From contig JAUYBE010000006.1 in NCBI GenBank assembly GCA_030693235.1, forward strand, positions 139,601 through 203,600: a DNA stretch of 64,000 nucleotides. Direction: 5' to 3'. Positions within the stretch are counted from its first letter, which is position 1, and every line of letters starts with the position of its first letter. Under the pieces are notes generated by a model. The model saw only the letters and a list, made by a program, of their open reading frames with translations, had not been told where the DNA came from and made no database searches. This document shows, one piece after another, positions 1 to 64,000 of this stretch. The translations under genes and the position numbers were made by a program. Source of the DNA: a bacterium. Its GTDB lineage: Bacteria > Patescibacteriota > Minisyncoccia > UBA6257 > UBA9933.

Positions 1-576
1 GGGGCAACTGCCGTAGCATTGTCTGGTCACTCTCTGGTTATTATTGGCGGTGAAGCTGAGATACGATGTTTAAATCAAATACCTAAGGAATATTGTGCAG
101 TATTGTTATATCCCAAAAATATGAAATCTATTAGCGGAGTCACAGATATACGTCTTTATAGAAAAGGATTTCCTCTATTCAAAAATATGAGTACGGAGTG
201 GGGAGATATTAAAGAAAATATGTTAAAAACAAAGATCATACCAGCGGTTAAGAAAAACGATTATTCGGTTTTATTTAAGGCAATTAATATGTATACGATC
301 GGCGCTTATGGTGATATACCACAATATTTTAAATATCGCTGGGCATCTCATAATATTTTCTTTGACTCGTTTATATATAGCATTTTTTCAAAGCTTTTTG
401 GATCATTAAAAATCGATGAAAATTGTTTTTTTGTTTCTTCCGGGGGTCCACTTATTGTTATTATTACTAAACATTATAAAAAGGCGGTATACTTATTAGG
501 ATATCTAAAGAAAGATTTTATCATTAATAAAGTATCGCTTTATAAAAGGTCAAGCAATTTCCAATTATTAAGATAA
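1..576 (+). CDS. hypothetical protein (5'-truncated; ORF is open from the window edge in the same frame as the listed 19..576 ORF)
   Basis: No stop codon between nt 1 and 19 in this frame. No family motif recognised. Confidence 0.35.
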   Translation, partial: GATAVALSGHSLVIIGGEAEIRCLNQIPKEYCAVLLYPKNMKSISGVTDIRLYRKGFPLFKNMSTEWGDIKENMLKTKIIPAVKKNDYSVLFKAINMYTIGAYGDIPQYFKYRWASHNIFFDSFIYSIFSKLFGSLKIDENCFFVSSGGPLIVIITKHYKKAVYLLGYLKKDFIINKVSLYKRSSNFQLLR

Positions 577-677
577 TCTGTAGTTATTTTTTATTATCTC
601 CGTTTTCTTTTGAATAAAAAACAATCAATAATCTAATTAAATCGCCGAAGGCGCAAAAAAAGAAACGGTGGAGGCGA

Positions 678-729
678 GGGCGGGCAAAAATTCCTTCCCC
701 CCCCCAACCCCCTTCCTTTTTGCCCGCCC
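678..729. repeat. GC-rich hairpin: 13-bp perfect stem GGGCGGGCAAAAA/TTTTTGCCCGCCC with a poly-C loop
   Basis: Direct reading of inverted-repeat arms at 678-690 and 717-729. Loop is ttccttcccccccccaacccccttcc. Confidence 0.5.
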
Positions 730-1088
730 AAGCGAAAATTTATCAAAAGTCGTCGGCGGGATTTTCTTGAAAATGAGTTCTAACTTTGCAAAGCTTGGAA
801 TGTGCCAAAGGCACATGAGCCGATGTATAATGAGATTACAAATTGCCGGTGTAATGCAAAACCTTTTATCAATTTAATTCCCGAAGCTATGATCAAATAT
901 TTTATATATTGTAGAAAATCAAGTAAGGATTTGCTTTGCCCCGTCCGCATTGGGTTTGACGTTCCCCTCACTTCTGCTTTGCAGAAGCACCACGCTTTGC
1001 GTGGTGGCGCGTAGCGCGCGGGGGACGCTAGTCAGTGTCATTGGGATTTTGCTGGAAATAAGTCCGAACTTTTTGGTATAATGACCAC

Positions 1089-1122
1089 AAAAAAATTCCG
1101 AACAATTGTTCGGAATTTTTTT
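1089..1122. terminator. bidirectional intrinsic-terminator-like hairpin AAAAAAATTCCGAACAATTGTTCGGAATTTTTTT
   Basis: Perfect palindrome flanked by A-run and T-run, immediately downstream of the minus-strand tRNA-Pro. Confidence 0.55.
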
Positions 1123-1135
1123 GTTGCCTAAGTTT

Positions 1136-1206
1136 TCGGGCCGCCGGGATTCGAACCCGGAATAAATCCACCCCATGGACTCGTGCTGCCATTACACTAC
1201 AGCCCG
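1136..1206 (-). tRNA. tRNA-Pro (anticodon GGG)
   Basis: The reverse complement folds as a cloverleaf. Acceptor is CGGGCTG/CGGCCCG, the T-arm is CCGGGTTCGAATCCCGG, and the anticodon loop ATGGGGT gives GGG. Confidence 0.75.
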
Positions 1207-1214
1207 TAAATAGT

Positions 1215-1284
1215 TTTTAGTTATTAGTTTGCGGTTAATAGTTTCTAAGTTTTTAATTTTAGTTTTTAAACTATAACTAATAAC
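1215..1284. repeat. inverted repeat TTAGTTATTAGTT / AACTAATAACTAA (13-bp perfect arms)
   Basis: Direct reading. Lies between tRNA-Pro and the 3' end of rpmB (minus strand). Confidence 0.5.
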
Positions 1285-1323
1285 TAATTGACTAAAACCA
1301 ATGACCAAAAACTATAAATCGAC

Positions 1324-1506
1324 TTACGCCTTAGTAAGGCGTTTGATGCATTTCGCGCAAGCTATGACCCGTTTGCCCGAAGACGATTTGGTTTTCTGCA
1401 AATTCGGGTATTTTCTTTTTTTCGGCGTCGGGTTATAATTACCGCGAAGCTTTTTTCTAGCGGCTCTCATAATAGAACCTTTGCCGCAAATTTCACATTG
1501 TTTCAT
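1324..1506 (-). CDS. rpmB: 50S ribosomal protein L28 (zinc-ribbon type)
   Basis: 60 aa with CxxC...CxxC and a basic NP...KR...PNLQ core typical of bL28. Confidence 0.6.
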   Translation of the reverse strand: MKQCEICGKGSIMRAARKKLRGNYNPTPKKRKYPNLQKTKSSSGKRVIACAKCIKRLTKA

Positions 1507-1509
1507 AGA

Positions 1510-1541
1510 TTAGTATTTAGTATTTAGTATTTAGTATTTAG
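1510..1541. repeat. tandem repeat (TAGTATTT)x4 in the divergent promoter region
   Basis: Direct reading. Lies between the rpmB start (1506, minus) and the M50 protease start. Confidence 0.7.
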
Positions 1542-1549
1542 TGTCAAGT

Positions 1550-2155
1550 ATGGAACCGATTTATCTAAAATTATTTTTATACGTGGTCATCGTCCTTTCG
1601 GCGACTTTTCACGAATACGCTCATGGCTTTATCGCTTACAAACTCGGCGATTCAACCGCCAAAGACGCGGGCCGTCTGACTTTAAATCCTTTGGCGCATT
1701 TGGATTTAATGGGAACGGTTGTTATTCCGTTATTTTTATTATTTTACGGCGGAATATTTATCGGCTGGGCAAAACCAGTGCCTTATAATCCTTATAATTT
1801 AAGAGACCAAAAATACGGCTCGCTTAAAGTCGGCATTGCCGGACCGTCGGCGAATTTTTTAATCGCTTTAATTTTGGGGATGTTTATGCGGTTCGCTCCG
1901 ATCTCGCCGCCGTTTTTAATGGCGTTGTCCATTATCGTTTATATTAATATTTTTTTGGGTCTTTTTAATTTGCTTCCGTTCCCGCCGCTTGACGGTTCAA
2001 AGGTTTTTATGGACTTGTTCCCAAGAGCCCGTCATATCATAGAACAGATTGGTTTTTTTGGAATTTTCTTTGCTTTGCTTCTGGCTCTTTTTATTTTGCC
2101 GATTTTGGCGAAAAATCTTTTCTGGCTGATTACCGGCCAAGGATTCGGGATTTAA
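1550..2155 (+). CDS. site-2 protease family (M50) membrane zinc metalloprotease (start may be GTG at 1541)
   Basis: HEYAHG (HExxH) inside a transmembrane helix and multiple TM segments, typical of the small M50 proteases. Confidence 0.55.
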   Translation: MEPIYLKLFLYVVIVLSATFHEYAHGFIAYKLGDSTAKDAGRLTLNPLAHLDLMGTVVIPLFLLFYGGIFIGWAKPVPYNPYNLRDQKYGSLKVGIAGPSANFLIALILGMFMRFAPISPPFLMALSIIVYINIFLGLFNLLPFPPLDGSKVFMDLFPRARHIIEQIGFFGIFFALLLALFILPILAKNLFWLITGQGFGI

Positions 2156-2241
2156 CGCCTGTCCCGAATTTGCCAAAGATTGACAACCATTTTCTTATTT
2201 TGTTATTATACATTGGACTGTCGTTCAGTTATTTTTTATTT

Positions 2242-2653
2242 TATGCCCACAATCAGCCAATTAATTAAAAAGAGAAGAAAAAATACCAAGAAAAAAACCA
2301 AAGCGCCGGCAATGGGTTTGTATTTTAACACGCAGGACAATAAGCCGGTTTATTCAAATTCGCCTTTCAAGCGCGGCGTTTGTTTAAAAGTTTTTACGAC
2401 TACGCCGAAAAAGCCGAATTCGGCCATGCGAAAAGTCGCCCGGGTGCGTTTAACCAACGGCATGGAAGTGACGGCTTATATTCCCGGCGTTGGACACAGT
2501 CTTCAAGAGCATTCGATAGTTATGATAAGGGGCGGCAGAGTCAAGGATTTGCCGGGCGTTAAATATCACATTGTCCGGGGAGTGTTGGACGCCGGCGGCG
2601 TTGAAGGCAGAAAACAGGAAAGAAGCAAGTATGGGGCGAAGAAACCGAAGTAG
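2242..2653 (+). CDS. rpsL: 30S ribosomal protein S12
   Basis: [19 protein letters not shown]...[14 protein letters not shown] core. Start placed at [10 protein letters not shown]. Confidence 0.9.
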
Positions 2654-2732
2654 CTTTTAGGTTTTAGTTTTTAGGTTTTAGATAATAAATTTCTAACACC
2701 TAACACCTAACACTTAACACCTAATACCTAAC
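2654..2732. repeat. family A themed palindrome (TTTTAGG)n-loop-(CCTAACA)n abutting the rpsG start
   Basis: Direct reading. The 3' arm ends 1 nt before the TTG start at 2733. Confidence 0.8.
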
Positions 2733-3200
2733 TTGAGAAGAAAACGTAAATATAAAAAAATTCATCAACCCGACGTTCAATATAATAATATCGCTGTTTC
2801 GCGGTTTATTAACTATTTAATGAAAGGCGGTAAAAAATCCGTTGCCGAGAAATTATTTTACAAATCTTTTGCTAATATTCAAAAGGAAACTAAAACAGAG
2901 CCGCTTTCGATTTTCGAAAAAGCCCTTGAAAACGCCACGCCGCTTCTGGAAGTCGTGTCCAAGCGCGTTGGCGGCGCCAATTATCAGGTGCCTAGAGAAG
3001 TCAGGCCGGAAAGGAAATTTTTATTGGCTTGCCGTTGGATTATTGAAGCAGCTGCGTCAAAAAAAGGTAAACCAATGGCTCAAAAATTGGCCGAAGAATT
3101 AATCGCGGCGTCAAAGAACGAAGGCGCGGCTATAAAGAAAAAACAGAATGTTCATAGAATGGCGGAAGCAAACAGAGCCTTCGCGCATTTCGCCAGATAG
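2733..3200 (+). CDS. rpsG: 30S ribosomal protein S7 (TTG start)
   Basis: RRKRKYKKI...NYLMKGGKKSVAEKLFY matches the uS7 N-terminus. The first codon is ttg. Confidence 0.9.
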   Translation: MRRKRKYKKIHQPDVQYNNIAVSRFINYLMKGGKKSVAEKLFYKSFANIQKETKTEPLSIFEKALENATPLLEVVSKRVGGANYQVPREVRPERKFLLACRWIIEAAASKKGKPMAQKLAEELIAASKNEGAAIKKKQNVHRMAEANRAFAHFAR

Positions 3201-3202
3201 AT

Positions 3203-3275
3203 TAGTTTTTAGGTTTTAGTTTTTAGGTTTTAGATAAAAAAATCTAACACCTAACACCTAACACCTAACACCTAA
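3203..3275. repeat. family A themed palindrome abutting the fusA start
   Basis: Same motifs and orientation as 2654-2732. Ends 2 nt before the TTG start at 3278. Confidence 0.8.
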
Positions 3276-3277
3276 AA

Positions 3278-5428
3278 TTGCGTCAATATCCCTTAGAAAA
3301 ATATAGAAATATAGGAATAATAGCCCATATCGATGCCGGCAAAACAACCGTTTCCGAACGGGTTCTTTTTTATACCGGTGTTTCTCATAAAATCGGCGAG
3401 GTCCATGAGGGAGAGGCGATTATGGATTGGATGGAACAGGAAAAAGAAAGGGGAATCACCATCACCGCGGCGGCCACTACTTGTTTTTGGATGCCGACGT
3501 ATCGTCGGCCGCAGAATTACGCGGACTTGACGCGGACCGACGCGGAAGAAATCAAAAAAAAATATGAACATAGGATTAACATTATTGATACGCCCGGCCA
3601 TATCGATTTCACGGTTGAAGTTCAACGTTCATTAAGGGTGCTTGACGCTGCGGTTGTTATTTTTGACGGCGTGGCCGGCGTTGAACCGCAGTCCGAAACC
3701 GTCTGGCATCAGGCGGATAAATTTAAAGTGCCGCGAATTTGTTTTATCAATAAATTGGACCGGATAGGCGCTAATTTTGAGAAATCGTTTCTTTCAATCC
3801 AGGAAAGATTGAATCCCAACGCGATTGTCGTTCAAATACCGATAGGTCTGGAAGCAAATTTTGAAGGCATTATTGATTTGCTGGCAATGAAGGCTTTTTA
3901 TTTTGAAGGCGATCGCGGCGAAAAAATTATTGAAAAAGAAATACCAAACGAGTTAAAAGTTCAAAGTGAAAAGTTAAAAGTTCTATTAATTGAAAAAATC
4001 TCTGAAACCGACGAAAAATTGACGCAAAAATATCTTGAAGGAAAAGAAATCAGTTTTGAAGAACTTAAACAGGCGATGAGAAAAGCCACAATCAACAGTC
4101 AATTGGTTCCGGTTTTTTGCGGTTCGGCGTTGAAAAACAAAGGCGTTCAGTTGATGCTCGACGCCGTTTTGGATTATTTGCCTTCGCCGCTTGATTTGAA
4201 AGAAATCAAGCCGATTGAAGGAGCGCATCCGAAAACCGAAGAAAAAATTAATCGTCAACCGGCGGATAATGAACCGCTGGCGGCTTTGGCTTTTAAAATC
4301 GCCACAGACCCTTATGTCGGCAGCCTCACCTTCGTCAGAGTTTACAGCGGCGTTCTTAAGAGGGGATCTTACGTTCTGAATTCATCAAAGGGCAATCAGG
4401 AAAGAATCGGCCGGATTGTCCGAATGCACGCCAATCAACGGGAAGAAGTCGAGGAAATGTATGCCGGCGATTTGGGCGCGGCCGTAGGATTGAAAGGAAC
4501 TTCCACGGGCGATACTTTGTGCGATCCGGGCAATCCGATTGTTTTGGAAAAGATTATTTTCCCGGAGCCGGTGATTTCCGTCAGAATCGAGCCGAAAACG
4601 AAAGCCGATCAGGAAAAATTGGGTTTTGCCCTTCATAGATTATCAGAAGAAGATCCGACTTTCCGCATTAGCGGCGACCCCGATACCGGCGAGACGATTA
4701 TTTCCGGTATGGGCGAACTTCATTTGGAAATTATTATTGACCGGGCGAAAAGGGAATTTGGAGTTGAAGCGGATATCGGCAGGCCTCAGGTCGCTTATAA
4801 AGAAACTGTCAACGCCGAGTCCGAAGCTGAGGGTAGATATATCAAGCAATCCGGCGGTCGAGGTCAGTACGGCCATGTTTGGTTAAACGTTAAGTCATTG
4901 GAAAGGGGGAAAGGATTCGTCTTTGTCAATAAAATAAAAGGCGGTATTATTCCCCAGGAATTTATTCCGGCGGTTGAAAAAGGCGTTAAAGAAGCGTTAA
5001 GTAAGGGAATTTTAGCCGGTTATCCGATTGTTGATATTGAGGTGAAACTTTATGACGGTTCTTTTCATGAAGTTGACTCGTCGGAAATCGCTTTTAAAAT
5101 CGCCGGCGCGATGGCTTTTTTGGAAGCGGCAAAAAGAGCCAAGCCGGTGATTTTGGAACCGGTGATGAAAATTCAGGTAATCGCGCCTTTGGAATTTTTA
5201 GGCGACGTTACCGGCGATCTCAATGCCAAGCGCGGAAGGATTGAAAATATTTCAGATAGGGTTAATATTAAAGTGATAGATGTTAAAGTGTCCCTGGCTG
5301 AAATGTTCGGTTACGCGACCAAGTTGCGGTCAATGACTCAGGGCAGAGGAACCTTTACGATGGAATTCGACCATTATGAAGAAGTGCCATCAAATATTGC
5401 CCAGTTGATTATTGAAGGGAAGAAATGA
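3278..5428 (+). CDS. fusA: elongation factor G (TTG start)
   Basis: [17 protein letters not shown]-domain; 716 aa translational GTPase. Confidence 0.95.
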
Positions 5429-5436
5429 TAATAATT

Positions 5437-5508
5437 ATGTGTCATTGCGAACGAAGTGAAGCAATCTATATGTGAGATTGCCGCGGGCTTCGCCCTCGCA
5501 ATGACAGT
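5437..5508. repeat. family C palindrome GTCATTGCGA...TCGCAATGAC
   Basis: Arms gtcattgcgaacgaagtgaagcaatct / agattgccgcgggcttcgccctcgcaatgac. Lies between fusA and rplM. Confidence 0.7.
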
Positions 5509-5514
5509 TATTCA

Positions 5515-5856
5515 ATGCAATACACCATCGATGCCACAAATAAAAAATTGGGAAGATTGGCTTCTGAAATAGCCGTAATTTTGCAAGGCAAAAAAAGTCC
5601 GAAATACGAACCGCGACTGGAAGGCGAGGATAAAGTGTTTATCAAAAATATCAATAATCTGGAAGTTAGCGGCAAGAAAATGAAACAAAAAATTTATTAT
5701 CGCCATACGACTCAGGTCGGCCACTTAAAAGAACAAACTTTGGAGATGCTTTGGCAAAAAAAGGGTCCGGCGGAAGTTTTGCGCCGAGCTGTGCTTCATA
5801 TGTTGCCGAAGAATAGATTAAAAATTAAGAGGATAAAAAGGCTAATAATAGAATGA
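5515..5856 (+). CDS. rplM: 50S ribosomal protein L13
   Basis: IDATNKKLGRLASEIA...YYRHT...LP pattern of uL13. Confidence 0.8.
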   Translation: MQYTIDATNKKLGRLASEIAVILQGKKSPKYEPRLEGEDKVFIKNINNLEVSGKKMKQKIYYRHTTQVGHLKEQTLEMLWQKKGPAEVLRRAVLHMLPKNRLKIKRIKRLIIE

Positions 5857-6284
5857 CTAAACCAATTGAAAAAATCGAAAAAATGTCTGAAAAAAAAGAG
5901 CGTTATTTTGAAGCGGTTGGCAGGCGAAAAACAGCCGTGGCGCGAGTAAGGCTTTTTACAAAAAAAATCGGCATTGAGATTAACGATAAAAATCTCAGCG
6001 ATTATTTTCCGATTCTGCGTCTTCGAAAAACAGTTGAGGCTCCTTTGGAAAAAATGAAAATTGCCGATAAATTGGGAGCGGTTGTTAAAGTTAAGGGCGG
6101 CGGGATTATGGCCCAAGCCGAGGCTATTCAGCTTGGCATTGCTCGGGCTTTGATTAAATTCAATGCTGAATTTAGAAAACGGCTTCGTCGCGTTGATATG
6201 CTCACTCGCGATTCGCGAATGGTTGAGCGAAAAAAATATGGTTTGAAAAAAGCAAGGCGGGCGCCGCAGTGGAAGAAGAGATAA
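5853..6284 (+). CDS. rpsI: 30S ribosomal protein S9
   Basis: GRRKTAVARV... and a C-terminal KKYGLKKARRAPQWKKR. Confidence 0.9.
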   Translation: MTKPIEKIEKMSEKKERYFEAVGRRKTAVARVRLFTKKIGIEINDKNLSDYFPILRLRKTVEAPLEKMKIADKLGAVVKVKGGGIMAQAEAIQLGIARALIKFNAEFRKRLRRVDMLTRDSRMVERKKYGLKKARRAPQWKKR

Positions 6285-6295
6285 CAATAAAATTA

Positions 6296-6360
6296 ACCTA
6301 ATTATTCTAATTTCTAATTTCTAAATTAGGTCAATTAGAAATTAGGTCAATTAGAAATTT
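6296..6360. repeat. themed palindrome (TCTAATT)n / (AATTAGAAATTAGG)n
   Basis: Direct reading of inverted tandem motifs downstream of rpsI. Confidence 0.6.
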
Positions 6361-6367
6361 AAAGGCG

Positions 6368-6910
6368 ATGCTTTCTCTAAAATTTATAATAGGTCTTTTA
6401 ATCCTAATTCTTTCCTTCCATATATTAACTACTATCAATCATTGGTATTGGACTTATCCCTGGCTTGATATACCAATGCATTTTCTTGGCGGTTTTTGGG
6501 TGGCGATGGTGTTCTTGTATTTTTGGCGCTCTGCCCATATTTCTATCGGCGCCGGGCGTTTGTCGACTCCAGCGGTCGACACCGCCCTACGCTCTCGGTT
6601 TGCCGACTCCAACTTTGTCGGAGACCAAGCTCGGCGAACCTCCGAGAGTTGCCGTACGAAACACGGGAAGATCGCTAATTCGTTTATTTTGTTGATTTTA
6701 GTGTTGAGTTTTGTGGCTCTAATCGGCGTTTTCTGGGAATTTTATGAATTTCTTTACGATGTTTTAATTTCCAGCCGCGGTTATTCGGGGTTTGCGCGAT
6801 TGGGCGCCGCCGACATGATAGGAGATTTATTTTTTGACCTTTTAGGCGGCTTGACGTTTTTGATAATTTGCCGCATAATGAATTTAAATAATAATAAAAC
6901 AATACAATAA
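6368..6910 (+). CDS. hypothetical membrane protein with an internal GC-rich segment
   Basis: Multiple hydrophobic helices. No family recognised. Confidence 0.4.
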   Translation: MLSLKFIIGLLILILSFHILTTINHWYWTYPWLDIPMHFLGGFWVAMVFLYFWRSAHISIGAGRLSTPAVDTALRSRFADSNFVGDQARRTSESCRTKHGKIANSFILLILVLSFVALIGVFWEFYEFLYDVLISSRGYSGFARLGAADMIGDLFFDLLGGLTFLIICRIMNLNNNKTIQ

Positions 6911-6915
6911 ACAAT

Positions 6916-8154
6916 ATGAAACAATCTAAACTTTTTATCAAAACCAAACGCGAGGCGCCGAAAGACGAAGAGGCGATTAACGCTAGATTACTGATACGGG
7001 CGGGTTTTATCGATAAATTAATGGCGGGAGTTTACACTTTTTTGCCGTTAGGATTAAGAACGCTTAAAAAAATTGAAAATATTATTCGCGAAGAAATGAA
7101 CAAAGCCGGCGGACAGGAAGTTTTAATGCCCGGTCTTCAGCCGAAAGAAAATTGGGTAAAAACCGGAAGATGGGATTCTATGGATGATCTTTATAAAATT
7201 AAGGACGCAAGCGGAAGAGAGTTTGCTTTGGGTCCGACGCACGAAGAAGTGGTTTTCCCCTTACTTAAAAATGTCATTTTTTCTTATAAAGACCTGCCTC
7301 TTTATGTTTATCAAATTCAAAATAAATTCAGGATGGAATTAAGGGCAAAATCCGGCCTTTTGCGCGGAAGAGAATTTTTAATGAAAGATTTTTATTCTTT
7401 CCATACCGACGAAAAAGACAGAGATGATTATTATGATTTTATGGCGAAAGTTTATAAAAATATTTTTGACATACTAGGTATAGGAGATAAAACACACTAT
7501 ACGCTTGCCTCCGGCGGAACATTTTCCAAATATTCCCATGAATTTCAAACTGTCACCGATGCGGGCGAAGATACAATACATATTTGCTGTAAATGCGAAA
7601 TGGCCATAAATGACGATATTATAAAAGAAAATAAATCCTGTCCAAAATGCGGCGAATCAAGTTTTAGCCCAAAAAAGGCCATAGAAGTTGGGAATATTTT
7701 TAAATTAAAAGAAAAATTCGCCGATGATTTCGGATTGAAATTTAAAGATAAAGATGGAATGGAGAAAACGGTTATAACCGGCTGTTATGGAATCGGTCTT
7801 GGTCGGTTGATGGGAGCCGTTGTAGAGTCAAGCTATGATGAAAAAGGAATGATTTGGCCGGAATCAATCGCGCCGTTTCAAGTTCATTTAATCAGACTAA
7901 CGACAAACGACAAACGACAAACGATTTTTGCGGATAAAATTTATAATGCTTTACAAAAATCCGGCGTTGAAGTATTATACGACGACCGCGAAGATATTGG
8001 CGCCGGCGAGAAATTCGCCGATGCGGATTTAATCGGAATTCCATGGCGGGCCGTTGTCAGTGAAAGAACAGGAAATAAGATTGAGATTAAAAAAAGAAAT
8101 GAGAAGAAAACAAGACTGGTGAGCGAGAAAGAATTTATTAAGACACTAAAATGA
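6916..8154 (+). CDS. proS: prolyl-tRNA synthetase (short form without editing domain; Cys4 insertion)
   Basis: REAPKDEEAINARLLIRAGFI...GVYTFLPLGLR class II motifs. CCKCE...CPKCG insertion. Confidence 0.85.
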   Translation: MKQSKLFIKTKREAPKDEEAINARLLIRAGFIDKLMAGVYTFLPLGLRTLKKIENIIREEMNKAGGQEVLMPGLQPKENWVKTGRWDSMDDLYKIKDASGREFALGPTHEEVVFPLLKNVIFSYKDLPLYVYQIQNKFRMELRAKSGLLRGREFLMKDFYSFHTDEKDRDDYYDFMAKVYKNIFDILGIGDKTHYTLASGGTFSKYSHEFQTVTDAGEDTIHICCKCEMAINDDIIKENKSCPKCGESSFSPKKAIEVGNIFKLKEKFADDFGLKFKDKDGMEKTVITGCYGIGLGRLMGAVVESSYDEKGMIWPESIAPFQVHLIRLTTNDKRQTIFADKIYNALQKSGVEVLYDDREDIGAGEKFADADLIGIPWRAVVSERTGNKIEIKKRNEKKTRLVSEKEFIKTLK

Positions 8155-9191
8155 TTTTCGATTATTTCAAAAAAGACATCGGCATAGATTTGGGAACCGC
8201 CAATTCTTTGGTTTATGTCAAAGATCGGGGAATTGTTGTCAGCGAGCCTTCGGTGGTGGCGGTGAACAATAAAACCGGCCAGGTATTGGCGATAGGCGAA
8301 GAAGCCAAGAAAATGATCGGCAGGACGCCGGCGCATATTTCGGTAATTCGGCCGTTGGTAAACGGAGTTGTTTCCGATTTTGAAATTACCCAGGAAATTC
8401 TCCGTCATTTTTTGAAAAAAATAAATAATAATCGGATTTTTAATTATTGTCGGGTAGTTATCGGCGTTCCCACCAATCTTACCGAAGTGGAAAGAAAATC
8501 CGTGGAAGACGCGGCAATTTCCGCCGGCGCCGCCAAGGTTTATCTTATTGAAGAGCCGATTGCGGCGATTTTGGGCGCCCGTTTGCCGATTAATGAGCCG
8601 ATTTCCAGTATGATTGTGGATATCGGAGGCGGCACTGTTGATATCGCCGTTATTTCCATGGGCGGAATCGTGACGGCCAGAAGTTTGAAAATCGCCGGCG
8701 ATAAATTAAACGACGATATCATTAAATTCGTTCGCGATGAATTTAAATTGATAATCGGCGAGCCGACGGCCGAAGAACTGAAAATCACCATTGGTTCGGC
8801 GGTTCCCATCGAAGAAAAAATGGAATTGGCGGTTCGCGGTCGGGATATAGCTACCGGATTGCCCCGAGAAATTATCGTTAAGGGAAATCATGTTCGAACG
8901 GCGATAAATCGTTCTTTGGGGTCAATGATAAGCGCGATAAAAGAAATAATTGAAAAAACCCCGCCGGAATTGGTTGGTGATATTTTAAAAACAGGCATTT
9001 ATCTTTGCGGCGGCGGAAGTTTGCTGAAAGGAATCGATCAGTTGATTGAAAAAGAAATTTCAGTTAAAGCTTCGATGATTGAGGACCCTTTGACTTGCGT
9101 TGCCAGGGGAACGGGGATTGCGTCGGAAAATATTCAATATTATTCAAAATATTTTGTTGACAATTTAAAACCGATGGAGATAAATATATAA
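8151..9191 (+). CDS. mreB: rod shape-determining protein MreB
   Basis: IGIDLGTANSLVYV... actin-like ATPase motifs; 346 aa. Confidence 0.85.
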   Translation: MIFDYFKKDIGIDLGTANSLVYVKDRGIVVSEPSVVAVNNKTGQVLAIGEEAKKMIGRTPAHISVIRPLVNGVVSDFEITQEILRHFLKKINNNRIFNYCRVVIGVPTNLTEVERKSVEDAAISAGAAKVYLIEEPIAAILGARLPINEPISSMIVDIGGGTVDIAVISMGGIVTARSLKIAGDKLNDDIIKFVRDEFKLIIGEPTAEELKITIGSAVPIEEKMELAVRGRDIATGLPREIIVKGNHVRTAINRSLGSMISAIKEIIEKTPPELVGDILKTGIYLCGGGSLLKGIDQLIEKEISVKASMIEDPLTCVARGTGIASENIQYYSKYFVDNLKPMEINI

Positions 9192-9192
9192 C

Positions 9193-9387
9193 ATGGGTGG
9201 AGTACCGGTAAAACATCATACTAAATCAAAAGTTGGAAGGCGGCGGTCTCATCTTGCTTTGAAGCCGGCCCGGATTTTTGTTTGTCAGAATTGCAGTCAT
9301 CCGATTTTACCGCATCGACTTTGCGGCAATTGCGGAAATTATAAAGGGAAAATAATAAAAAAACCGAAATTGAAAATTAAGAAATAA
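9193..9387 (+). CDS. rpmF: 50S ribosomal protein L32
   Basis: VPVKHHTKSKVGRRRSHLALK... C..C...C..C bL32 pattern. Confidence 0.8.
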   Translation: MGGVPVKHHTKSKVGRRRSHLALKPARIFVCQNCSHPILPHRLCGNCGNYKGKIIKKPKLKIKK

Positions 9388-9394
9388 CATAGCC

Positions 9395-9474
9395 TGTCAT
9401 TTAGCTCGTTCCATAGTTTTACAATAAATTTCGCGGCAATTGCGGAACATATGAGGGGAAATAAAAAATAATGG
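9395..9474. repeat. intergenic segmental duplication: a copy of the nusB 5' end followed by a copy of the rpmF 3' end
   Basis: catttagctcgttccatagttttacaat occurs at 9398 and 9480. gcggcaattgcggaa...gggaaa(a)taa..aaa occurs at 9322 and 9433. Confidence 0.75.
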
Positions 9475-9887
9475 CAACCAGACATTTAGCTCGTTCCATA
9501 GTTTTACAATCGTTGTATGAATGGGATTTTTATAATCGCCAGGTTGATTTAACAAAAATAATTGAACGCAATTTAAAAGAATTCGGTCAGGGGATAGACG
9601 AACCGGAATTTGTTTGGCGGATTGTCAAAGGGGTAATTGAAAATTTTGAAAATTTAAATAAAATTATTGAGAAAGCGGCGCCGGAATGGCCGATTAACCA
9701 AATTTCCATCACCGACCGAAATATTTTACGGATTGGATTATATGAGTTATTATTTGCCGATCATAATGAAGTGCCGCCTAAGGTGGCGATTAACGAAGCG
9801 ATTGAATTGGCCAAAAACTATGGCGGTCCCAATTCAGGAAGATTTATTAATGGAGTTTTAGGAACAGTGTACAAAGAGCTTTCTTAA
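9471..9887 (+). CDS. nusB: transcription antitermination factor NusB
   Basis: 138 aa, [14 protein letters not shown]... NusB-like helical pattern. Confidence 0.7.
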
Positions 9888-10047
9888 AATTTTCAAGCCG
9901 ATAGGCGCTGAAAATTTTACTAGAAAGCCTTTACCCCTCACCTTCTCTATTGATAATTGTTTAATAATTATATAAGGTAGACGCAAGTCGGCTTCGCCTT
10001 ATAGACGTGGTAGGTGTAAATTTATTGGTGGAAAAGGTGGGGGGTGC

Positions 10048-10103
10048 TCAATGTGATAGTAAAATTTACTTCGCATTGGGCTCGTAAATTTTAATCACAT
10101 TGG
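10048..10103 (+). promoter_or_regulatory. hairpin in the rpsD leader ending 1 nt before the start codon
   Basis: Arms tcaatgtgatagtaaaatttac / gtaaattttaatcacattgg. Confidence 0.4.
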
Positions 10104-10104
10104 C

Positions 10105-10719
10105 ATGAAAAGATCTAAAGAAAAACTGGAACGTTCGTTGGGGATGAAGCTTTTTTTGAAAGCGGATCGTTGTAATTCGCCAAAATGCGCGATGGTCAGG
10201 CATCCTCAGCGTCCGGGTATGCATGGCGGAAAACGCCGGAGGGCGAAAACAGAATATGGCGATCAATTATTGGAAAAACAAAGAATAAGAGCAAGCTACG
10301 GGCTTCGGGAAAAACAACTGGCCCGCATTGTCGAAGAGTCTATGAAAAAAACGGGTTCAGTGGGCGAAGCGATTATCAGCTCTTTGGAGCGTCAGTTTTT
10401 CAATGTGATTTTTCGTCTGGGAATAGCGCCTTCACGGGTTGTTTCAAGACAATTTATCAGCCATGGTCATTTTTTGGTTAACGGTAAAAAAGTTACCATT
10501 CCTTCTTATTCGACTAAAATAGGAGACATAGTTTCCATTAAACCTTCTTCTCGCGAGCTCTTGATTTTTAAAGATTTGCCTGATAAGCTTAAAAAATACG
10601 AAACGCTGGAATGGCTTGATTTGGATAAAGAAAAACTGGAAGGCAAAGTAAAGTCCTTGCCGCGCGATATTGAAATTCCGTTTGATATAAATTTAGTGGT
10701 GGATTATTATTCTAAATGA
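10105..10719 (+). CDS. rpsD: 30S ribosomal protein S4
   Basis: SYGLREKQ...GHFLVNGKKVTIPSY... uS4 pattern. Confidence 0.9.
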   Translation: MKRSKEKLERSLGMKLFLKADRCNSPKCAMVRHPQRPGMHGGKRRRAKTEYGDQLLEKQRIRASYGLREKQLARIVEESMKKTGSVGEAIISSLERQFFNVIFRLGIAPSRVVSRQFISHGHFLVNGKKVTIPSYSTKIGDIVSIKPSSRELLIFKDLPDKLKKYETLEWLDLDKEKLEGKVKSLPRDIEIPFDINLVVDYYSK

Positions 10720-10790
10720 GTTTTTAGGTTTTAGTTTTTAGGTTTTAGATAAAAAAATCTAACACCTAACACCTAACACCTAACACCTAA
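10720..10790. repeat. family A themed palindrome abutting the rpoA start
   Basis: Same motif and orientation. Ends 4 nt before the GTG start at 10795. Confidence 0.8.
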
Positions 10791-10794
10791 AAAA

Positions 10795-11544
10795 GTGGAA
10801 TACACAAAACTTAGCGATGCCGTAAAAATTAAAAAAGTTTCTGAAACCGAACGCGAGGGCGTTTTTGAAATTGAAGGGCTTTATGCCGGTTATGGATTGA
10901 CTTTAGGCAATTCTTTGCGCCGCGTCCTTCTTTCTTCATTGCCGGGAGCCGCCATTACCCAAATAAAAATTAAAGGCGTGGAACACGAATTTTCAACAAT
11001 TCCCGGAGTATTGGAAGACGTTCTCGAGATAACCTCAAATCTTAAAAAAGTGCGCTTTCATTTTTACGCCGCCGAGCCCCAGATTTTAACTTTGAAAATC
11101 AAAGGAGAGAAAAAAGTCCTGGCCAAAGACATTAAAACAAACGCTCAAGTGGAAGTGGTTAATCCGGACGCTCATATTGCCACTCTTACAAGCAAGAATG
11201 CCGAAATTGATATGGAGATTATTGTGGAAAAGGGGCTTGGTTATGTTCCTGTGGAAGCCAGAAAAATCGAGAAATTGCCCGTTAAAACAATCGCTCTTGA
11301 CGCTATTTTTACGCCAGTGGTTAAAGTTAATTTTAACGTTGAAAATATGCGGGTTGGCGAACGCACCGACTACAACAGATTAAGACTTTTTATTGAAACC
11401 GACGGCAGTATTACGCCTTCAAGCGTTCTTCATAAATCTTGCAGTATTTTAAAAGACCACTTTGAAAAAATTTCGGCGCTCGAAATTAAAGGAATAGAAT
11501 CGAAAGCGGAACCGGCGGAGAAAAAAACGAAAAAGAAAAAGTAA
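10795..11544 (+). CDS. rpoA: DNA-directed RNA polymerase alpha subunit, N-terminal domain only (GTG start)
   Basis: alpha-NTD motifs (GYGLTLGNSLRRVLLSSLPGAAIT). Ends after 249 aa with a lysine tail. No alpha-CTD coding space remains before rplQ. Confidence 0.85.
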   Translation: MEYTKLSDAVKIKKVSETEREGVFEIEGLYAGYGLTLGNSLRRVLLSSLPGAAITQIKIKGVEHEFSTIPGVLEDVLEITSNLKKVRFHFYAAEPQILTLKIKGEKKVLAKDIKTNAQVEVVNPDAHIATLTSKNAEIDMEIIVEKGLGYVPVEARKIEKLPVKTIALDAIFTPVVKVNFNVENMRVGERTDYNRLRLFIETDGSITPSSVLHKSCSILKDHFEKISALEIKGIESKAEPAEKKTKKKK

Positions 11545-11642
11545 TTAGACGCGATGCGAAACAACAAATACATTCGAATGCCGCGAAAAATTAATTCGTA
11601 GCATTCGCATCTATTCGTAGTTTAGCATCGGGTAGCGAAGCG

Positions 11643-11993
11643 ATGAGACATTTAGTAAAAGGCCGAAAATTTCACAGAGGGAAAGGGCAACGAAACGCTC
11701 TTTTTAAAAGTTTAATCAATAATTTTATTTTAAAAGAAAAGATAGAAACAACCGAAGCCAAAGCTAAAGAAATTCGGCCTAAAATGGAAAAATTAATAAC
11801 TGCCGGAAAAAAGCGGAATTTAAGCGTTTTAAGGATATTGACAGAACAACTTCCCAAGAAAGCCGCTTTGAAAATCTATTACGAATTAAGTCCCCGCTAT
11901 CAAGAACGAAAAGGCGGTTATACCAGAATAACCAAAAGCGCTAAAACCAGAAAGAACGATGGAGCGAAGATGGCGGTGATAGAGTTTGTGTGA
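11643..11993 (+). CDS. rplQ: 50S ribosomal protein L17
   Basis: MRHLVKGRKFHRGKGQRNALFKSL... bL17 N-terminus. Confidence 0.85.
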   Translation: MRHLVKGRKFHRGKGQRNALFKSLINNFILKEKIETTEAKAKEIRPKMEKLITAGKKRNLSVLRILTEQLPKKAALKIYYELSPRYQERKGGYTRITKSAKTRKNDGAKMAVIEFV

Positions 11994-11997
11994 GGGG

Positions 11998-12040
11998 TTG
12001 ACAATTTTGTTGTTGACAATTAATATTAGATAATATAAAT
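11998..12040 (+). promoter_or_regulatory. candidate sigma70-type promoter(s) upstream of tuf
   Basis: TTGACA at 11998 with a 17-nt spacer and TAATAT. Second TTGACA at 12013 with TATAAA. Confidence 0.4.
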
Positions 12041-12063
12041 TTAAAAAGTCGCAATAATTAAAT

Positions 12064-12153
12064 TCATACGAAAATACGAAAACATACGAAATTACGAAAA
12101 CTAACTTTCGTACATTCGTACAATTTCGCACTTTCGTAAGAAAATTTCGTATG
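12064..12153. repeat. family B themed palindrome (TACGAAA)n / (TTTCGTA)n whose 3' arm includes the tuf ATG
   Basis: catacgaaaatacgaaaacatacgaaattacgaaaa ... tttcgtacattcgtacaatttcgcactttcgtaagaaaatttcgtATG. Confidence 0.8.
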
Positions 12154-13350
12154 GCAGAAAAAGCAAAATTTGAAAGAGTTAAGCCGCACATTAATGTTGG
12201 AACTATCGGTCATGTCGATCACGGCAAAACAACTTTAACCGCGGCCATCACTCATGTTCTTAAATTAAAAGGTCTTATCGCGAAAGAGGAGTCGGTTGAT
12301 CAAATCGATAACGCGCCGGAAGAGAAAGCCCGGGGCATTACTATCGCTTTGCATCACTCGGAATATGAATCCGAGAAACGGCATTACGCTCATATCGACG
12401 CTCCGGGACACGCCGATTACATTAAAAATATGATTACCGGCGCGGCTCAAATGGATGGCGCGGTTTTGGTAGTGGCGGCGACTGACGGTCCTATGCCTCA
12501 AACGCGCGAACACATTCTTTTGGCCCGTCAGGTTGGCGTGCCGTCTCTCGTTGTTTTTTTAAACAAAGTTGATATGGTTGATGACCCGGAATTGGTTAGC
12601 TTGGTGGAAGCCGAGGTAAGGGAACTTTTGAAGAAATATAATTTCCCGGGAGATGAAACTCCGATTATAAAAGGATCGGCTCTTAAGGCGCTGGAGGCGC
12701 AATCAGTCGATGACGAAGCGATTAAACCGATTTTGGAATTAATAAAAGCATTGGACGAATACATTCCCGAACCGACGCGAGAAATTGATAAGCCGTTTTT
12801 GATGCCGGTTGAAGATATTTTCTCGATTGAGGGTCGGGGAACCGTGGTAACCGGTCGGATTGAAAGGGGAATGGTTAAAATTAACGAGGAAATAGAAATT
12901 ATCGGTTTGAAACCCACTCAAAAAACGGTTGTAACGGGCATTGAAATGTTTAATAAGCTTCTTGACGAAGGCCGGGCCGGCGACAATGTCGGCATTTTAC
13001 TCCGCGGTCTTAAAAAGGAAGATGTTGAACGGGGTCAGGTTTTGGCGAAGCCGGGGAGCGTGACTCCTCACACAGAATTCGAAGCGGAAGTTTACGTACT
13101 TTCAAAAGAGGAAGGCGGCAGGCATACGCCATTCTTCAAAGGATATAAACCGCAACTTTATATTCGAACCACCGACGTTACCGGAGAAGTGATTTTACCG
13201 GAAGGCATTGAAATGGTAATGCCGGGCGATACAATTAATCTAAAAGTTAATTTAATCGCGCCGGTGGCTTTGGAAGAAAAACAGCGTTTTGCCATTCGTG
13301 AAGGAGGCAAGACTGTCGGCGCCGGAGCGGTAACGAAGATATTGAAGTAG
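12151..13350 (+). CDS. tuf: elongation factor Tu
   Basis: [20 protein letters not shown]-domain; 399 aa. Confidence 0.95.
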
Positions 13351-13359
13351 TCCCTTGTC

Positions 13360-13698
13360 ATGACAAAGAAAAAAGAAAAGGAAATTGAACATCAAACAAA
13401 GTTGCGTTTAAGAATAAAATCTTACGATCATAAATTGATTGATAGTTCTTCGCGGCAGATTATTGATATTGCGGTAAGACAGAACGCCGAAGTGATCGGA
13501 CCGGTTCTGTTACCGACGGATTTCAAGCGTTATACGGTTAATCGCTCAACTTTCGTCCATAAAGATTCAAGGGAACAGTTTGAATTGCGGGTTCATAAAC
13601 GCTTGATTGATATTTTAAATCCAAACCCAAAAATTATTGAAGCTTTGTCCAATCTCAATCTGCCGGCAGGCATTGACATTGAAATTAAAATGATATAA
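13360..13698 (+). CDS. rpsJ: 30S ribosomal protein S10
   Basis: [16 protein letters not shown]...IGPVLLPT uS10 pattern. Confidence 0.85.
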
Positions 13699-13790
13699 AA
13701 TTTTGCTTGGTGAGTGATGAGTTTTCCTTATCTTCAACTCTCCGATCTTGGTCGGAGAAGCGAAGAAATCTAAGGAAAGCCCTTCTAATT

Positions 13791-13822
13791 TTCCCCTCCG
13801 ACCTTGCGTCGGAGGGGTTTTT
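13791..13822 (+). terminator. intrinsic terminator (CCCCTCCGAC...GTCGGAGGGG + T-run) downstream of rpsJ
   Basis: 10-bp GC-rich stem followed by TTTTTTT. Confidence 0.6.
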
Positions 13823-13929
13823 TGATTTTAGCAACTCATACGCGATCGCGCAAAAAGTTGATAATACAATCTATTGGCATATACACTTGTAAATTTTCGC
13901 GCATTCTTTCATAATTAAATTGGCCGTTG

Positions 13930-14110
13930 ATTGGAGGCGTTTCAGCGGGCGGTAAAGAAGCGCACTCACTAAATAAAAAAAATTGGAGGTCACCATTTGC
14001 CGCTCGCTGAAACGCCTGCCCCGATTGACATAAATTTTATTATTTGTTATTCTTAACTCACTAAAAAGATTTAGCTTAAAAAATGAGGGGCTAAATCCCT
14101 CATTTTTATA
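13930..14110 (+). ncRNA. candidate structured RNA / leader between rpsJ and rplC, closed by a terminator-like hairpin
   Basis: Long-range inverted repeat ggaggcgtttcagcgggcgg / ccgctcgctgaaacgcctgcc. Terminator-like hairpin atgaggg..ccctcat plus T-rich tail at 14082-14108. Confidence 0.2.
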
Positions 14111-14129
14111 TTTTTATTAAAATAAAATT

Positions 14130-14759
14130 ATGGCATTCATTTTAGGCAAAAAATTAAAAATGTCGCAGATTTGGAAAGATGATGAAGTGATTCCGGTAAC
14201 GTTGATTCAAGCGGGACCGATAACGATAACGCAAATCAGGACAAAGGAAAAAGACGGTTATGAAGCGGTTCAGGTTGGATTCGGAACGAAAAAATTAAAG
14301 AACATCAAAAAACCGCAGCAAGGCCAATTTAAAAATTTGGGCAATTTTCAGCATGTCCGCGAATTTCGGATTAAACAATTACCAATTACCAGTTACCAGT
14401 TACCAAAAGTAGGCGATGTTTTGGATGTCAGTCAATTTGAAGACGGTGGCAAAGTAAAAATCAGCGGCTTAAATAAAGGTAAGGGATTTCAAGGAGTCGT
14501 TAAGCGCCACGGTTTTCATGGCGGACCGAAAACTCACGGCCAAAAAAATCGCCATCGAGCGCCCGGTTCAATTGGCGCCACGGCGCCGCAACGGGTAATG
14601 CCCGGGAAAAAAATGGCCGGTCGAATGGGACAGGAACGAATAACGGTTAAAAATTTAAAAATTGCCGGCGTGGATAAAGAAAACAATATTTTGATGATTA
14701 AAGGCGCGGTGCCGGGAATGAGGGGAACACTGTTGGAAATTAATCAGTATGACAGTTAA
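14130..14759 (+). CDS. rplC: 50S ribosomal protein L3
   Basis: GKGFQGVVKRHGFHGGPKTHGQKNRHRAPGSIG uL3 signature. Confidence 0.9.
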   Translation: MAFILGKKLKMSQIWKDDEVIPVTLIQAGPITITQIRTKEKDGYEAVQVGFGTKKLKNIKKPQQGQFKNLGNFQHVREFRIKQLPITSYQLPKVGDVLDVSQFEDGGKVKISGLNKGKGFQGVVKRHGFHGGPKTHGQKNRHRAPGSIGATAPQRVMPGKKMAGRMGQERITVKNLKIAGVDKENNILMIKGAVPGMRGTLLEINQYDS

Positions 14760-15375
14760 TTTATATAATCAAAAAAATGAAAAAGCAGGTGCGATAGATT
14801 TGCCAGATAGGATATTCGCGGTAAAATGGAATCCCGATTTGGTTCATCAGGCTTTGATGACTCAATTGGGAAATCGTCGCCAGCCGTTAGCTCACGCTAA
14901 GGGCAGAGGCGAGGTGTCCGGCGGCGGCAAAAAGCCTTGGAAACAAAAGGGCACCGGCCGAGCGAGGCACGGTTCTATTCGTTCGCCCATTTGGAAAGGC
15001 GGAGGCGTTACGCATGGTCCAAACAAAGAAAGGGTTTTCACCAAAAAAATAAATAAAAAAATGAACAGGTTGGCTATTTTTAGCGTTCTTTCCAGAAAAT
15101 TTAAGGACGGCGAGGTAAAAATAATTGAACAATTTGACAGAGACGCCCAAAAAACCGGAAAGTGGAAAGAAATTTTAAAAAATATCAGCGATTTAAGATC
15201 GCGAACGCTTCTTGTTTCCGCTTCCATTAACGGAAGCGTTCATCGAGCGGTTAGAAATATTGAAAAAGTTGACGCCATCGGTTCATTTTCTTTAAATGTT
15301 TACGACTTATTGAAAGCGAAAAATATTATTTTGGAAAAAGAATCAATAAAGGAAATGGAAAAACACTATAAATAA
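14749..15375 (+). CDS. rplD: 50S ribosomal protein L4
   Basis: Position after L3 and a KGRGEVSGGGKKPWKQKGTGRAR uL4 motif. Confidence 0.85.
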   Translation: MTVNLYNQKNEKAGAIDLPDRIFAVKWNPDLVHQALMTQLGNRRQPLAHAKGRGEVSGGGKKPWKQKGTGRARHGSIRSPIWKGGGVTHGPNKERVFTKKINKKMNRLAIFSVLSRKFKDGEVKIIEQFDRDAQKTGKWKEILKNISDLRSRTLLVSASINGSVHRAVRNIEKVDAIGSFSLNVYDLLKAKNIILEKESIKEMEKHYK

Positions 15376-15376
15376 T

Positions 15377-15664
15377 ATGAATACCAAACCATCATCATTG
15401 ATAAAGCAAGCGTGGATTACCGAAAAAGCCGGGGATTTATCGGGTTTTAACAAGTATATTTTTATCGTCGATAAAAAAGCCAATAAGTCGGAAACCAAAA
15501 AAGCGATTGAATCAATTTATGGAGTAAAAGTGAACGATGTCAATATTATAAATACCAAAGGCAAATCAAAAAGATTGGGCCGCAGTTTGGGAAAAACGTC
15601 GACTTATAAAAAAGCGATTGTAACATTGAAAGAAGGCCATAAAATTGATATTATGCCCGCGTAA
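15377..15664 (+). CDS. rplW: 50S ribosomal protein L23
   Basis: 95 aa; ITEKA...FIVDKKANKSETKKAIE pattern; operon position. Confidence 0.85.
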   Translation: MNTKPSSLIKQAWITEKAGDLSGFNKYIFIVDKKANKSETKKAIESIYGVKVNDVNIINTKGKSKRLGRSLGKTSTYKKAIVTLKEGHKIDIMPA

Positions 15665-15670
15665 AAATTT

Positions 15671-16492
15671 ATGAAAACTTATAAACCGACAACTCCATCA
15701 AGAAGGCAGATGACCACCGTTGATTACGGCGTTTTAAGCGCGGTTGAGCCGTTCAAGAGTTTAACTAAAAAACTGCAAAAACATTCGGGCAGAAACAACC
15801 AAGGCAGAATTACCATGAGGCATCAGGGCGGCGGCAATAAAAAACTTTACAGAATTATTGATTTCAAGCAAGATAAACTGGATGTTCCGGCAAAAATTGA
15901 AACGCTGGAATATGACCCTTATCGAACGGCTTTCATCGCCCTTTTGCTTTACCGCGACGGAGAGCGGCGCTATATTTTATGTTCAAAAAACATTAAAGTC
16001 GGCGATGAAATTATTGCTTCGGAAAACGCGGCTCTTAAAGAAGGGAACAGGTTGTTGTTGAAAAATATTCCGGTCGGTTATTTGGTTTACAATGTGGAAT
16101 TGAGCAAAGGCAAGGGCGGACAGTTGGCGAGAAGCGCTGGTTCTTACGCTGAAGTTTTGGCTCAAGAAAACGGTTTTACCAATTTAAAACTTTCTTCGGG
16201 AGAAATCCGGAAAATTCATTGGAATAATTTTGCTTCATTGGGACAGGTTTCAAATCCCGACCATAATTTGGTTACGATCGGCAAAGCCGGCCGTTCACGG
16301 CATTTGGGTATTCGACCGACGGTTCGGGGTTCGGCGATGAATCCTTGCGATCATCCTTACGGAGGCGGCGAGGGAAGAACGCAGCGCGGTACTCGGAAGC
16401 CGAAAACAAAATGGGGTAAAATTACGGGAGGCAGAAAAACGCGGAAGAAAAAGAAATTAAGCGGTAAATATATTATTAAGAAAAGGAAATAA
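15671..16492 (+). CDS. rplB: 50S ribosomal protein L2
   Basis: [16 protein letters not shown]...[13 protein letters not shown] uL2 signatures. Confidence 0.95.
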
Positions 16493-16494
16493 TT

Positions 16495-16794
16495 ATGAGC
16501 AGAAGTTCTAAAAAGGGTCCGTATGTTGATCCAAAATTATTAAAGAAAATAGCTAATCTGAAGCCGGGCGATAAGTCCGCTATTAAAACTTGGTCGCGTG
16601 ATTCGGAAATTTCACCGGAAATGGTCGGTTTTGTTTTTGCGGTTCATAATGGAAAAGATTTTATTACAGTGAGAATTGTCGAAGAAATGATTGGTCATCG
16701 GCTTGGAGAATTCTCGCCGACCAGAAAATTTACCAGGCACGGCGGTAAGATGCAGAAAGAATTGGAAAAGAAAACAACAGAAACAAAAAAATGA
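16495..16794 (+). CDS. rpsS: 30S ribosomal protein S19
   Basis: [12 protein letters not shown]...HNGKDFITV uS19 pattern with a short basic tail. Confidence 0.9.
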
Positions 16795-16798
16795 TATT

Positions 16799-17314
16799 AT
16801 GAAGACTCAAACAGCCAGATTAAAATATTTACATATCGCTCCGCGGAAAGCGCGGTTGGTCGCCAGTTCCTTGAAAGGCTTATCTGTCAATGAGGCCGAG
16901 GCTCAGCTTTTAATAAGTCCGAAAAGAGCAGGCGAACCGATTATCAAGCTTCTTCGGTCAGCGGTCGCTAATGCCAAGCACAACAGCCAATTGAACGCAG
17001 ATAATCTTTTTATCAAGGAAATCAGAGTAGACCAAGGACCGATGTTGAAAAGATTTTTGCCGAGGGCTATGGGTCGGGCAACGCCGCTTCAGAAGAAGAG
17101 CAGCCACATTACTTTGGTCTTGGCTGAATCGGAAAAATTAAAAGCGCCGCGTTTTAAAATCGTAAAACCCGAAAAAATTTCAAAGAAAGAAAAAATTGAA
17201 AAAATAAAAAAAGAAACAGATATTGAAAAGCCCAAAATAACGGAAAGAGATAAAATAAAACCAATTGAAAAACCCGGTTTTATGAAAAAGATGTTTAGAA
17301 GAAAAAGCATATAA
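16799..17314 (+). CDS. rplV: 50S ribosomal protein L22 with a long Lys/Glu-rich C-terminal extension
   Basis: uL22 core (LHIAPRKARLVASSLKG...). Start is placed at the internal ATG at 16799 because the listed 16691 start overlaps rpsS. Confidence 0.8.
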   Translation: MKTQTARLKYLHIAPRKARLVASSLKGLSVNEAEAQLLISPKRAGEPIIKLLRSAVANAKHNSQLNADNLFIKEIRVDQGPMLKRFLPRAMGRATPLQKKSSHITLVLAESEKLKAPRFKIVKPEKISKKEKIEKIKKETDIEKPKITERDKIKPIEKPGFMKKMFRRKSI

Positions 17315-17320
17315 ATAATT

Positions 17321-18007
17321 ATGGGACAAAAAATTAGACCAGATTCATTTAGAACGGGAATTACCAGAGGATGGTTGGCAAATTGGTTTCCCAAAAGATT
17401 GGATTTTAAAAATTCGCTGGAAGAAGACGTTCTAATCAGGGAAATTATTAAAGAAAAAATCAATGCCGCCGGCATCGATAAAATTTTAATAGAAAAAACG
17501 GGCAATAATAATTATCGAATTTTTATAAAAGCCAGCCGTCCGGGACTGATTATCGGCCGAGGAGGAAAAGGAATTGAGGAATTGACCAAATTATTGGAAA
17601 ACAAACTGATAAAATTAAGAGAAAAAAAAGGCGTTTCAAGTCCGATATCTTTAAGTTTAAATATTGAAGAATTGAAGCGTTCGGAAATTTCAGCCAATGT
17701 TATTGCTCAAAATATCGCTTGGGATTTGGAAAAACGGTTGCCTTTTCGGCGGATTATGAAAAAAACTTTAGAGCAAATTCTTCAGAATAAAGAAGTCCAA
17801 GGAGCAAAAATCAGACTTTCGGGACGATTGGGTGGAGCTGAAATCGCCAGAGACGAACATCTGGAAAAGGGGAAGTTGCCTCTTCAGACGCTTCGGGCGA
17901 ATATCGATTACGGCGAAGTAACCGCTTTTACGACTTTTGGAACCATAGGCGTAAAGGTTTGGATATATAAGGGCTTGGTCTGGAATTATAAGGCGGAGCC
18001 GCAATAA
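17321..18007 (+). CDS. rpsC: 30S ribosomal protein S3
   Basis: MGQKIRPDSFRTGITRGW... KH domain. Confidence 0.9.
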   Translation: MGQKIRPDSFRTGITRGWLANWFPKRLDFKNSLEEDVLIREIIKEKINAAGIDKILIEKTGNNNYRIFIKASRPGLIIGRGGKGIEELTKLLENKLIKLREKKGVSSPISLSLNIEELKRSEISANVIAQNIAWDLEKRLPFRRIMKKTLEQILQNKEVQGAKIRLSGRLGGAEIARDEHLEKGKLPLQTLRANIDYGEVTAFTTFGTIGVKVWIYKGLVWNYKAEPQ

Positions 18008-18145
18008 TTACAGTAACCAAACCTTACCCCGCACATATTTTGCGAAACTAATTTTGAATTAATAAATTAAAAAACCAATGATTAAATTTAAAAATAATAT
18101 AGATAAATTTTTATCGCTCCGCTCTAAAATTTATATAAAAATCGC

Positions 18146-18556
18146 ATGTTAATACCAAAAAAAGTTAAACATCGAAAATGGCAGAAAGGAAGATCGCTGA
18201 ACAGAAAAATTGAAACAAGAGGCACCACCTTGTCTTTTGGGAGTTTTGGGCTTCAGGCGTTGGAAAGCGACTGGATTAATTCGAGACAAATTGAAGCTTC
18301 CAGAAAAGCCATAACTCATTTTACCAAGAAAGGCGGCAAAATGTGGATAAGAATTTTTCCTGACAAGCCGATAACCAAGAAACCGCCGGAAGTTACCATG
18401 GGCGGCGGCAAAGGAGCGGTTGAGTATTATGTTTTTCCGGTAAAATCCGGAAGGATTTTATTTGAAATTGACGGAATCAATAAAGAATTAGCCGAAGAGG
18501 CTTTAAGAAGAGCCGGCCATAAATTACCCGTGAAAACAAGAATAATTTCAAAATGA
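18146..18556 (+). CDS. rplP: 50S ribosomal protein L16
   Basis: [16 protein letters not shown]... uL16 N-terminus. Confidence 0.9.
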
Positions 18557-18744
18557 AAAAACAAGAATTTCAACAATTTCAAAATAAGCCATTGATCGAG
18601 CTTCAAAAAGAATTATTGGACTATCGCGAGAAATTAAGAAAATTGAAGTTTGATTTGGCGCAGGGTAAAGTTAAAAATATTAAAGAAATAAACGGGACAA
18701 AGAAAATAATAGCGCGAATAATGACAATCATTAATATAAAGTAA
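18553..18744 (+). CDS. rpmC: 50S ribosomal protein L29
   Basis: 63 aa coiled helix; [24 protein letters not shown]. Confidence 0.8.
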
Positions 18745-18818
18745 TTGATAATTGCAAAATTGCTAATTGAAAGATTAATTTTTCAATCTTTAAATCAGCA
18801 ATCTTTCAATCATATTTT
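18745..18818. repeat. themed palindrome AATTGAAAGATT / AATCTTTCAATT (family G) before rpsQ
   Basis: gctaattgaaagattaa...ttcaatctttaaatcagcaatctttcaat. A related copy lies at 22600-22643. Confidence 0.55.
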
Positions 18819-19049
18819 ATGAAAAGAACACTACAAGGAACAATAGTTTCCGATAAAATGAATAAAACCAGAGTTGTGGCTGTAACGCGTCTTAAAAAAC
18901 ATCCGATATATCATAAATATTATAAAGTAACGCGGAAATTTAAGGCGCATGACGAAAAAAACGAATATAAGGCCGGAGAAAAAGTAATCATTGAAGAAAC
19001 AAGGCCGATCAGCAAAGATAAAAGATGGAGAATTATTGGGAAACAATAA
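18819..19049 (+). CDS. rpsQ: 30S ribosomal protein S17
   Basis: [18 protein letters not shown]...[27 protein letters not shown]. Confidence 0.85.
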
Positions 19050-19050
19050 G

Positions 19051-19118
19051 TTTTTAGGTTTTAGTTTTTAGGTTTTAGAGAATTTCTAACACCTAACACC
19101 TAACACCTAACACCTAAA
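19051..19118. repeat. family A themed palindrome abutting the rplN start
   Basis: Same motif and orientation. Ends 4 nt before the ATG at 19123. Confidence 0.8.
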
Positions 19119-19122
19119 TAAA

Positions 19123-19491
19123 ATGATTCAAGAACGTTCAATATTAAAAGTAGCCGATAATTCCGGAGCGAAAATAATCCGTTGTTTCAGGGTTTTGGGA
19201 GGAACGAGGCGCCGATACGCCGAAATCGGCGATATTATCGTTGCTTCGGTGCAAAAAGCCGAGCCCCGAAAACCGATTAAGAAAAAAGAAATAGTTAAGG
19301 CGGTAATTGTCAGGCAGAAAAAAACTTTTTGCCGTCGGGACGGTTCGTGCGTCAGATTCGATGAGAATGCCGCGGTTTTAATCGACGCTAAAAAAGAACC
19401 GCGAGCCACCAGAATTTTCGGACCGATTCCTCGGGAAATTAAAGAAAAAGGTTTCGAAAAAATAGCAACAATGGCGGAAGAAATAATATAA
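19123..19491 (+). CDS. rplN: 50S ribosomal protein L14
   Basis: MIQERSILKVADNSGAK... uL14 N-terminus. Confidence 0.9.
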   Translation: MIQERSILKVADNSGAKIIRCFRVLGGTRRRYAEIGDIIVASVQKAEPRKPIKKKEIVKAVIVRQKKTFCRRDGSCVRFDENAAVLIDAKKEPRATRIFGPIPREIKEKGFEKIATMAEEII

Positions 19492-19496
19492 ATCAC

Positions 19497-19535
19497 CGAA
19501 TAACGAATTTATACGAATATACGAATATGCGAATA
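19497..19535. repeat. tandem (TACGAATA)-type repeats that copy the first codons of rplX (ATGCGAATA)
   Basis: cgaataacgaatttatacgaatatacgaatATGcgaata. Confidence 0.6.
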
Positions 19536-19832
19536 AAAAAAGGAGACACAGTTAAAATAATTGCCGGTAAAGATAAAGGAAAATCAGCAAAGGTCTTAAA
19601 GGTTTTTCCGGTTAAAAACAAAATTTTGATTGACGGTTTGAATGTTTATAAAAAACACGTTAAACCGAAAAAGCAAGGAGAAAAAGGCCAAACGGTTTTG
19701 GTGCCACGGCCGATTTATGTTTCCAATGCGATGTTGGTTTGTTCGGGTTGCGGCAATTCCGTAAAAACCGGCTATCGTTTGGGTAATGAAAAAAAAGAGA
19801 GAATATGTAAGAAATGCGGAGCGGTAATATAA
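19527..19832 (+). CDS. rplX: 50S ribosomal protein L24 with a C-terminal CxxC...CxxC zinc-ribbon extension
   Basis: KOW motif (KKGDTVKIIAGKDKGK) plus CSGCG...CKKCG. Confidence 0.85.
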   Translation: MRIKKGDTVKIIAGKDKGKSAKVLKVFPVKNKILIDGLNVYKKHVKPKKQGEKGQTVLVPRPIYVSNAMLVCSGCGNSVKTGYRLGNEKKERICKKCGAVI

Positions 19833-20380
19833 TGAAATTTTTTATGGATAAATCAATAATTAAAAAAATAAAAGAAGAGTTGGGTTATAAAAATAATCTG
19901 GAAGCTCCGGTAATAGAAAAAATCGTTGTCGGTGTTGGCGTAGGAAGATTGTCGCAGCAACCTAATTTTGAAGAGAAAATTTTGCCGGAACTGATAAAAG
20001 ATCTTTCTTTGATTACCGGTCAGAAACCGGCCGTCTGCAAGGCAAAAAAATCAATTGCCGGTTTTAAGATTCGAATGGGGCAGATTGTCGGTTTAAAAAC
20101 CGTTCTTCGCCGCGGAAGAATGTATGATTTTCTTGAAAAATTGATTAAAATGGTTTTTCCGCGAGTTAGGGATTTTCAAGGGATTGATCTTAAAAACATG
20201 GATGCTCAAGGGAATTTGTCAGTCGGCTTGAAAGAGCATACTGTTTTTCCGGAAATCAATCCTGAAAATTCCAAAGTTGACTTTGGACTGGAAATTAGTA
20301 TTGTAATTAAGGCTAAAACAAAAGAAGAAGCGATAAAATTATACAGATTGTTGGGAATACCGTTAAAAAAACATGGCTAA
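19832..20380 (+). CDS. rplE: 50S ribosomal protein L5
   Basis: uL5 motifs (ITGQKP...GMDFGL...). The start is ambiguous (19814, 19832 or 19844). Confidence 0.85.
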
Positions 20381-20558
20381 AAAATCAGTAATCGCCAGAG
20401 CGAAAAAAACACCAAAGTATTCAACGCGAATTGTTAATCGTTGTTTTAAGTGCGGTCGAAAGCGCGGTTATCTTCGCGATTTCGGATTGTGCAGAATTTG
20501 TTTCAGAGAAATGGCATCAAAGGGCGAGATACCCGGGGTGAAGAAGGCATCATGGTAA
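20373..20558 (+). CDS. rpsZ: 30S ribosomal protein S14 type Z (zinc-binding, 61 aa)
   Basis: [23 protein letters not shown]. Confidence 0.85.
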
Positions 20559-20559
20559 A

Positions 20560-20705
20560 GAATAATTCGAGAATAAATTCTCGATTATTCTAATTAAGAA
20601 TTAAGAATGCAGAATTAAGAATTAAAATGAATAATTTAAAAAATATTAAAACGCTAATTCTGAATTTATAATTCTAAATTCTTAATTAGCGAAATGAAAT
20701 TTCGC
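20560..20705. repeat. hairpin GAATAATTCGAGA/TCTCGATTATTC, then a themed palindrome (AATTAAGAATT)n, then a GCGAAATgaaATTTCGC hairpin abutting the rpsH ATG
   Basis: Direct reading of the rpsZ-rpsH spacer. Confidence 0.6.
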
Positions 20706-20706
20706 T

Positions 20707-21087
20707 ATGTATACAGATTTATTAATAAAACTTAAAAACGCCCAGGCGGTAAAAAAAGAAAGCGTTAAAATCCATTATTCAAAAATGGATGAGCGGATTC
20801 TTGAAGTTTTAAAAGAAAATAATTATATAAAAGATTTTGATAAAAAAGGAAAAGGAACGAAGCGAGTGATGGAGATTGAATTAAAATATTACAACGAAGG
20901 AAAAGCGATAAGCGGAATTAAATTTATCAGTAAACCGTCGCGCCGAATTTATATCGGTTACAAAGATATCAGAGCCACAAAGCACGGTTATGGTTTGTCG
21001 GTTGTTTCAACGCCGAAAGGAATTATAACCGGCAAAGAGGCGAGGAAAATAAAAGTCGGCGGAGAGATGTTGTTTGAGATATGGTAA
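20707..21087 (+). CDS. rpsH: 30S ribosomal protein S8
   Basis: MYTDLLIKLKNAQ... uS8 pattern. Confidence 0.9.
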   Translation: MYTDLLIKLKNAQAVKKESVKIHYSKMDERILEVLKENNYIKDFDKKGKGTKRVMEIELKYYNEGKAISGIKFISKPSRRIYIGYKDIRATKHGYGLSVVSTPKGIITGKEARKIKVGGEMLFEIW

Positions 21088-21089
21088 GA

Positions 21090-21180
21090 GCATACGAAAA
21101 TACGAAAACATACGAAAAATACGAAAACTAACTTTCGTACATTCGTACAATTTCGTACTTTCGTAAGAAAACTTCGTATG
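21090..21180. repeat. family B themed palindrome whose 3' arm includes the rplF ATG
   Basis: gcatacgaaaatacgaaaacatacgaaaaatacgaaaa...tttcgtacattcgtacaatttcgtactttcgtaagaaaacttcgtATG. Confidence 0.8.
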
Positions 21181-21723
21181 AGTAAAATCGGCAAAAAACC
21201 AATAATTATTCCCGATAACGTCGAGTTTAAAATAAACGGCGGTTTTTTGGAATTAAAAGGCGCCAGCGGCGTTCTTAGTTTAAAAATTCTTCCTTATATA
21301 AAAGTTAAATCGGAAGACAAAACTATTTCATTTGCTCCGGAAAATGATTCAAAACAGGCCAGAGCCAATTGGGGAACTATAAGAGCGTTAACTTTTAATG
21401 CCGTTATCGGTGTTGCTCAGGGATTTAATAAAATTCTGGAAATTGAAGGCGTCGGTTTTAAAGCGAATATGGAAGGCGATATTTTAGTGTTGAATATAGG
21501 TTATTCTCATCCGGTAAAATTTGTCTCTCCGGAAGGCGTTAAAATTTCCGTTGAAAAAAATACCATTAAAGTTTCAGGAATCGATAAATCTCTAGTCGGC
21601 GAGACGGCGGCTAAAATAAGAGCTTTAAAGAAACCGGAACCGTATAAAGGGAAGGGTATTAAATATCAAGGTGAAGTAATCCGTCGAAAAGCCGGAAAGA
21701 AGGTGGCCGGAGCGGCTAAATAA
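21178..21723 (+). CDS. rplF: 50S ribosomal protein L6
   Basis: MSKIGKKPI.IP..V... two-domain uL6 pattern. Confidence 0.9.
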   Translation: MSKIGKKPIIIPDNVEFKINGGFLELKGASGVLSLKILPYIKVKSEDKTISFAPENDSKQARANWGTIRALTFNAVIGVAQGFNKILEIEGVGFKANMEGDILVLNIGYSHPVKFVSPEGVKISVEKNTIKVSGIDKSLVGETAAKIRALKKPEPYKGKGIKYQGEVIRRKAGKKVAGAAK

Positions 21724-21750
21724 ATGTAAAAATCAAATTAAATTTTATTC

Positions 21751-22119
21751 ATGACTAAAACCAAGGTATTAAATAAAATAAGAGAGCGAAGAAAGAAACG
21801 GACACGAGCAAAAATCCATGGAACCGCCGAAAAGCCGCGGCTTTCGGTTTTCCGGTCTAATCGTTATACTTATGTACAATTGATTGATGACGAAAAGGGA
21901 AAGACTTTGGTTGGCGCCTCCAGCAGAGAAATTAAAAAGTCAAAGATTAAAAGTCAAGAGTCAAAGGTTGCTTTGGCTGGGCAGTTAGGGGAATTGATTG
22001 CGAAAAAAGCCGTCGAAAAAGGCATTGGAAAAGCGGTTTTTAATCGGGGAAATTATAAATATCACGGTCGAGTCAAAGCCGTGGCGGAAGGGGCAAGAAA
22101 AGAAGGACTGCAATTATAA
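21751..22119 (+). CDS. rplR: 50S ribosomal protein L18
   Basis: [30 protein letters not shown]. Confidence 0.85.
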
Positions 22120-22129
22120 GTATTTTACT

Positions 22130-22603
22130 ATGCGAGAATTTAAAAAGAAAAGCGAATATAAGGAAAAAGTATTGGATATGCGTCGGGTTACGCGTGTGGT
22201 TGCCGGCGGCAAGCGATTTCGTTTTCGAGCGACCGTTATTATCGGCGATGAAAAAGGAAGAGTTGGCGTGGGGATAGCTAAGGGATTGGATGTCGCGCAA
22301 GCCATTGATAAAGCCAAAACAGACGCCAGAAAACATCTAATAACGGTTTTTTTGGAAAAACGAACTATTCCTTACGAATCTGAAGCGAAATTCAGCGCCG
22401 CGAAAGTTATTATTAAGCCCGCCAAGGCGGGTCATGGACTTAAAGCCGGCGGAGCGGTAAGACAAGTTTTGCTTTTAGCCGGGGTAAGAGACGCGACAGC
22501 AAAGTGTTTGGGCGGAACGAAAAATAAACTAACTAATGCGATGGCGACGATAGAAGCCCTGAAAAAATTAAAAAATTGCAAGATTGAAAAATTGAAAAAT
22601 TAA
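22130..22603 (+). CDS. rpsE: 30S ribosomal protein S5
   Basis: VTRVVAGGKRFRFRATVIIGDEKGRVGVGIAKG... Start is placed at the internal ATG at 22130 because the listed 21998 start overlaps rplR. Confidence 0.85.
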   Translation: MREFKKKSEYKEKVLDMRRVTRVVAGGKRFRFRATVIIGDEKGRVGVGIAKGLDVAQAIDKAKTDARKHLITVFLEKRTIPYESEAKFSAAKVIIKPAKAGHGLKAGGAVRQVLLLAGVRDATAKCLGGTKNKLTNAMATIEALKKLKNCKIEKLKN

Positions 22604-22643
22604 TCTTTAAATCTTTCAATTAGCAATCTTTCAATAGTTTTAT

Positions 22644-23060
22644 ATGCAACTTCATCAACTTAAGCCAACAACTAAATCAAAAAACAAAAAGCGTATTGGA
22701 CGCGGCGGTAAGCGCGGCACTTATTCTGGTCGAGGGCAAAAAGGCCAGAAATCGCGCGCTGGTCATGTCATTCGTCCCGCCGAGCGGGATTTAATTCAAC
22801 GGTTGCCGAAGCTTCGAGGGCATAAGTTTAAGTCGCTGAAAATAAAACCGATTGTTTTGAATTTGGGCAATTTAGAAAAAATGAAAGGCGACGTAATTAA
22901 TATGAAAACCATCCTGGAAGCGGGCTTGATTAGAAAGTCCGACAAAGAGGTTAAAATTTTAGGCAAAGGCGCGATTAAAAAGCCAATTAAAATTGAAGGA
23001 TTAAAAATTTCAAAAAGCGCCAAGAAAAAAATAGAATCCGCCGGCGGCAGTGTTTCGTGA
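22644..23060 (+). CDS. rplO: 50S ribosomal protein L15
   Basis: KKRIGRGGKRGTYSGRGQKGQKSRAG... uL15. Confidence 0.85.
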   Translation: MQLHQLKPTTKSKNKKRIGRGGKRGTYSGRGQKGQKSRAGHVIRPAERDLIQRLPKLRGHKFKSLKIKPIVLNLGNLEKMKGDVINMKTILEAGLIRKSDKEVKILGKGAIKKPIKIEGLKISKSAKKKIESAGGSVS

Positions 23061-23098
23061 ATTATGAATTATGAATAATGAATTAAGTTTTAAATTTC
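23059..23098. repeat. tandem (GAATTAT)x3 repeats resembling the secY start (ATGAATAAG)
   Basis: tgaattatgaattatgaataatgaattaagttttaaatttcATGaataag. Confidence 0.55.
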
Positions 23099-24367
23099 AT
23101 GAATAAGTTTCTTCAAATCTTCAAAATCAAAGAATTGCGCAATAAAATTTTAGTGGTGGCTTTTTTGTTGCTGTCTTTCCGCGCTTTGGCGGTAATTCCC
23201 GTTCCCGGCGTTGATATTTTGCGCTTAAAGGAGTTTTTCGCCTCCAATCAATTATTCGGTTTTTTGAATCTTTTTTCCGGCGGCGCTTTGGCTAATTTAT
23301 CAATTGTTATGTTGGGGGTGGCTCCTTACATTACAGCCACCATTATTATGCAGCTTTTGACAATGATTTTCCCGAAATTGAAAGCGATGTATCACGAAGA
23401 AGGCGCTGTCGGCAAAGCGAAATTTAATCGTTATTCTCGCTACTTGACCGTTCCTTTGGCAGGTCTTCAATCGTACGGTTTTTTAAATCTTTTGATTTCT
23501 CAAGGAGCGTTGCCGGTTTTAGGGTTATTTGATTTAATAAGAAATGTCGTTATTATTTCCGCTGGTTCCATAATTTTGGTTTGGCTCGGGGAATTAATAA
23601 CCGAACAAAAAATTGGCAATGGTATTTCTTTGATTATTTTTGCCGGCATTGTCAGCGGTTTGCCAACAACTGTTTGGCAGGCAATTACCGCCTATGATCC
23701 GGCGATTTTGCCGACTTATATTGTTTTTATTATTGTGGCGATTTTAGTAATTGCCGGTGTGGTTTTTATTAACGAAGGGGAGAGAAAAATTCCGATTGCT
23801 TACGCCAAGCGCGTCAGGGGAATGAAAATGTACGGCGGCTCCTCGAGTTATTTGCCGCTCAAAGTCAATCAAGCCGGCGTGATTCCCATAATTTTTGCCA
23901 TTTCTATTTTGCTTTTTCCGCAATTTTTCGCGCAGGCAGTGTCGATTTTTTCCAAAGATTTATCTCTTAAGCTTATTGATTTGGTTAATAATGTTTTTAA
24001 TAATCTATATCTTTACAGTTTGTTTTATTTCGGATTGGTGGTTATTTTTACTTATTTTTACACGGCCGTCACTTTTGATCCGAAAGAAATTTCAAAAAAT
24101 CTCCAACGCGCCGGCGGTTTTATTTCGGGTATCAGGCCGGGCGATTCAACTTCAGGTTTTCTTTCTAAAATCATTAGCCGCTTGACTCTTTCTGGAGCGA
24201 TATTTTTAGGATTGGTGGCAATTTTGCCGAATTTAACGCAGATGGTTACCGGTATTACTATTTTAACCATCGGCGGCACGGCGCTGTTGATTGTTGTTTC
24301 GGTGGCTTTGGAAACAATTAGGCAGATTAATTCGCAATTAGTGATGAGGGAGTATGAGGAAATATAG
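23099..24367 (+). CDS. secY: preprotein translocase subunit SecY
   Basis: 10-TM protein in the expected position after rplO. Confidence 0.9.
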   Translation: MNKFLQIFKIKELRNKILVVAFLLLSFRALAVIPVPGVDILRLKEFFASNQLFGFLNLFSGGALANLSIVMLGVAPYITATIIMQLLTMIFPKLKAMYHEEGAVGKAKFNRYSRYLTVPLAGLQSYGFLNLLISQGALPVLGLFDLIRNVVIISAGSIILVWLGELITEQKIGNGISLIIFAGIVSGLPTTVWQAITAYDPAILPTYIVFIIVAILVIAGVVFINEGERKIPIAYAKRVRGMKMYGGSSSYLPLKVNQAGVIPIIFAISILLFPQFFAQAVSIFSKDLSLKLIDLVNNVFNNLYLYSLFYFGLVVIFTYFYTAVTFDPKEISKNLQRAGGFISGIRPGDSTSGFLSKIISRLTLSGAIFLGLVAILPNLTQMVTGITILTIGGTALLIVVSVALETIRQINSQLVMREYEEI

Positions 24368-24460
24368 TAAAAGTTAAAAGTTCATAAAGTTCATAAAGTT
24401 TATAAAGTCGCGGATTAAAACACTTTATAACATTATAACTTTCAACTTTATAAACTAATA
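24368..24460. repeat. themed palindrome (AAGTTCATAAAGTT)n / (ACTTTATAA)n before adk
   Basis: aagttcataaagttcataaagtttataaagt ... actttataacattataactttcaactttataaact. Confidence 0.6.
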
Positions 24461-25198
24461 ATGATAGCAATCATAATGTATGGTCCTCCGGGCTCCGGTA
24501 AAGGAACTCAGGCTAAGCTTTTAGCCGATAAATTCGGGTTGATTCATTTTGACACAGGGAAATACATTGAACGAGTTGTTCACAATTCAAAAAATAAAAA
24601 AAATAAAATAATTCAAAAACAGCGCGAATTATTTGATTCCGGAATTTTATGCGATCCTTCTTGGGTTTTTAAAATTGTAAGCGAAAAAACTCGCCAGTTG
24701 GTTAAAATTGGTTTTGGTATTGTCTTTAGCGGCTCCCCCCGGACGTTTTACGAAACCTTTGGCATAAAACACGAAACAGACGCGAAAATTAAAAAAAACA
24801 CGAAACAGACGCGAAAATTAACAAGGGGTTTAATTGATATTTTAGAAAAATATTACGGCAAGAAAAATGTTTTTGTTTTTAATATTGATATTTCCGATAA
24901 AAATTCAATCAAAAGAAACGGCAATCGTTTAATGTGCTCGGTTTGCGGGACTCAGATATTAAATAAAGTTTTAAAGTTTAAAAGTTTAAAAGTTTCAAAG
25001 TGTCCGTTTTGCGGCGGAAAACTTTATCGCCGGACATTAGACAAACCGGAAATCATTAAAGTAAGATTAAAAGAATATCGGGAAAGAACATTGCCGATTC
25101 AAAAAGAATTGAAAAAACGCGGTTATAAAATTATTGATATTAATGGCGAGTCCTTGCCGGAAAAAGTTCATAAAAAAATATCTTCTTATTTAACTTAG
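24461..25198 (+). CDS. adk: adenylate kinase (zinc-LID type) carrying repeat-derived insertions
   Basis: GPPGSGKGTQA P-loop. CSVCG...CPFCGG LID. Internal 29-nt direct repeat and an AAGTTTAAAAGTT array. Confidence 0.8.
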   Translation: MIAIIMYGPPGSGKGTQAKLLADKFGLIHFDTGKYIERVVHNSKNKKNKIIQKQRELFDSGILCDPSWVFKIVSEKTRQLVKIGFGIVFSGSPRTFYETFGIKHETDAKIKKNTKQTRKLTRGLIDILEKYYGKKNVFVFNIDISDKNSIKRNGNRLMCSVCGTQILNKVLKFKSLKVSKCPFCGGKLYRRTLDKPEIIKVRLKEYRERTLPIQKELKKRGYKIIDINGESLPEKVHKKISSYLT

Positions 25199-25199
25199 A

Positions 25200-25964
25200 A
25201 TGGTCAATACTTATTCTTTTTCTGAAATTAAAAAAATCGTCTTAGCCGGCAAAATTTTGGCGAAAATTTTGGAAACCGTTAAAAAAGAAGTAAAAGTCGG
25301 AGTTAGTTTAAGACATTTAGATAGATTAGCTTTTCAGCTTGCTAAAAAATACAAAGCCAGACCTGCTTTTTTGGGTTATCAACCGGATAACGCCTCAAAA
25401 CCGTTTGGCGGCTCAATTTGCGCTTCGATTAACGACGTAATTGTTCACGGTTTGCCTTCGGATTATAAACTTCAAAACGGCGATGTTTTGAAAATTGATT
25501 TTGGAATTGAGTACCAAAGTTTTTTTGCTGACGCCGCGATTACTATTGGTATTGACGAGATTTCCAAAGAAACAAAACATTTAATTGAAACAACCGAATC
25601 GGCTTTAAAAAAAGCGATTAAAATGGCGAAGCCGGGAAGAACTTTGGGCGATATCGGCTGGATTATTGAAAAAACCGCGGAGGATAACGGATTAAAAGTA
25701 ATAAAAGATTTAACCGGCCATGGTATCGGTAGAGAACTTCACGAAGACCCCGTGATTTATAATTTTGGCAAAAAGGCAAGCGGGATTAAATTGGAACCAG
25801 GAATGGTTTTGGCAATTGAACCGATGTTCTCCATTGGTTCCGGAAAAATTATCCAACGTCCGGACGAAAGTTGGGCGACAGAAGACGGCTCTTTATCGGC
25901 TCATTTTGAGCATACAATCGCGATTACCGAAAAGGGATCACAGATATTAACCATTAACAATTGA
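25200..25964 (+). CDS. map: methionine aminopeptidase type I
   Basis: Pita-bread fold motifs with D, D, H, E, E metal ligand positions. Confidence 0.85.
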   Translation: MVNTYSFSEIKKIVLAGKILAKILETVKKEVKVGVSLRHLDRLAFQLAKKYKARPAFLGYQPDNASKPFGGSICASINDVIVHGLPSDYKLQNGDVLKIDFGIEYQSFFADAAITIGIDEISKETKHLIETTESALKKAIKMAKPGRTLGDIGWIIEKTAEDNGLKVIKDLTGHGIGRELHEDPVIYNFGKKASGIKLEPGMVLAIEPMFSIGSGKIIQRPDESWATEDGSLSAHFEHTIAITEKGSQILTINN

Positions 25965-26001
25965 CTATTAACCATTGACCGCATAGAATATTCTTATTAA
26001 A

Positions 26002-26751
26002 ATGAAACCTTATCTTTCCGTCATCATTCCTGCTTATAACGAGGCCAAGCGTTTGCCGCTGACTTTAATTGATATTGACAAGCATCTTAAAAGCGCGGAT
26101 TTTTCTTATGAAATTATTGTTGTTGATAATAATTCCACCGATGCCACGCCGGCAGTCGTTGAAAGATTTTCGCATTTGATTGAAAATTTAAAATTAATAG
26201 AATGTCATATTCCGGGCAAAGGAGCGGCGGTAAAAAAGGGGATGCTTGAAGCAAAGGGTGAAATCCGGATTTTCACGGATGCGGATAATTCCACTTCAAT
26301 CGACCAATTCAATAAAATGATTCCTTATTTTTGTAGAAGCGGAACTACGCGGAATAAAATAGGATATGATATCGTAATCGGTTCCCGAGACATTGAAGGC
26401 GCTAAATTAATTCCATCTCAACCATGGTATAAAAGGCTGGCGGGCAATCTTGGCAATTTATTTATTCAATTTATGCTTTTGCCCGGAATTTGGGATACCC
26501 AGTGCGGTTTTAAAGCGTTTACCGAAGAAGCGGCCGAGAAAATTTTTCCCTTAATAAAAATCAGCCGTTGGGGGTTTGACGTTGAAATTTTGGCTTTGGC
26601 GAAAAAATTCGGCTATAAAATTAAAGAAATTCCCGTTGTCTGGGTGAATAATCCGTTTTCGTATGTCAAAGCATCGGCGTATATTCAGGTTTTGTTGGAA
26701 GTGGTGAAAATAAAATGGTGGATAATAACAAATAAATATAAAATAAAATAA
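26002..26751 (+). CDS. family 2 glycosyltransferase (dolichyl/polyprenyl-phosphate sugar synthase-like)
   Basis: SVIIPAYNEA...VVDNNSTD... GT2 N-terminal motifs. Confidence 0.7.
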   Translation: MKPYLSVIIPAYNEAKRLPLTLIDIDKHLKSADFSYEIIVVDNNSTDATPAVVERFSHLIENLKLIECHIPGKGAAVKKGMLEAKGEIRIFTDADNSTSIDQFNKMIPYFCRSGTTRNKIGYDIVIGSRDIEGAKLIPSQPWYKRLAGNLGNLFIQFMLLPGIWDTQCGFKAFTEEAAEKIFPLIKISRWGFDVEILALAKKFGYKIKEIPVVWVNNPFSYVKASAYIQVLLEVVKIKWWIITNKYKIK

Positions 26752-26753
26752 TT

Positions 26754-27209
26754 ATGCAACATCATCTTACCAAAGAAGGTTTAGAGGAATTAAAAAAGGA
26801 ATTGGAGTCTTTTAAAAAAGAAGGCCGTCAGGAAATTGCCGAACGATTAAAACGCGCCAAAGAATACGGCGACCTTTCGGAGAATTCGGAATACGCTGAT
26901 GCCAAAGAATCCCAAACCAAACTTGAAAGCCGGATTTTTGAATTGGAAAAAATAATCAGAAACGCGGTTTTGATTAAAAAGAGCGTCTATAAAGACAAGG
27001 TAAATATTGGCTCAACTATTGAAGTTCAAAAAGGAAGTAAGATGTTTAAATACACGATTGTCGGTTCAAAAGAAGCGCGGCCGGAAGCGAATTTAATTTC
27101 CAACGAGTCGCCGTTGGGCAAAGCGTTTTTGGGCGGAAAAATCGGAGACAAAGTTGAGATTAATACGCCTAATGGAGAAGTTGATTATAAAATAATAAAA
27201 ATAGAGTAG
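26754..27209 (+). CDS. greA: transcription elongation factor GreA
   Basis: YGDLSENSEYADAKE motif; 151 aa. Confidence 0.8.
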   Translation: MQHHLTKEGLEELKKELESFKKEGRQEIAERLKRAKEYGDLSENSEYADAKESQTKLESRIFELEKIIRNAVLIKKSVYKDKVNIGSTIEVQKGSKMFKYTIVGSKEARPEANLISNESPLGKAFLGGKIGDKVEINTPNGEVDYKIIKIE

Positions 27210-27210
27210 C

Positions 27211-28569
27211 ATGCTCGAAGACATTATTAAAGAAAGACAGTGTAAGTTGGAAAACCTTATTCAGGCGGGCATTGACCCTTATCCGTCAAAAATTAGGCGA
27301 ACGCTTTCCGTCGCCGAAGCTCTTAAAAAATTCAATCAATTATCGGCCGCTAAAAAATCGATTTTTCTCGTCGGCAGGATAATCGGTTTGCGTGACCAGG
27401 GCAACCTGATTTTTATTGATATAAAAGATGGGAGCGGATCGGCCTCAAAGGGGAATGAAGGCAAAATTCAAGCCGTTCTTAAAAAAAATAATCTTGCGAA
27501 TTTTAAAGTTCTGAAGCAAAATTTGGATATCGGCGATTTTTTGGAAATCGGCGGTCCGCTTTTTAAAACTTTAAAAGGCGAAAAAAGCGTTGATGTAAAA
27601 AAAGCCGAAATTATTGTTAAAAGCTTGCGGCCATTGCCGAGTCAGTGGCACGGACTTAAAGACGTTGAAGAACGATATCGTAAGCGGTATTTGGATATCA
27701 TCTTAAATCCGCAAATAAAAGAAAGCATACAGAAGCGCTCGGAAATCGTTCAAAAAATAAGAACCGATTTGTCAAAAGACGGTTTTTTGGAGGTGGAAAC
27801 GCCAATTTTACAATCTTTGGCCGGCGGCGCTTTGGCGCGGCCCTTTATCACCCATCACAACGCTTTAAACTGCGATTTTTATTTGAGAATCGCGCCCGAG
27901 CTTTATTTAAAAAGACTATTGGTTGCCGGTTTTGAAAAAATTTTTGAAATCGGACGGGTTTTTAGAAACGAGGGCATTGATCGGGAACACAACCCTGAAT
28001 TTACCATGCTGGAACTTTACTGGGCTTATCAGAATTGGGAAGGATTAATGAAATTTACAGAAAAACTTCTTAAAAAATTTATTCCCGGAAAATGGGAGAA
28101 AATCACTTACGGACAAGTTATTAAAAAATATACCAAACGCGACCTTAAAGATTTAAAGCCGGAAGAGATTGACGAAATTTTTAAAAAAGAAGCACGGCCG
28201 AAAATCATTAAACCGACCTTTGTCACTCATTACCCGAAATCAATTTCGCTTTTGGCGAAGTCTTGTTCGGATAATCCTGAATTGACTGAAAGATTTCAGT
28301 TGATAGTGGATGGTATGGAAATCGTTAATGGTTTTTCCGAATTAAACGACCCGATAGATCAGCGCGAGCGAATGAAGGAGCAAGAAAAAAAATATCATAA
28401 GGGCGACAAGGAAGCTTCGCGGCTGGACGAAGATTTTTTGGAGGCGATTGAATATGGTATGCCGCCGGCGGCCGGTCTCGGCATCGGCATAGATCGCACG
28501 GTCTCTTTAATTACCAAAAACCGCAACATCAAAGAAGTAATCATATTTCCGACATTAAAGCCAAAATAA
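27211..28569 (+). CDS. lysS: lysyl-tRNA synthetase (class II)
   Basis: FEIGRVFRNEGIDREHNPEFTMLELYWAY motif 2/3 region. Confidence 0.85.
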   Translation: MLEDIIKERQCKLENLIQAGIDPYPSKIRRTLSVAEALKKFNQLSAAKKSIFLVGRIIGLRDQGNLIFIDIKDGSGSASKGNEGKIQAVLKKNNLANFKVLKQNLDIGDFLEIGGPLFKTLKGEKSVDVKKAEIIVKSLRPLPSQWHGLKDVEERYRKRYLDIILNPQIKESIQKRSEIVQKIRTDLSKDGFLEVETPILQSLAGGALARPFITHHNALNCDFYLRIAPELYLKRLLVAGFEKIFEIGRVFRNEGIDREHNPEFTMLELYWAYQNWEGLMKFTEKLLKKFIPGKWEKITYGQVIKKYTKRDLKDLKPEEIDEIFKKEARPKIIKPTFVTHYPKSISLLAKSCSDNPELTERFQLIVDGMEIVNGFSELNDPIDQRERMKEQEKKYHKGDKEASRLDEDFLEAIEYGMPPAAGLGIGIDRTVSLITKNRNIKEVIIFPTLKPK

Positions 28570-28570
28570 T

Positions 28571-29833
28571 ATGTTAGATATTAATTTTATCCGTCAAAAT
28601 TCGGAAGAAGTCAAAAAAGGCGTTGCCGCCAAAAATGTAAATCCTCAATTAGTGGATGATTTTTTGGTTTTGGATAATGAATGGCGAGAGTTGGTCAAAG
28701 AAACCGATGATTTGCGGGCAGAACAGAAGAAGCTTTCCGAAGAGCGTAAAATCAATGAAGCAAAAGAATTAAAAAATAAAATTCAAAATCTGGAAGAAAG
28801 ATTGAAGCAAGTTGAAACCGAACGTCAGAAAATTTTATACCAATTGCCGAATTTGCCGTTAGAAGACGTACCGGTAGGCAAAAATGAAAGCGAAGATATT
28901 GTTTTACGCGAAGTGGGTGAAAAGTTAAGCTTTGACTTTGAACCGAAAGATTATTTGGAGCTCGCCGAAAAATTGGATTTAATTGACATTAAACGCGCTT
29001 CAAAAGTTTCAGGAAGCCGCTTCGGTTATTTAAAAAATCAAGCGGCGCTTTTGGAATTCGCTTTGATTAAATTAGCATTAGACACAGCGGCCAAACATGG
29101 ATTTACGCCGATTATTCCGCCGGTGATGATTAAAGAAGAAATGATGAAAGGAATGGGATATATTCAAAGTTCAATGTTAGACGAGGAAGTTTATTTTTTA
29201 AGAGACGATGATTTGGTTTTGGTTGGAACTTCCGAGCAGTCTCTCGGCCCGATGCATAGCGATGAGATTTTTGAAGAAAAAGATTTGCCCAAAAGATATG
29301 TGGCTTTTTCAACCTGTTTTCGCCGCGAAGCTGGTTCTTATGGAAAAGACACCAAAGGCATTTTAAGGGTTCATCAATTTGATAAAATAGAAATGTTTAT
29401 ATTTTCACTTCCAGAAAATTCATTAAAAGAACATCTGTTAATGCTGAAAATTGAGGAAGAATTAATGCGGGAATTAGGAATCCCTTATCGGGTTGTTCAG
29501 CTTTGCACGGGCGATATAGCTCAGCCGTCGGCTTCCACTTATGATATTGAGGCGTGGCTACCGGGCCAAAACAACGGCAAGGGCCAGTATCGTGAAACTC
29601 ACTCCACTTCCAATTGCACCGATTTCCAAGCCCGAAGATTAAATATCCGTTATAAACCCCTAAAACCTAAAACCCAAAACCTAAAACCTAATTACGTTCA
29701 CACCCTAAACGGCACCGCTTTCGCAATTGGCAGAATGCTTATCGCCATCATTGAAAATTACCAACAAAAAGACGGTTCGGTTTTAATGCCGAAAGTTTTG
29801 CAAAAGTACTTAGGATTCAAGAAAATTGAATAA
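28571..29833 (+). CDS. serS: seryl-tRNA synthetase carrying an in-frame family-A-like repeat insertion
   Basis: N-terminal coiled coil plus class II core (TCFRREAGSYG...HTLNGTAFAIGRMLIAIIENYQ). Confidence 0.85.
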   Translation: MLDINFIRQNSEEVKKGVAAKNVNPQLVDDFLVLDNEWRELVKETDDLRAEQKKLSEERKINEAKELKNKIQNLEERLKQVETERQKILYQLPNLPLEDVPVGKNESEDIVLREVGEKLSFDFEPKDYLELAEKLDLIDIKRASKVSGSRFGYLKNQAALLEFALIKLALDTAAKHGFTPIIPPVMIKEEMMKGMGYIQSSMLDEEVYFLRDDDLVLVGTSEQSLGPMHSDEIFEEKDLPKRYVAFSTCFRREAGSYGKDTKGILRVHQFDKIEMFIFSLPENSLKEHLLMLKIEEELMRELGIPYRVVQLCTGDIAQPSASTYDIEAWLPGQNNGKGQYRETHSTSNCTDFQARRLNIRYKPLKPKTQNLKPNYVHTLNGTAFAIGRMLIAIIENYQQKDGSVLMPKVLQKYLGFKKIE

Positions 29834-29894
29834 TCCACGCGACTCGAAGGAGATTTTGGAAATTATCCAACAAGAAAATTAGACGAATAAATTT

Positions 29895-30593
29895 ATGAAA
29901 ATTGATTACTGGCAAATTTTAAAAGCGACGTGGCCAATAGTAAAAGAGCTGTGGCCACTTTTGGTTATTCTTCTCGCCATTCTGATTATCAGATTATTTT
30001 TTTACTGGCTCGATTTAGAAATAAATAATTGGCGCATTAGACAAAAATTTGCAAAAGGCGAAAAATGGCGATCCGATCAAGATTTAATTCGATGGTTACG
30101 CGGTATGAAACCATCAGAATTTGAAGAATATATCGCTGATCTATTTCGGAGGCTTGGTTATAAAACGGAAGCAACTGGCGGATCGCATGATGGAGGAGTG
30201 GATGTAATAGCTGAAAGGGATGGTAAGAAACACTATATTCAATGCAAAAAGTATTTCTCGGAACATCAGGTAGGTTCTCCGGAGGTGCGGGAATTTTATG
30301 GAGCGATTGCTGATCATTTGGTAAATGGCGAGGCTTGGTATATTACAACTAATAAATTCACGCCCGAGGCAGAAAATTTCGCGAAAGATAAGCCAATTAT
30401 TCTTATTAACTCATTTGATTTAATTAAATATATTCATCAAGCAGAAAATAAAGGATTTGATAGTAAGCCCCAAAATGAAACAAGTTTAAAATGTCCCGAA
30501 TGCGGCGGCGTTCTTGTAGAACGAGATGGAAAATTTGGTAAATTTTTAGGTTGCTCAAATTATCCTAAGTGCGCGTATACGCAAAAGATTTAG
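29895..30593 (+). CDS. membrane-anchored Mrr-like restriction endonuclease domain fused to a C-terminal topoisomerase-type C4 zinc ribbon
   Basis: N-terminal TM helix. FRRLGY...GGSHDGGVDVIAE...YIQCKKY (PD-(D/E)xK Mrr_cat-like). CPECGG...CSNYPKC. Confidence 0.5.
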   Translation: MKIDYWQILKATWPIVKELWPLLVILLAILIIRLFFYWLDLEINNWRIRQKFAKGEKWRSDQDLIRWLRGMKPSEFEEYIADLFRRLGYKTEATGGSHDGGVDVIAERDGKKHYIQCKKYFSEHQVGSPEVREFYGAIADHLVNGEAWYITTNKFTPEAENFAKDKPIILINSFDLIKYIHQAENKGFDSKPQNETSLKCPECGGVLVERDGKFGKFLGCSNYPKCAYTQKI

Positions 30594-30732
30594 TTTTAAA
30601 AATTTCGCGGCCAATCAATATTTTCGAGAATGTCGAAATGTTTAGTAGTTTATTCCTTATGGTCTAATTCGCGCGAATAAGAGAATAGTTTCCCGCTTGT
30701 TTTAGGCGCTTTATAATTATAAAATTAAATCC

Positions 30733-31485
30733 ATGATCCAAAATGACATATATTTTAAAAAGATGAAAATAGTAATAAAAATAGGAAGCGCTGTTCTAAC
30801 TGATAGAAATTCGAAAATCAAAAAAGATGTTATTTTAAATATTACAAACCAAGTTTGTAAACTTATGAAAATAGGGCACAGCGTTTTGATTATTACGTCA
30901 GGAGCGATAGCGAGCTGTGGCAATAAAGCTTATCCGGAAAATCTAAAAGCAAGTATCGGTCAGCCAAAATTAATGAGTATTTATTCTAAGTTTTTTGGTG
31001 TTTTTAAGCAGGAAATAGCGCAATTTCTTTATACTCATCAAGATTTTAAGGACAAGAGGCGTGAATATGTGGGTAAAACCCTGAAAGAAGCCCTAAAAAG
31101 AGGTATTGTGCCAATAATCAATGCTAATGATGCGGTAACAAGCGAGGAAATCGACGCTTTGAAAGAATTTTCCGACAATGATATTTTGGCGCGCGATATC
31201 GCGTCGCTTGTTGATGCAGATATTCTTTTTATTCTCATTAAAGAGAAAGGCCTTATGAATTATAAAACAAAAAAGGTGATTTCAGAGATTAGTTTTAATC
31301 AGGCCAACCAATATATCAAAGATAATATTTTTTCCGGAAAAAGAGGGGGTATGAGAAGTAAGGTAAGAATAGCAAAACAACTGTGGCGTTCCGGCGTAAA
31401 AGTAAAACTTCTTCCCGGTTCTAAAAAAGATATTATTCTGAGATCCTTTGAAAACAAAAGAATTGGAACAATATTCAAACCTTAA
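30733..31485 (+). CDS. amino acid kinase family protein (glutamate 5-kinase-like, no PUA domain)
   Basis: IVIKIGSAVLTD...VLIITSGAIASCG resembles the ProB N-terminal motifs. Confidence 0.4.
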   Translation: MIQNDIYFKKMKIVIKIGSAVLTDRNSKIKKDVILNITNQVCKLMKIGHSVLIITSGAIASCGNKAYPENLKASIGQPKLMSIYSKFFGVFKQEIAQFLYTHQDFKDKRREYVGKTLKEALKRGIVPIINANDAVTSEEIDALKEFSDNDILARDIASLVDADILFILIKEKGLMNYKTKKVISEISFNQANQYIKDNIFSGKRGGMRSKVRIAKQLWRSGVKVKLLPGSKKDIILRSFENKRIGTIFKP

Positions 31486-31494
31486 AATTCAATT

Positions 31495-32361
31495 ATGAAA
31501 AGCAGCATATATTTTGACGAAAAATCGGAGCGGAGAAGAAAGCGGATGTTAAAAATCAAGATTTACGCGGGATTAGCGGCTTTTTTTGTTTTGCTCATCG
31601 GCGCGGGGTATTTGATCGTTTATTCTCCGCTATTTCAAATTAAAAACATTTCAATATTTCGGTCGTCCGACGACCGAAATTTGACATCGGACGTTCAGAA
31701 ATTAAAAGAAAATCTTAAAAATTTCTTTACCAACCAATCAAAAATTGCCGAATTTTTGGGCCCTGAAAATATTTTGATTTGGAAATCGGAAAAATCCGCT
31801 GAGTTTATAAAAAATTATCATCAAATCGCGGAATTGAAAATCGAAAAGCATTATTTGGGACGGGAAATAAAAATCAGCGTTTCGGAAAGAGAGCGATTTG
31901 GCATTTGGTGCTTCATAACGCGGAACTACGCGGAAGATAACGCGGAACTACGCGGAAATAGTCTGCGTGAGTCAGCATGCTGGTGGTTTGATAAAAAGGG
32001 TGTTATTTTTTCGGAAGCGTTGAAGGCGGAAGGGCAATTGATAAATAAAGTAGATGATTTTTCCGGCCGTTCCTTAAATCTCGGCGAACCGGTTCTTGAA
32101 GAAAAATTTCTTTCTAATTTGTTTAAAATTTTTGAAATTCTTGAAAAATCGGATTTGAAAATAAAATCGCTGAAATTGGAAAATCTTAAACTTCAAGAAG
32201 TTGTTACCGATTCGCCGTTAATGCCGAAAATCCATTTCAGCTTAAGAATTAATTCGGAATTCGCCTTAGCCGCTTTGGATTCCATCAAAAAAATCGGATT
32301 TAGTAAAATAGAGTATATCGATTTAAGAGTGGAGAATAGAGCATATTACAAACTTAAGTAA
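31495..32361 (+). CDS. hypothetical membrane-anchored protein, possibly FtsQ/DivIB-like (POTRA)
   Basis: Single N-terminal TM helix. IKISVSERERFGIWC resembles the POTRA beta-strand. Contains a tandem ACGCGGAA insertion. Confidence 0.25.
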   Translation: MKSSIYFDEKSERRRKRMLKIKIYAGLAAFFVLLIGAGYLIVYSPLFQIKNISIFRSSDDRNLTSDVQKLKENLKNFFTNQSKIAEFLGPENILIWKSEKSAEFIKNYHQIAELKIEKHYLGREIKISVSERERFGIWCFITRNYAEDNAELRGNSLRESACWWFDKKGVIFSEALKAEGQLINKVDDFSGRSLNLGEPVLEEKFLSNLFKIFEILEKSDLKIKSLKLENLKLQEVVTDSPLMPKIHFSLRINSEFALAALDSIKKIGFSKIEYIDLRVENRAYYKLK

Positions 32362-32365
32362 AATT

Positions 32366-34207
32366 TTATAGTTTGTAAATAAATATTGATTTACCCGCTT
32401 TAAAATCCGGCTGATACGGATTTTTTATTTCTTTCAGCCATTGGTATTCGTTTTCCGGACTTCTTGATTGGCCCGGATGAAGTTCGCCAAAAGCGTTTTG
32501 AAGAGTATTAATTGAAATCGCCAACCATCCAATATTTTCGTATTTCGGATTATTTTTCGATGATTGCCAATATTCAGCTTTATCTCCCAAATAATATTTC
32601 GGGTTGCCGCCGCCGAAATAATCAATGGCGATCTTTTTTATGTCATTGTTATAGTCATTGTCATTGTTTCTATCATTCACCCATTTAGCTAGTCGTTTCA
32701 AATCCTGACCCCAGTCGTAGTTAGAATCCACGGCGTAACGATAACCGTTATTTGTTCCGCCGGCGAATTGGTTGAAATAAGAAAGAAAATGAGGATAAAC
32801 CAACAAGGTTTCGGCAAAATACCAAACCATTAAAACGGCGATTAAAATTTTTTTAGTTTTTGCTTTTTTGCCATTAATCCATTTTTTAATCGCGCCGGCA
32901 GTTAAGATATAAATAAACGGCATTGTCGGCAGAATATGCCGAATACCGATATTCAACGGACTTTTAATACTGTAAAGCCAATAGAAAATCACAAATGAAA
33001 TCATTGCGAATTCGGCGAAATGAAGACCGAGATAGTCCATTAAACGACATTTGACATTTGACACTTGACATTTGACATTTTTAACAATTCTCCAAGAAGC
33101 AAAAATAAAAGCAAGAAGAATTAATATCAGCGACGGAATAGATTCTTTTAAAATAAAAAGTACTGGAAAATAATACCACCAACCAACTGCCGAAACTTCG
33201 CCCAAGAAATAACCGGTATTACCGCCGGATGAACGTTGCATCACCATTAAAACGCCGAGCATATATTCTCCAAGCGGCCTTAAAATTTTATTATTGGCCA
33301 TCCAAATATTAATTTCCGCCAAACATCGTAAATTCAGTTTACAGCTTTCCCAATTTGCGTCCGGGCCGCCGGCAAAAGAAGCTAAAGTGAATTTTGTGTC
33401 GGCAAACTGTTTTTCAATCGGATAATTAATCGTAAACAAGAAATAAACCGCGTAGACCAAGGCGTAGCCGATAATAAAAATCAATAAAAGCGCTTTAATA
33501 TAATGAAAAGCTTTATTTTGCTGTTTGTCGTAATAAATTTTCCAGATATAAAAAATAACGATTAAAAATATAAAAAACGGAATTAAAAGCACGGCAGAAA
33601 ATTTCATCAATTGGGCGACGCCGAAAGCCAAGCCGGCGAAAATTAAATATTTTTGCGACGGCCCAAGGAGAAATTTTACAAAATAATAAGTGGCGATGAA
33701 TATTCCCAGAGCCGCGCCGAGGTCAGTAGTAACATAATGGCCGTGAGCAAGTACGGTCGGAGAAAGGGAAAAGAGAAAAGCGGGAAACAGCGCCCACCAG
33801 CGGCCCATAAGTTCTTTTCCCCAAATATAAATAAAAATTATTAAGAGGAGAGTTAAAAGCATCGGGCCCAAACGCGACCACTGGATAATTTTATCGGCGT
33901 CGTTTCCGGATTCATATAAAAATTGGTTGCCGGCTTCCCATTGGCCGTTAATGTCATTTTGCCAAGCGGATTTGTCAGTCGGAAAATTCAACTTGTGAAA
34001 TAATAACGGCAAAGCGGCTAAAGTTTTTACCAAAGGCGGATGTTCGGGATTTAAACGATAATCCAGATATTTGACGTAGCCGTAGCCGGCCGGAATGTGC
34101 GCCAGTTCATCCATTGTGGCCGATTCCTGGAGAGAGGCGTTGAGCATCAAAAAAAATGACGCTGAAACAATCGCGGCCAACAAAAGCCAATTAATGTATT
34201 TATTCAT
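32366..34207 (-). CDS. GT-C fold membrane glycosyltransferase (GT39 / ArnT / PMT_2-like)
   Basis: About 12 TM helices. An N-terminal MDELAH first-loop acidic motif. Contains tandem CATTTGACA and TCATTG arrays. Confidence 0.55.
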   Translation of the reverse strand: MNKYINWLLLAAIVSASFFLMLNASLQESATMDELAHIPAGYGYVKYLDYRLNPEHPPLVKTLAALPLLFHKLNFPTDKSAWQNDINGQWEAGNQFLYESGNDADKIIQWSRLGPMLLTLLLIIFIYIWGKELMGRWWALFPAFLFSLSPTVLAHGHYVTTDLGAALGIFIATYYFVKFLLGPSQKYLIFAGLAFGVAQLMKFSAVLLIPFFIFLIVIFYIWKIYYDKQQNKAFHYIKALLLIFIIGYALVYAVYFLFTINYPIEKQFADTKFTLASFAGGPDANWESCKLNLRCLAEINIWMANNKILRPLGEYMLGVLMVMQRSSGGNTGYFLGEVSAVGWWYYFPVLFILKESIPSLILILLAFIFASWRIVKNVKCQVSNVKCRLMDYLGLHFAEFAMISFVIFYWLYSIKSPLNIGIRHILPTMPFIYILTAGAIKKWINGKKAKTKKILIAVLMVWYFAETLLVYPHFLSYFNQFAGGTNNGYRYAVDSNYDWGQDLKRLAKWVNDRNNDNDYNNDIKKIAIDYFGGGNPKYYLGDKAEYWQSSKNNPKYENIGWLAISINTLQNAFGELHPGQSRSPENEYQWLKEIKNPYQPDFKAGKSIFIYKL

Positions 34208-34228
34208 ACTAATGTTATAATTATAACA

Positions 34229-34552
34229 ATGATTTTAAAATTCGCAAAAGAAATTTCGTGGACGAAACACGCTCAAGCAAAGATGAGATTTTACGGATTA
34301 TCCGAGCAAAGGGTGCGTCGAGTTTTAAATTCGCCGAAAAGAACAGAGGAGGGGATTGCGCCGAATACCGTAGCGATGATGCAGCCCGCTTTAATTAAAA
34401 CTAAAGATGGCAAACAAACCTGGAGCCAGGAAATTTGGGTAATGGTTCAAAAGTTGAAAATTATAAGCGTTTGGAGATATCCGGGACGGACAAAACCCGG
34501 CGAGCCGCTGCCGGTCGATATTTTATCGGAAATAAAAGAATCGTTATTTTAA
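34229..34552 (+). CDS. DUF4258-like small protein (putative toxin-like)
   Basis: WTKHAQAKMRFYGLSEQRVRRVL resembles the DUF4258 tkHA..rM.eRgIs.eeV..vl N-terminal signature. Confidence 0.35.
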   Translation: MILKFAKEISWTKHAQAKMRFYGLSEQRVRRVLNSPKRTEEGIAPNTVAMMQPALIKTKDGKQTWSQEIWVMVQKLKIISVWRYPGRTKPGEPLPVDILSEIKESLF

Positions 34553-34822
34553 GTCTCTCCAGCGCGAAGGGTCGTTTAATTTTTTCCTTCTTTCTTCTTC
34601 AAATTCTTTTTTGGCGCGCACCACTCCGGTTGAATGATCAGATTCCGGAGCAAATTCTACTTTCTTTTTTGTTTCTATGGTTTCCTCGGGATCTTTTATT
34701 TCTTGAGGGTTTTTAAATTTTTCTTTTTCAAACATATTATAAAATACTTGAACGACCTTTATTATTTTTATATAATAACGCAAAAAGCGATTAACGTCAA
34801 CAAATATGGTATAATTATAATT

Positions 34823-35833
34823 ATGAAACTATCCATCGGTATTGTTGGTTTGCCGAATGTCGGCAAGTCAACGCTTTTTAAAATTTTAACCAAACAGGAA
34901 GTTAATATCGCCAATTATCCTTTTGCCACGATTGACCCGAATGTCGGGGTGGTGACAGTGCCGGACGAACGGCTGAAAAAATTAGCGAAATTAAGCAACT
35001 CTAAAAAAATCGTTCCGGCTATCGTAGAATTTTATGATATTGCCGGCCTGGTTAAAGGCGCGAACAAAGGCGAGGGTTTAGGCAATCAATTTTTAAGCCA
35101 TATCCGAGAAACAAACGCTATTATTCACATTGTTCGTTGTTTTAAAGCTTCAGAAATTATTCATGTTGAAAATGAAGTCAATCCTTTAAAGGATTTGAAA
35201 ATTATCAACACAGAATTGATTTTGAAAGATTTGGAAACCGTTGAAAAAAGATTTATCAGTCTTGAAAAAGAAATCAGAACCGGCGATAAACAGAAAATCA
35301 AAGATTTGGAAATCTTGAAAACAGTCAAAGAAAATTTAAATAAAAATATTTTGCCGATTAATTCGGGAGAAATCGCCGCCGAGCCGGCTGTAAAAGAATT
35401 GAATTTATTAACAGCCAAACCGCAGATTTATCTGTTGAACGGTGGCGAAGAAGATGTTGATTCGGAACTTAAAGAAAAAATTAAATCTTTAGGCGCCGAT
35501 TATTTAATCATTAATCTATCGACGTCCGACGTCGATAATATTGATAAGTTGATTAAAAAAGCTTATGAAATTTTAGGTTTAATCAGTTTCTTAACTACCG
35601 GCGAAGACGAGACGCGGGCTTGGACAATTAAAAAAGGCATCAAAGCGCCGCAGGCCGCCGGCGAAATTCATACGGATTTCGAAAAAAAATTCATTAAAGC
35701 AGAGGTGATTGAATGGAGCCGATTATTGGAAGTCGGAAGTTGGCAGCAGGCCAAGCAAAAGGGCCTTATTCGTTTGGAAGGCAAAGAATATATTATTCAA
35801 GATGGCGATGTCGTGGTGATAAAACATGGTTAG
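34823..35833 (+). CDS. ychF: ribosome-binding ATPase YchF (start placed at MKLSIGIVGLPNVGKST)
   Basis: G1 GLPNVGKST, G3 DIAGLV, TGS-like C-terminus. Confidence 0.85.
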   Translation: MKLSIGIVGLPNVGKSTLFKILTKQEVNIANYPFATIDPNVGVVTVPDERLKKLAKLSNSKKIVPAIVEFYDIAGLVKGANKGEGLGNQFLSHIRETNAIIHIVRCFKASEIIHVENEVNPLKDLKIINTELILKDLETVEKRFISLEKEIRTGDKQKIKDLEILKTVKENLNKNILPINSGEIAAEPAVKELNLLTAKPQIYLLNGGEEDVDSELKEKIKSLGADYLIINLSTSDVDNIDKLIKKAYEILGLISFLTTGEDETRAWTIKKGIKAPQAAGEIHTDFEKKFIKAEVIEWSRLLEVGSWQQAKQKGLIRLEGKEYIIQDGDVVVIKHG

Positions 35834-35911
35834 AATCACAAAATATAACACTTTTTAATAATTACTATGATATCAAACGATCGTGTGATATCATAGTAAT
35901 GCGTTTTTATT

Positions 35912-37480
35912 TTAATTTAAAATAACCACATACCCATTCTCCAGGATTTGATTTTTTTGTTCGGGTAAAATATAGAAGAGATTTTTCTCTTTTTGTTTTT
36001 CCGGAGTGAAAGTGTCGGTAATGAACATTACGGTTTGCGCCGGCATTGGGATACCGCGGACGTCAACACCGCCGGCTTCAACGATAACGTATTTTGGCGT
36101 TTCTTTCGGCAGAGAATTTAATTCGCGGCCGATTTGAACGTAATCGGCGGAAAAAGCTCCTTGAACATTGTAATTTTGTCCCCATTTAATGAAATAAGTA
36201 TTGTAGGCCTCAAACACAAGAATAGAAAGCAGAAAGTAAAAAGTAGAAAGTAAAAAAATTTTTATTCGTATATTCGTAAATATTCGTAATTTCGTAAATT
36301 GTTCGTAAAGCCAAACACCGCCAAAACCGGCTAAAATAAAAATTGGCGGAATCATTATAATCGCGCGGAGAGCGTGCGGCATACCTTCGTTGGAAACAAC
36401 AACTGGAAGAGCGGCGATAATTAGCCAAGCGAATAAAATTAAGAATGGTAATTTTGGGAAGTCCGACTTCCTTAATATTGATTTGGTTCCCAAAATAGTT
36501 CCTATTATAAATAAAATTCCGACCGGCCAAAAAAGTTCCGGTTTGCCCGCGTAATTATGGCGCCAATTATAATCGCCGCTGAAATTAAACATTCCGGCGG
36601 TCTTTAAAATATTAACTGTTAAATCTTTAATCGGGGCAGGAGAATTGAAAACAGAAATTTGGGTTGTTCGCCCGAAGAAATCCTGAGGGTTTTGCAGAAA
36701 ATATAATCCCAATGGCGCGGCAACAATAATAGCTATTAGAATATAGCCACTAGCCACTAGTAGTATTTTTTTACGAATTTGCCAATTTTTATTTCCGAAC
36801 CAGTAGTAAAATAAAATTGTTAAAATTAAAAGCGGCGTGGCGCGATAGGCGATATAAGTGTGAAAACCAAAACCATAGAAAATTCCACCAAACAAAGAAA
36901 AAAGTATAGCTCGCCCCTGTCCAGTCAACTGGACAAGGGATTGATTATTTTGATTATTTGGAGCGGTAGATTTTAACTTATTAAGAGACGCTAAAAGAAA
37001 ATATATTCCCCAGACAAGAAAGAATGGCGCCATTATCGCGCGAAAACCGATACGGGAAAAAAGAATATGCCAAAAGCTCACGGCGAGAAGAAAAGATGAA
37101 AGTAGGGCGATAAACTCCGCCTGCCTGTCTGGCGGGCGGAGTTTAAACAACTCTCTTGTTAAAAAATACGTTCCCAATACCGTTAAAATTCCGAACACCG
37201 CTGCTACGCTTCTCGGTACCCACGGTTCGTGGCCAAATTTAACAATAAAAAATCCGATGATATTCGGCCAAAGCCCTTCGCGGCCGTTATTTTCCGGATA
37301 AAAAACTTTTAAATTTCCGGTTTCCCACGCCTCTACGCCATTATTGGCGTAAATTGCTTCGTCGGGATAAAGTCCGGGCGGCAGTTCGACGATATTGTAT
37401 AAACGCAGAAAAGAGGCTATAATTAGAATAACAAAAACTATTAACCATTGACTTTTGACTATTGACGATAATTTGCTCAT
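35912..37480 (-). CDS. GT-C fold membrane glycosyltransferase (GT39 / ArnT / PMT_2-like), second copy
   Basis: LPPGLYPDEAIYANNG first-loop DE motif and many TM helices. Contains internal TACGAAA-family repeats and GC-rich palindromes. Confidence 0.6.
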   Translation of the reverse strand: MSKLSSIVKSQWLIVFVILIIASFLRLYNIVELPPGLYPDEAIYANNGVEAWETGNLKVFYPENNGREGLWPNIIGFFIVKFGHEPWVPRSVAAVFGILTVLGTYFLTRELFKLRPPDRQAEFIALLSSFLLAVSFWHILFSRIGFRAIMAPFFLVWGIYFLLASLNKLKSTAPNNQNNQSLVQLTGQGRAILFSLFGGIFYGFGFHTYIAYRATPLLILTILFYYWFGNKNWQIRKKILLVASGYILIAIIVAAPLGLYFLQNPQDFFGRTTQISVFNSPAPIKDLTVNILKTAGMFNFSGDYNWRHNYAGKPELFWPVGILFIIGTILGTKSILRKSDFPKLPFLILFAWLIIAALPVVVSNEGMPHALRAIIMIPPIFILAGFGGVWLYEQFTKLRIFTNIRIKIFLLSTFYFLLSILVFEAYNTYFIKWGQNYNVQGAFSADYVQIGRELNSLPKETPKYVIVEAGGVDVRGIPMPAQTVMFITDTFTPEKQKEKNLFYILPEQKNQILENGYVVILN

Positions 37481-37497
37481 AAATTTATTTTAACATT

Positions 37498-37908
37498 ATG
37501 GAAACAAATCAGCAAAATTTTGAACATAGTATTTTGGAAGCGGATATTGAGAGATTAAGCAAGGAAATCGCCGAAAAGCGAAATTTATTGGAGCATAAAA
37601 ATTTATCGGAACGAGAATTGATAAAAAAATCGCTTGAGCCGATGATTAGGCAAATACCCGTTAATAACCTGCAACCGACGACCGACGACCAACAACAAAT
37701 CAGTAATCAAGTTTTGCCAAACTATCTCAAAGATTCGCCATTAGAAATCAAGCTTCAGGTGGAAAAATTGATTTATTTAGCTTTTCATCATGGAATTATT
37801 AAAGTTGCCAAAGAAGCTCAAAAAAACGGCGGTTTTGTTTTAGACGCTTTTCACGACGCTTTGACGGATAAACTTCACGAGGAATTAAAAAAGAGAAAGT
37901 TGATATAA
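37498..37908 (+). CDS. hypothetical protein
   Basis: 136-aa ORF with no recognised motif. Immediately upstream of the large ATPase. Confidence 0.3.
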   Translation: METNQQNFEHSILEADIERLSKEIAEKRNLLEHKNLSERELIKKSLEPMIRQIPVNNLQPTTDDQQQISNQVLPNYLKDSPLEIKLQVEKLIYLAFHHGIIKVAKEAQKNGGFVLDAFHDALTDKLHEELKKRKLI

Positions 37909-37929
37909 TCGCGAATATTTACGAATTTG

Positions 37930-37998
37930 GAAGTGTCATTGCGAGGGCGAAGCCCGTGGCAATCTCATTAGATTGCTTCGCCTGCGGCTCGCAATGAC
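37930..37998. repeat. family C palindrome GTCATTGCGAGGGCGAAGCCC...GGCTCGCAATGAC
   Basis: One arm is near-identical to an arm of the 5437-5508 copy. Ends 9 nt before the ATG at 38008. Confidence 0.7.
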
Positions 37999-38007
37999 GA
38001 TATTATT

Positions 38008-40341
38008 ATGAATATTTATTTAATTTTAGGAATAGCCGCCGCCTTTTTTATTGTTTTTGTTTTATTTTTGATATTCAAAAATCTTCGCCAAAAACGGTTG
38101 GCGCAAGCTCTTAATTTAAAACTTCTTTTAATTCGTTTATCGCAAAAACAACTTAAAGATTTTTCCTCCGAAGGCAAATCGGGTTCGGATTGGAAGGACG
38201 AAATTAATCTTTCAGCCCAGCTTTTCGGAATTTTAGCCGGATTAAAATCGCCGTTTGTTTTTGAGACAGCGGTTCATCATATCGGCGAGGAAATTCATTT
38301 TTACTGCGCGGTGCCGAGAGAATCAATCGAATTTGTCAGCCGGCAAATCGAAGGTTTGTGGGAAGAAGCGTCTATTGAGCCGATCGACGATTATAATATT
38401 TTTAATTCCGCCGCCGGCGCCGCCACTTCCGGAGTTTATCTCAAACAAAAACTGTTTTACGCTTTGCCGATTCGCGCTTATGTTGAAGCCAATATTGACA
38501 CCTTCAGTCCTCTTTTAAGCGGACTTTCAAAAATCAATGAAATAGGCGAAGGCGCGGCAATTCAGTTATTAATCAGGCCTGCGCCATTATCGGCAAAAAA
38601 ATCGATTTTACAGATGATTGATAATCTTAAAAAGGGAGCAAAAATAGACGATATTCTTAAAGCCAACTCGCTCAAATTTAAAGACATTAAAAAAGCCGTT
38701 AATCCTGAAAAAGAAAAATTGGAAAGAGTGATCGACGATGAATCGATTAAGGCTCTGGAACTAAAAATTTCCAAGCCGCTTTTGTCGGTTAATTTAAGGG
38801 TTCTGGTTTCTAGCGCCAGTCAATACCAAACGGACGCTATTTTGGAAAGCATTGTCGGCGGTTTTTCGCAGTTCAGCGCGCCGCGCCGGAATGAATTAAA
38901 AATTATTAAGCCTCGAAATCCCAAAAACCTGATTTATCAATTCTCTTTCCGCGAATTCGACGACAGCCAATCAATGATTTTAAATACGGAAGAATTGGCC
39001 AGTTTATTCCATTTGCCGTCTTCAAGCACGGAAATTCCAAAAATTAAATGGCTTAAATCCAAAGAAGCCGTAAGCCCGCTGAATTTGCCGAAATCCGGAA
39101 TTTTAATCGGAGAAACGTCTTTCCGCGGCGAACGCAAGCCTGTTTATCTTACCGAAGACGACCGTAGACGGCATATTTATATCATCGGCCAGACCGGCAC
39201 CGGAAAATCAACTTTAATGACCAATATGGTCGTCGATGACATTAAAAACGGCAAAGGAGTCGCCATTATCGACCCGCACGGCGATTTGATTGAAAAAATT
39301 TTGGGCGTGATTCCCGAGGAGCGAGGCGACGACGTAATTATTTTCGACCCTTCGGATATTCGGCGGCCGCTGGGGATGAATATGTTGGAATATGATTTCA
39401 ACAAGCCGGAAGAAAAAACCTTTATCGTCAACGAAATGTTTAATATTCTGGACAAACTTTACGATATGAAAACCGTCGGCGGACCGATGTTTGAACAGTA
39501 TACTAAAAACGCGATTTTATTGTTGATGGAAGACGCAATTAACGAGCTCGCCACCTTAATGGATATTCCGCGAGTTTTTACGGATGTTGATTTTCGAAAT
39601 GAAAAATTATCGCGCATTAAAAATCCGGTAGTCATTGATTTTTGGGAAAAAGAAGCGGCTAAGGCAACCGGCGAGCATTCTTTGGCGAATATGGCGCCCT
39701 ATATTACTTCCAAATTCAACAATTTTATCGCCAACGATTACGTCAGGCCGATTATTAGCCAAACAAAATCAGCTTTTGATTTTAGAAAAGTGATGGACGA
39801 AGGAAAAATTTTATTGGTTAATTTGTCAAAAGGCAAAATAGGGGATATCAATGCCAATTTATTGGGAATGATTATTACTGGAAAAATTTTAATGGCGGCT
39901 TTAAGTCGGGTTGATACGCCGGAGGACCAACGCCGAGATTTTAATCTTTATATTGACGAGTTTCAGAATTTTACCACCGATTCAATCTCCACGATTTTAT
40001 CCGAAGCTCGAAAATACCGGCTTAGTTTGATAATGGCTCATCAGTTTATCGCTCAATTGACGGAAAAAATCCGCGACGCGGTTTTCGGCAATGTAGGTTC
40101 TATTATCAGTTTTCGGGTTGGGCCGACGGACGCGGAATTTTTAGTCAAACAATTCGCGCCGGTTTTTAACGAAAATGATTTGGTCAATATTGACAATTTC
40201 AACGCTTACGCCAAAATTCTCATTAACGGTCAGACTTCCAAGCCGTTTAATATTAAAACTTTACTGCCGGAAAAAGGCAATAAAGAAATAGGCGATAAAA
40301 TCAAAGAATTGTCTCGCCTGAAATACGGTAGCAAAATATGA
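38008..40341 (+). CDS. membrane-anchored TraG/TraD/VirD4-like (HerA/FtsK superfamily, DUF87-type) P-loop ATPase
   Basis: N-terminal TM helix. Walker A IIGQTGTGKST. IIDPHGDL. Walker B LYIDEFQNF. RKYRLSLIMAHQ. Confidence 0.5.
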   Translation: MNIYLILGIAAAFFIVFVLFLIFKNLRQKRLAQALNLKLLLIRLSQKQLKDFSSEGKSGSDWKDEINLSAQLFGILAGLKSPFVFETAVHHIGEEIHFYCAVPRESIEFVSRQIEGLWEEASIEPIDDYNIFNSAAGAATSGVYLKQKLFYALPIRAYVEANIDTFSPLLSGLSKINEIGEGAAIQLLIRPAPLSAKKSILQMIDNLKKGAKIDDILKANSLKFKDIKKAVNPEKEKLERVIDDESIKALELKISKPLLSVNLRVLVSSASQYQTDAILESIVGGFSQFSAPRRNELKIIKPRNPKNLIYQFSFREFDDSQSMILNTEELASLFHLPSSSTEIPKIKWLKSKEAVSPLNLPKSGILIGETSFRGERKPVYLTEDDRRRHIYIIGQTGTGKSTLMTNMVVDDIKNGKGVAIIDPHGDLIEKILGVIPEERGDDVIIFDPSDIRRPLGMNMLEYDFNKPEEKTFIVNEMFNILDKLYDMKTVGGPMFEQYTKNAILLLMEDAINELATLMDIPRVFTDVDFRNEKLSRIKNPVVIDFWEKEAAKATGEHSLANMAPYITSKFNNFIANDYVRPIISQTKSAFDFRKVMDEGKILLVNLSKGKIGDINANLLGMIITGKILMAALSRVDTPEDQRRDFNLYIDEFQNFTTDSISTILSEARKYRLSLIMAHQFIAQLTEKIRDAVFGNVGSIISFRVGPTDAEFLVKQFAPVFNENDLVNIDNFNAYAKILINGQTSKPFNIKTLLPEKGNKEIGDKIKELSRLKYGSKI

Positions 40342-40345
40342 CTAC

Positions 40346-40418
40346 GCCGGAGTAGCTCAGTTGGTAGAGCAATGCTTTCGTAAAGCAGAGGTCGCGAGTT
40401 CGAATCTCGCCTCCGGCT
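40346..40418 (+). tRNA. tRNA-Thr (anticodon CGU)
   Basis: GCCGGAG acceptor, GCTCAGTTGGTAGAGC D-arm, anticodon loop TTCGTAA, GCGAGTTCGAATCTCGC T-arm. Confidence 0.8.
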
Positions 40419-40419
40419 C

Positions 40420-41280
40420 ATGATTAAAAAAGCCATTATTCCGGTTGCCGGGTTAGGAACAAGATTTTTGCCGGCGACAAAAGCTCAGCCAAAAGAAATG
40501 TTGCCGATTATAGATAAGCCGGTGATTCAGTATTTGGTTGAAGAAGCGGTTAAATCGGGGATTATCGATATTATTTTTGTTACCGGACGAGGCAAGCGGG
40601 CGATTGAAGACCATTTTGATTACGCGCCGGAACTGGAATCCCGCCTGCTTCAAAAAAATAAAGAAGATGTTTTTAAAAAAGTGAGAGCGATTTCCGAGTT
40701 GGCGAATTTTGCTTATGTCAGGCAAAAATCGCCTAAGGGCGATGGCGATGCTTTGCTTTGCGCCGATCATTTAATTAACGATGAGCCGGTGGCCGTTCTT
40801 TTTGGAGACGATGTTGTTGACGGCAAAATGCCTTGTCTTTCGCAAATGATTAAAGTTTTTGAGAAATATAAAGATTGCGTAGTCGCTCTTGAAGAAGTGC
40901 CGAGACAGGAAGTTAAGCATTACGGCGTCGTTAAGGCGGTTAAAATTTCCGAACAAATTTTTGAAATTCAAGACATTATTGAAAAACCGAATCCCAAAGA
41001 AGCGCCGTCTAATTTAACCATTGTCGGCAAATATATTCTTATTCCCGAAGTTTTTGAGGAATTAAAAAAGATTAAGCAGATAGAAAAAGGGGAACTTAAA
41101 CTGGCTGACGCTTTAAAATCTTTATTAAAAAAACGTCCGATTTACGGATATAAATTTGAAGGCAAGAGATATGATTGCGGAAGCAAAATCGGTTTTTTGA
41201 AAGCAACAGTTGATTTTGCTTTAAAACACCCGGAAGTAAAAAAAGATTTTAAAAAATATTTAAAGAGTTTAAAAATATAA
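40420..41280 (+). CDS. galU: UTP--glucose-1-phosphate uridylyltransferase
   Basis: KAIIPVAGLGTRFLPATKAQPKEMLPIIDKP signature. Confidence 0.85.
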   Translation: MIKKAIIPVAGLGTRFLPATKAQPKEMLPIIDKPVIQYLVEEAVKSGIIDIIFVTGRGKRAIEDHFDYAPELESRLLQKNKEDVFKKVRAISELANFAYVRQKSPKGDGDALLCADHLINDEPVAVLFGDDVVDGKMPCLSQMIKVFEKYKDCVVALEEVPRQEVKHYGVVKAVKISEQIFEIQDIIEKPNPKEAPSNLTIVGKYILIPEVFEELKKIKQIEKGELKLADALKSLLKKRPIYGYKFEGKRYDCGSKIGFLKATVDFALKHPEVKKDFKKYLKSLKI

Positions 41281-41323
41281 AATTATTGATTTTTCAATAA
41301 ATCTGTGTTAATATTTGATTCAT

Positions 41324-42386
41324 ATGAACGAAAATCCATTACAACGACTCGAAGAATTGAAAGAGCTTGCCCGGCGCTTAGCCGGGCGGCTTTGACGTTG
41401 AGACAAAGAGAAATCGCGTTAAAGAGATTGAATACGAATTTTCCGACCCTGATTTTTGGAAGAACAGGGAAATTGCCGACGCTAAAATAAAGGAAGTCGG
41501 CGAGTTAAATGAATTAGTAAAAAAATTTGATGAAATTGAAAAAAAATTGGCGGTTCCGTTAGATAGGCAGGCGGAAATATTACTTAAAGAAATTCAATCC
41601 AAACTTCGCAAGCTGGAAATTGAAAATTTATTTACCGGAAAATACGACAAGGGCCCGGCGATTGTTTCAGTTTTTGCCGGCGCCGGAGGACAGGATGCCG
41701 AAGATTGGGCCGGAATGCTTTATGAGATGTATGTGAAATTCAGCGAACAACGCGGCTGGAAAACAAAAATTATTCACGAAAGTTTTGGCGATTTTCAGTC
41801 AAGAACCGGCCGTCATCTGATTAAAGATATTGCTTTGGAAATTAAAGGCGATTACGCTTACGGTTATTTGAAAAAAGAAGCCGGCGTTCATCGCTTGGTA
41901 AGAATTTCGCCTTTTTCAGCGGAAAAGAAAAGGCATACTTCTTTCGCGTTGGTTGAAATTTTGCCGGAATTGAGCGAAATAAAAGAAGACGAATTCAAGA
42001 TTCCCGAAGAAGATTTGAAAATTGAATTTTTCCGTTCCAGCGGTCCGGGCGGCCAGAACGTCAATAAAGTTGAAACTGCCGTAAGAATAGTCCATACTCC
42101 GACCGGTTTATCGGCGAGCTCCCAAGTCGAACGCTCCCAATCCCAGAACCGCGAACGGGTTATGAATTTGCTTAAAGCCAAATTGATAAAACTAATGGAA
42201 GAAAGCCGGATAAAAGAATTAGGCCAGTTGCGAACCAAAGTAAAGCCGGAATGGGGGAATCAAATCCGTTCTTACGTGCTTCATCCGTATAAAATGGTAA
42301 AAGACCACAGAACAGGCGTTGAAACAAGCCGGGCAGAGGAAGTTTTAGAAGGAGATATTGATATGTTTGTGGAAAGTGAGGTATAA
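41324..42386 (+). CDS. prfB: peptide chain release factor 2 with programmed +1 frameshift (frame 0 41324-41392, then +1 frame 41394-42386)
   Basis: MNENPLQRLEELKELARRLAGRL then CTT TGA C at 41390-41396. The downstream frame has SPF and GGQ motifs. The listed ORF 41305..41490 is a frame artefact. Confidence 0.85.
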
Positions 42387-42395
42387 TATAAAAGC

Positions 42396-43088
42396 ATGAT
42401 TATCTTCCAAAACGTTTCCAAATTCTATAATAATAACAGCCATCAAACAACGGCTTTGGAGGACGCCAGTTTTACCATTAATTCCAAAGAGTTTGTTTCT
42501 CTTGTCGGAAAATCCGGAGCCGGCAAATCAACAATCGTTAAATTATTGATTGCCGAAGAAAAACCGACTAATGGCCGAGTTATTTTCGGCTCTTACGACG
42601 TTAATAAAATAAAGCAGCATGAATTGCCGCAACTTAGGCGCCGTATCGGCGTTATTTTTCAAGATTTTCGGCTTTTACCTAATAAAACGTCTTTTGAAAA
42701 CGTCGCTTTCGCCTTGGAAGCCGCGGGACGGCTTCAATCGGATATTGAAGAATTTGTTCCTCAAGCTCTGGAAATGGTCGGTTTGAAAGACAAAATGTTT
42801 AATTTTCCCAAAGAACTTTCCGGCGGCGAAAAACAAAGAGTGGCAATCGCCCGGGCGATGATTAATCATCCGGATATGATTATCGCGGATGAACCGACCG
42901 GCAATCTTGACCCGATAAACGCTTGGGAAATTATTAAATTATTGATTAAAATTAATGAATTGGGAACAACCGTGCTTTTAGCCACTCATAACAAAGAGAT
43001 CATCAATTATCTTGAAAGAAGAGTTATTAATTTGGAAAACGGCCGGATTACAAGAGATGAAGAGAAGGGGAAATACATATTAGTATAA
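42396..43088 (+). CDS. ftsE: cell division ATP-binding protein FtsE
   Basis: ABC ATPase with GKSGAGKST, LSGGEKQRVAIARA and DEPTGNLD. Confidence 0.85.
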   Translation: MIIFQNVSKFYNNNSHQTTALEDASFTINSKEFVSLVGKSGAGKSTIVKLLIAEEKPTNGRVIFGSYDVNKIKQHELPQLRRRIGVIFQDFRLLPNKTSFENVAFALEAAGRLQSDIEEFVPQALEMVGLKDKMFNFPKELSGGEKQRVAIARAMINHPDMIIADEPTGNLDPINAWEIIKLLIKINELGTTVLLATHNKEIINYLERRVINLENGRITRDEEKGKYILV

Positions 43089-43094
43089 AATTAA

Positions 43095-44003
43095 ATGTTA
43101 ACAACGTTATTTCGCATAATTAAAAACGGTTTTCTCAGTTTTTGGCGGAACGGCTGGCTTTCAATGGCAACGCTTTCCATTATTATTCTGGCTTTGTTGG
43201 TTTTTGAAGGAATAATAATTTTTAATATTTTAACCAAAACCGCTTTAACCGCTCTTCAGGATAAAATAGATATCAGTATTTATTTTAAAACCAACACTCC
43301 GGAAGACGAGATATTGAAAACGAAAAAATCTCTGGAAACATTGGCCGAGGTTAAAAATATAGAATACATTCCCCGCGACAAAGCTCTGGAAATTTTTAAA
43401 GAGCGGCACAAAAACGATTCTGCTATTTCTCAATCGCTTGAAGAGCTTCAAGATAATCCGCTTTTGGCTTCGTTAAACATCAAGGCTCATAATCCGAAAG
43501 AATACGTTATAATCTCCGGTCATCTTGACGAGGCGAGTTTTAAAGGCTGGTTTGAAAAAGTCACTTACGCCCAGAACGCGGTGGTGATTGAAAGATTGGG
43601 ACGCATTATTGATACGGCTCAAAAAGGCGGTTTGATTCTGATTATTTTTATCGCTCTTATCGCGGTGCTTGTGACTTTTAACACCATTAGATTGGCGATT
43701 TATTCCAATCGGGAAGAAATCGGAATAATGCGCTTAGTGGGCGCTTCCAATTCTTTTATCAGAGGCCCTTATGTGGTGGAAGGAATAATTTACGGTACGA
43801 TAGCCGGAATTATAAGCATTGCCATTGCCGGCCCTGTTATTTATTTCGCTTCGCCTTATATTAAAATTTTCATCCCGGAAATAAATCTTTGGTCTTATTT
43901 CGCTTCGCATTTATTCACTTTTCTGGGTTATCAATTGCTTTTCGGAATCGGTTTGGGAATTATTTCTTCAAGCATCGCGATAAGCAAATATCTCAGAATT
44001 TAA
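43095..44003 (+). CDS. ftsX: cell division permease FtsX
   Basis: 4-TM FtsX-like permease directly downstream of ftsE. Confidence 0.8.
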   Translation: MLTTLFRIIKNGFLSFWRNGWLSMATLSIIILALLVFEGIIIFNILTKTALTALQDKIDISIYFKTNTPEDEILKTKKSLETLAEVKNIEYIPRDKALEIFKERHKNDSAISQSLEELQDNPLLASLNIKAHNPKEYVIISGHLDEASFKGWFEKVTYAQNAVVIERLGRIIDTAQKGGLILIIFIALIAVLVTFNTIRLAIYSNREEIGIMRLVGASNSFIRGPYVVEGIIYGTIAGIISIAIAGPVIYFASPYIKIFIPEINLWSYFASHLFTFLGYQLLFGIGLGIISSSIAISKYLRI

Positions 44004-45706
44004 ATCTTGTGGTTTATCCTTGCCATCATTTCCAAGTCTTTATTTTTTAATTGTTCCAAGATTTGCAAAGTCGGATCAATGGCAATGCTTCTTCCTAAAT
44101 ATTGACCCGAAGTGAAATGGGGAAGCAGCGCGTAATCAACTCCTTGCTCGTAAAGAATTTCCGCTTCTTTTTCGTCTTGGGCTCTTATAATCACTTTTAT
44201 TTTATTCCGATTTTTTAATGAGTTGAGTTCGGAAAGCAGCGTTAAGTTGTCTTCAAAATCAGGGCTTGTCGAAATAATCAAACGGGCTTCGTTAAAATTG
44301 GCTCTTTCAAAAATTTCCGCGTCACCGATGTCGCCGAAGACATAATCAAAGCCGTGTTTTCTTAATTGGCTGATTATTTCGGGGTCAAAATCAATAATTA
44401 AAAGATCGTCTTTGGGAAGATGAAAAGCGATGCTTTGCCCCAAGCGATGAAAGCCGATTAAAATTACCGGTTTCTTGAATTGTTTAATCAGGGAGTCGTT
44501 TTCTTTTATATTTTTTCTTTCAAATAAAGAAAGAAAGCCGCTTAATCGTTTGAAAATTTTGTTTGCATGAATAATCATATAAGTTGAAAGAATAATGGTA
44601 ATAATGCCGACGGCCGTAATTAAAGAAACCACTTTTTCGTTTAAATGTCCGAGTTTAAATCCGAGAGCCGCCAGAATCAAACTGAATTCTGAAATTTGGG
44701 CCACTGTCAATCCGCACATAAAACTTGTTCTTTTGCGATAACCCATAATTCCCATAATGATTAAAACAATCAAAGGATTGCCGATTAGAACAAAAAGCGA
44801 AAACACTATAATTTGAACGGTTATGCCGGAAAGATTGGAAAAAATAAGCGAGGAACCCAAAATAACGAAGAAAATTAAAATAAAGAAATCTCTTAATGAT
44901 TTTATTTTGGCGGAAATCTGGAAATGTTCGGAAGAATTGGCTAACGCCAAACCGGCCAGAAATCCGCCGATTTCAATGGAAAAACCAAACTTTGTCGTAA
45001 GCGTGGCTATGCCAAAGCACCAAGCAAGACTTGTCAAAAAAAGAAGTTCCTGGGAGCTGGCGATTTTGTTAAAAATCAGAGGAAGAATTTTTCTTCCCAA
45101 ATAAAGCATAGCGACAAAAAGCGCGACTCCTTTCATAATTGTAAAAACGGCGCCGCTTAAAACGATTTTTTCTCCGCCGATTCCCGCTAAGAAAATCAAA
45201 AGCAAGATTGCCGCAAAATCCTGAACCAAAAGAAATCCGATGCTGATTTTTCCATAAAGACTGTTGATGTCTTTTTTCTCGGAAAGCAATTTAACAATGA
45301 TGATGGTGCTGGAAAAAGTCAGGGCAATGGCGATATAGGCCGATTGAATATAATTAAAGTTAAAAAATGTCGCGATAAAAAAACCGATAAGAGCCGTAAA
45401 AATAATCTGGCCGATACCGGCTATAAGCGAAATTTTTCCGACTAATCTCAAAGAAGAATAATTGATTTCCAGACCGACTAAAAAAAGCAAAAACATTATG
45501 CCCAATTCGGAAAAAGTCTTAAAAAGCTCTTTATTGTCCAAATGGAAAAAACCAAAGATGCCAATAATGATACCGGTAAAAATATAAGCCAGAATAATCG
45601 GCTGTTTTAGCTGCCGGCTTATAATCCCCAAGCCGGCGGCGATGAGAATGACAATCGCTAATTCAAAAAATCCCGTGGACATAAAATAATTATAGCAGAT
45701 TGACAA
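44000..45706 (-). CDS. monovalent cation:proton antiporter (CPA2/KefB-like) with a C-terminal RCK/TrkA-N domain
   Basis: About 12 TM helices followed by a Rossmann ILIGFHRLGQ segment. Confidence 0.7.
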   Translation of the reverse strand: MSICYNYFMSTGFFELAIVILIAAGLGIISRQLKQPIILAYIFTGIIIGIFGFFHLDNKELFKTFSELGIMFLLFLVGLEINYSSLRLVGKISLIAGIGQIIFTALIGFFIATFFNFNYIQSAYIAIALTFSSTIIIVKLLSEKKDINSLYGKISIGFLLVQDFAAILLLIFLAGIGGEKIVLSGAVFTIMKGVALFVAMLYLGRKILPLIFNKIASSQELLFLTSLAWCFGIATLTTKFGFSIEIGGFLAGLALANSSEHFQISAKIKSLRDFFILIFFVILGSSLIFSNLSGITVQIIVFSLFVLIGNPLIVLIIMGIMGYRKRTSFMCGLTVAQISEFSLILAALGFKLGHLNEKVVSLITAVGIITIILSTYMIIHANKIFKRLSGFLSLFERKNIKENDSLIKQFKKPVILIGFHRLGQSIAFHLPKDDLLIIDFDPEIISQLRKHGFDYVFGDIGDAEIFERANFNEARLIISTSPDFEDNLTLLSELNSLKNRNKIKVIIRAQDEKEAEILYEQGVDYALLPHFTSGQYLGRSIAIDPTLQILEQLKNKDLEMMARINHKI

Positions 45707-45728
45707 TCGAGCCGCAAATCTTATAATT
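45701..45728 (+). promoter_or_regulatory. candidate sigma70-type promoter (TTGACA-16nt-TATAAT) for the ABC-F gene
   Basis: ttgacaatcgagccgcaaatctTATAAT. Confidence 0.45.
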
Positions 45729-45738
45729 AATAATCTAG

Positions 45739-45774
45739 ATGAATAAATGCCCCCTCAGGGGAGTTTTTTTATGA
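45739..45774 (+). promoter_or_regulatory. candidate 11-codon leader uORF (MNKCPLRGVFL) overlapping a GC hairpin plus T7 run; its stop overlaps the ABC-F ATG (ATGA)
   Basis: atgaataaatgccccctcaggggagtttttttATGA read directly. Confidence 0.3.
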
Positions 45775-47243
45775 CAGAACACCTTAATGAGAAAAAAACA
45801 ACCGGAAACGTTATTTTGCGATTTGATAATGTTTCTTTTAATCACGGCATTAAACCGATTTTTAATGAGGTCAGTTTTGGCGTTCGCGAAGGAGCGAAAA
45901 TAACAGTGATGGGCCAAAACGGCGCCGGCAAAAGCACTTTATTCGGCCTTATAATGTCCGTTCATAATCCGGAAGAGGGCAATATCCATATTCAAAAAGG
46001 ATTGACTATCAGCCAAGCAACGCAGGTGATGCCTCGCGAAAAACTTGATTTTTCAGTCCGAGAATTTTTTCAAAGCGCCTTTGCTGAAAAGGTATACAAT
46101 ATTGATCCGCGAATAAAAGAAGTCTTGGAAGTTGTTCGTCTGGTTGCTCCATTTGAGAAAAAAATCAGCGATTTTTCCGGAGGACAACAAGCTCGCTTGT
46201 TATTGGCGTACGCGCTTATTCAAAAGCCGGATATTTTATTGCTTGACGAGCCGACCAATAATTTAGACAAGCAGGGGATAGAGTATTTAACGAAATTTTT
46301 GATTGAATACGCGAAAACTTGTTTGGTTATTTCGCACGACGCTAAATTTTTAAATTCTTTCACGCACGGCGTTTTATATATTGATTCCCGTACGCGTAAA
46401 ATAGAATACTATGTCGGCGATTATTTTGATGTGGTTGCCGAGATAACGGCCAGAATAGAGCGCGATCGCATGAAAAATGTCCGCTTGGAGCGGGATATTT
46501 CCAATCGCAAAGAGCAAGCTAATTTTTTCGCCCAAAAAGGAGGACATATGCGCGATGTCGCCAAAAAAATGAATAAAAAAATAAAAGAGTTGGAAGGGCA
46601 GTTGGTTGAAACTCGCAAGGATGACAAGACGATTCGCGATTTTATTATTCCGGCGACAATTTTTTCCGAACCGGTGGCAACCATTAATTCAGTTTCAATA
46701 ATACATAATCATAAGCCGACGGCTAAAAAAGTCGGCGTTGTTTTAAAAAAAAGAGAGCGGCTATTGATAAGCGGCCCGAATGGCATTGGCAAAACTTTCT
46801 TTTTGGAGAGTATGGTGAACGGCTCGGCAAAAGGCGTTTCTCTGCTCAAGGAAGCGGTTATCGGTTATTATCGACAGGATTTTTCCGGCCTTGATATGAA
46901 TGCTTCGGTGTACGAAACGCTGTCCGACGTTATGAAAACCGGCTCTGACGAACAGCTTCGTTCAGTGGCGGCGCAGTTTTTATTAACAAGCGAGATTCTG
47001 AATAATAAAGTTAAATCGCTTTCCGAGGGGCAAAAGGGTCTGCTTTGTTTCGCGCAATTCGCGCTTCAACATCCGGCGCTTTTAATACTTGACGAACCGA
47101 CCAATCATATCAATTTTCGCCACTTGCCGGTTATAGCGCGGGCGCTTAATAAATACGAAGGCGCCATGATTCTCATTTCCCATATGAGCGAATTTATTGA
47201 TGAAGTGAAAGTCACGCAAACTCTTGATCTCGGGGCGCTGTGA
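45771..47243 (+). CDS. ABC-F family ATPase (two tandem ABC domains, no TMD)
   Basis: Two Walker A sites (GQNGAGKST, GPNGIGKT) and two signature motifs. Alternative start at 45747. Confidence 0.8.
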   Translation: MTEHLNEKKTTGNVILRFDNVSFNHGIKPIFNEVSFGVREGAKITVMGQNGAGKSTLFGLIMSVHNPEEGNIHIQKGLTISQATQVMPREKLDFSVREFFQSAFAEKVYNIDPRIKEVLEVVRLVAPFEKKISDFSGGQQARLLLAYALIQKPDILLLDEPTNNLDKQGIEYLTKFLIEYAKTCLVISHDAKFLNSFTHGVLYIDSRTRKIEYYVGDYFDVVAEITARIERDRMKNVRLERDISNRKEQANFFAQKGGHMRDVAKKMNKKIKELEGQLVETRKDDKTIRDFIIPATIFSEPVATINSVSIIHNHKPTAKKVGVVLKKRERLLISGPNGIGKTFFLESMVNGSAKGVSLLKEAVIGYYRQDFSGLDMNASVYETLSDVMKTGSDEQLRSVAAQFLLTSEILNNKVKSLSEGQKGLLCFAQFALQHPALLILDEPTNHINFRHLPVIARALNKYEGAMILISHMSEFIDEVKVTQTLDLGAL

Positions 47244-47245
47244 TT

Positions 47246-48208
47246 TTATTTTTCCGATTTTATTTTATTTAAAATCTTTTTTACTTTTTCCAAACTATTT
47301 TCGTCAAGGATAGAAATGGGAAAGGTGCTCTTGTTTATTTTTTTCAGCTCTTTTAATTTTTCCGCGAGCGATTTTTCGTTAATCATATCGCTCTTGCTTA
47401 GAAACACATATTCCGGTTTTTTTATAAGTTCTTTGCTATGCGTTTCAAGTTCTTTTTTTATTATCGCGTAATCTTTCGCCGGATTTTCCGATTCCGCGGA
47501 AATTAAATGAAAAAGAATTTTCGTGCGTTCAATATGGCGGAGGAATTTTATGCCCAAGCCCTTGCCAACGGACGCGCCTTCAATGAGCCCGGGAACATCC
47601 GCGATAATAAGTTCGTAATACGCTCCCAAATTCGGTTCTAAAGTCGTGAAAGGATAGTTCGCGACTTTGCTTTTCGCTTTCGTAAGTTCGTTTAACAAGC
47701 TGGATTTTCCGGCATTCGGCAAACCGATAAGTCCGACATCTGCGATAAGTTTGAGTTCTAATCTGACGGTAGAATATTCGCCCGACAGGCCTTCTTGAAA
47801 TTGCTTTGGACTGGTGTTGGTCGAAGAGCGAAAATGAAAATTTCCTTTTCCGCCGAAACCGCCTTTTACGACAAGAATTCTCTCGCCGATTTTTAACACT
47901 TCCGCAGTCTCATTCATTTCTATTTTATGAATTACCGTTCCGACCGGAACTTTTAAAACAACGTCGCTTCCATCGGAACCGTCGTTAAATTGCGCCCTTC
48001 CGTCCGCGCCGTCTTTCGCTTTAATATCTTTTTTATTCCTGAATTGGCCGAGAGCGTTTAAATCCGGAACGCCCTCAAAAAAAACACTGCCGCCTTTGCC
48101 GCCGCTTCCGCCTGTCGGACCCAGGCTCATCATATTTTTATTAAAAGCCACTGCGCCTCTCCCGCCATTGCCAGCGCTGACTTTGATTGTTACGTCGTCG
48201 ATTAGCAT
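47246..48208 (-). CDS. obg: GTPase Obg
   Basis: MLIDDVTIKVSAGNGGRGAVAFNK Obg fold, then the G domain GLIGLPNAGKSSL. Confidence 0.85.
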   Translation of the reverse strand: MLIDDVTIKVSAGNGGRGAVAFNKNMMSLGPTGGSGGKGGSVFFEGVPDLNALGQFRNKKDIKAKDGADGRAQFNDGSDGSDVVLKVPVGTVIHKIEMNETAEVLKIGERILVVKGGFGGKGNFHFRSSTNTSPKQFQEGLSGEYSTVRLELKLIADVGLIGLPNAGKSSLLNELTKAKSKVANYPFTTLEPNLGAYYELIIADVPGLIEGASVGKGLGIKFLRHIERTKILFHLISAESENPAKDYAIIKKELETHSKELIKKPEYVFLSKSDMINEKSLAEKLKELKKINKSTFPISILDENSLEKVKKILNKIKSEK

Positions 48209-48260
48209 ATAAAAATTTACTTAGACATTATAAATTTTTTTGAGGATTTAGAATAGGGGG

Positions 48261-48896
48261 CTAAGCGAATAACTCATCCAATGAATGAATTATTGCGGTG
48301 GCGTATTCTTTTAAATCGAATTTGTGTTCTTTTCTATTAAGATAAATAAAATCAACTCCTGTGTTTTTGGCATAATAAGCGTCTTCACTGCTGTTTCCCA
48401 CGTATACGGTTTCCTCCGGTTTTAAACAAAGTTGCTCGAGCGTGTGATGAAAACTTGACGGATCGGGCTTTTCGCTAAATTCGCTGTCCGCGATGGAAAA
48501 ATAAAAATCATGCGGAGCGCCGTTTAATTTTTTTATTTCTATTTGCGCTATTTTACGGGGAGCTCCCGTGATAATAGAGATTGTTTTACCCAAATCTTTT
48601 AATTTTCTGAATGTCGGTTCCGCGTCTTCATACGCTTGCGTATGAGCTGAACGCTGTTCCGGCGTATCTATAATATGAAAAAGTTCCCAAAATTTATCGG
48701 GGTTTAAATTAAAATGATTTTTTATGATTTCGCTTCTTCCTGATTCAAACCAAAATCTATCAATAACAAATTCATCCGCTATATTCCCGCCAAGCTGTTT
48801 TATTACCACAGGCACGACTCTGTGCCTGTATTCAGGCATTGTATGTATTAACGTGCCGTCTAAATCAAAAGAAATGTGTTTATATTTATTAATCAT
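48261..48896 (-). CDS. HAD superfamily hydrolase
   Basis: ISFDLDGTLI motif I. GNSSED. Confidence 0.6.
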   Translation of the reverse strand: MINKYKHISFDLDGTLIHTMPEYRHRVVPVVIKQLGGNIADEFVIDRFWFESGRSEIIKNHFNLNPDKFWELFHIIDTPEQRSAHTQAYEDAEPTFRKLKDLGKTISIITGAPRKIAQIEIKKLNGAPHDFYFSIADSEFSEKPDPSSFHHTLEQLCLKPEETVYVGNSSEDAYYAKNTGVDFIYLNRKEHKFDLKEYATAIIHSLDELFA

Positions 48897-48927
48897 AATA
48901 ACCGATCTTGAATAAATTTACGAATTT

Positions 48928-49599
48928 TCATTTTTTGATCACTAAAGATAAAGTTTTATCAAAATCTCTATTTTTTTTCCAAGATTTTTCAATTAATCGT
49001 CTTAATTTATTATGCGGAGCGCGGCCATAATCCGGGAAAAATAAAAATTTATCAAATTCTAAATTGAGTAAAACCGTGAATGCTTCTTTTATGTCCCAAA
49101 TTTTATTTTCTGAAAGTCCGCTATTTTCACATTTTTCCCAATAATATTTATGGAACATAAAATGCATTAGCTCGTGCATGGCTGTGTCAATTGCTATGTA
49201 TTTATTGCTAAACATTTTGACCGCAAACCATTCTTCTTTTATTTTATAACCAAACTTATCGGCAGAAGATAATACTCCTTTAACTGATTTATGGGGAAAT
49301 CGGTGTTTATGTACTTGTTCCAGTTTTTTAATAAAATCCTTTTCAATTTTTAACCACTCTTTGTTTATATCTTGAGCAAGAGATTTTAATTGCCTTTCTT
49401 TTTTATAAAGATATTCAATATTTTTTCTTATAACATTTTTTCTCTTTATTAGGGGTAATTTTAATAAATTTTCATTTGCTGGGATTATTTGTTGCGGAAA
49501 CCCCCGATCTATATTTCTTTTATATGCATTTAAAGCAATTAGATGATTTTCAATGTCTAAATTTTTATCAATAACAAATTTAATTATTTGTTTTTTCAT
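48928..49599 (-). CDS. hypothetical protein with an HExxH motif (MHELMHF)
   Basis: AT-rich 223-aa ORF with a candidate zincin-like motif. Confidence 0.3.
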   Translation of the reverse strand: MKKQIIKFVIDKNLDIENHLIALNAYKRNIDRGFPQQIIPANENLLKLPLIKRKNVIRKNIEYLYKKERQLKSLAQDINKEWLKIEKDFIKKLEQVHKHRFPHKSVKGVLSSADKFGYKIKEEWFAVKMFSNKYIAIDTAMHELMHFMFHKYYWEKCENSGLSENKIWDIKEAFTVLLNLEFDKFLFFPDYGRAPHNKLRRLIEKSWKKNRDFDKTLSLVIKK

Positions 49600-49607
49600 A
49601 AAGTTGG

Positions 49608-49678
49608 CTGCGGGGCTAGGAATCGGACCTAGATTTAGAGATTCAAAGTCTCTCGTGCTACCATTACACTACCCCGCA
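49608..49678 (-). tRNA. tRNA-Gln (anticodon UUG)
   Basis: The reverse complement is TGCGGGGTAGTGTAATGGTAGCACGAGAGACTTTGAATCTCTAAATCTAGGTCCGATTCCTAGCCCCGCAG. Anticodon loop is CTTTGAA. Confidence 0.7.
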
Positions 49679-50353
49679 ATTTCCCAAAATACCTTCTATC
49701 CAACCGCTAATTTTTCTGTTTAAATTAGTACTTTTGTTCACTAATATCCTTACTAATCCATAATAATTCTCATTCGTATTTTTTCTTTTCGTATTAACTT
49801 TGTTTCTTTTAAAATATACATATTTAAATTTATTTTGTGAAGCTTTAGTGATTTTTGACCAGTACTGGATGGAATCAACTACTTTATTTTTAGAATTTTC
49901 GTGTATGTAAATTTCATACTTTATATCATTTTCCGGTATTTTTAATATTTTACGCAACCATTCCATAAAAACTTTTATCATCATTGGATCGGAATTGCTA
50001 AAAGTTACTCCTTGACTAATATTATGCGGTTTTGATTTACTGCCTTCAGCCCAATATAAAGAAACTCCTATTAGCCATAATTCTCTATTTGAAATGTTTT
50101 TTATTTCCGAAATAGCTTTATTTTTAATGAGCCGGACTATTTCAATCCTTTTATTTCTTTTGGCGATAGCCCCGCGTTGCATACTAGCCAATTTCTTTTC
50201 TGTCAATCTTTGTTTTTGTTTTTTAGACAAACCAACCGATCTTAGCCATAAAGAAAGCGTTGATTTAGCAACCGGAATTTGTTTTAAAATTTCAGAATAA
50301 GAAAAACCCAACTTTCTTAAATTTATTGCCTTTTCTTTTGCTGTGGCTTTCAT
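49664..50353 (-). CDS. HTH plus LAGLIDADG-like protein (candidate homing-endonuclease-like); its 3' end overlaps the tRNA-Gln 5' end
   Basis: N-terminal HTH-like FSYSEILKQIPVAKSTLSLWLR. LIGVSLYWAEGSK resembles LAGLIDADG. The last codons (CGVV*) are encoded by tRNA acceptor/D-arm sequence. Confidence 0.3.
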   Translation of the reverse strand: MKATAKEKAINLRKLGFSYSEILKQIPVAKSTLSLWLRSVGLSKKQKQRLTEKKLASMQRGAIAKRNKRIEIVRLIKNKAISEIKNISNRELWLIGVSLYWAEGSKSKPHNISQGVTFSNSDPMMIKVFMEWLRKILKIPENDIKYEIYIHENSKNKVVDSIQYWSKITKASQNKFKYVYFKRNKVNTKRKNTNENYYGLVRILVNKSTNLNRKISGWIEGILGNCGVV

Positions 50354-50408
50354 ATGAACAACGATGATATATGTAAATTATATTATATCGTTGTTCGAAA
50401 ATCAATCA

Positions 50409-51515
50409 TTATTTCAAATTTTCTATAATTGCCACTTCCAGCGGCACGATTGCGAACGGACTATAACGCATTTCAGTGTAAGCTTCAATCAGCGATTTAA
50501 TCAATCTAACGGTTTTTTCCGCGTCAATCGCTTGGCTGTGTTTTTTAATGGTTTTCATTTCTTGGTCGGTCAGTTCGCGGGAAAAATGATTTTCCAGTTC
50601 CGGAGAAAATTTTAAAGCCAAAACTCGGCGGAAATAATGGATTAAATCTTTATTGAGCTGGGTAAGATTATAACCGCCTTCGTTAATCTTGGAAAGATAT
50701 TCCAATCCGGCCGCCAAATCGCGATTTATCAGCAATTCCGCCAGTTTGGATGTTTTTGAAAAAGAAACGGAGCCGATAATTTCTTCAACATCGTTAATGT
50801 CTATTTGTTTTCCGGATTTTAGCGAAGCAATCTGATCTAAAAGCGATTCGGCGTCGCGCATGCTTCCGCCGCCCGCTTCGGCGATTAATTCAACGGCTTC
50901 ATCGCTGATTTTAATGCTTTCCGTTTCGGAGATGCTTTTCAGTTTTTCGGCTATTGTCTTAAGCGCCAGTCTTTTGAAATGAAATCTTTGAGTTCGGGAA
51001 ATAATCGTCGCCGGCATTTTTTCGGCTTCGGTGGTTACCAAAATTAAAATCGCGTGAGCCGGCGGTTCTTCTAAAGTTTTCAAAAGAGCGTTAAAAGCGT
51101 CTTTGGTCAATTGGTGGGCTTCGTCAATAATATAAACTTTATAATGATACGCGGCAGGGGAGACGCGAATGCTTTCTTTGATGTCGCGGATTTCATCAAT
51201 GCCTCGATTGGAAGCGGCGTCAATTTCAATAACGTCCATTGCAGAACCCTTGTCAATTTCCAAACAAGCTTGGCATTCATTGCACGGTTCGCCGAGTTTT
51301 TTAAAAGCCGCGTCGCTAAATCGCTTTTGGCAATTGGCGATTTTGGCGATAATTCTGGCGGTGGTGGTTTTACCCGAACCTTTCGGTCCGTAAAACAAAT
51401 AAGCGTGAGCCAAACGGTCAAGCCGTCCCGCGTTTTTTAAAAGTTCCGAGACTGCTTCTTGTCCCAGAAGATCGGATAAGATTTTGGGCCGATATTTGCG
51501 ATAAATAGCCAGCAT
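50409..51515 (-). CDS. dnaX: DNA polymerase III subunit gamma/tau (short form)
   Basis: FYGPKGSGKTTTARIIAK..C..C zinc module and SRC/clamp-loader motifs. Confidence 0.85.
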   Translation of the reverse strand: MLAIYRKYRPKILSDLLGQEAVSELLKNAGRLDRLAHAYLFYGPKGSGKTTTARIIAKIANCQKRFSDAAFKKLGEPCNECQACLEIDKGSAMDVIEIDAASNRGIDEIRDIKESIRVSPAAYHYKVYIIDEAHQLTKDAFNALLKTLEEPPAHAILILVTTEAEKMPATIISRTQRFHFKRLALKTIAEKLKSISETESIKISDEAVELIAEAGGGSMRDAESLLDQIASLKSGKQIDINDVEEIIGSVSFSKTSKLAELLINRDLAAGLEYLSKINEGGYNLTQLNKDLIHYFRRVLALKFSPELENHFSRELTDQEMKTIKKHSQAIDAEKTVRLIKSLIEAYTEMRYSPFAIVPLEVAIIENLK

Positions 51516-51519
51516 TTGT

Positions 51520-51590
51520 TTAGGTGTTAGGTGTTTAGGTGTTAGGTGTTAGTTAATTTCTAAAACCTAAAAGCTAAAACCTAAAAGCTT
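51520..51590. repeat. family A themed palindrome in reverse orientation, abutting the dnaX start on the minus strand
   Basis: gtttaggtgttaggtgtttaggtgttaggtgttag...ctaaaacctaaaagctaaaacctaaaagc. Orientation relative to the downstream gene is as for the other copies. Confidence 0.8.
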
Positions 51591-51656
51591 AAATTACATT
51601 TTACATTAAAACATCCACCCTTGACAAGTTTTGGCAGTCTGCTATCCTCTTAATAT

Positions 51657-52124
51657 ATGAGTAGATACGCAGTCTTGGTACTGCCTTTTTTTATAGTAAG
51701 CGTTATATCAATCGAACCGCTTATTACCAATAGTTCCGGAGGCTCCATAGCAGAAAATTTCAGCCAAGAACCCACTGCCGAGTTTTTAGCCCAGAATTAT
51801 CCGGTTTTGAAAGATACTCAAAACGAAGCTAAAAAAACCGAAATTGTCAAAACATTAATCACGGCTTATTCAAGTACGGTTGATCAAACAGACGATACTC
51901 CTTTTATTACCGCTTCCGGCAGTTATGTCAGACCGGGAATCGTGGCGGCTAATTTTTTGCCTTTCGGCGCCACAATCCGGATACCGGGAATTTTCGGCAA
52001 TCAAATTTTTGTCGTCGAAGACCGGCTCCATAAAAAAAACAACGACCGAATAGACATTTGGATGCCGACAGAAAAAGAAGCTTTGGAATTCGGCGTTAAA
52101 ATCAGCGAAATAGAAATTCTCTAA
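51657..52124 (+). CDS. 3D-domain protein (MltA/YuiC-like, cell-wall-associated)
   Basis: N-terminal signal/TM; AYSSTVDQTDDTPFITASG...RIDIWM 3D-domain pattern. Confidence 0.6.
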   Translation: MSRYAVLVLPFFIVSVISIEPLITNSSGGSIAENFSQEPTAEFLAQNYPVLKDTQNEAKKTEIVKTLITAYSSTVDQTDDTPFITASGSYVRPGIVAANFLPFGATIRIPGIFGNQIFVVEDRLHKKNNDRIDIWMPTEKEALEFGVKISEIEIL

Positions 52125-52127
52125 ACA

Positions 52128-52853
52128 TTGTACCAATTACAACTTGAAAAATTTTCCGGACCGATTGAAAAACTTCTGGAACTGATCGAGAGGAAAAAAT
52201 TGGAAATCACCGAATTAAATTTAGCCGACGCAACGGCTGATTTTTTAAATTACGTTAAAAGGATTGAAAATATAGAACCGCGTCTTTTGGCGGATTTCGT
52301 GGTAATAGCCGCCAAACTTTTACTTATCAAATCAAAAGCGCTTCTGCCGAATCTTCAATTAACCGAAGAGGAAGAAAAAGACATAAAAGATTTGGAAAAC
52401 CGCCTCAAAATTTACCGGCAATTCAAGCCGGCGATTGACCATCTTAAAGAATTGTCGGAACGGAACGGAGTCTCGATTTCCCAGCCGCTCTTCAGCCGCC
52501 GACCGATAATTTTTTATCCGTCGGAAAATATTAAAATCGGCGAATTGCATAAAGCCATCAAAGGAATTTTTGACAACTTTAAACAATTTCAAAACGAGAC
52601 CAAAATAATCAAATCTTCGCTTATTACTTTGGAGGAAAAAATCGAGGAGATTATAAATCGGCTGAACGCGGACTCACGCAGACTTGACGCGGACTCGCGC
52701 GGAAAAATTGGTTTTGATGAATTAATAAGGGGAAAACCGCGTTCGGAAATTATTGTTTTGTTTTTAGCCTTACTTCATCTATTGGCAAAGCAATCGATAA
52801 GGGTTGAGCAAAAAGAAAAATTTTCTGATATAATTATTACTAAACAACCATGA
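52128..52853 (+). CDS. scpA: segregation and condensation protein A
   Basis: Kleisin-like ScpA pattern. Directly upstream of scpB. Confidence 0.7.
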   Translation: MYQLQLEKFSGPIEKLLELIERKKLEITELNLADATADFLNYVKRIENIEPRLLADFVVIAAKLLLIKSKALLPNLQLTEEEEKDIKDLENRLKIYRQFKPAIDHLKELSERNGVSISQPLFSRRPIIFYPSENIKIGELHKAIKGIFDNFKQFQNETKIIKSSLITLEEKIEEIINRLNADSRRLDADSRGKIGFDELIRGKPRSEIIVLFLALLHLLAKQSIRVEQKEKFSDIIITKQP

Positions 52854-53377
52854 CTATGACCAATGACAAAATTACGGCCGCTATTGAAGCGATTCTTTTC
52901 GTCTACGGCGAGCCGATGGAAATAAAACGAATAGCCGATATTTTGAAAGTTGAAGAAAACACCGTAGATGAAGCATTGAAAGAGCTTGAGAGCGGATATT
53001 TGGCGGAAAACAGGGGATTAAAGCTGATTTTTAACAGTCGGCAGGTCCAATTGGCGACCAAGCCCGATTTCGCCGATTTTCTAGAAAATTTTATCAAAGA
53101 AGAATTTAAGGAGAATTTAACTCCCGCTTCTTTGGAAACGCTTTCGCTTATCGCTTATTTGGGACCGCTTTCCCGCGTTCAAATAGAGTATCATCGCGGA
53201 GTTAATTCCAGTTTTATTTTAAGAAATTTATTAATCCGCGGTTTGATTGAGCGTTTTCCTAATCCTCAAAAAGGCAATGTTTATCTTTACCAACCGAGCT
53301 TTGATTTGTTAAAATATTTGGGAATATCAAAAATCGAAAAACTGCCGGAGTATGAGAAGTTTAAGACTATAATATAA
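52850..53377 (+). CDS. scpB: segregation and condensation protein B
   Basis: AAIEAILFVYGEPMEIKRIADIL winged-helix pattern. Confidence 0.75.
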   Translation: MTMTNDKITAAIEAILFVYGEPMEIKRIADILKVEENTVDEALKELESGYLAENRGLKLIFNSRQVQLATKPDFADFLENFIKEEFKENLTPASLETLSLIAYLGPLSRVQIEYHRGVNSSFILRNLLIRGLIERFPNPQKGNVYLYQPSFDLLKYLGISKIEKLPEYEKFKTII

Positions 53378-53447
53378 GTTTTTAGGTTTTAGTTTTTAGG
53401 TTTTAGTGAATTATCTAACACCTAACACCTAATACCTAACACCTAAA
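53378..53447. repeat. family A themed palindrome abutting the ATG at 53451
   Basis: Same motif and orientation. Ends 3 nt before the ATG. Confidence 0.8.
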
Positions 53448-53450
53448 TAA

Positions 53451-54617
53451 ATGCGCTTCCAAGCCTTAATTCTTTCATTAATTATTTTGATTTCGTTTTT
53501 AATAACCGGCGTTAATGGTTCGGCTTCGCTCACCATTTTAGCCGAAGAAAATCCGGCGCCTGAACCAATAGACACTTCGCCGTCTCTTTTCGCAAAAGAT
53601 TTTTATTCCGCTTTTAAAGAAAAAACAATTATTCTTGGAGAAAAAACTGCTCTGGCGAACCGTGATTTAGCGGAAAAAATAAATCAAAACATGGATTTTT
53701 TAAATCAAGCCGCGTCCGTCAATTTCGATAATTTTATTTTGAAATTAAATTCTCAGCCAGAGGCTGATCCGCCTCGGGCGGAAAAAAATAATTCCAAAGA
53801 CTACGCTTTAATCTCAGAAACGGGGATTGATTTGTCACCGTTAATTTGCGATTCGGAAATTCCTCAACTCGCGGTTAAAGCGGCTTTGGTAAAATATTTG
53901 AGTCCCTCGATGGATTCGGAACAGGTTATTTTTGAACTCAATCCCGGGAGCCGTTGGCCGATCGCTTCTTTGACAAAATTAATGACAAGCGTTATCGCCG
54001 CCGAGAAAATTGATTCGGACATTGATTCGGACAAGGAAATAACGATGAGCGCGAAAGCGGTTGCCACCGAAGGCGCAGCCGGAGGTTTTGGGGTTGGAGA
54101 AATTTATAAAACAGGCGATTTGATCAAGGCGATGCTTGTTTCTTCGAGCAATGACGCGGCGGCAGGCGTTATTGAAAATTTCGGCGAAAAAGAATTTATT
54201 GACGAGATGCAAAAAAAGGCGGCCGAGCTTAAAATGTTTCAAACCAGCTATCTGGAACCGACCGGTTTGTCTTTTATCAATCAATCAACAGCCAATGATT
54301 TGGCCAAATTAGTGAATTATGTGCGCCAAAATCATCCGGAATTGCTTGAAATTTCCCGCCAAAAAGAAGTGGAAATTTTTGAACTAAAATCAAAGAAAGC
54401 GAGAAAATTATTATCGGTGAATAGATTCGCCGGACAAACGGATTTTATCGGCGGGAAAACCGGCTATATTGAAGAATCAGGCCGCAATTTAGTCGCCCTT
54501 TTTGACATTAACGGCAAAATAATTTTAAGCATTGTGCTGGGCGCCGACGATTCTTTTAAAGAAACGGAGAAAATAAAAAGTTTTATTCAAAAATGTATCT
54601 CACCCACGCTTTTCTAA
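53451..54617 (+). CDS. D-alanyl-D-alanine carboxypeptidase (PBP5/DacA-like serine peptidase)
   Basis: Signal peptide. ASLTKLMT (SxxK), SSSND (SxN), GGKTGY (KTG). Confidence 0.7.
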   Translation: MRFQALILSLIILISFLITGVNGSASLTILAEENPAPEPIDTSPSLFAKDFYSAFKEKTIILGEKTALANRDLAEKINQNMDFLNQAASVNFDNFILKLNSQPEADPPRAEKNNSKDYALISETGIDLSPLICDSEIPQLAVKAALVKYLSPSMDSEQVIFELNPGSRWPIASLTKLMTSVIAAEKIDSDIDSDKEITMSAKAVATEGAAGGFGVGEIYKTGDLIKAMLVSSSNDAAAGVIENFGEKEFIDEMQKKAAELKMFQTSYLEPTGLSFINQSTANDLAKLVNYVRQNHPELLEISRQKEVEIFELKSKKARKLLSVNRFAGQTDFIGGKTGYIEESGRNLVALFDINGKIILSIVLGADDSFKETEKIKSFIQKCISPTLF

Positions 54618-55666
54618 TCGTAAAAATTTTAAGCTATTTTATTTTATCTTTCGCCGTTACTTTGGCTTTGGCGCCGATTTTGATTCGTTTTTTATACAAA
54701 TATCAATGCTGGAAAAAAAAACCCAGAGAACAAACTTTCGGCGGTGAAAAAACTCCGATTTTCACCAAACTTCATAGCGTTAAGGAAATAACGGTTCCGC
54801 GGATGGGCGGCATTTTAATTTGGGGAACGGTTTTGATTATCAGCGTCGGCGTTTTTATAGCTTCTCAAATTTTACCCGAAGACTCGGCTTTTAAAATAAA
54901 TTTTCTTTCCCGCTCGCAAACCTGGTTGCCTTTGTTCGTTTTGATTTCAGCTTCGCTCTTGGGATTGGTTGACGACATTCTGGTTATTAAAAACAAAGGT
55001 AAATACATCGGCGGCGGCATTAGATTTAAAGTCAGACTGGCGCTTATTTCTTTAATCGCTCTGGCCGGCGCCTGGTGGTTTTATTACAAACTTGAATGGT
55101 CAAGCATTTATATCCCTTTTTACGGCAATCTGGAAATCAATGGTTTGTATATTTTACTTTTCATATTAGTTGTTTTGGCCACTTTTTCCGGCGGGATTGT
55201 TGACGGCTTAGATGGTTTGGCAGCCGGCAGTCTTTTGCCGATTTTTTCCGCGTTCGGAGTAATTGCCTATACCAAAGGAATGTACGATTTGACAGTTTTA
55301 ATTACGATAATTTTAGGCGCTTTAGCGACCTATTTGTGGTTCAATATCCATCCGGCGAAATTTTATATGGGCGAGACCGGTATTATGGGATTAACCGTAA
55401 CTCTGGCGGTAATCGCTTTGCTCACCAACAGCGTTTTATTTCTGCCAATCATCGCTTTTGTTTTGGTCGTTGAATCCGGTTCGGTGATTTTACAATTGCT
55501 TTCCAAAAAAATCAGAGGCAAAAAAATATTTTTATCCGCGCCCATTCATCATCATTTTGAAGCGCTTGGTTGGCCGGAAACGCAAATAGTGATGAGATTC
55601 TGGATTGTTTCGGCGGTAATGAGCGGTTTGGGACTCGTATTGTTCTTTTTGAGCAAATTCCTTTAA
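54593..55666 (+). CDS. mraY: phospho-N-acetylmuramoyl-pentapeptide transferase
   Basis: 10-TM MraY with a DDxxD-like GLVDDILVI motif and HHHFE. Confidence 0.85.
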   Translation: MYLTHAFLIVKILSYFILSFAVTLALAPILIRFLYKYQCWKKKPREQTFGGEKTPIFTKLHSVKEITVPRMGGILIWGTVLIISVGVFIASQILPEDSAFKINFLSRSQTWLPLFVLISASLLGLVDDILVIKNKGKYIGGGIRFKVRLALISLIALAGAWWFYYKLEWSSIYIPFYGNLEINGLYILLFILVVLATFSGGIVDGLDGLAAGSLLPIFSAFGVIAYTKGMYDLTVLITIILGALATYLWFNIHPAKFYMGETGIMGLTVTLAVIALLTNSVLFLPIIAFVLVVESGSVILQLLSKKIRGKKIFLSAPIHHHFEALGWPETQIVMRFWIVSAVMSGLGLVLFFLSKFL

Positions 55667-55668
55667 TA

Positions 55669-55764
55669 TCATACGAAAGTGCGAAAATATACGAAATTAC
55701 GAAACATAAAAACAACTTCGTACATTCGTAAAATTTCGTATTTTCGTAAGAGATTTTTGTAATG
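55669..55764. repeat. family B themed palindrome ending in the ATG at 55762
   Basis: tcatacgaaagtgcgaaaatatacgaaattacgaaa...cttcgtacattcgtaaaatttcgtattttcgtaagagatttttgtaATG. Confidence 0.75.
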
Positions 55765-57198
55765 ACTATTCTTATCAAAAACATTCAGTTAATCGACGGC
55801 AGCGGCCGACCGGCGTTTAAAGCCGATGTTTTGGTAAAAAAAGAAAAAATTCACGCCATTGGAAATTTTCCGCGTTATCGGGCAAACGAGATTATTGACG
55901 GAATGGGCGCTTATCTTAGCCCGGGATTTATAGATATTAACACCGAATCAGACCATAATTTGACTCTTTTTTCCAATCCAGCTCAGCAGGACTTTTTACT
56001 TCAGGGAATAACAACTATTATCGGCGGTCAAGGAGGCGCTTCTTTGGCGCCGCTTATTTACGGCTCTTTGGAATCAATCAAGGAATGGGCGAACACAAGG
56101 AAAATTAATATCGATTGGCACACGGCCGCCGAATTTTTTAAAGTTATGGAGCGCCGGCGATTAGGCATAAATTTCGGCACTTTAGTCGGCCATCGCACCG
56201 TCAGGCAAGCTTTAATAGGCGATCCAAGAAAAGATTTGTCGCGCAATGAATCAAGAATTTTAAATTCAATTCTGGAAAAATCTTTAAAGGAAGGAGCTTT
56301 CGGATTTTCCAGCGGTTTGGATTACCCCCATAGCCGTCAAATTTCCTATAATGAAATTAAATCTTTGGCGGAAACAACGGCGAAACATAAGGGTGTTTAC
56401 GCGGCTCGTCTTCGCGATGAAAAAAGGGGACTGCTTTCTTCGGTTAAAGAAATTATTGAAATCGCCAAAGAAACCGGCGTTAAAGTTTTAATCAATAATT
56501 TAAAACCTTTAATCGGTTACAGGAAAGATTATGAAGCTGCTTTGGAATTAATCAGTAAAAACACCGATAAAGCCGATGTTTATTTTGACGCTTGTCTATC
56601 AGATACAAACGCAGTTTTAATTTATGAATTTTTGCCCGGCTGGGTTCGGAAAGCCGATTGTGAAACGATGTTAAAAGATATTCAAACTCCGGGATTAAAA
56701 GAGAAAATTTTAAAAGAAATGCCGCGAATCAAGGGAGAAGAAATTATTCTCAACGCTCCGGCTAATAAATATTTAGTCGGAAAATCATTGAAGGAATTCG
56801 CTCAAAATCGAAATTTAACCATTGGCGAAAGCTTGCTGGAATTGATGAAAATAACCGATTTTCGGGCGGTTGTTTCTTATAAAAATATTAGTTTTAAAAA
56901 AACCGTCCAATCTTTAACTCACGAACGGGCGATTGTGGCTTCAAAAAGCGCCGGCAAATTTTTGAAATTGGTTGAAAAAGAAAAAATTATGCCGATTGAA
57001 AAAGCGATTTATAAAATTACCGGCTTGCCAACCGCAAAATTGAAATTAAAAAACAGGGGATTGGTCAGAGAAGGTTATTCCGCCGATTTGGTTCTTTTTA
57101 GGGACGCGGAAATCAGGGAAGTGATTCTAAACGGAAAAAGAGTGGTGAAAGACGGAGAATTTCAAAATATTTTGGCGGGAAAGATTTTGAGACATTAA
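55762..57198 (+). CDS. amidohydrolase-family protein (D-aminoacylase-like) in the slot usually held by murD
   Basis: IKN..LIDGSG...ADVLV....I..IG...SPGFID TIM-barrel amidohydrolase N-terminus. Confidence 0.65.
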   Translation: MTILIKNIQLIDGSGRPAFKADVLVKKEKIHAIGNFPRYRANEIIDGMGAYLSPGFIDINTESDHNLTLFSNPAQQDFLLQGITTIIGGQGGASLAPLIYGSLESIKEWANTRKINIDWHTAAEFFKVMERRRLGINFGTLVGHRTVRQALIGDPRKDLSRNESRILNSILEKSLKEGAFGFSSGLDYPHSRQISYNEIKSLAETTAKHKGVYAARLRDEKRGLLSSVKEIIEIAKETGVKVLINNLKPLIGYRKDYEAALELISKNTDKADVYFDACLSDTNAVLIYEFLPGWVRKADCETMLKDIQTPGLKEKILKEMPRIKGEEIILNAPANKYLVGKSLKEFAQNRNLTIGESLLELMKITDFRAVVSYKNISFKKTVQSLTHERAIVASKSAGKFLKLVEKEKIMPIEKAIYKITGLPTAKLKLKNRGLVREGYSADLVLFRDAEIREVILNGKRVVKDGEFQNILAGKILRH

Positions 57199-57202
57199 TC
57201 AG

Positions 57203-57264
57203 GTTTTAGGTTGTAGGTTTTAGGTTTTAGAACCTAACACCTAACACCTAACACCTAACACCTA
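57203..57264. repeat. family A themed palindrome ending 0 nt before the ftsW ATG
   Basis: ggttttaggttgtaggttttaggttttagaacctaacacctaacacctaacacctaacacctaATG. Confidence 0.8.
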
Positions 57265-58383
57265 ATGAAAAAAGCAGGTCATCATCCGGATTATGTTTTT
57301 ATTTCTTTTATTGTTTTATTGGCGGTTTTCGGTTTGGTAATGCTTTCTTCGGCTTCTTCGGATCTCGGTAAAATTAAATTCAACGACACCTATTATTATC
57401 TTAAACATCAATTGCTTTACGGATTAAGTTTCGGGCTGGCGGGTTTTTTGATAGCCAGTTTGATTCATTACCGTTTCTGGCAGAAATTGGCGGTGCCGCT
57501 TCTTCTTATAAGCGTTTTTGCTTTGGTTTTGGTTTTTACGCCATTGGGATTTACCCATTCCAGCGCCAATCGTTGGCTCAATCTCGGTCCCTTTTCGGTT
57601 CAACCGGCCGAGCTTTTGAAATTTTCTTTTATTATTTATTTAAGTGCCTGGTTAAGTTCGAAAAAAGAAAGTTCGGGCAGGCGGAAAAGTTTTTCAACCG
57701 GTTATTTGCCGTTTTTGATTATTTCCGGATTGGTGGCTTTTTTGATTATTATGCAACCGGCCACTACCACGGTCGCCATTATTATGGCCGCCGGTCTTAT
57801 TGTGTATTTCGTAAGCGGCGCCCGATTGTCTTTTGTTTTCGGAACGATATTCTTGGGATTATTGGGCTTGACTTTAGTTATAACGACTTCTCCTTATCGC
57901 TTGGAACGGGCGGAAACTTATATCAAAACTTTATTTAGTTCCGAAACAATTGACACCCGAAAAGAAGGTTATCATCTTGATAAAGCTTTGACGCTAATCG
58001 GTTCTGGAGGACTGACAGGCGTCGGTTTCGGCAAATCAATTGCTAAATTTAAAAATCTTCCCGAACCTATCGGCGATTCGATTTTCGCGGTCATCGCAGA
58101 AGAGCTCGGTTTCATCGGAGCCCTGATTTTAATCGCGACTTTTATCGCGTTTTTCATAAGAGGAATTATGATTGCCAAAAAATCGCGCGACCAATTCGCC
58201 GTTCTGACGGTCGTCGGATTTATTTCTATTATTATTATTCAAACTTTTATTCATATCGCCGCCAATTCGGGGTTATTGCCGTTGACCGGCGTTACTCTGC
58301 CTTTCATCAGCTACGGCGGCACTTCTTTGGCGATTTTTTTGACGATGACAGGGGTTGTTGTTAATATATCAAAGTATACATGA
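57265..58383 (+). CDS. ftsW: SEDS-family peptidoglycan polymerase FtsW/RodA
   Basis: 10-TM SEDS protein between mraY and murG. Confidence 0.85.
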   Translation: MKKAGHHPDYVFISFIVLLAVFGLVMLSSASSDLGKIKFNDTYYYLKHQLLYGLSFGLAGFLIASLIHYRFWQKLAVPLLLISVFALVLVFTPLGFTHSSANRWLNLGPFSVQPAELLKFSFIIYLSAWLSSKKESSGRRKSFSTGYLPFLIISGLVAFLIIMQPATTTVAIIMAAGLIVYFVSGARLSFVFGTIFLGLLGLTLVITTSPYRLERAETYIKTLFSSETIDTRKEGYHLDKALTLIGSGGLTGVGFGKSIAKFKNLPEPIGDSIFAVIAEELGFIGALILIATFIAFFIRGIMIAKKSRDQFAVLTVVGFISIIIIQTFIHIAANSGLLPLTGVTLPFISYGGTSLAIFLTMTGVVVNISKYT

Positions 58384-59531
58384 TTCGCATTCTATTCACC
58401 GGCGGCGGGACCGGCGGACATATTTATCCGATCTTGGCCGTTGCCGAAGAGTTAAAACTTAAATTTATCGAAGGTTCGGAAATTGACCTGCGCTATCTCG
58501 GTTCTCCGGAATCTTTTCGCGGACTGTTGGAAAACAACGGCATCAAAGTTTCCAAAATTATCTCGGCGAAATTAAGGCGTTATTTCGATTTGCGAAATTT
58601 TATTGAAATTCCGTTTTTATTCCCTTTAAGCGTTATCCAGGCTGTTTGGAAAGTTTTTTGGATTATGCCCGATGTTTTGTTTTCCAAGGGCGGTCCGGGT
58701 TCATTGCCGGTTGTTTTGGCTTGCAAGTTTTATCGCGTTCCGATTATCATTCACGATTCCGACACCGTGCCGGGATTGGCCAATAAATTGGCGGCTCGGT
58801 TCGCCAATCGCATCGCTGTTTCTTTTGCTTCGGCAGCTGATATTTTTATCGCGAAAAATCCCAAACTGGAAAATAAAATCGCTTTAATCGGCAATCCGAT
58901 AAGAAATTCGCTGATAAGCGGCGAAATTCTGGATAAAGAAACCGCCAAGAAAATTTTCGGTTTTAATCCGAAAAAGCCGGTCATTTTGATAATTTGCGGT
59001 TCTCAAGGCGCGGCAAAAATCAACGATTTTATGATAGAAACAGCCGGAGAATTAATTAAAGATTTCCAAATCCTCCATCAAACGGGAATAAAAAATTTTA
59101 AAAACGTTAAACAAGAATTGGATAGTATTCTAAAAAATTATCCCGCGGAAGAAAAAGCCAATTACAAAACATTTCCTTATTTTGAAAAAGATTTGAAAGA
59201 CGCCTATACGGCCGCTGATTTGGTTATTTCCCGCGCTTCCGGCGGTTCAATTTTTGAAATCGCCGCGTTCGCTAAGCCATCGATTTTAATTCCTTTGCCT
59301 TCCGAAGTGGTCGGCGCTCATCAGATTAAAAACGCTTATGAATACGCGAAAAACGGCGCCGCCGTTATTATCGAGCAGGAAAATCTCAAACCCGATATTT
59401 TTTTATTCCAGCTTAAAAAATTGTTTTCCGAACCGGAAAAATTAAATAGAATGTCTCAAGCCGCGAAAAGTTTTTCCAAACCCGAAGCGGCGAGAATTAT
59501 CGCCGAAGAAATAATAAGATTAACGAGCTAA
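58380..59531 (+). CDS. murG: undecaprenyldiphospho-muramoylpentapeptide beta-N-acetylglucosaminyltransferase
   Basis: ILFTGGGTGGHIYPILAV GT28 N-terminal motif. Confidence 0.85.
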   Translation: MIRILFTGGGTGGHIYPILAVAEELKLKFIEGSEIDLRYLGSPESFRGLLENNGIKVSKIISAKLRRYFDLRNFIEIPFLFPLSVIQAVWKVFWIMPDVLFSKGGPGSLPVVLACKFYRVPIIIHDSDTVPGLANKLAARFANRIAVSFASAADIFIAKNPKLENKIALIGNPIRNSLISGEILDKETAKKIFGFNPKKPVILIICGSQGAAKINDFMIETAGELIKDFQILHQTGIKNFKNVKQELDSILKNYPAEEKANYKTFPYFEKDLKDAYTAADLVISRASGGSIFEIAAFAKPSILIPLPSEVVGAHQIKNAYEYAKNGAAVIIEQENLKPDIFLFQLKKLFSEPEKLNRMSQAAKSFSKPEAARIIAEEIIRLTS

Positions 59532-61301
59532 TGGTTGCTTTCTAAGGCGGACGTTTTGCGGAGTGATTTCCAAATATTCGTCATCCGCCATAACTTCAAG
59601 GCCGCGTTCAATCGTAAGCGTGAAAGGCGGCGTAAGTTCTATGGCTTCGTCATTGCGCGAAGAACGCGTATTTGTAAGTTGTTTGCCTTTTATCGGATTC
59701 ACTTTCATTTCTTCTCCTTTGGAAGTGTTGCCGATAACCATTCCTTCGTACACTTCGGCGCCGGGACCGATATAAAGCGCGCCGCGTTCTTGCAAATTCC
59801 AAAGCGCGTAGCCCAAAGCTTTGCCGGCCGACATTGAAATCATTGAACCGGTCGGTTTTTTGTTAATATCTCCGGCATAAGACCTAAATTCGATGAAGCG
59901 GGACGAAAGAATCCCTTCACCTTTAGTGTCTATGACAAATTGGTTCCGATACCCGAGAAGTCCCCGCGTCGGACCTTCGAACGAAAGTCGCATAGTCGCG
60001 TCGCGTTGAAACATATTTTTTAAAACAAAGCCGCGGTTGCTAAGACGCTCAATCACCACGCCTTGATATTCTTTCGGAATGTCCGCGAGCGCTTCTTCAA
60101 ACGGTTCGTGTTTTGCTCCGTCTATTTCGCGAATAATGACTTGCGGCTGGGAAACCTGAAGTTCATATCCCGCCCGCCGCATATTTTCAAGCAAAATAGC
60201 GATATGAAGTTCGCCGCGTCCGGAAACGCGGAAATTGTCCGGTGATGAAAAATCAACTTTTAACCCGACATTTACTTCAAGTTCGCGTTCAAGATATTCG
60301 CGCAATTGTCTTGAAGTCACGTATTTCCCCTCGCGTCCGGCGAACGGAGAATTATTCACCAAAAAATTAAGGCAAATTGTCGCTTCGTCAATCGCGATCG
60401 CCGGCAACGATTCAGCATTGGAATCAGTTGTCACGGTTTCACCGATATCGATATTGGGAAGACCGGCAATAAGAATAATATCGCCAGCCACCGCTTCACT
60501 CGCTTCTATTCTTTCCAAGCCGTTAAAAGTGAAAATCTTCGCGATTTTACCTGAACGAATTTCTTTATTTTGTTTTTTTATAAAAACATTCGCGCCTGCC
60601 GTCGCGACGCCTTCATATACGCGTCCTATCGCGAGACGCCCCATAAAATTATCGTATGCTAAATTAAACGGTTGAAATCGTAAAGGTTTTTGCGAAAGCG
60701 CTTCGGAAGACGAAGACGGTATGTGATTAAGAATCGTATCAAGAAGGGGAGTGAGGTCTTTTGATTCATCGGTAAGTTTGAGTTTCGCGATGCCTTCGCG
60801 ACCTATTGAATAAACAACGGGGAAATTCGCCTGCTCGTCGCCCGCGCCAAGTTCAAGAAAAAGTTCAAGCGTTTGTTCTTCCGTCAACGCCGGATCGGCG
60901 GCCGGCTTGTCGATTTTATTGATTACCACAATCGGCTTAAGGCCGAGTTCGAGAGATTTTTTTAACACGAAACGGGTTTGCGGCATCGGACCTTCTTGAC
61001 TGTCCACCACCAAAAGCACAGAATCGATGGAGCGCAAAACGCGTTCCACTTCCGAACCGAAATCGGCGTGGCCCGGCGTGTCCACGATGTTAATTTTAGT
61101 CACGGCTCGTCCCGAATCAGCCGAAGGATAAAAAACAGCCGCGTTTTTTGAATAAATCGTAATACCGCGCTCAAGTTCAAGCGCGTTGGAATCCATAGAA
61201 ACGCCCTCCTTAGCAACGCCCGTCTGGCGCAAAAGCGCGTCGGTCAAAGCAGTTTTGCCATGGTCAACGTGAGCGATTATAGCGATATTTCTGATTTCCA
61301 T
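59520..61301 (-). CDS. typA: translational GTPase TypA/BipA
   Basis: IRNIAIIAHVDHGKTAL; 593 aa with EF-G-like domains. Confidence 0.9.
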   Translation of the reverse strand: MEIRNIAIIAHVDHGKTALTDALLRQTGVAKEGVSMDSNALELERGITIYSKNAAVFYPSADSGRAVTKINIVDTPGHADFGSEVERVLRSIDSVLLVVDSQEGPMPQTRFVLKKSLELGLKPIVVINKIDKPAADPALTEEQTLELFLELGAGDEQANFPVVYSIGREGIAKLKLTDESKDLTPLLDTILNHIPSSSSEALSQKPLRFQPFNLAYDNFMGRLAIGRVYEGVATAGANVFIKKQNKEIRSGKIAKIFTFNGLERIEASEAVAGDIILIAGLPNIDIGETVTTDSNAESLPAIAIDEATICLNFLVNNSPFAGREGKYVTSRQLREYLERELEVNVGLKVDFSSPDNFRVSGRGELHIAILLENMRRAGYELQVSQPQVIIREIDGAKHEPFEEALADIPKEYQGVVIERLSNRGFVLKNMFQRDATMRLSFEGPTRGLLGYRNQFVIDTKGEGILSSRFIEFRSYAGDINKKPTGSMISMSAGKALGYALWNLQERGALYIGPGAEVYEGMVIGNTSKGEEMKVNPIKGKQLTNTRSSRNDEAIELTPPFTLTIERGLEVMADDEYLEITPQNVRLRKQPLAR

Positions 61302-61315
61302 ATGATTTTATAATT

Positions 61316-61345
61316 TTGTCATTGCGAGCGAAGCGAAGCAATCCC
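61316..61345. repeat. family C element GTCATTGCGAGCGAAGCGAAGCAATCC (single arm/short form) upstream of typA
   Basis: Direct reading. Shares the GTCATTGCGAG...GCAATC core with copies at 5437 and 37930. Confidence 0.65.
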
Positions 61346-61545
61346 TATAAAAAATAGGCCTGCTTGGCCAAGAAACTTAAAATAAAAGTTTATAATATTA
61401 AAGGTTTTTAGTCAATATTAGTGGCCGTAGAATCCGCGGCCTTTTTTGTCTGGAATTGTATAAAGGGTTATGCCGTTATTTTGGCAAAATTCAACCACTT
61501 CTATTTCGCAATCTTCAAGGTCGTCATGCTTTGTTCTTTAATCTA

Positions 61546-62652
61546 CTATCGTACGCCGAGCGAGAAACCCTCAAATACAATATTTTTCGGTTTTATAATA
61601 ACCTTTTTGTCGTTCGATGATTTTGTAATATTTCCAGCTATCCAAGCTTTAAGATTATTATTTTTGGCTATCAACACAACTTTTTCCGCATCTTTTTCCG
61701 GAACATAGATCGCAAAACCGGCACCCATATTAAAATTACCATACATCTCTTTATCATCAGCTTGGCTATGTTGTTGTATGAACTCAAAAACCGGATGAGA
61801 CACTAGTATATTTTCTATAGTATAAATAAATGGTTTTGTGGCTCGCATAAGTTTTCTCCAACCATGCCCGGTGATATTTACCGTGTAATGGATATTAATT
61901 TCATTATTTAAGCAATCTTCAATTAATGGCACGTAAATAATAGTCTGATCAAGAAGCGTTTCTCCGTAAGTCCGGCCATCCTCAAGCTTTGTTAAATAGC
62001 CATCCGGAAGATTTTCCGCAATTTTTCTCGCAAGAGTTAAGCCATTAGCATGAATGCCAGAACTTTCAATCAAAACAATAACATCTCCATCTTGAATATC
62101 AGCAGTAATAATTCTTTCTTTTGGTTGGATTATACCAACCGCCGATCCGCTTATAACCGCAGTTTCAGGATAAACTATATCTTTTAAGGTCGGTGTTTCG
62201 CCGCCGCCCCATACGCATTTAGATAAATTACAGGCGTGCTCCCATCCATCTATTAAATCTTTTGATAATTTTTCATTATTGAACCAATTTGAATTTCCCA
62301 CGGCAAGATGCATAGCCACTGATATTGGCAACGCGCCCAAAGTAATAAGATCATTAACAATCGCAGCAACTGCATCCTGTGCGATGTTTTTATAAAAAGA
62401 TTTTCCGGTAAGCTTATACATTTTGTCGGCAACAATATTTTTTGTTCCCAATCCTTCTTCCACGTGAGCAATATAACTATTTGGCGTTTCAATAAGATAA
62501 ACGCTTTCTCCTCGGCTCATCGGCAATTCTTTAAAATTAAAACGTTCTATATTTTTAGAGGTATTTTGAGCTGCTTTTTGAGCAAATCTTTTAAACGGAT
62601 CCATTGAGTTGTAATCAACGCCCGAACCGGAATAAGTCAACTTGTTATCCAT
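61546..62652 (-). CDS. purM: phosphoribosylformylglycinamidine cyclo-ligase (AIR synthase, PurM family)
   Basis: SGSGVDYN...FNMGAGFAIYV PurM-family pattern. Start is placed at MDNKLT, so the 86-aa N-terminal extension in the ORF track is probably not translated. Confidence 0.6.
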   Translation of the reverse strand: MDNKLTYSGSGVDYNSMDPFKRFAQKAAQNTSKNIERFNFKELPMSRGESVYLIETPNSYIAHVEEGLGTKNIVADKMYKLTGKSFYKNIAQDAVAAIVNDLITLGALPISVAMHLAVGNSNWFNNEKLSKDLIDGWEHACNLSKCVWGGGETPTLKDIVYPETAVISGSAVGIIQPKERIITADIQDGDVIVLIESSGIHANGLTLARKIAENLPDGYLTKLEDGRTYGETLLDQTIIYVPLIEDCLNNEINIHYTVNITGHGWRKLMRATKPFIYTIENILVSHPVFEFIQQHSQADDKEMYGNFNMGAGFAIYVPEKDAEKVVLIAKNNNLKAWIAGNITKSSNDKKVIIKPKNIVFEGFSLGVR

Positions 62653-62678
62653 ATAACGATAATATAACATATATAATA

Positions 62679-64000
62679 TATGGCGCAAAGAATTGACATA
62701 GCGTATAAAATCGACGATGCGAGGGGCAATGCTAAGAAGGGAAATTTTGAGGCACTTGGTATTTCGGGAAATATAAAGGACGTAAGAATAGTCGATTCTT
62801 ATACTATTAATGAAAGTTTTTCTAAACAGCAGCTTTGCAAAATAGCCGGCGCGCTTTCTAATCCGCTTATTGAAGAATTTTCCATTAATAAGTCTTGGGC
62901 TCCCAAACATTTTGATTGGGTTGTTGAAACTGGGTATTTGCCCGGCGTCACCGACAATGTCGGCGCGACGGCTCGTGAAACGATAAAAGATTTATTAAAG
63001 AAAAAATTCGGCAAAAATACAGGAGTCTATTTTTCCCAATCTTTATTTATTTCCGGGAAAATTTCTCAAAAAGACATTGAAATTATTGCCAATAGTCTTT
63101 ACAACCCGCTTATTCAAAGAGCGCAAATAAAAAATTTTGCCCGGTTTAAAAAAGATCGCGGTATGACCGTAATGGTGCCAAAAGTAAAATTACAACAAAA
63201 GCCATCTGTCGATTATGTGAACGTAAACGTTAGCGATGAAGAGTTAAAAACAATCGGAGAAAAAGGGATTAAAAATTCCGACGGAACGCGAAGGGGGCCG
63301 CTTGCCATGGATCTTGAATACATGAAAGTTATTCAAGCTTATTTTAATAAATTGGGCCGTCAGCCGACAGACGTTGAATTAGAATCTATAGCTCAGACAT
63401 GGTCGGAACATTGTAAGCACACGATTTTCGCCAATCCAATTGATGATATTCCGGACGGATTATTTAATTATTACATTAAAAGGGCAACTGATTTAATTCG
63501 TAAAAGAAGGGGCAAAAAGGACATTTGCGTATCTGTTTTTAAAGACAATTCCGGCGCCATAAATTTTGACGATGATTATTTAATTACCCACAAAGTTGAA
63601 ACACATAATAGTCCCTCTGCCCTTGATCCGTTCGGAGGGGCAATAACCGGCATTGTAGGAGTAAATAGAGATGCCATCGGATTTGGTATGGGCGCTAAAC
63701 CAATAATCAATACATACGGATTTTGCTTCGGCGAACTAAATGATAAAAGGCCTCTTTATAGAGACGCTGCTAAGACTAATAAAATGCTATTGCCAAAGCG
63801 GATTATGGAAGGGGTTATTTCCGGTGTTAACGTGGGTGGAAATTGTTCCGGCATACCAACTTCTCTTGGTTTTTTATTTTTTGACCAGACGTATCGCGGG
63901 AAGCCGCTTGTTTTTGTAGGCACTGCCGGCCTTATTCCTAAAAAATCGCATAATAAGTCTCTGTATGAAAAACGTGCTTTGCCTGGCGATCTTATAGTTA
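62679..64000 (+). CDS. purL: phosphoribosylformylglycinamidine synthase (large PurL type with an N-terminal PurS-like domain), 3'-truncated by the window edge
   Basis: ATG at 62679. The ORF stays open to nt 64000. AQTWSEHCKHTIF PurL signature. Two PurS-like segments precede it. Not in the ORF track because it has no in-window stop. Confidence 0.65.

What the first reader, a model, noticed from the sequence alone, without database searches (positions are those of the whole stretch)
36226..37148. GT39-like glycosyltransferase gene (minus strand) contains several embedded palindromes and tandem motifs
Inside the 35912..37480 CDS are four elements. A tandem (AGAAAGTAAAA) array lies at 36226-36258. 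A family-B-like array (TTCGTAAAT) lies at 36262-36309. A GC-rich palindrome cccctgtccagtcaactggacaaggg lies at 36914-36939. A 38-nt palindrome taaactccgcctgcctgtctggcgggcggagtttaaac lies at 37111-37148. All are in frame and sit in a low-GC gene. The second GT39 gene (32366..34207) likewise holds (CATTTGACA)x4 at 33046-33082 and (TCATTG)n at 32640-32680 (encoding NDNDYNND). Both paralogues accumulate repeat insertions in loops.
Basis: seen in the sequence. Interest (0 to 1): 0.5.

Follow-up and report, generated by a model that had tools for sequence, protein, structure and literature searches.

The report
Palindromic mobile-element remnants inside a glycosyltransferase gene
The odd palindromes and short repeats inside this membrane glycosyltransferase gene are real: one is a leftover of a small, hairpin-shaped mobile DNA element that sits in frame inside many unrelated genes of these ultra-small (Patescibacteria) bacteria, much like the "Rickettsia palindromic elements".

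Summary
All four motifs are at the stated coordinates and exceed chance, though the repeat units were mis-stated. Gene A (35912..37480, minus) is an intact GT-C-fold glycosyltransferase. Across 80 orthologues, length variation sits mainly in five short K/R-rich loops, inferred cytoplasmic.

- **Palindrome 37111-37148** lies in loop 1. In a syntenic relative (L081) the same codon position holds a 132-nt-longer GC-rich nested hairpin with nearly the same outer stem. That element has a conserved Y-shaped structure (54 pairs, 39 with compensatory changes) and no Rfam match. It sits in frame, in both orientations and at least three reading frames, in MnmA, release factor, ParB, cysteine desulfurase and this glycosyltransferase.
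- **A full copy is in this window** at 6523-6677 (112 bits), in frame in another membrane-protein gene.
- **Reading of 37111-37148:** most likely the outer stem left after internal deletion.
- **Palindrome 36914-36939** (loop 2) is significant but unique; its origin is unresolved.
- **TTCGTA array** (loop 5) is one arm of the window's intergenic "family B" inverted arrays.
- **TAGAAAG array** encodes a conserved TM helix and is not an insertion.
- **Gene B:** the heptamer array is length-neutral; NDNDYNND is a true 8-aa insertion.

No paper describing this element was found.

The parts
35912..37480 (-). Gene A: intact 522-aa GT-C-fold membrane glycosyltransferase (PMT_2/ArnT/AglB-like) that hosts the four motifs
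   Evidence: ORF. Orthologues at 55-70% identity are annotated GT39/PMT_2. AF2 model has pLDDT 85.6 and pTM 0.89. Best Foldseek matches are AglB, STT3, ArnT and PMT.
37111..37148 (-). GC-rich palindrome encoding residues 111-124 (LFKLRPPDRQAEFI) in loop 1 (hot spot 1). Interpreted as the surviving outer stem (P1) of a Y-shaped palindromic element whose core was deleted.
   Evidence: Arms 15 nt, 93% complementary; z = -5.8. L081 has a 132-nt-longer element at the same codon position with nearly the same stem: 19 nt at 95% and 24 nt at 87.5%. The ancestral state is ELFxKKIALL.
36914..36939 (-). GC-rich palindrome encoding residues 181-189 (SLVQLTGQG) at hot spot 2. Unique sequence; origin unresolved (remnant of another hairpin element, or a de novo inverted duplication).
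   Evidence: Falls in insert columns of the orthologue alignment. No other copy in the window or in 96 loci.
36941..36959 (-). (TTGATTATT)x2 encoding NNQNNQ, directly next to the second palindrome in hot spot 2
   Evidence: TRF; insert columns.
36262..36309 (-). TTCGTA/TACGAA array (cores spaced 8-10-8) encoding residues 391-407 (LYEQFTKLRIFTNIRIK) at hot spot 5. It is a single arm of the window's 'family B' intergenic inverted arrays.
   Evidence: TRF score 62-64. Aligns in register with the intergenic arms. Forms no hairpin (z = +1.1). Orthologues P0007, P0037 and P0047 carry the same peptide.
36223..36256 (-). (TAGAAAG)n heptamer array encoding residues 409-420 (FLLSTFYFLLSI) inside TM helix 404-433. 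Not an insertion.
   Evidence: The same (TTTCTAC)n / LLSTFYFLLS module occurs at this helix and at the helix at residues 239-251 in many orthologues.
37437..37466 (-). Weak heptamer array (ACTATTG x4.3) encoding the N-terminal SSIVKSQWLIV
   Evidence: TRF score 39. At this score level chance arrays are common.
6523..6677 (-). Full-length copy of the Y-shaped palindromic element. It lies in frame, antisense, inside ORF 6368..6910, a small membrane protein. It adds about 40 aa (HISIGAGRLSTPAVDTALRSRFADSNFVGDQARRTSESCRTKHG) that most homologues lack.
   Evidence: Covariance-model hit of 112.5 bits, E = 1.2e-23. Fold -71.7 kcal/mol, z = -5.0. Most homologues are about 140 aa and match the query in two stretches flanking the insert.
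32366..34207 (-). Gene B: 613-aa PMT_2-family GT-C protein, a remote paralogue of gene A
   Evidence: PMT_2 E = 2.5e-11. A versus B E = 0.001. Synteny with gene A is conserved in L081.
33046..33080 (-). (GACATTT)x5 array encoding KNVKCQVSNVKCR in a K/R-rich loop. Length-neutral relative to the closest orthologues.
32638..32667 (-). (TGTCAT)n array encoding NDNDYNND: an 8-aa insertion in the C-terminal soluble domain
   Evidence: shared with L019; absent from L081, L080 and L057.
12058..12156 (.). Intergenic 'family B' element: four TACGAAA cores followed by four in inverted orientation
21084..21172 (.). Intergenic 'family B' inverted array
55664..55756 (.). Intergenic 'family B' inverted array

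Best explanation
Gene A is a working GT-C glycosyltransferase whose short loops tolerate extra sequence. I infer these loops to be cytoplasmic. They have repeatedly taken up two kinds of repeat DNA that are common in this lineage.

**(1) A GC-rich, Y-shaped palindromic mobile element of about 125-155 nt.**
- It has an outer stem P1, a conserved stem P2 and two inner hairpins P3 and P4.
- It is dispersed in Paceibacteria genomes and survives inside essential genes only where it keeps the reading frame open, as Rickettsia palindromic elements do.
- One full copy is in this window at 6523-6677.
- The palindrome at 37111-37148 is what remains of a copy that sat in loop 1 of gene A. The 132-nt interior was lost, probably by hairpin-stimulated deletion. 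That left an in-frame stem-loop adding about 8 residues.

**(2) Short tandem arrays of period 7-10, which are 25-fold or more over-represented in this genome.**
- The TTCGTA array in loop 5 is one arm of the intergenic 'family B' inverted arrays.
- The TAGAAAG array has recoded a TM helix without changing its length.

**The palindrome at 36914-36939** is probably another hairpin remnant or a local inverted duplication in loop 2.

**Shown:**
- The motifs are real and non-random.
- They lie at orthologue hot spots.
- The element family exists, with conserved structure, dispersal and in-frame residence.
- A full copy lies in the window.
- Sequence and position match between the window palindrome and the stem in L081.

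**Inferred:**
- The direction of the event (deletion of a once-full copy).
- Mobility by transposition.
- The cytoplasmic side of the loops.
- That the inserts are translated and neutral.
For: **Significance.**

**Hot spots.** Thirty and then 80 orthologues of 461-619 aa vary in length mainly at five loops. Hairpins with a stem of at least 11 are six times denser in insert columns than in core columns (P = 7e-6; 12 versus 29 hairpins, one of the 12 being a run-of-N artefact in L009).

**Loop 1 across relatives.**
- L081 is syntenic with the window.
- It carries at loop 1 a nested hairpin (dG about -100 kcal/mol for the 225-nt segment folded).
- Its flanks TTTAAATTCCGCCTGCC...AGACAAACAGGCGGAGTATAT align with the window's TTTAAACTCCGCCCGCC|AGACAGGCAGGCGGAGTTTAT. 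The difference is exactly 132 nt, or 44 codons.
- L004 and L006 carry the same core in the opposite orientation at the same site (93% over 56 nt).

**Dispersal.**
- A metagenome pattern scan found 14 loci. In-frame copies sit in MnmA, release factor, ParB, cysteine desulfurase and the glycosyltransferase at loops 1 and 4. One 649-kb contig holds two copies.
- The covariance model found 22 hits in 747 kb of loci, including two in a single glycosyltransferase gene.
- It found one full copy in the window, which is an insertion relative to most homologues of its host.

**Structure.** 54 predicted pairs, 39 with compensatory changes.

**P1 travels with the element.** The inner stem CGCCTGTTTTC...GAAAATAGGCG recurs at different sites and in different reading frames.

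**Phylogenetic setting.** All bearers of the element at loop 1, and the window, fall in one subclade (distance to the window at most 0.33). Members with the minimal ELFxKKIALL loop are interspersed among them.

**Translation tolerance.** The element has 2.9 open frames of 6, against 1.4 in shuffles.

**Family B.** The arm aligns in register with the intergenic arms.

**Precedent.** In-frame palindromic elements are documented for Rickettsia (PMC10969869).
Against: - The window palindrome shares only about 35 nt with the L081 element, and part of that is adjacent host coding sequence.
- The covariance model scores it as just a generic hairpin (12.5 bits, E = 0.7).
- The closest orthologues by identity (P0002, L001, L003) have no insert at loop 1. 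A shared ancestral insertion would therefore need several clean losses; otherwise the site was hit repeatedly.
- Palindrome 36914-36939 has no relative anywhere in the data, so its assignment rests on analogy.
- No transposase or other mobilising gene was found among 29 window ORFs scanned.
- No target-site duplications were evident (inspection only).
- No read-level or expression data were available.
Confidence: 0.6

Rival explanations
1. **Landing pad, not remnant.** The short palindromes are pre-existing hairpins, and the Y-element core inserts into their loops. On this view the window shows the empty-site state and L081 the filled state.
For: - Window and L081 differ by a clean 132-nt block located at the hairpin tip.
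- Simple, unique, near-perfect hairpins with 0-5-nt loops are common at the same hot spots in other orthologues (L006, L008, L009, L012, L028).
- G·U pairs outnumber A·C pairs 37 to 10 on one strand. This fits a single-strand, hairpin-recognising mechanism.
Against: - The inner part of P1 (CGCCTG...) is shared by copies at different sites and in different reading frames, so it moves with the element.
- The window stem carries that motif.
- The hairpin is itself an insertion relative to the ancestral ELFxKKIALL loop.
- Conserved housekeeping genes such as mnmA, prfB and parB are unlikely to have offered ready-made hairpins.
Confidence: 0.12
2. **Purely local origin.** The palindromes arose in situ by template-switch (quasi-palindrome) mutation and the arrays by replication slippage. 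No mobile element was involved, and the resemblance to the L081 stem is common descent of a local hairpin.
For: - Both palindromes are unique in 64 kb and in 96 loci.
- The genome has a strong general excess of short tandem arrays: 37 observed against 1.4 expected at TRF score 47 or more.
- Gene B's heptamer array and the TM-helix array are length-neutral recodings, which fits local homogenisation.
Against: - This does not explain why the stem sequence matches the flanks of a dispersed element at the same codon.
- It does not explain why a full copy of that element sits 30 kb away in the same window.
- The TTCGTA array matches the spacing and cores of intergenic family B arms elsewhere in the window.
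Confidence: 0.18
3. **Selected function.** The hairpins act within the mRNA or DNA, as an intragenic terminator or pause site, an RNase or protein-binding site, or a regulator of translation of this membrane protein.
For: - The folds are very stable (z = -5.8 and -3.7).
- The parent element shows extensive covariation and invariant unpaired nucleotides.
Against: - Neither hairpin is followed by a T-run, and neither is called terminator-like.
- Neither is conserved in orthologues, which carry unrelated inserts or none at the same loops.
- The parent element occurs in both orientations relative to host genes, which argues against a function in the host mRNA.
Confidence: 0.05
4. **Artefact or decay.** The motifs are assembly artefacts at repeats, or the gene is a decaying pseudogene.
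For: - The source is a metagenome-assembled genome. The exact protein is a singleton in the database (1 member, 1 contig).
- Gene A itself fails Pfam.
Against: - The ORF is full length with every invariant family residue present.
- The AF2 model is confident.
- Independent assemblies show the same kinds of in-frame inserts at the same loops.
- The Pfam failure is plausibly explained by inserts inside the PMT_2 region. Long orthologues also tend to lack Pfam hits (inference).
Confidence: 0.05

Closest known systems
Rickettsia palindromic elements (RPEs)
   Same: - Palindromic repeats of about 100-150 bp, dispersed in a reduced genome.
- Frequently inserted in frame in unrelated housekeeping ORFs, adding a peptide segment compatible with protein fold (PMC10969869).
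- Here: 125-155 nt, in frame in MnmA, RF, ParB, IscS-like, GT-C and a small membrane protein, always in loops or linkers.
   Different: - A different phylum (Patescibacteria/Paceibacteria), and the element is GC-rich in AT-rich genomes.
- Defined three-way-junction structure with heavy covariation and invariant junction nucleotides.
- The same family is translated in both orientations and in at least three frames, whereas each RPE family is described as encoding one conserved peptide.
- Sequence homology to RPEs was not tested.
MITEs with intragenic copies (ERIC, RU-1/2/3, Correia-type elements)
   Same: Small non-autonomous repeats with terminal inverted repeats, found between and occasionally within genes, and sometimes carrying open frames (PMC10969869; PMC2759123, listed).
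   Different: - No target-site duplication was seen (inspection only).
- No parent IS or transposase was found in the window.
- The conserved part is the internal structure, not only the termini.
REP/BIME elements and IS200/IS605-type hairpin elements (PATEs)
   Same: - Short GC-rich imperfect palindromes of 20-40 nt, like the two in gene A.
- Strand-asymmetric pairing (G·U 37 versus A·C 10) fits a single-strand intermediate, as in HUH/Y1 transposition. That mechanism is established knowledge and was not tested here.
   Different: - REPs are extragenic and high-copy. The two palindromes are intragenic and unique in 64 kb.
- No RAYT or TnpA gene was seen.
- GTAG/CGTC tags (PMC3733652) were not established.
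Hairpin-stimulated deletion and quasi-palindrome template switching in bacteria
   Same: Established mutational routes that shorten long palindromes or create and perfect short ones. They would yield the core-less stem at 37111-37148 and the many unique near-perfect hairpins at the hot spots.
   Different: These are mechanisms, not element families. Nothing here shows which of them acted.
PARCELs (palindromic amphipathic repeat coding elements) of Mollicutes
   Same: Palindromic coding repeats readable on both strands within ORFs of minimal-genome bacteria (PMC2996958, abstract seen).
   Different: PARCELs are tandem intragenic repeats that build surface proteins. They are not single dispersed insertions in housekeeping genes. 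The paper was not examined beyond its abstract.

Membership tests
GT-C glycosyltransferase, PMT_2 / GT39-GT83-like | Significant match to the Pfam PMT (PF02366) or PMT_2 (PF13231) profile | tested here: not met
   Gene A has no Pfam family at E <= 0.01. Gene B matches PMT_2 at 2.5e-11. Many gene-A orthologues carry PF13231 and/or PF02366. The failure is probably caused by inserts within the domain (inference).
GT-C glycosyltransferase, PMT_2 / GT39-GT83-like | GT-C fold: multi-pass TM core plus an extracytoplasmic C-terminal domain | tested here: met
   AF2 model with pLDDT 85.6 and pTM 0.89, about 11 TM helices and an alpha/beta domain at 434-522. Foldseek probability 1.0 to AglB (3wak), STT3, ArnT (5f15, 5ezm) and Pmt.
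GT-C glycosyltransferase, PMT_2 / GT39-GT83-like | Conserved acidic catalytic motif in the first external loop | tested here: met
   P39 D40 E41 A42 are nearly invariant, and N46 N47 E50 E63 N64 R67 E68 are invariant, in 30 orthologues. None overlaps a repeat.
GT39 specifically (protein O-mannosyltransferase) | Closer to PMT than to other GT-C families; dolichyl/polyprenyl-P-mannose donor and a protein acceptor | tested here: inconclusive
   Structural matches rank AglB/STT3 and ArnT (E 5e-8 to 4e-5) above Pmt1/2/4 (E about 2e-3). Substrate cannot be tested in silico.
RPE-like in-frame palindromic element (the Y-shaped element) | Sequence of 100-150 nt with extensive dyad symmetry and a stable fold | tested here: met
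   dG from -82 to -131 kcal/mol for segments of about 200-230 nt that include flanks. 54 consensus pairs. Window copy -71.7 kcal/mol, z = -5.0.
RPE-like in-frame palindromic element (the Y-shaped element) | Multiple dispersed copies per genome | tested here: met
   Two copies on one 649-kb contig (L085, L096). Two contigs of assembly QZGF01 (L091, L093). Two copies in one gene (L094). In the window there is one full copy plus the putative remnant; the rest of the source genome was not available.
RPE-like in-frame palindromic element (the Y-shaped element) | Inserted in frame in unrelated ORFs and absent from orthologues | tested here: met
   At least 13 intragenic copies in six host protein families, all open and in frame. 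Presence/absence polymorphism in the glycosyltransferase and in the ORF 6368 family.
RPE-like in-frame palindromic element (the Y-shaped element) | The palindrome at 37111-37148 is itself a member or derivative | tested here: inconclusive
   It has the same codon position and a 19/22-nt plus 24-nt match to the L081 copy's stem. It lacks the core, and the covariance-model score is not significant (12.5 bits).
MITE | Terminal inverted repeats plus target-site duplication, and a related autonomous IS | tested here: inconclusive
   P1 acts as a terminal inverted repeat. No consistent flanking direct repeats were seen on inspection of 12 copies. No transposase among 29 window ORFs scanned. No copy in viral contigs.
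REP / BIME | Extragenic, high-copy 20-40-nt palindromes | tested here: not met
   Both palindromes are intragenic and single-copy in the window and in 80 loci.
Intrinsic terminator | GC-rich stem followed by a T-run | tested here: not met
   Neither palindrome is called terminator-like on either strand.
Known RNA family (Rfam 15) | Covariance-model match | tested here: not met
   There is no hit at the element positions in L086, L093, L094 or L095 at E <= 1. The window gives only three tRNAs at gathering thresholds.

The most novel reading that the evidence does not exclude
The Y-shaped element may be a previously undescribed class of structured, strand-specific mobile element in Patescibacteria. 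It could be guided by hairpins or single strands, or be catalytically active as RNA. It would colonise essential coding sequences without destroying them, because it is depleted of stop codons in several frames. Core-less hairpins such as 37111-37148, and perhaps 36914-36939 and the many unique hairpins at the same loops, would then be its excision footprints. That would mark the element as still gaining and losing sites, and as a major source of the unexplained loop insertions and failed domain matches in these proteomes.
Probability: 0.25. Interest if true: 0.8.

Novelty: new member of a known kind. Interest (0 to 1): 0.62.

Why it matters
**Annotation.** Patescibacterial (CPR) proteins are known for odd low-complexity inserts and poor domain detection. 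Here a conserved glycosyltransferase loses its Pfam match while its insert-free orthologues keep theirs.

**Biology.** The result gives a second, phylogenetically remote case of 'selfish DNA inside protein-coding genes', previously best documented in Rickettsia. Both lineages have reduced genomes and host-dependent lifestyles. That makes it possible to ask whether compact genomes with little intergenic space channel small mobile elements into permissive protein loops.

**Mechanism.** The strong covariation, invariant junction nucleotides and strand asymmetry suggest a specific machinery that is still unknown.

Tried and rejected
- **Palindrome recurrence.** I searched both palindromes, exact and with up to 3 mismatches, in the window and as gapped patterns in 80-96 loci. 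They match only themselves, so neither is a dispersed short repeat at that scale.
- **Element-encoded peptide.** A profile of the peptide (SDGTGRPSAPAA...SETFRTK, alignment A2) searched against 5.8 billion proteins returned nothing at E <= 0.01. The query was too short, and one search was wasted.
- **Known RNA families.** Rfam found no family at the element.
- **Viral contigs.** No copy.
- **Host-derived stem idea, rejected.** I first thought the outer stem P1 was an inverted copy of host flanking sequence made at insertion, because P1 differs between host genes. I rejected this for the inner ~11 bp. The same CGCCTGTTTTC/GAAAATAGGCG stem occurs at glycosyltransferase loops 1 and 4, and it is read in different frames in L004 and L081.
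- **Terminator reading, rejected**.
- **Mobilising gene.** I scanned 29 of about 67 window ORFs against Pfam. All hits were housekeeping genes and none was a transposase.
- **Tree building.** A neighbour-joining tree timed out. I replaced it with average-linkage clustering on p-distances, so the tree-based statements are coarse.
- **Not attempted.** Extending beyond the 64-kb window into the 228-kb source contig.
Full report
**1. What is in the sequence**

Gene A (35912..37480, minus strand) is an uninterrupted 522-codon ORF. An identical protein is deposited as a hypothetical protein of an uncultured bacterial MAG.

The four motifs are at the stated coordinates:
- **Palindrome 1** has arms at 37111-37125 / 37131-37145: 15 nt, 93% complementary, 5-nt loop.
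- **Palindrome 2** has arms at 36914-36925 / 36928-36939: 12 nt, 92% complementary, 2-nt loop.
- As RNA they fold at -24.5 and -19.5 kcal/mol, with z = -5.8 and -3.7.
- Two such hairpins in one gene occur in only 0.2-0.3% of codon-order or dinucleotide shuffles.
- They are the only two hairpins of this size with GC of at least 0.5 in the 64-kb window, where 0.05 are expected.

The two tandem arrays are real, but their units were mis-stated:
- 36223-36256 is a heptamer array, TAGAAAG x4.9, or period 14 x2.2.
- 36263-36309 consists of TTCGTA cores spaced 8-10-8, giving period 18.
- None of 200 codon shuffles of the gene reached two arrays of this score.

In gene B, the array at 33046-33080 is (GACATTT)x5 and the one at 32641-32667 is (TGTCAT)x4.5.

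**2. The genomic background**

The window is an AT-rich (GC about 0.39) housekeeping region of a patescibacterial genome. It encodes EF-G, Obg, YchF, BipA, ScpA/B, FtsW, MurG, DnaX and release factor.

It is saturated with short tandem arrays:
- There are 37 arrays with TRF score of at least 47, against 1.4 in dinucleotide shuffles. Periods 7 and 14 dominate.
- Roughly half lie in or at the edge of the 11% of sequence that is intergenic, often as inverted pairs.
- About 18 lie inside CDSs, including EF-G, ScpA and adenylate kinase.

In-frame repeats are therefore a property of the genome, not of the two glycosyltransferase genes.

**3. The host protein and where the motifs fall**

- Gene A has no Pfam hit of its own. 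Its orthologues, at 55-70% identity, come from MAGs labelled Jorgensen-, Wolfe-, Lipton- and Colwellbacteria, Paceibacterota and Patescibacteria. Many of them are annotated GT39/PMT_2/ArnT-like.
- An AlphaFold2 model built on 30 orthologues is confident (pLDDT 85.6, pTM 0.89). It shows about 11 TM helices plus a C-terminal alpha/beta domain.
- Foldseek places the model in the GT-C fold. AglB/STT3 and ArnT rank ahead of Pmt1/2/4.
- The acidic PDEA motif of the first external loop and the other invariant residues are intact.
- Orthologues range from 461 to 619 aa. Nearly all the length variation falls mainly in five places: after residues ~115, ~171, ~232, ~340 and ~397.
- In the model these are the short connections 112-117, 171-179, 230-232, 337-342 and 396-404. 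All are K/R-rich.
- I infer that they are cytoplasmic. The inference rests on the positive-inside rule and on the known GT-C topology, in which the catalytic first loop and the C-terminal domain face outward.

Mapping the motifs onto this frame:
- Palindrome 1 encodes residues 111-124, in loop 1.
- Palindrome 2 encodes residues 181-189, at the end of loop 2, next to a (TTGATTATT)x2 repeat that encodes NNQNNQ.
- The TTCGTA array encodes residues 391-407, in loop 5.
- The TAGAAAG array encodes residues 409-420 (FLLSTFYFLLSI) inside TM helix 404-433.

That last peptide is conserved in orthologues. The same (TTTCTAC)n / LLSTFYFLLS module also occupies the helix at residues 239-251 in many lineages. 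It is therefore not a loop insertion.

**4. What the inserts are in relatives**

At the hot spots, many orthologues carry DNA that folds strongly:
- L004 and L006: -89 and -91 kcal/mol.
- L016: -78 kcal/mol.
- L015: -51 kcal/mol.
- L019, L026 and L034: AT-rich inverted heptamer arrays.

Hairpins with a stem of at least 11 are six times denser in insert columns than in core columns (P = 7e-6; 12 versus 29 hairpins, one of the 12 being a run-of-N artefact in L009). Nearly all the GC-rich near-perfect ones are in inserts.

**5. The key comparison**

L081 is a JGI contig that encodes orthologue P0045. It shares the window's gene order: a 137-aa protein, a T4SS-coupling-like ATPase, the glycosyltransferase, YchF, a small protein, and a second PMT_2 gene.

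- At loop 1, L081 holds a GC-rich nested hairpin (dG about -100 kcal/mol for the 225-nt segment folded).
- Between the same anchor codons, L081 has 192 nt and the window 60 nt. The difference is exactly 132 nt, or 44 codons.
- The flanks line up as follows:
  - window: TTTAAACTCCGCCCGCC | AGACAGGCAGGCGGAGTTTATC
  - L081: TTTAAATTCCGCCTGCC [TGTCGTGCGG...CCGTC] AGACAAACAGGCGGAGTATATT
- These stem sequences are absent from orthologues with the minimal, evidently ancestral loop ELFxKKIALL. They are therefore not host coding sequence.
- L004 and L006 carry the same core at the same site in the opposite orientation (93% over 56 nt, 100% over 20 nt).

**6. The element family**

*Dispersal.* A gapped pattern from the core, GCGGAATGTCTCGG-N40-65-GAGAGTCAAGG, found 14 metagenomic loci. 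The element there sits in frame in:
- MnmA, in three genomes;
- a peptide-chain release factor, in two genomes;
- ParB;
- a cysteine desulfurase;
- the glycosyltransferase, at loops 1 and 4.

Intergenic copies occur too, including two on one 649-kb contig. Host-gene names for these loci are my reading of conserved motifs in the translations; they were not profile-searched.

*Translation.* The element is read in at least three ways:
- SDGTGRPSAPAA..GLDSR..GDQAR..SETFRTK, the antisense reading, which is the commonest;
- VRNVSE..RAWS..ESRPPSAAGA.GRPVPS;
- CGMSRKRGELG..ESQGRGLPLEQADGRFRQK.

*Structure.* Twelve copies align to a Y-shaped structure: outer stem P1, invariant stem P2 (GCGGAA/UUCCG with an invariant U·G pair), and two inner hairpins P3 and P4.
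- 54 pairs are predicted, and 39 show compensatory changes.
- The junction and loop motifs are invariant: AUGUCUCGGAG, GCUUGG, GAGAGUCAAGG, CGCUGGAGC.
- G·U pairs outnumber A·C pairs 37 to 10. Excluding the invariant pair the count is 25 to 10, P = 0.017; the cells are not independent.
- The window copy is 9 kcal/mol more stable on the element's sense strand.
- Together these hint that one strand, as RNA or ssDNA, is the relevant form.
- Copies have 2.9 of 6 frames open, against 1.4 in shuffles.

*Known families and further copies.*
- No Rfam family matches, and no copy is found in viral contigs.
- A covariance model built from the alignment finds 22 copies in 747 kb of fetched loci, including two within a single glycosyltransferase gene.
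- It also finds a full-length copy in this window at 6523-6677, minus strand, at 112.5 bits and E = 1e-23.

*The window copy.* It lies in frame inside ORF 6368..6910, a small membrane protein. It adds about 40 residues that most homologues lack; three close relatives have them.

**7. Interpretation of each motif**

*Palindrome 1.* It is most simply the outer stem of a Y-element that once occupied loop 1 and lost its interior.
- It sits at the identical codon as the L081 copy.
- It carries the element's P1 motif (CCGCCTG).
- It is an insertion relative to the ancestral loop.
- The window's gene belongs to the one subclade in which loop 1 holds the element, in either orientation.
- Long palindromes are deletion-prone in bacteria. 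This is established knowledge and was not tested here.
- The reverse order of events remains possible: a hairpin first, with the core inserted into its loop later.
- That order is disfavoured because the inner P1 travels with the element between sites and reading frames.

*Palindrome 2.* It has no relative in any data I could reach. It resembles the many unique near-perfect hairpins seen at these loops in other orthologues. It may be another remnant or a local inverted duplication.

*The TTCGTA array.* It aligns core-for-core, with the same 8-10-8 spacing, to the arms of three intergenic inverted arrays at 12058-12156, 21084-21172 and 55664-55756.
- It is a single arm and forms no hairpin.
- Related peptides (KLRIFTNIRIK, FTNIRIK) in orthologues P0007, P0037 and P0047 suggest it is old.

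*The TAGAAAG array and gene B's (GACATTT)5.* Both are length-neutral recodings of existing segments.

*Gene B's NDNDYNND.* It is a real 8-aa insertion in the soluble domain.

*Terminators.* Neither palindrome looks like a terminator.

**8. Comparison with known systems**

- The closest analogue is the Rickettsia palindromic element. RPEs are palindromic repeats of about 150 bp, inserted in frame in many unrelated genes of a reduced genome (PMC10969869).
- Shared features: size, dyad symmetry, dispersal, in-frame residence and location in loops.
- Differences: the phylum, GC-richness in an AT-rich genome, a defined three-way junction with heavy covariation, and use of both orientations and several frames.
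- The element is not a REP. REPs are extragenic and high-copy, and those criteria fail.
- It cannot be called a MITE in the strict sense, because no target-site duplication or parent IS was seen.
- Seven full-text searches, five of them aimed at these bacteria or at intragenic repeat elements, found no description of such an element in Patescibacteria/CPR. The library is incomplete, so this is absence of evidence only.

**9. Verdict**

The 'insertions in loops' reading is right for three of the four motifs in gene A and for one of the two in gene B.

The larger point is that the window's genome hosts an RPE-like structured palindromic element: one full copy and one probable remnant in 64 kb. 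It also shows a genome-wide excess of heptamer arrays that reach into coding sequence.

I rate this a new member of a known kind, of moderate-to-good interest. The mobilising mechanism and the origin of palindrome 2 remain open.

Noticed in passing
window 2651-2732, 3202-3275, 10719-10790, 19049-19117, 51517-51593, 53377-53446, 57201-57265: Several short intergenic spacers between co-directional genes consist almost entirely of an inverted pair of heptamer arrays, (TTAGGTT)n then (CTAACAC)n. The arms pair for 6 of every 7 positions, with a periodic T·C mismatch. The left array often begins in the stop codon and the right array ends just before the next start codon. Function is unknown; terminator, processing site and protein-binding site are all possible.
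   Followed up: partly
window 3519-3546 and 3951-3982 (EF-G), 52666-52703 (ScpA), 24766-24821 and 24965-25001 (adenylate kinase), 31915-31957 (ORF 31495..32361): In-frame tandem arrays inside essential genes: (ACGCGGACTCG)n, (AGTTAAA)n, a 29-nt x1.9 repeat and a 22-nt x2 repeat. The EF-G GTPase domain and the adenylate kinase match their Pfam profiles over spans 60-100 residues longer than the profile, which suggests inserts.
   Followed up: partly
window 31654-31682: A 14-bp-stem hairpin, ATATTTCGGTCGTCCGACGACCGAAATTT, lies inside ORF 31495..32361. Its core resembles the CGACGTCCGACGTCG hairpins (peptide 'TSDV') seen at hot spots 2 and 3 of several glycosyltransferase orthologues (L006, L012, P0013, P0016, P0022). 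This may be a second hairpin family.
   Followed up: no
window 13699-14129: An unusually long (430 nt) intergenic region holds GC-rich hairpins: 13733-13760 (CTCCGATCTTGGTCGGAG), a terminator-like stem at 13790-13820, and a 100-nt palindromic unit at 13926-14025 (weak covariance-model hit, E = 0.6). There is no Rfam match. It could hold an undetected ncRNA or degenerate elements.
   Followed up: no
window 35861-35900 and 1085-1126: Two long AT-rich near-perfect palindromes. One has 20-nt arms between the convergent YchF and gene A ends and may be a bidirectional terminator. The other has 21-nt arms next to tRNA-Pro.
   Followed up: no
L094 3116-3270 and 3890-4047: One glycosyltransferase orthologue carries two full Y-elements, at loops 4 and 1, with the same inner P1 stem. 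This suggests intragenic or intragenomic spread.
   Followed up: partly
orthologue loci L001, L015, L008, L042, L041, L002: The heptamer (TTTCTAC)n, read in all three frames as LLSTFYFLLS, recurs as a ready-made hydrophobic helix at two different TM positions of the same protein family in many lineages. Other heptamers (AATTGGA -> NWKLEIGNWKL; AATTTTC -> NFQFSIFNFQ; CTAAATT -> LNSKFYILNS) recur at loops 1 and 2.
   Followed up: partly
L085 5523-5732 and L096 4973-5182: In a higher-GC 649-kb contig the repeated unit is 211 nt (95% identical between the two copies). The Y-element there has a longer outer stem, and both copies appear intergenic.
   Followed up: partly
window 41280-41547: The release-factor ORF (41547..42386, TTG start) matches the PCRF profile only from position 70. 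The upstream 270 nt may hold the N-terminal part in another frame, as in the programmed prfB frameshift, or a mis-called start.
   Followed up: no

What the first reader, a model, noticed from the sequence alone, without database searches (positions are those of the whole stretch)
37498..40420. Standalone membrane-anchored TraG/VirD4/HerA-like ATPase with a small upstream ORF, ending at a tRNA-Thr
The 777-aa protein has one N-terminal TM helix and a roughly 330-aa non-ATPase N-domain. It then has a coupling-protein-like P-loop core (GQTGTGKST, IIDPHGDL, DEFQNF, RKYRLSLIMAHQ). No other T4SS or conjugation genes are visible nearby. It is preceded by an uncharacterised 136-aa ORF and a family C palindrome, and is followed immediately by tRNA-Thr, a classical integration hotspot. 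The surrounding genes are glycosyltransferases and galU. It could be a remnant of an integrated element, or part of a CPR-type DNA uptake or secretion function.
Basis: partly seen in the sequence, partly recalled or inferred. Interest (0 to 1): 0.55.

Follow-up and report, generated by a model that had tools for sequence, protein, structure and literature searches.

The report
Core CPR coupling-type ATPase with small partner
This is not a leftover of a mobile element but a conserved two-gene module of Patescibacteria (CPR bacteria): a membrane-anchored secretion-type ATPase, which joins a VirB4-like front domain to a VirD4-like motor, and a small partner protein that some lineages fuse to it.

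Summary
A 136-aa ORF (37498-37908), a 777-aa ORF (38008-40341) and tRNA-Thr(CGT) (40346-40419) are all present, with one TM helix and the quoted ATPase motifs.

The "integrated-element remnant" reading is refuted:
- There is no att repeat, integrase, relaxase or T4SS channel gene.
- The flanks are housekeeping genes.
- The gene is 41-92% identical across hundreds of Patescibacteria genomes.
- The tRNA neighbour is shared only by the closest relatives.

New findings:
2. The small ORF is a real partner. It lies directly upstream in 38 loci and is fused to the ATPase N-terminus in 26, where it replaces the TM helix (HHalign 97.8%, E 9e-13). Other lineages carry non-homologous small upstream partners.
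3. Distant two-domain homologues sit beside relaxases in Bacillus plasmid conjugation operons and in phage SPO1.
4. By synteny, a family member and its small upstream gene (SEML1_0141/0142) are Tn-seq-essential in Southlakia epibionticum.

Most likely function: a domesticated coupling/translocation ATPase. Its substrate and channel are unknown.

The parts
37498..37908 (+). Small partner gene (136 aa, 'type 1'). It is cytoplasmic, with no TM helix or signal peptide. It has a conserved N-terminal helix, a variable linker, and a conserved C-terminal helical domain with an invariant D-A-F-H-D-A motif.
   Evidence: 250 homologues at 55-90% identity on the same contigs as the ATPase; alignment. It lies directly upstream on the same strand in 38 fetched loci. 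It is homologous to the N-terminal extension of 26 fused ATPases (HHalign 97.8%, E 8.6e-13; 0 of 546 control sequences hit). No Pfam or PDB relative.
37935..37998 (.). 64-bp palindromic repeat element inserted in the spacer between the two genes. It is not part of the protein machine.
   Evidence: Perfect 11-nt outer arms plus an inner 8-nt stem; RNA fold -35.4 kcal/mol, z = -3.0. A related full copy is at 5441-5505 and partial copies near 59649 and 61318. Most relatives have only -4 to 15 nt between the two genes. There is no T-tract and no + strand terminator call.
38008..40341 (+). 777-aa membrane-anchored ATPase: TM helix, VirB4-like N-domain (DUF8128), then a T4CP-like ATPase.
38014..38082 (+). 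N-terminal TM anchor (residues 3-25) with positive charges on its C-terminal side.
   Evidence: Hydropathy and the AF2 helix 2-35. It is present in 57 of 58 non-fused full-length relatives and absent from all 26 fused ones.
38113..39042 (+). N-domain (residues 36-345), Pfam PF26449/DUF8128, with a VirB4-N-terminal-domain-like fold.
39085..40278 (+). T4CP-like P-loop ATPase (residues 360-757). Walker A is at 39187-39213, Walker B at 39946-39972 and the R/K...AHQ sensor region at 40006-40044. An all-alpha insertion (residues 467-597; 39406-39798) is equivalent to the T4CP all-alpha domain.
   Evidence: Pfam hits above threshold. Profile versus PDB sequences: TrwB 1e-7, DotL 8e-4, HerA 4e-3, no VirB4. 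Foldseek to TrwB: TM 0.67 normalised to the target. Helices 467-597 between strands in the AF2 model. Invariant catalytic residues.
40346..40419 (+). tRNA-Thr(CGT). It is an adjacent housekeeping gene, not part of the module and not an integration junction.
   Evidence: ARAGORN and Rfam. No att-like repeat. A tRNA-Thr(CGT) follows the ATPase only in the window, L001, L009 and L011; 77 of 82 loci have no tRNA there.

Best explanation
The locus is a vertically inherited, chromosomal two-gene operon that is a core feature of Patescibacteria.

Gene 2 encodes an ATPase of the FtsK-HerA/T4SS superfamily with a hybrid architecture:
- a single N-terminal membrane anchor;
- a cytoplasmic domain with the fold of the VirB4 N-terminal domain (DUF8128);
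- a VirD4/TrwB-like nucleotide-binding domain with an inserted all-alpha domain.

Gene 1 encodes a small cytoplasmic helical protein that works with the N-terminal, membrane-proximal end of the ATPase. In some lineages it is fused there.

By analogy with its relatives, the ATPase most likely assembles as a ring at the inner face of the membrane. It would use ATP to recruit and push a macromolecular substrate (DNA or protein) towards a membrane channel. It is therefore a domesticated coupling-type motor, most plausibly serving the Patescibacteria T4SS that is encoded elsewhere, with the small protein as its adaptor or regulator.

Shown here: the architecture, intact catalytic motifs, the fold relationships, conservation and synteny, the partner fusion, and the absence of mobile-element hallmarks.

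Inferred: ring assembly, physical binding of the partner, the nature of the substrate, and coupling to the T4SS.
For: (1) Core status, not mobile.
- More than 7,500 protein clusters match; the top 120 are 64-100% identical and those with a phylum-level name are nearly all labelled Patescibacteria.
- The flanks are housekeeping genes.
- Only 12 distant relatives, nearly all ATPase-only, occur among 2.9 million viral contigs.
- PMC12102498 reports VirD4-like T4CP homologues in 2,918 of 3,035 Patescibacteria genomes, almost all away from virB4.

(2) Active enzyme. Walker A, Walker B, the Arg/Lys pair and the sensor residues are invariant.

(3) Hybrid architecture.
- ATPase against T4CPs by sequence and fold.

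(4) Partner.
- Unbiased clustering of 1,528 neighbouring ORFs in 86 loci finds only the small upstream proteins tied to the ATPase by position: type 1 in 33 loci and type 2 in 18.
- 4-nt overlaps or gaps of 1-15 nt between the genes are common.
- Rosetta-stone fusion in 26 loci. The same fused sequence is seen on 30 contigs.
- The TM helix and the fusion are mutually exclusive.
- One form has small domain + 2-TM hairpin + N-domain, which puts the partner in the cytoplasm.

(5) Coupling-type role. Two-domain homologues (N-domain E 3e-18, ATPase E 1e-44) sit next to a relaxase at the head of conjugation operons on Bacillus-group plasmids. SPO1 gp27.4 sits next to the MobC-like gp27.3.

(6) Importance. 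L103 is 42% identical to the window protein and syntenic with S. epibionticum SEML1_0141-0145. There, the ATPase is scored essential at all three time points and its small upstream gene growth-defective and then essential at the two later ones in Tn-seq.
Against: - No T4SS channel gene, relaxase or substrate gene is linked in any of 86 CPR loci, so coupling to a T4SS is inferred only from homology.
- PMC12102498 counts T4CP-like genes in about 500 more genomes than VirB4, which hints at a T4SS-independent role.
- The Southlakia T4SS was described as lacking a recognisable coupling protein. One Southlakia homologue (SEML1_0293) is non-essential.
- Which Southlakia paralogue is the orthologue of the window gene is unresolved, and I never saw the Southlakia sequences.
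- The N-domain/VirB4 relationship rests on AlphaFold models. Only the best of five N-domain models was confident, although the full-length run agreed. It has no sequence-level support.
- The partner-ATPase interaction was not modelled.
- A narrow-profile HHalign test of the fusion was weak (5-14% probability) before the broader test succeeded.
Confidence: 0.55

Rival explanations
1. T4SS-independent translocase. The module works on its own, or with an unknown channel, as a core cellular motor. It might handle or segregate DNA at the membrane (FtsK-like), take up or export nucleic acid (as in the archaeal Ced system), or export a protein or envelope component.
For: - It is never linked to virB genes in 86 loci.
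- T4CP-like genes occur in more Patescibacteria genomes (2,918) than VirB4 does (2,417).
- By synteny, a family member is essential in Southlakia although comEC is dispensable and no relaxase exists.
- Fused forms lack any membrane anchor.
- There are weak P-loop-level hits to CedD, HerA and FtsK.
- PMT_2 glycosyltransferases, GtrA and LTD surface proteins recur nearby in the window's lineage.
Against: - The closest sequence relatives are T4CPs, not FtsK or HerA. FtsK_SpoIIIE scores 16 bits against a cut-off of 24, and the HerA and CedD hits cover only the P-loop.
- Non-CPR two-domain homologues sit in conjugation operons beside relaxases.
- The PMT_2 neighbour is found in only 11-15 of 86-88 loci, so it is lineage-level synteny.
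- There is no FtsK gamma domain or polytopic N-terminus.
Confidence: 0.27
2. Remnant of an integrative or conjugative element inserted at tRNA-Thr.
For: A tRNA lies 5 nt downstream. The ATPase belongs to a family typical of conjugative elements. Distant homologues are on plasmids and phages.
Against: - There is no direct repeat of the tRNA and no integrase, relaxase or Mpf gene within +-15 kb.
- GC content is uniform.
- The gene pair is conserved in the same housekeeping context at 61-72% identity, including the tRNA-Thr in L001, L009 and L011.
- The family is near-universal in the phylum.
Confidence: 0.03
3. Anti-phage defence ATPase (Mad8-like or HerA-like).
For: PADLOC mad8 at 3.6e-17 and several HerA models at 1e-5 to 1e-8. 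An Mrr-type nuclease lies 8 kb upstream.
Against: - The hits cover only the ATPase core.
- Mad8 is one gene of an 8-gene operon whose other genes are absent.
- No nuclease, methylase or Sir2 partner is adjacent in 86 loci.
- Phylum-wide conservation at 41-92% identity is unlike defence islands.
Confidence: 0.04
4. A divergent bona fide VirB4, the assembly ATPase of a second, unrecognised T4SS.
Against: - TIGR00929 VirB4_CagE scores 23.8 bits against a cut-off of 643, and there is no CagE_TrbE_VirB Pfam hit.
- No VirB4 sequence is detected by the family profile.
- No VirB3/6/8 neighbours.
- Patescibacteria have a separate, well-defined VirB4 clade with its own cluster.
- The small partner has no TM helix, unlike VirB3.
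Confidence: 0.06

Closest known systems
Type IV coupling proteins (VirD4/TraG/TrwB of R388; DotL; Cagbeta)
   Same: The ATPase half is the same: Walker A/B, a sensor Gln and an inserted all-alpha domain. Pfam T4SS-DNA_transf, TrwB_AAD_bind and TraG-D_C score above threshold. TrwB is the best sequence-level PDB relative and gives a Foldseek TM of 0.67. Both are membrane-anchored at the N-terminus.
   Different: Canonical T4CPs have a short 2-TM N-terminal domain and no ~310-residue cytoplasmic N-domain. They are encoded with a relaxase or T4SS genes. Here there is one TM (or none), a VirB4-like N-domain, a small dedicated partner and a housekeeping chromosomal context. Scores are far below every curated equivalog cut-off.
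VirB4 (TrwK of R388; TraE/TrsE/PrgJ)
   Different: There is no detectable sequence similarity. It is not in a virB cluster. The partner is soluble, not a membrane protein. Patescibacteria carry a distinct true VirB4 elsewhere.
'DUF87 domain-containing proteins' of Bacillus-group plasmids (e.g. WP_345805471.1 on NZ_CP154917.1) and phage proteins SPO1 gp27.4 / 0305phi8-36 orf201 / phrog_5156
   Same: They share the DUF8128 + ATPase architecture at 21-29% identity over about 85% of the protein.
   Different: They are on mobile elements, directly next to a relaxase-type gene and, on plasmids, conjugation genes. They have no TM helix and no small type-1 partner. No function has been tested beyond a deletion without phenotype in phage 0305phi8-36 (PMC3357382).
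Patescibacteria 'T4CP homologues' of Quinonero-Coronel et al. 2025 (PMC12102498), and S. epibionticum SEML1_0142 / SEML1_0293 (Wang et al. 2023, PMC10633639)
   Same: These are almost certainly the same gene family: same NCBI names, same Pfam layout, dispersed away from virB4 and near-universal. L103, syntenic with SEML1_0141-0145, is 42% identical to the window protein.
   Different: Those papers treat the genes only as T4CP hits or hypothetical proteins. As far as I could find, the VirB4-like N-domain, the small partner and its fusions are not described (0 papers mention DUF8128). Orthology to the essential versus the non-essential Southlakia paralogue is unresolved.

Membership tests
Type IV coupling protein (VirD4/TraG/TrwB) | P-loop NBD of the FtsK-HerA superfamily that matches T4CP profiles | tested here: met
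   PF02534 40.4 bits (cut-off 20.1), PF10412 35.3 (20.5), PF12696 25.2 (22). TrwB is the top PDB sequence hit.
Type IV coupling protein (VirD4/TraG/TrwB) | All-alpha domain inserted in the NBD | tested here: met
   The AF2 model has an all-helical block at 467-597 between core strands. Foldseek to TrwB gives TM 0.67 normalised to the target. This is model-based.
Type IV coupling protein (VirD4/TraG/TrwB) | N-terminal membrane domain of two TM helices directly preceding the NBD | tested here: not met
   There is one TM helix followed by a 310-residue N-domain. Fused relatives have none. One relative has a 2-TM hairpin.
Type IV coupling protein (VirD4/TraG/TrwB) | Genetic linkage to a relaxase and/or T4SS genes | tested here: not met
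   None within +-15 kb of the window gene. None recurs in 86 loci.
Type IV coupling protein (VirD4/TraG/TrwB) | Curated NCBIfam equivalog or subfamily score | tested here: not met
   Best is TIGR03743 at 51.4 bits against a cut-off of 366; CD1115 scores 45.7 against 250.
Type IV coupling protein (VirD4/TraG/TrwB) | Recruits substrates to a T4SS channel | not testable with these tools
   Needs genetics or biochemistry.
VirB4 | VirB4-type N-terminal domain fold | tested here: met
   [not shown]
VirB4 | Sequence-profile membership (TIGR00929 / PF03135) | tested here: not met
   23.8 bits against a cut-off of 643.1, and no PF03135 hit. The family profile finds no VirB4 in the PDB.
VirB4 | Encoded with virB3 and other Mpf genes | tested here: not met
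Pfam PF26449 (DUF8128)-containing ATPases | Match to PF26449 at the N-terminus | tested here: met
   The precomputed annotation covers the identical protein P0001 and all listed relatives. My local Pfam copy lacks this model, so I could not rescore it.
HerA helicase | HAS-barrel N-domain, full-length HerA profile match, NurA or other nuclease partner | tested here: not met
   Only P-loop-level hits: NF040819 at 18 bits against a cut-off of 970. There is no nuclease neighbour.
FtsK/SpoIIIE | FtsK_SpoIIIE domain above threshold, polytopic N-terminus, gamma domain | tested here: not met
   PF01580 scores 16 bits against a cut-off of 24.
MADS defence system (Mad8) | Eight-gene mad1-8 operon | tested here: not met
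   The mad8 hit covers the ATPase core only. The other mad genes are absent.
tRNA-integrated mobile element | att direct repeat of the tRNA 3' end, integrase, variable presence among relatives | tested here: not met

The most novel reading that the evidence does not exclude
The module is a previously unrecognised, phylum-wide and (in at least one species) essential two-component machine. It consists of a 'VirB4-VirD4 intermediate' ATPase and an interchangeable small adaptor. It acts independently of the classical virB cluster, either as the missing substrate receptor that makes the relaxase-less Patescibacteria T4SS work, or as a separate translocase for exchange with the host cell. It would also preserve the ancestral architecture from which N-domain-less coupling proteins evolved.
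Probability: 0.2. Interest if true: 0.75.

Novelty: new variant of a known kind. Interest (0 to 1): 0.5.

Why it matters
Patescibacteria make up a large share of bacterial diversity and live as epibionts. Their T4SS is essential in the one species with genetics, yet it has no recognised coupling protein or relaxase.

This analysis shows three things about the near-universal 'orphan T4CP' of the phylum:
- It has a VirB4-type N-domain.
- It always comes with a small partner, either separate or fused.
- By synteny, it includes a gene pair that is Tn-seq-essential in Southlakia.

That gives a concrete, testable candidate for how substrates are fed to the Patescibacteria secretion apparatus, or for a new translocase. 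It also adds a data point on how VirB4 and VirD4 ATPases are related. Finally, it corrects the impression in the literature that the Southlakia T4CP homologue is simply dispensable: there appear to be two paralogues with opposite Tn-seq calls.

Tried and rejected
- att-site search with all tRNA k-mers of 11 nt or more: only one 12-mer from the anticodon arm, about what chance gives.
- First pattern search for the palindrome had the wrong spacing and found nothing. It was redone locally.
- The look-up of encoding contigs for the window's own protein: not on record.
- PADLOC mad8 lead: rejected, because it is a shared ATPase fold only.
- Small partner against Pfam, PHROGs, PADLOC, NCBIfam and PDB profiles: nothing credible.
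- Type-2 and type-3 upstream proteins against type 1: no homology (HHalign 0.1%).
- Narrow-profile HHalign of the fusion was weak. It was replaced by a broad profile-profile test with controls.
- N-domain profile against PDB sequences: no hit, so the VirB4 link is fold-only.
- SPO1 gp27.3 against the plasmid 'replication-relaxation' proteins: no phmmer hit.
- I first thought the Bacillus plasmids were pLS20-type. That is rejected, because pLS20's own T4CP is a canonical 2-TM VirD4.
- PMT_2 as a functional partner: rejected, because it is adjacent in only 11-15 of 86-88 loci.
- I could not match L067 to the accession numbers in Table S3 of PMC12102498.

Full report
**1.

The window contains a 136-aa ORF (37498-37908, +) and a 777-aa ORF (38008-40341, +). 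tRNA-Thr(CGT) lies at 40346-40419. A GalU-type nucleotidyltransferase gene starts at 40420.

The large protein has one N-terminal hydrophobic helix (residues 3-25) followed by basic residues, so the rest is cytoplasmic. The quoted motifs lie at residues 394-402 (Walker A), 420-427, 647-655 (Walker B) and 667-679. Their key residues are invariant in 24 and 42 aligned relatives.

Pfam T4SS-DNA_transf, DUF87, TrwB_AAD_bind and TraG-D_C all score above their gathering thresholds, all within residues ~373-710. The 99-nt spacer holds a 64-bp inverted repeat.

**2. It is not a mobile-element remnant**

- No k-mer of 13 nt or more from the tRNA recurs anywhere in the window. The single 12-mer comes from the anticodon arm and is about what chance gives.
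- GC content is flat across the region.
- The ±15 kb flanks are entirely housekeeping: SecY, Adk, Map, GreA, two aminoacyl-tRNA synthetases, UMP kinase, PMT_2-type glycosyltransferases, YchF, GalU, RF2, FtsEX, Obg and DnaX.
- The protein has more than 7,500 homologous clusters. The best 120 are 64-100% identical, and those with a phylum-level name are nearly all labelled Patescibacteria.
- Relatives at 61-72% identity keep the same local order: a divergent PMT_2 gene, the small ORF, the ATPase and, in the closest ones, the tRNA-Thr. 77 of 82 loci have no tRNA downstream.
- Only 12 distant relatives, nearly all ATPase-only, exist among 2.9 million viral contigs.

A 2025 survey (PMC12102498) had already counted VirD4-like 'T4CP' homologues in 2,918 of 3,035 Patescibacteria genomes. 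Nearly all were away from virB4, and the authors raised the possibility of exaptation.

**3. What the large protein is**

The N-domain is Pfam PF26449/DUF8128 (precomputed). No paper in the library mentions it.

I modelled the full protein (pLDDT 83.4) and the N-domain alone (pLDDT 80.8, pTM 0.82).

| Query | Method | Result |
|---|---|---|
| Full length | Foldseek vs PDB | Best match TrwK/VirB4 of R388, colinear over ~860-880 columns, E 4e-16 |
| Full length | Foldseek vs PDB | TrwB matches only the ATPase half (TM 0.67 normalised to the target) |
| N-domain alone | Foldseek vs PDB | All 14 hits with E ≤ 1e-3 are TrwK chains |

No other P-loop protein appears in the N-domain lists, so the match is to VirB4's non-ATPase N-terminal domain.

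By sequence the picture is reversed. The family profile finds TrwB (1e-7), DotL (8e-4) and HerA (4e-3) but no VirB4. NCBIfam and Pfam also favour T4CP models over VirB4.

The protein is therefore a hybrid: TM anchor, VirB4-like N-domain, then a VirD4-like NBD with an all-alpha insertion (helices 467-597). It fails the strict membership tests of both families (see the membership table).

**4. The small ORF is a partner**

It has 250 detectable homologues at 55-90% identity on the same contigs. It has a conserved C-terminal helical domain with an invariant DAFHDA motif.

Across 88 fetched loci, an iterated profile finds it only directly upstream of the ATPase on the same strand (38 loci; gaps of -4 to 183 nt) or inside the ATPase ORF (26 loci).

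For the fusion claim I used these tests:
- A profile built only from stand-alone proteins hits residues ~20-145 of all 26 long (900-970 aa) ATPases.
- A narrow-profile HHalign test was weak.
- A broad profile-profile comparison gives 97.8% probability, E 8.6e-13, over 120 columns. None of 546 reversed or shuffled controls hits.
- The fused protein is seen with an identical sequence on 30 contigs.

The fusion replaces the TM helix. 57 of 58 non-fused proteins have the helix, and 0 of 26 fused ones do. One further form (P0306) has small domain, a two-helix membrane hairpin and then the N-domain, which places the small domain on the cytoplasmic side.

Unbiased clustering of 1,528 neighbouring ORFs shows that the only positionally fixed neighbours are this protein (33 loci) and a second, non-homologous small upstream protein (18 loci). 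Everything else that recurs is housekeeping. A third partner type occurs in L103.

A small, lineage-variable, helical protein encoded just upstream is thus a general feature of the family. This recalls virB3-virB4, although these partners have no TM helix.

In this genome the 64-bp palindromic element has been inserted into the spacer. It belongs to a dispersed repeat family. No + strand terminator is predicted in the spacer.

**5. Relatives outside the phylum**

Two-domain homologues at 21-29% identity occur in Bacillus phages. SPO1 gp27.4 sits next to gp27.3, which was read informatically as a MobC-like relaxase. Deleting the equivalent operon in phage 0305phi8-36 gave no laboratory phenotype.

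They also occur on Bacillus-group plasmids. There they open a conjugation operon: DUF8128-ATPase, 'replication-relaxation family' protein, conjugal transfer proteins, TcpE and a VirB4-like ATPase. That is the coupling-protein position.

These are not pLS20-family T4CPs, which are canonical 2-TM VirD4s.

**6. A link to experimental data (inferred, not verified by sequence)**

Southlakia epibionticum has two genes with this layout:

| Gene | Size | Tn-seq call (T0/T1/T2) | Upstream neighbour |
|---|---|---|---|
| SEML1_0293 | 921 aa | NE/NE/NE (non-essential) | no small ORF |
| SEML1_0142 | 1,019 aa, P-loop at 381-800 | ES/ES/ES (essential) | SEML1_0141, 139 aa, 12 nt upstream, same strand, scored GD/ES/ES |

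A metagenomic locus (L103) reproduces the SEML1_0141-0145 gene order, strands and sizes up to gyrB. Its ATPase is 42% identical to the window protein over 697 residues, with the TM helix at the N-terminus, the N-domain at 44-360 and the ATPase at 383-809.

So at least one family member and its small upstream gene are very probably essential in the only Patescibacterium with Tn-seq data. Which paralogue is the orthologue of the window gene remains open.

**7. Mechanism**

Shown here: intact catalytic residues, a cytoplasmic orientation, a VirB4-like docking-type N-domain, a T4CP-like motor, a dedicated cytoplasmic partner at the membrane-proximal end, and core vertical inheritance.

Inferred from established knowledge of TrwB, VirD4 and VirB4: assembly as a ring, and ATP-driven recruitment or translocation of DNA or protein towards a membrane channel.

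I rate a T4SS-coupled role as the single most likely reading, a T4SS-independent translocase next, and the defence, true-VirB4 and mobile-remnant readings as unlikely.

**8. Novelty and score**

The gene family is already in databases (NCBI names it a T4SS DNA-binding-domain protein; Pfam has DUF8128) and was counted in a 2025 survey. The bare finding is therefore a member of a known, if uncharacterised, kind.

Three points appear to be new:
- the VirB4-type N-domain;
- the obligate small partner and its Rosetta-stone fusions;
- the probable tie to an essential Southlakia gene pair.

I rate it a new variant of a known kind, with interest 0.5.

Noticed in passing
window 37935-37998; also 5441-5505, ~59649-59670, 61318-61343: A dispersed family of palindromic elements (GTCATTGCGAG...GCAATC...GATTGC...CTCGCAATGAC). 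There are two full 64-65-bp copies and at least two half copies in 64 kb. The copy at 37935 is inserted inside an otherwise tightly coupled operon.
   Followed up: partly
window 41320-42386 (shift site at 41390): The RF2 gene (prfB) carries the classical programmed +1 frameshift site CTT TGA C. The N-terminal 23 codons (MNENPLQRLEELKELARRLAGRL) are in one frame and the rest (GFDVETKRNR...) is in the +1 frame. The mechanical ORF list therefore shows a truncated 279-aa ORF starting at TTG.
   Followed up: partly
window 40341-40422: Extreme compaction. The tRNA-Thr starts 5 nt after the ATPase stop codon, and the galU ATG directly abuts the tRNA 3' end. No CCA is encoded. This suggests a polycistronic ATPase-tRNA-galU transcript cut apart by tRNA processing.
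   Followed up: no
L029-L041, L057, L068, L072, L073, L077, L079, L081, L085 (directly upstream of the ATPase): A second, non-homologous family of small upstream partners (150-216 aa) with a variable N-terminus and a conserved C-terminal motif, WL.IIPGVNKFFLEQEAKIKTD. In 14 of these loci a conserved 232-aa protein of unknown function also lies ~300 nt downstream.
   Followed up: partly
L103 4552-4989: A third type of small upstream partner (145 aa): a Pro/Gln-rich N-terminus and a short C-terminal helical region. It lies in the locus syntenic with Southlakia SEML1_0141-0145.
   Followed up: partly
L104/L105 (P0306, 977 aa): A family member with type-1 small domain, a two-helix membrane hairpin, the N-domain and the ATPase. 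It is encoded immediately upstream of the ribosomal protein S14-S8-L6-L18-S5 operon.
   Followed up: partly
[not shown]
   Followed up: no
L089-L096 (IMG/VR viral contigs): ATPase-only proteins (396-582 aa) on viral contigs are 32-42% identical to the CPR ATPase domain. That is much closer than the Bacillus phage homologues. Their genomic context was not examined.
   Followed up: no
window 29895-30593: An Mrr-type restriction endonuclease domain fused to a topoisomerase-type C4 zinc ribbon (232 aa), sitting among housekeeping genes.
   Followed up: no
window 34634-35833: The mechanical YchF ORF (399 aa) starts about 65 codons too early. The GTPase domain begins at residue 68, and L001's YchF is 337 aa. 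The real start is probably the ATG of 'MKLSIGIVGLPNVGKST'.
   Followed up: no
PMC12102498 Table S3 vs PMC10633639 Table S1: The literature statement that the Southlakia t4cp homologue is non-essential seems to refer to SEML1_0293. A second gene with a similar layout (SEML1_0142) and its small upstream gene are scored essential in the same Tn-seq data.
   Followed up: partly

What the first reader, a model, noticed from the sequence alone, without database searches (positions are those of the whole stretch)
48928..50353. AT-rich module around tRNA-Gln: an HExxH protein and an HTH/LAGLIDADG-like ORF that overlaps the tRNA
The 49664..50353 ORF (N-terminal HTH-like segment; LIGVSLYWAEGSK resembling a LAGLIDADG motif) terminates inside the 5' part of tRNA-Gln. 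Its last four codons are encoded by tRNA acceptor/D-arm sequence. Downstream of the tRNA on the same strand is a 223-aa ORF with a MHELMHF motif. Both ORFs are markedly more AT-rich than neighbours such as obg and dnaX. A free-standing homing-endonuclease-like gene abutting a tRNA suggests a small mobile insertion. The LAGLIDADG assignment is tentative because the motif spacing is atypical.
Basis: partly seen in the sequence, partly recalled or inferred. Interest (0 to 1): 0.5.

Follow-up and report, generated by a model that had tools for sequence, protein, structure and literature searches.

The report
Endonuclease-like gene cassette targeting tRNA-Gln
A small gene for a DNA-binding, homing-endonuclease-like protein has inserted itself directly in front of a glutamine tRNA gene and appears to bring its own replacement front half of that tRNA, a way of invading an essential gene without breaking it that is widespread in ultra-small (Patescibacteria) bacteria and giant phages but has no name or description yet.

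Summary
A 229-aa ORF (49664..50353, minus strand) ends 15 nt inside tRNA-Gln(UUG) (49605..49678). It and the downstream 223-aa HExxH ORF are the two lowest-GC ORFs of 55 in the window.

It behaves as an insertion. The closest Wolfebacteria relatives have dnaX followed 5-34 nt later by tRNA-Gln, with no ORF. The 5' part of the window's tRNA is diverged from its nearest relative, while the 3' 30 nt are identical. In three other loci an orphan tRNA-Gln 5' half, broken in the anticodon loop, lies just upstream of the conserved ORF leader.

Best reading: a free-standing homing-endonuclease cassette that targets the tRNA gene and restores it with its own 5' half. Cleavage activity is inferred, not shown.

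ORF B is not part of the cassette. It is an ordinary chromosomal gene of unknown function.

The parts
49664..50353 (-). ORF A: 229-aa protein with an N-terminal HTH and a LAGLIDADG-like C-terminal domain. It is a putative free-standing homing endonuclease. The coordinates include the TAA stop, which lies inside the tRNA.
   Evidence: ORF listing and sequence. The family has more than 2,131 proteins and 5,596 clusters at 50% identity. AlphaFold models have pLDDT 80.9 (full length) and 86.1 (C-terminal domain).
50237..50350 (-). N-terminal three-helix HTH (residues 2-39), of the homeodomain-like / resolvase / Tc3 type.
50036..50080 (-). LAGLIDADG-like helix and motif LWLIGVSLYWAEGSK (residues 92-106). 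G96, L99, W101, E103, G104 and K106 are invariant.
   Evidence: Family alignment. hhalign aligns residues 83-135 to I-DmoI 97-144, placing E103 opposite E117 and K106 opposite K120. The motif is kept in the viral relatives as LYWAEG[ST]K.
49667..50095 (-). C-terminal alpha/beta domain (residues 87-229).
49605..49678 (-). tRNA-Gln(UUG), intact, with encoded CCA.
   Evidence: ARAGORN and Rfam RF00005 at 66.9 bits.
49664..49678 (-). 15-nt overlap between ORF A and the tRNA. ORF A codons C-G-V-V-stop are tRNA nt 1-15.
   Evidence: Sequence. The same 15-nt overlap occurs in about 38 of 77 related loci; in the rest the ORF mostly stops 1-13 nt before the tRNA.
49635..49670 (-). Diverged tract of the tRNA (nt 9-44: D-arm and anticodon arm), interpreted as carried in or co-converted with ORF A.
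   Evidence: Against L217 (dnaX 91% nt identical): 12 of 36 differences in this tract, 0 of 8 before it and 0 of 30 after it. Against the ORF A-bearing L225: only 4 differences.
50354..50408 (-). Conserved leader of the cassette. It runs from just after the dnaX stop to the ORF A ATG.
   Evidence: The leader is alignable in WIN, L225, L223, L224 and L221. A similar design appears in about 40 or more of 78 loci.
50377..50405 (-). Promoter-like site TTGATT-N17-TATAAT inside the leader.
   Evidence: It is the best site in the region, matching 10 of 12 positions, and is conserved in related loci. The total count of promoter-like sites in the region is not above chance (11 found, 9.7 expected).
50356..50396 (-). 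Inverted repeat GAACAACGAT...ATCGTTGTTC. It brackets the -10 box and ends 2 nt before the ATG. It could be an operator or a translational hairpin.
   Evidence: the repeat finder pair I8. Covariation over 40 loci: 85.8% of cells paired against 76.6% in shuffles (0 of 500 reach it), score 0.277 against 0.137, and slid controls at 26-56%.
48928..49599 (-). ORF B: 223-aa HExxH protein of unknown function. It is adjacent to the cassette but not part of it.
   Evidence: 68 homologs, no family match, absent from all 80 ORF A loci, and found in other genomic contexts.
50409..51515 (-). dnaX (DNA polymerase III gamma/tau), the upstream boundary gene of the insertion slot.
   Evidence: Precomputed Pfam domains and source names of its homologs. 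Similarity to L217 ends at window position 50408, right at the dnaX stop.

Best explanation
ORF A is the gene of a free-standing homing endonuclease. It has a single LAGLIDADG-like domain, probably acts as a homodimer, and carries an N-terminal HTH for extra DNA binding. Together with its short leader it forms a cassette of about 770 bp that targets the tRNA-Gln(UUG) gene.

The cassette consists of three parts:
- a leader holding its own promoter, set inside a palindrome;
- the ORF;
- at its 3' end, a replacement copy of roughly the first 36 nt of tRNA-Gln.

It enters the target tRNA gene in the anticodon loop, just 3' of the anticodon. The cassette's own 5' half joins the remainder of the tRNA, so an intact tRNA gene is rebuilt without any splicing. 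The displaced host 5' half is left upstream as an orphan and is later deleted.

Because the ORF runs straight into the tRNA 5' half it carries, its last codons and its stop codon (TAA in the D-loop) are tRNA sequence.

In this window the orphan is already gone, and the leader abuts the dnaX stop codon.

**Shown here:**
- the family-wide linkage to tRNA genes;
- presence/absence among close relatives;
- the mosaic tRNA;
- the orphan halves with a shared breakpoint;
- the conserved leader.

**Inferred, not shown:**
- endonuclease activity;
- the cleavage site;
- repair-mediated copying (homing);
- the role of the palindrome, which could be autorepression by the HTH or a block on translation of read-through transcripts.
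For: 1. **Linkage to tRNA-Gln.** In 77 of 80 loci from diverse Patescibacteria, tRNA-Gln(ttg) lies on the same strand at the ORF's 3' end. The ORF either overlaps it by 15 nt or stops a few nt before it.
2. **Linkage to other tRNAs.**
   - A paralog in L025 ends inside tRNA-Gly(gcc) in the same way.
   - 16 viral-contig relatives sit in phage tRNA arrays, often -15 to +12 nt from the next tRNA.
3. **Presence/absence among Wolfebacteria relatives**.
   - L219 and L220 (dnaX 78-80% aa identical) have dnaX followed 34 nt and 5 nt later by tRNA-Gln.
   - L217 (94.6%) has a Peptidase_M29 gene in the slot.
   - ORF A is present in more distant relatives (dnaX 62-76%), with a constant 728-730 nt from the dnaX stop to the tRNA in L223, L224 and L225.
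   - L098 and L099 are further empty sites.
   - L136 lacks both family ORFs that L025 has, although the tRNA-Val/Leu block between them is 99-100% identical. The tRNAs next to the ORFs are the diverged ones, at 83% and 88%.
4. **Mosaic tRNA.** Against L217 there are 12 of 36 differences in nt 9-44 and none in nt 1-8 or nt 45-74.
5. **Orphan tRNA halves.**
   - Orphan tRNA-Gln 5' halves of 36 nt, ending ...CTTTGA, lie directly before the leader in L221/L222 (two samples) and L010.
   - A decayed copy is present in L020.
   - Each orphan differs from the working tRNA's 5' half in the same locus (28/36 and 26/36 identical).
   - The D-arm and anticodon stem of the L221 orphan match the ORF-less allele of L220.
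7. **Composition.** ORF A is one of the two lowest-GC ORFs in the window.
8. **No intron.** No group I intron or other known RNA overlaps the cassette.
Against: - **The predicted topology differs.** It has an extra helix compared with the canonical alpha-beta-beta-alpha-beta-beta-alpha fold.
- **The family is unusually well conserved for a selfish gene.** It has uniform length, 33 invariant columns and few pseudogenes. That would fit a domesticated function.
- **Orphan halves are rare.** They are seen in only 3 lineages out of 86 loci, and not in this window.
- **The 3' half is not simply host-derived.** In L221 the 3' acceptor strand of the working tRNA pairs with the cassette's 5' strand, not with the orphan's. 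The whole tRNA must therefore have been converted or imported, which makes the simple "5' half only" picture incomplete.
- **The slot is variable in general.** The dnaX/tRNA-Gln slot also holds an unrelated gene in L217, so it may be a variable site for other reasons.
- **Nothing biochemical was tested.** No cleavage or DNA-binding data exist.
Confidence: 0.6

Rival explanations
1. ORF A is a domesticated, catalytically inactive DNA-binding protein derived from a LAGLIDADG scaffold, analogous to WhiA. It would regulate transcription of the adjacent tRNA-Gln and of itself through the palindromic leader. Under this reading its distribution reflects vertical inheritance with repeated loss, not homing.
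For: - The HTH is clear.
- A covarying palindrome overlaps the promoter, as expected of an operator.
- The family is strongly conserved, with uniform length and few pseudogenes.
- The tRNA has no room for a promoter of its own between the ORF and tRNA nt 1, so its transcription must start within or upstream of ORF A.
Against: - E103 and K106, the residues aligned to I-DmoI E117 and K120, are invariant. WhiA-type proteins have lost the catalytic acidic residues (that statement is from background knowledge, not tested here).
- A regulator does not explain the orphan tRNA 5' halves with a common breakpoint.
- It also does not explain the mosaic tRNA.
- Paralogs sit next to other tRNAs and in phage tRNA arrays.
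- The four closest relatives lack the gene while more distant ones have it at an identical junction.
Confidence: 0.2
2. The cassette is mobile, but ORF A is not the nuclease that moves it. ORF A would be a passenger, or a DNA-binding accessory factor. The insertion would arise from general recombination at a hypervariable tRNA-Gln hotspot, or from an element-encoded recombinase located elsewhere.
For: - The region around tRNA-Gln is hypervariable. The genes downstream are mostly unique to each locus.
- Serine-recombinase-like genes lie next to the tRNA in 5 loci.
- In L217 an unrelated peptidase gene fills the same slot.
- IS200-type and DDE-type transposases occur nearby in L219 and L226.
- The nuclease fold assignment is weak.
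Against: - The inserted unit is constant and minimal, a leader plus one ORF of about 730 nt, with no recombinase inside it.
- The junctions are precise and shared between divergent lineages.
- Known integrases target tRNA 3' ends and restore the 3' part, not the 5' part (background knowledge).
- The only feature common to all contexts is the tRNA immediately downstream.
Confidence: 0.12
3. ORF A is an ordinary conserved hypothetical gene whose end happens to overlap a tRNA because the genome is compact. On this view there is no mobility and no functional link.
For: Gene overlaps are common in small genomes. dnaX lies upstream of ORF A in 33 of 76 loci, which suggests some stable synteny.
Against: - 77 of 80 loci show the same tRNA species in the same geometry.
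- Empty sites exist in close relatives.
- Orphan tRNA halves are present.
- The ORF is a composition outlier.
- Relatives occur in phage tRNA arrays.
Confidence: 0.03

Closest known systems
Phage T4 SegB, a free-standing GIY-YIG homing endonuclease in the tRNA gene cluster (PMC2330249)
   Same: - It is a free-standing endonuclease gene (not in an intron) embedded among tRNA genes.
- Its recognition site corresponds to conserved tRNA sequence, the T-psi-C stem-loop.
- Relatives that lack the gene exist.
- Homing carries flanking tRNA-region markers along with the gene.

The viral relatives of ORF A occupy the same kind of position in phage tRNA arrays.
   Different: - The catalytic family is different: GIY-YIG in SegB, an HTH plus LAGLIDADG-like domain here.
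- SegB does not overlap a tRNA, and it is not reported to carry a replacement tRNA half.
- The inferred target here is the anticodon loop, not the T-arm.
- The main host range here is cellular (Patescibacteria chromosomes).
- SegB activity is demonstrated biochemically. Activity here is only inferred.
Fungal mitochondrial mobile ORF elements (mORFs), first described for Allomyces macrogynus atp6 and also seen in Glomus atp6/atp9/cox2/nad3 (PMC3630166)
   Same: - A LAGLIDADG or GIY-YIG endonuclease ORF inserts inside a host gene and brings a foreign copy of the displaced gene end, so the gene stays functional without splicing.
- The native end persists next to it as a diverged duplicate.

The orphan tRNA-Gln 5' halves in L221/L222, L010 and L020, and their divergence from the working copy (28/36 and 26/36 identical), match this logic.
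   Different: - The polarity is a mirror image. Here the 5' end of the gene is replaced and the ORF lies upstream of it. In mORFs the 3' (C-terminal) end is replaced and the ORF lies downstream of it.
- The target here is a tRNA gene, not a protein-coding gene.
- The hosts are bacteria and phages, not mitochondria.
- In the window the native remnant has already been lost.
Single-motif LAGLIDADG homing endonucleases (I-CreI type), compared here through I-DmoI domain 2, I-Tsp061I and intein endonuclease domains
   Same: - A helix ending in xxAEGxK, followed by a beta-rich saddle.
- An invariant acidic residue, E103, aligned to I-DmoI E117.
- These proteins are the best structural neighbours of the C-terminal domain.
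   Different: - No significant sequence-profile match to any LAGLIDADG family.
- The motif spacing is atypical, with G96 two residues further from the acidic residue than in canonical motifs.
- The model has an extra helix between the strands.
- An N-terminal HTH and a long linker helix are present.
Group I introns with homing endonuclease genes in bacterial tRNA anticodon loops, including Patescibacteria tRNA-Asn and tRNA-Asp (PMC13011429)
   Same: - The same host phylum.
- The same kind of target, a tRNA anticodon loop.
- The same general problem of invading an essential tRNA gene without inactivating it.
   Different: - No ribozyme is present. Rfam finds no intron in 48700..50700.
- The tRNA is continuous.
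- Gene integrity is restored by a duplicated 5' half rather than by splicing.
- That paper does not mention tRNA-Gln or this ORF family.
WhiA, a LAGLIDADG-derived transcription factor
   Same: - It combines a LAGLIDADG-type fold with an HTH.
   Different: - WhiA has two LAGLIDADG domains and a C-terminal HTH. ORF A has one domain and an N-terminal HTH.
- ORF A keeps the acidic residue.
- WhiA is a stable core gene, not a presence/absence insertion.

Membership tests
LAGLIDADG homing endonucleases | A LAGLIDADG helix ending in a conserved acidic residue (D or E) followed by G. | tested here: met
   The motif LIGVSLYWAEGSK has E103 and G104 invariant in 30 and in 40 aligned members and in the viral relatives. 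It aligns to I-DmoI ...GLYVAEGDK. The spacing of the upstream glycine is atypical.
LAGLIDADG homing endonucleases | The alpha-beta-beta-alpha-beta-beta-alpha core fold. | tested here: inconclusive
LAGLIDADG homing endonucleases | A significant match to a curated family profile (Pfam LAGLIDADG_1/2/3 and similar). | tested here: not met
   The window protein has no match. LAGLIDADG_3 matches 3 of 30 members, with a best E of 0.034, below the gathering score. The family profile finds nothing in PDB sequences.
LAGLIDADG homing endonucleases | Site-specific double-strand cleavage of a long target site. | not testable with these tools
   This needs purified protein and tRNA-Gln gene substrates.
Homing elements in general | Sporadic presence/absence at one precise site among close relatives, with co-conversion of the flanks. 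| tested here: met
   Empty sites are found in L219, L220, L098, L099 and L136. Filled sites have an identical junction in WIN, L223, L224 and L225. The tRNA is mosaic (12 of 36 differences against 0 of 38), and the tRNAs adjacent to the ORFs are the diverged ones in the L025/L136 comparison.
Gene-end-replacing endonuclease elements (mORF type) | The element carries a replacement copy of the displaced gene end, and the native end persists as a diverged duplicate. | tested here: met
   Met in L221/L222, L010 and L020. Not met in the window itself, where no remnant is left.
SegB-like free-standing endonucleases of tRNA clusters | A GIY-YIG catalytic domain. | tested here: not met
   No GIY-YIG match in Pfam, NCBIfam or PHROGs, and the fold is different. 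The resemblance is functional and positional, not homology.
tRNA group I intron with a homing endonuclease gene | A group I ribozyme interrupting the tRNA. | tested here: not met
   An Rfam E-value scan of 48700..50700 finds only the tRNA, and the tRNA is continuous.
Integrase-borne islands at tRNA genes | A tyrosine or serine recombinase within the element, with a duplicated tRNA 3' end. | tested here: not met
   The cassette holds one ORF with no recombinase domain. The duplication is of the 5' half, and no 3'-half remnant lies downstream.
WhiA-like regulators | Two degenerate LAGLIDADG domains plus a C-terminal HTH, with the catalytic residues lost. | tested here: not met
   ORF A has a single domain, an N-terminal HTH and an invariant E103.
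HExxH zinc metallopeptidases (for ORF B) | An HExxH motif within a recognised metallopeptidase family profile. | tested here: inconclusive
   The motif HELMH is nearly invariant, but no family match exists. One of 32 members hits Peptidase_M78 weakly, at E 0.0044, and there are no meaningful PDB hits. No structure was predicted for ORF B.

The most novel reading that the evidence does not exclude
This is an undescribed, widespread class of intron-free homing elements for tRNA genes. An HTH-LAGLIDADG-like endonuclease cassette cuts a tRNA gene in the anticodon loop and repairs the damage it causes by carrying a spare tRNA 5' half, so splicing is never needed.

Different family members would have diversified onto different tRNAs: Gln and Gly in Patescibacteria, and Leu, Cys, His, Lys and Val in giant-phage tRNA arrays. 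They would drive turnover and horizontal exchange of tRNA alleles.

A further possibility is that expression is self-limited in two ways. One is a palindromic operator or hairpin over the promoter and start codon. The other is RNase P processing of the tRNA, which would remove the ORF's stop codon.
Probability: 0.4. Interest if true: 0.75.

Novelty: new variant of a known kind. Interest (0 to 1): 0.62.

Why it matters
If the reading is right, several things follow.

- **An unnamed family gets a role.** Thousands of "hypothetical" proteins, with no Pfam family, found in Patescibacteria and in large phages, would be explained.
- **A new way to invade an essential gene.** Selfish elements are known to invade essential RNA genes by riding in self-splicing introns. 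Carrying a spare gene end is known for protein-coding genes in fungal mitochondria, but I found no report of it for bacterial tRNA genes.
- **It bears on reduced genomes.** It may help explain how Patescibacteria tolerate so many insertions in their translation genes.
- **It affects tRNA analyses.** The tRNA next to such a cassette may be partly foreign. That matters for tRNA-based phylogeny and for annotation, because gene callers truncate the ORF, read it through the tRNA, or fuse it with the next gene.
- **Possible tool value.** If family members prove to be active enzymes with different tRNA-gene specificities, they would be a natural panel of long-site endonucleases with a modular HTH.

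Tried and rejected
- **Family libraries.** Pfam, NCBIfam and PHROGs scans of both ORFs found nothing beyond weak HTH matches.
- **PDB sequence searches.** The ORF A family profile found nothing. The ORF B profile found only chance coiled-coil-like matches.
- **Foldseek.** No hit against the PDB. The afdb50 library was unavailable.
- **GenBank phages.** tblastn with a viral relative found no match.
- **Metagenome scan with a tRNA-Gln 5' pattern.**
  - The pattern was not specific to Patescibacteria. Most hits were high-GC tRNA-Gln(CUG) genes.
  - Seven of the eight automatic "ORF A upstream" calls were artefacts, because tblastn matched translated tRNA read-through tails. Only L105 was real.
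  - The scan was still useful, because it yielded the empty sites.
  - It cannot be used to estimate how frequent ORF A is.
- **Target-site duplication in the window.** None found.
- **3'-half tRNA remnants downstream of the working tRNA in L221 and L010.** None found.
- **Orphan halves upstream of the viral copies.** None found. The L081 score is explained by a complete tRNA-Leu upstream.
- **L023 as a third step of remnant decay.** Not significant.
- **RNAalifold on the leaders.** It kept only the invariant 5-bp core. The full 10-bp repeat had to be tested explicitly.
- **ORF A and ORF B as one module.** Rejected.
- **ORF A as a core Patescibacteria gene.** Rejected because of the empty sites in close relatives.
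Full report
**1. The observation**

The window carries tRNA-Gln(UUG) at 49605..49678 on the minus strand (ARAGORN; Rfam tRNA at 66.9 bits).

ORF A (49664..50353, minus strand, 229 aa) ends ...N-C-G-V-V-stop. The codons tgc ggg gta gtg taa are tRNA nucleotides 1-15. ORF B (48928..49599, minus strand, 223 aa, motif MHELMHFMFH) begins 5 nt after the tRNA's encoded CCA.

Both ORFs are markedly AT-rich:

| Feature | GC |
|---|---|
| ORF A | 0.296 |
| ORF B | 0.268 |
| dnaX | 0.430 |
| obg | 0.423 |
| Mean of 55 ORFs in the window | 0.392 (SD 0.038) |

ORF A and ORF B are the two lowest of those 55 ORFs.

**2. What ORF A encodes**

No curated library recognises the whole protein (Pfam, NCBIfam and PHROGs). 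It nevertheless belongs to a very large family. A word-indexed search finds more than 2,131 proteins, all about 230 aa, 55-79% identical among the top hits, and all labelled "hypothetical" in Patescibacteria, Parcubacteria or Wolfebacteria records. An exhaustive profile search finds 5,596 clusters at 50% identity.

The evidence on the C-terminal domain is mixed:

- hhalign places ORF A residues 83-135 on I-DmoI residues 97-144, which are the second LAGLIDADG motif and the helix after it. This puts E103 opposite E117 and K106 opposite K120, at E 0.023. I verified the I-DmoI sequence I used against the PDB.
- E103, G104 and K106 are invariant in the family and in the viral relatives.
- Pfam LAGLIDADG_3 touches only 3 of 30 members, below threshold.

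I therefore treat "LAGLIDADG-like, single domain" as likely but not proven.

**3. The tRNA overlap is a property of the family**

- In 77 of the 80, tRNA-Gln(UUG) lies on the same strand at the ORF's 3' end.
- The three exceptions are L061 (the tRNA is upstream), L072 (no tRNA) and L075 (the contig ends inside the ORF).
- In about 38 loci the ORF ends exactly 15 nt inside the tRNA (tails CGVV*, CGIV*, CRVV* or WGIV*). In the others it mostly stops 1-13 nt before the tRNA, and in a few it reads through.
- A second, contig-truncated paralog in L025 ends inside tRNA-Gly(GCC) in the same manner.
- Sixteen distant relatives (25-35% identity) on IMG/VR contigs of up to 498 kb sit inside phage tRNA arrays. 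Several lie -15 to +12 nt from the next tRNA (Leu, Cys, His, Lys or Val) and keep both the HTH and LYWAEG[ST]K.
- GenBank phages hold no relative.

**4. It is an insertion**

I used dnaX to rank relatives of this genome and fetched their contigs. The result is summarised here:

| Locus | dnaX aa identity to the window | ORF A | What lies between dnaX and tRNA-Gln |
|---|---|---|---|
| L217 | 94.6% (91% at nt level) | absent | a Peptidase_M29 gene |
| L218 | 91% | absent | a 23S_rRNA_IVP gene follows dnaX; the contig ends before any tRNA |
| L219 | 79.6% | absent | 34 nt |
| L220 | 78.3% | absent | 5 nt |
| L225 | 76.4% | present | 728 nt |
| L223 | 70.9% | present | 729 nt |
| L224 | 68.1% | present | 729 nt |
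| L221 | 62.5% | present | 1,600 nt (two small reverse-strand genes lie between dnaX and ORF A) |
| Window | 100% | present | 730 nt |

ORF A is therefore absent from the four closest relatives and present in more distant ones. In L223, L224 and L225 the distance from the dnaX stop to the tRNA matches the window's to within 2 nt.

Further evidence comes from other loci:

- L098 and L099 are additional empty dnaX/tRNA-Gln junctions.
- L136 and L025 share a tRNA-Gly/Val/Leu block. tRNA-Val is 100% identical, tRNA-Leu 98.8% and the spacers 94-96%.
- L136 lacks both the ORF before tRNA-Gln and the paralog before tRNA-Gly.
- In that pair, the two tRNAs that abut the ORFs are the diverged ones, at 83.3% and 87.7%.

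**5. The tRNA 5' part travels with the ORF**

Against L217, the window's tRNA-Gln has 0 differences in nt 1-8, 12 of 36 in nt 9-44 (the D-arm and anticodon arm, with compensatory changes) and 0 of 30 in nt 45-74. Against L225, which carries ORF A, it has only 4 differences.

**6. Orphan 5' halves**

- In L221 and L222 (the same structure assembled from two different samples) and in L010 (ORF A 53% identical to the window's), the leader is directly preceded by the first 36 nt of a tRNA-Gln, ending ...CTTTGA. That is just 3' of the anticodon.
- The orphans differ from the 5' half of the working tRNA in the same locus (28/36 and 26/36 identical).
- In L221 the orphan's D-arm and anticodon stem equal those of the ORF-less Wolfebacteria allele in L220.
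- L020 keeps a decayed copy (0 of 500 shuffles reach its score). L023 is not significant.
- No 3'-half remnants lie downstream.
- The window itself has no remnant.

It places the insertion point in the anticodon loop.

One complication remains. In L221 the working tRNA's 3' acceptor strand matches the cassette's 5' strand and not the orphan's. Conversion, or import, must therefore have extended through the whole tRNA.

**7. The leader**

The 55 nt between the dnaX stop and the ORF A ATG are conserved in related loci. They contain TTGATT-N17-TATAAT, the best promoter-like site in the region (the total count of such sites is not above chance). They also contain a 10-bp inverted repeat, GAACAACGAT...ATCGTTGTTC, that brackets the -10 box and ends 2 nt before the ATG.

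The same design recurs across the family, and the arm sequences covary. Over 40 loci, 85.8% of cells pair against 76.6% in shuffles (0 of 500 reach it). The covariation score is 0.277 against 0.137, and slid controls give 26-56%.

This fits either a palindromic operator for a dimeric HTH protein or a hairpin that masks the start codon in read-through transcripts. The data here cannot decide between the two.

**8. ORF B**

- It has 68 homologs and no family assignment.
- It is absent from all 80 ORF A loci and has no viral relatives.
- In four loci it lies in a conserved neighbourhood: dnaK-dnaJ...ORF B-Peptidase_S66-AstE/AspA-like-acetyltransferase.
- It is therefore not part of the cassette.
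- One unexplained point: in L227 a homolog starts 14 nt after a tRNA-Gln(CUG), which resembles the window.
- The side downstream of tRNA-Gln is hypervariable in general, with serine-recombinase-like genes in five loci.

**9. Mechanism**

The most economical reading is a free-standing homing-endonuclease cassette made of a leader, the ORF and a tRNA 5' half. It targets the tRNA-Gln gene at the anticodon loop and rebuilds an intact tRNA without splicing.

- *Shown:* linkage, presence/absence, the mosaic tRNA, the orphan halves and the conserved leader.
- *Inferred:* nuclease activity, the exact cut site, and copying by repair.

The main rival is a domesticated WhiA-like regulator. It explains the strong conservation and the palindrome. 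It does not explain the orphan halves, the mosaic tRNA, the phage tRNA-array copies, or the absence of the gene from the closest relatives.

**10. Comparison with known systems**

- Free-standing endonuclease genes in tRNA clusters are known. T4 SegB is a GIY-YIG enzyme that recognises tRNA T-psi-C sequence, and its homing carries flanking tRNA-region markers along (PMC2330249).
- Endonuclease ORFs that insert into a gene and bring a replacement gene end, leaving the native end as a diverged duplicate, are known in fungal mitochondria (PMC3630166).
- Patescibacteria tRNA genes are known to carry group I introns in the anticodon loop, but the paper describing them mentions neither tRNA-Gln nor this ORF (PMC13011429). 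No intron is present here.

What differs here:

- the protein family, which is unnamed and combines an HTH with a LAGLIDADG-like domain;
- the target, a bacterial tRNA gene;
- the polarity, since it is the 5' half that is replaced.

I class it as a new variant of a known kind.

Noticed in passing
L025 nt 64-628 (contig CAZSLG010000026.1): A second ORF A-family paralog, truncated by the contig end, terminates inside tRNA-Gly(gcc) (...SPSAGIV*). The geometry is the same as for ORF A and tRNA-Gln. The close relative L136 lacks it.
   Followed up: partly
L081-L096 (IMG/VR contigs, some 260-498 kb): Distant relatives (25-35% identity) of ORF A are embedded in phage tRNA arrays holding up to 23 tRNAs within 5 kb. 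GenBank phages contain no relative.
   Followed up: partly
L217 nt 2812-4017: In the closest relative (dnaX 94.6% aa identical), a Peptidase_M29 gene occupies the dnaX/tRNA-Gln slot that holds ORF A in the window. The slot is therefore variable for more than one kind of insert.
   Followed up: partly
L023, L031, L033, L047, L059, just downstream of tRNA-Gln: Serine-recombinase-like genes of 430-504 aa lie on the opposite strand next to the 3' side of tRNA-Gln. The genes downstream of the tRNA are mostly unique to each locus, which suggests a separate integration hotspot at the tRNA 3' end.
   Followed up: no
L227 nt 3415-4175; window 48928..49604: An ORF B homolog (58% identical) starts 14 nt after a tRNA-Gln(CUG). 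In the window ORF B starts 5 nt after tRNA-Gln(UUG). Other homologs sit in a dnaK-dnaJ...Peptidase_S66 neighbourhood with no tRNA nearby.
   Followed up: partly
window 2659-2731, 3202-3276, 10719-10797, 19049-19122, 51512-51591: A dispersed repeat of about 75 nt. Five places in the window match the same segment of relative L218 (nt 747-832) at 78-81% identity, and one of them lies just upstream of the dnaX start.
   Followed up: no
window 19-576 (+), near tRNA-Pro(ggg) 1136..1206 (-): This ORF has the third-lowest GC in the window (0.299) and lies close to another tRNA. ORF A gives only a very weak tblastn match at 877-984 (E 0.3).
   Followed up: no
window 49813..49841 (-), inside ORF A: A promoter-like site, TTCACA-N17-TATATT, lies about 135 nt upstream of the tRNA start. 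It could drive tRNA-Gln independently of the ORF A promoter. In this AT-rich region it may be a chance match.
   Followed up: no
proteins P0199, P0210, P0223, P0229, P0239, P0260, P0285: These family members are annotated at 424-576 aa with 2-3 matched stretches. They may be tandem copies, or gene calls that read through an intervening tRNA.
   Followed up: no
L219 nt 4164-6463: Downstream of the empty-site tRNA-Gln lie a Peptidase_S74 (phage tail-fibre-type) gene and an IS200-type Y1 transposase gene.
   Followed up: no
L061 nt 3747-4645: This locus has an exceptional arrangement. A complete tRNA-Gln(UUG) lies about 150 nt upstream of ORF A, and no tRNA is detected downstream of it.
   Followed up: no
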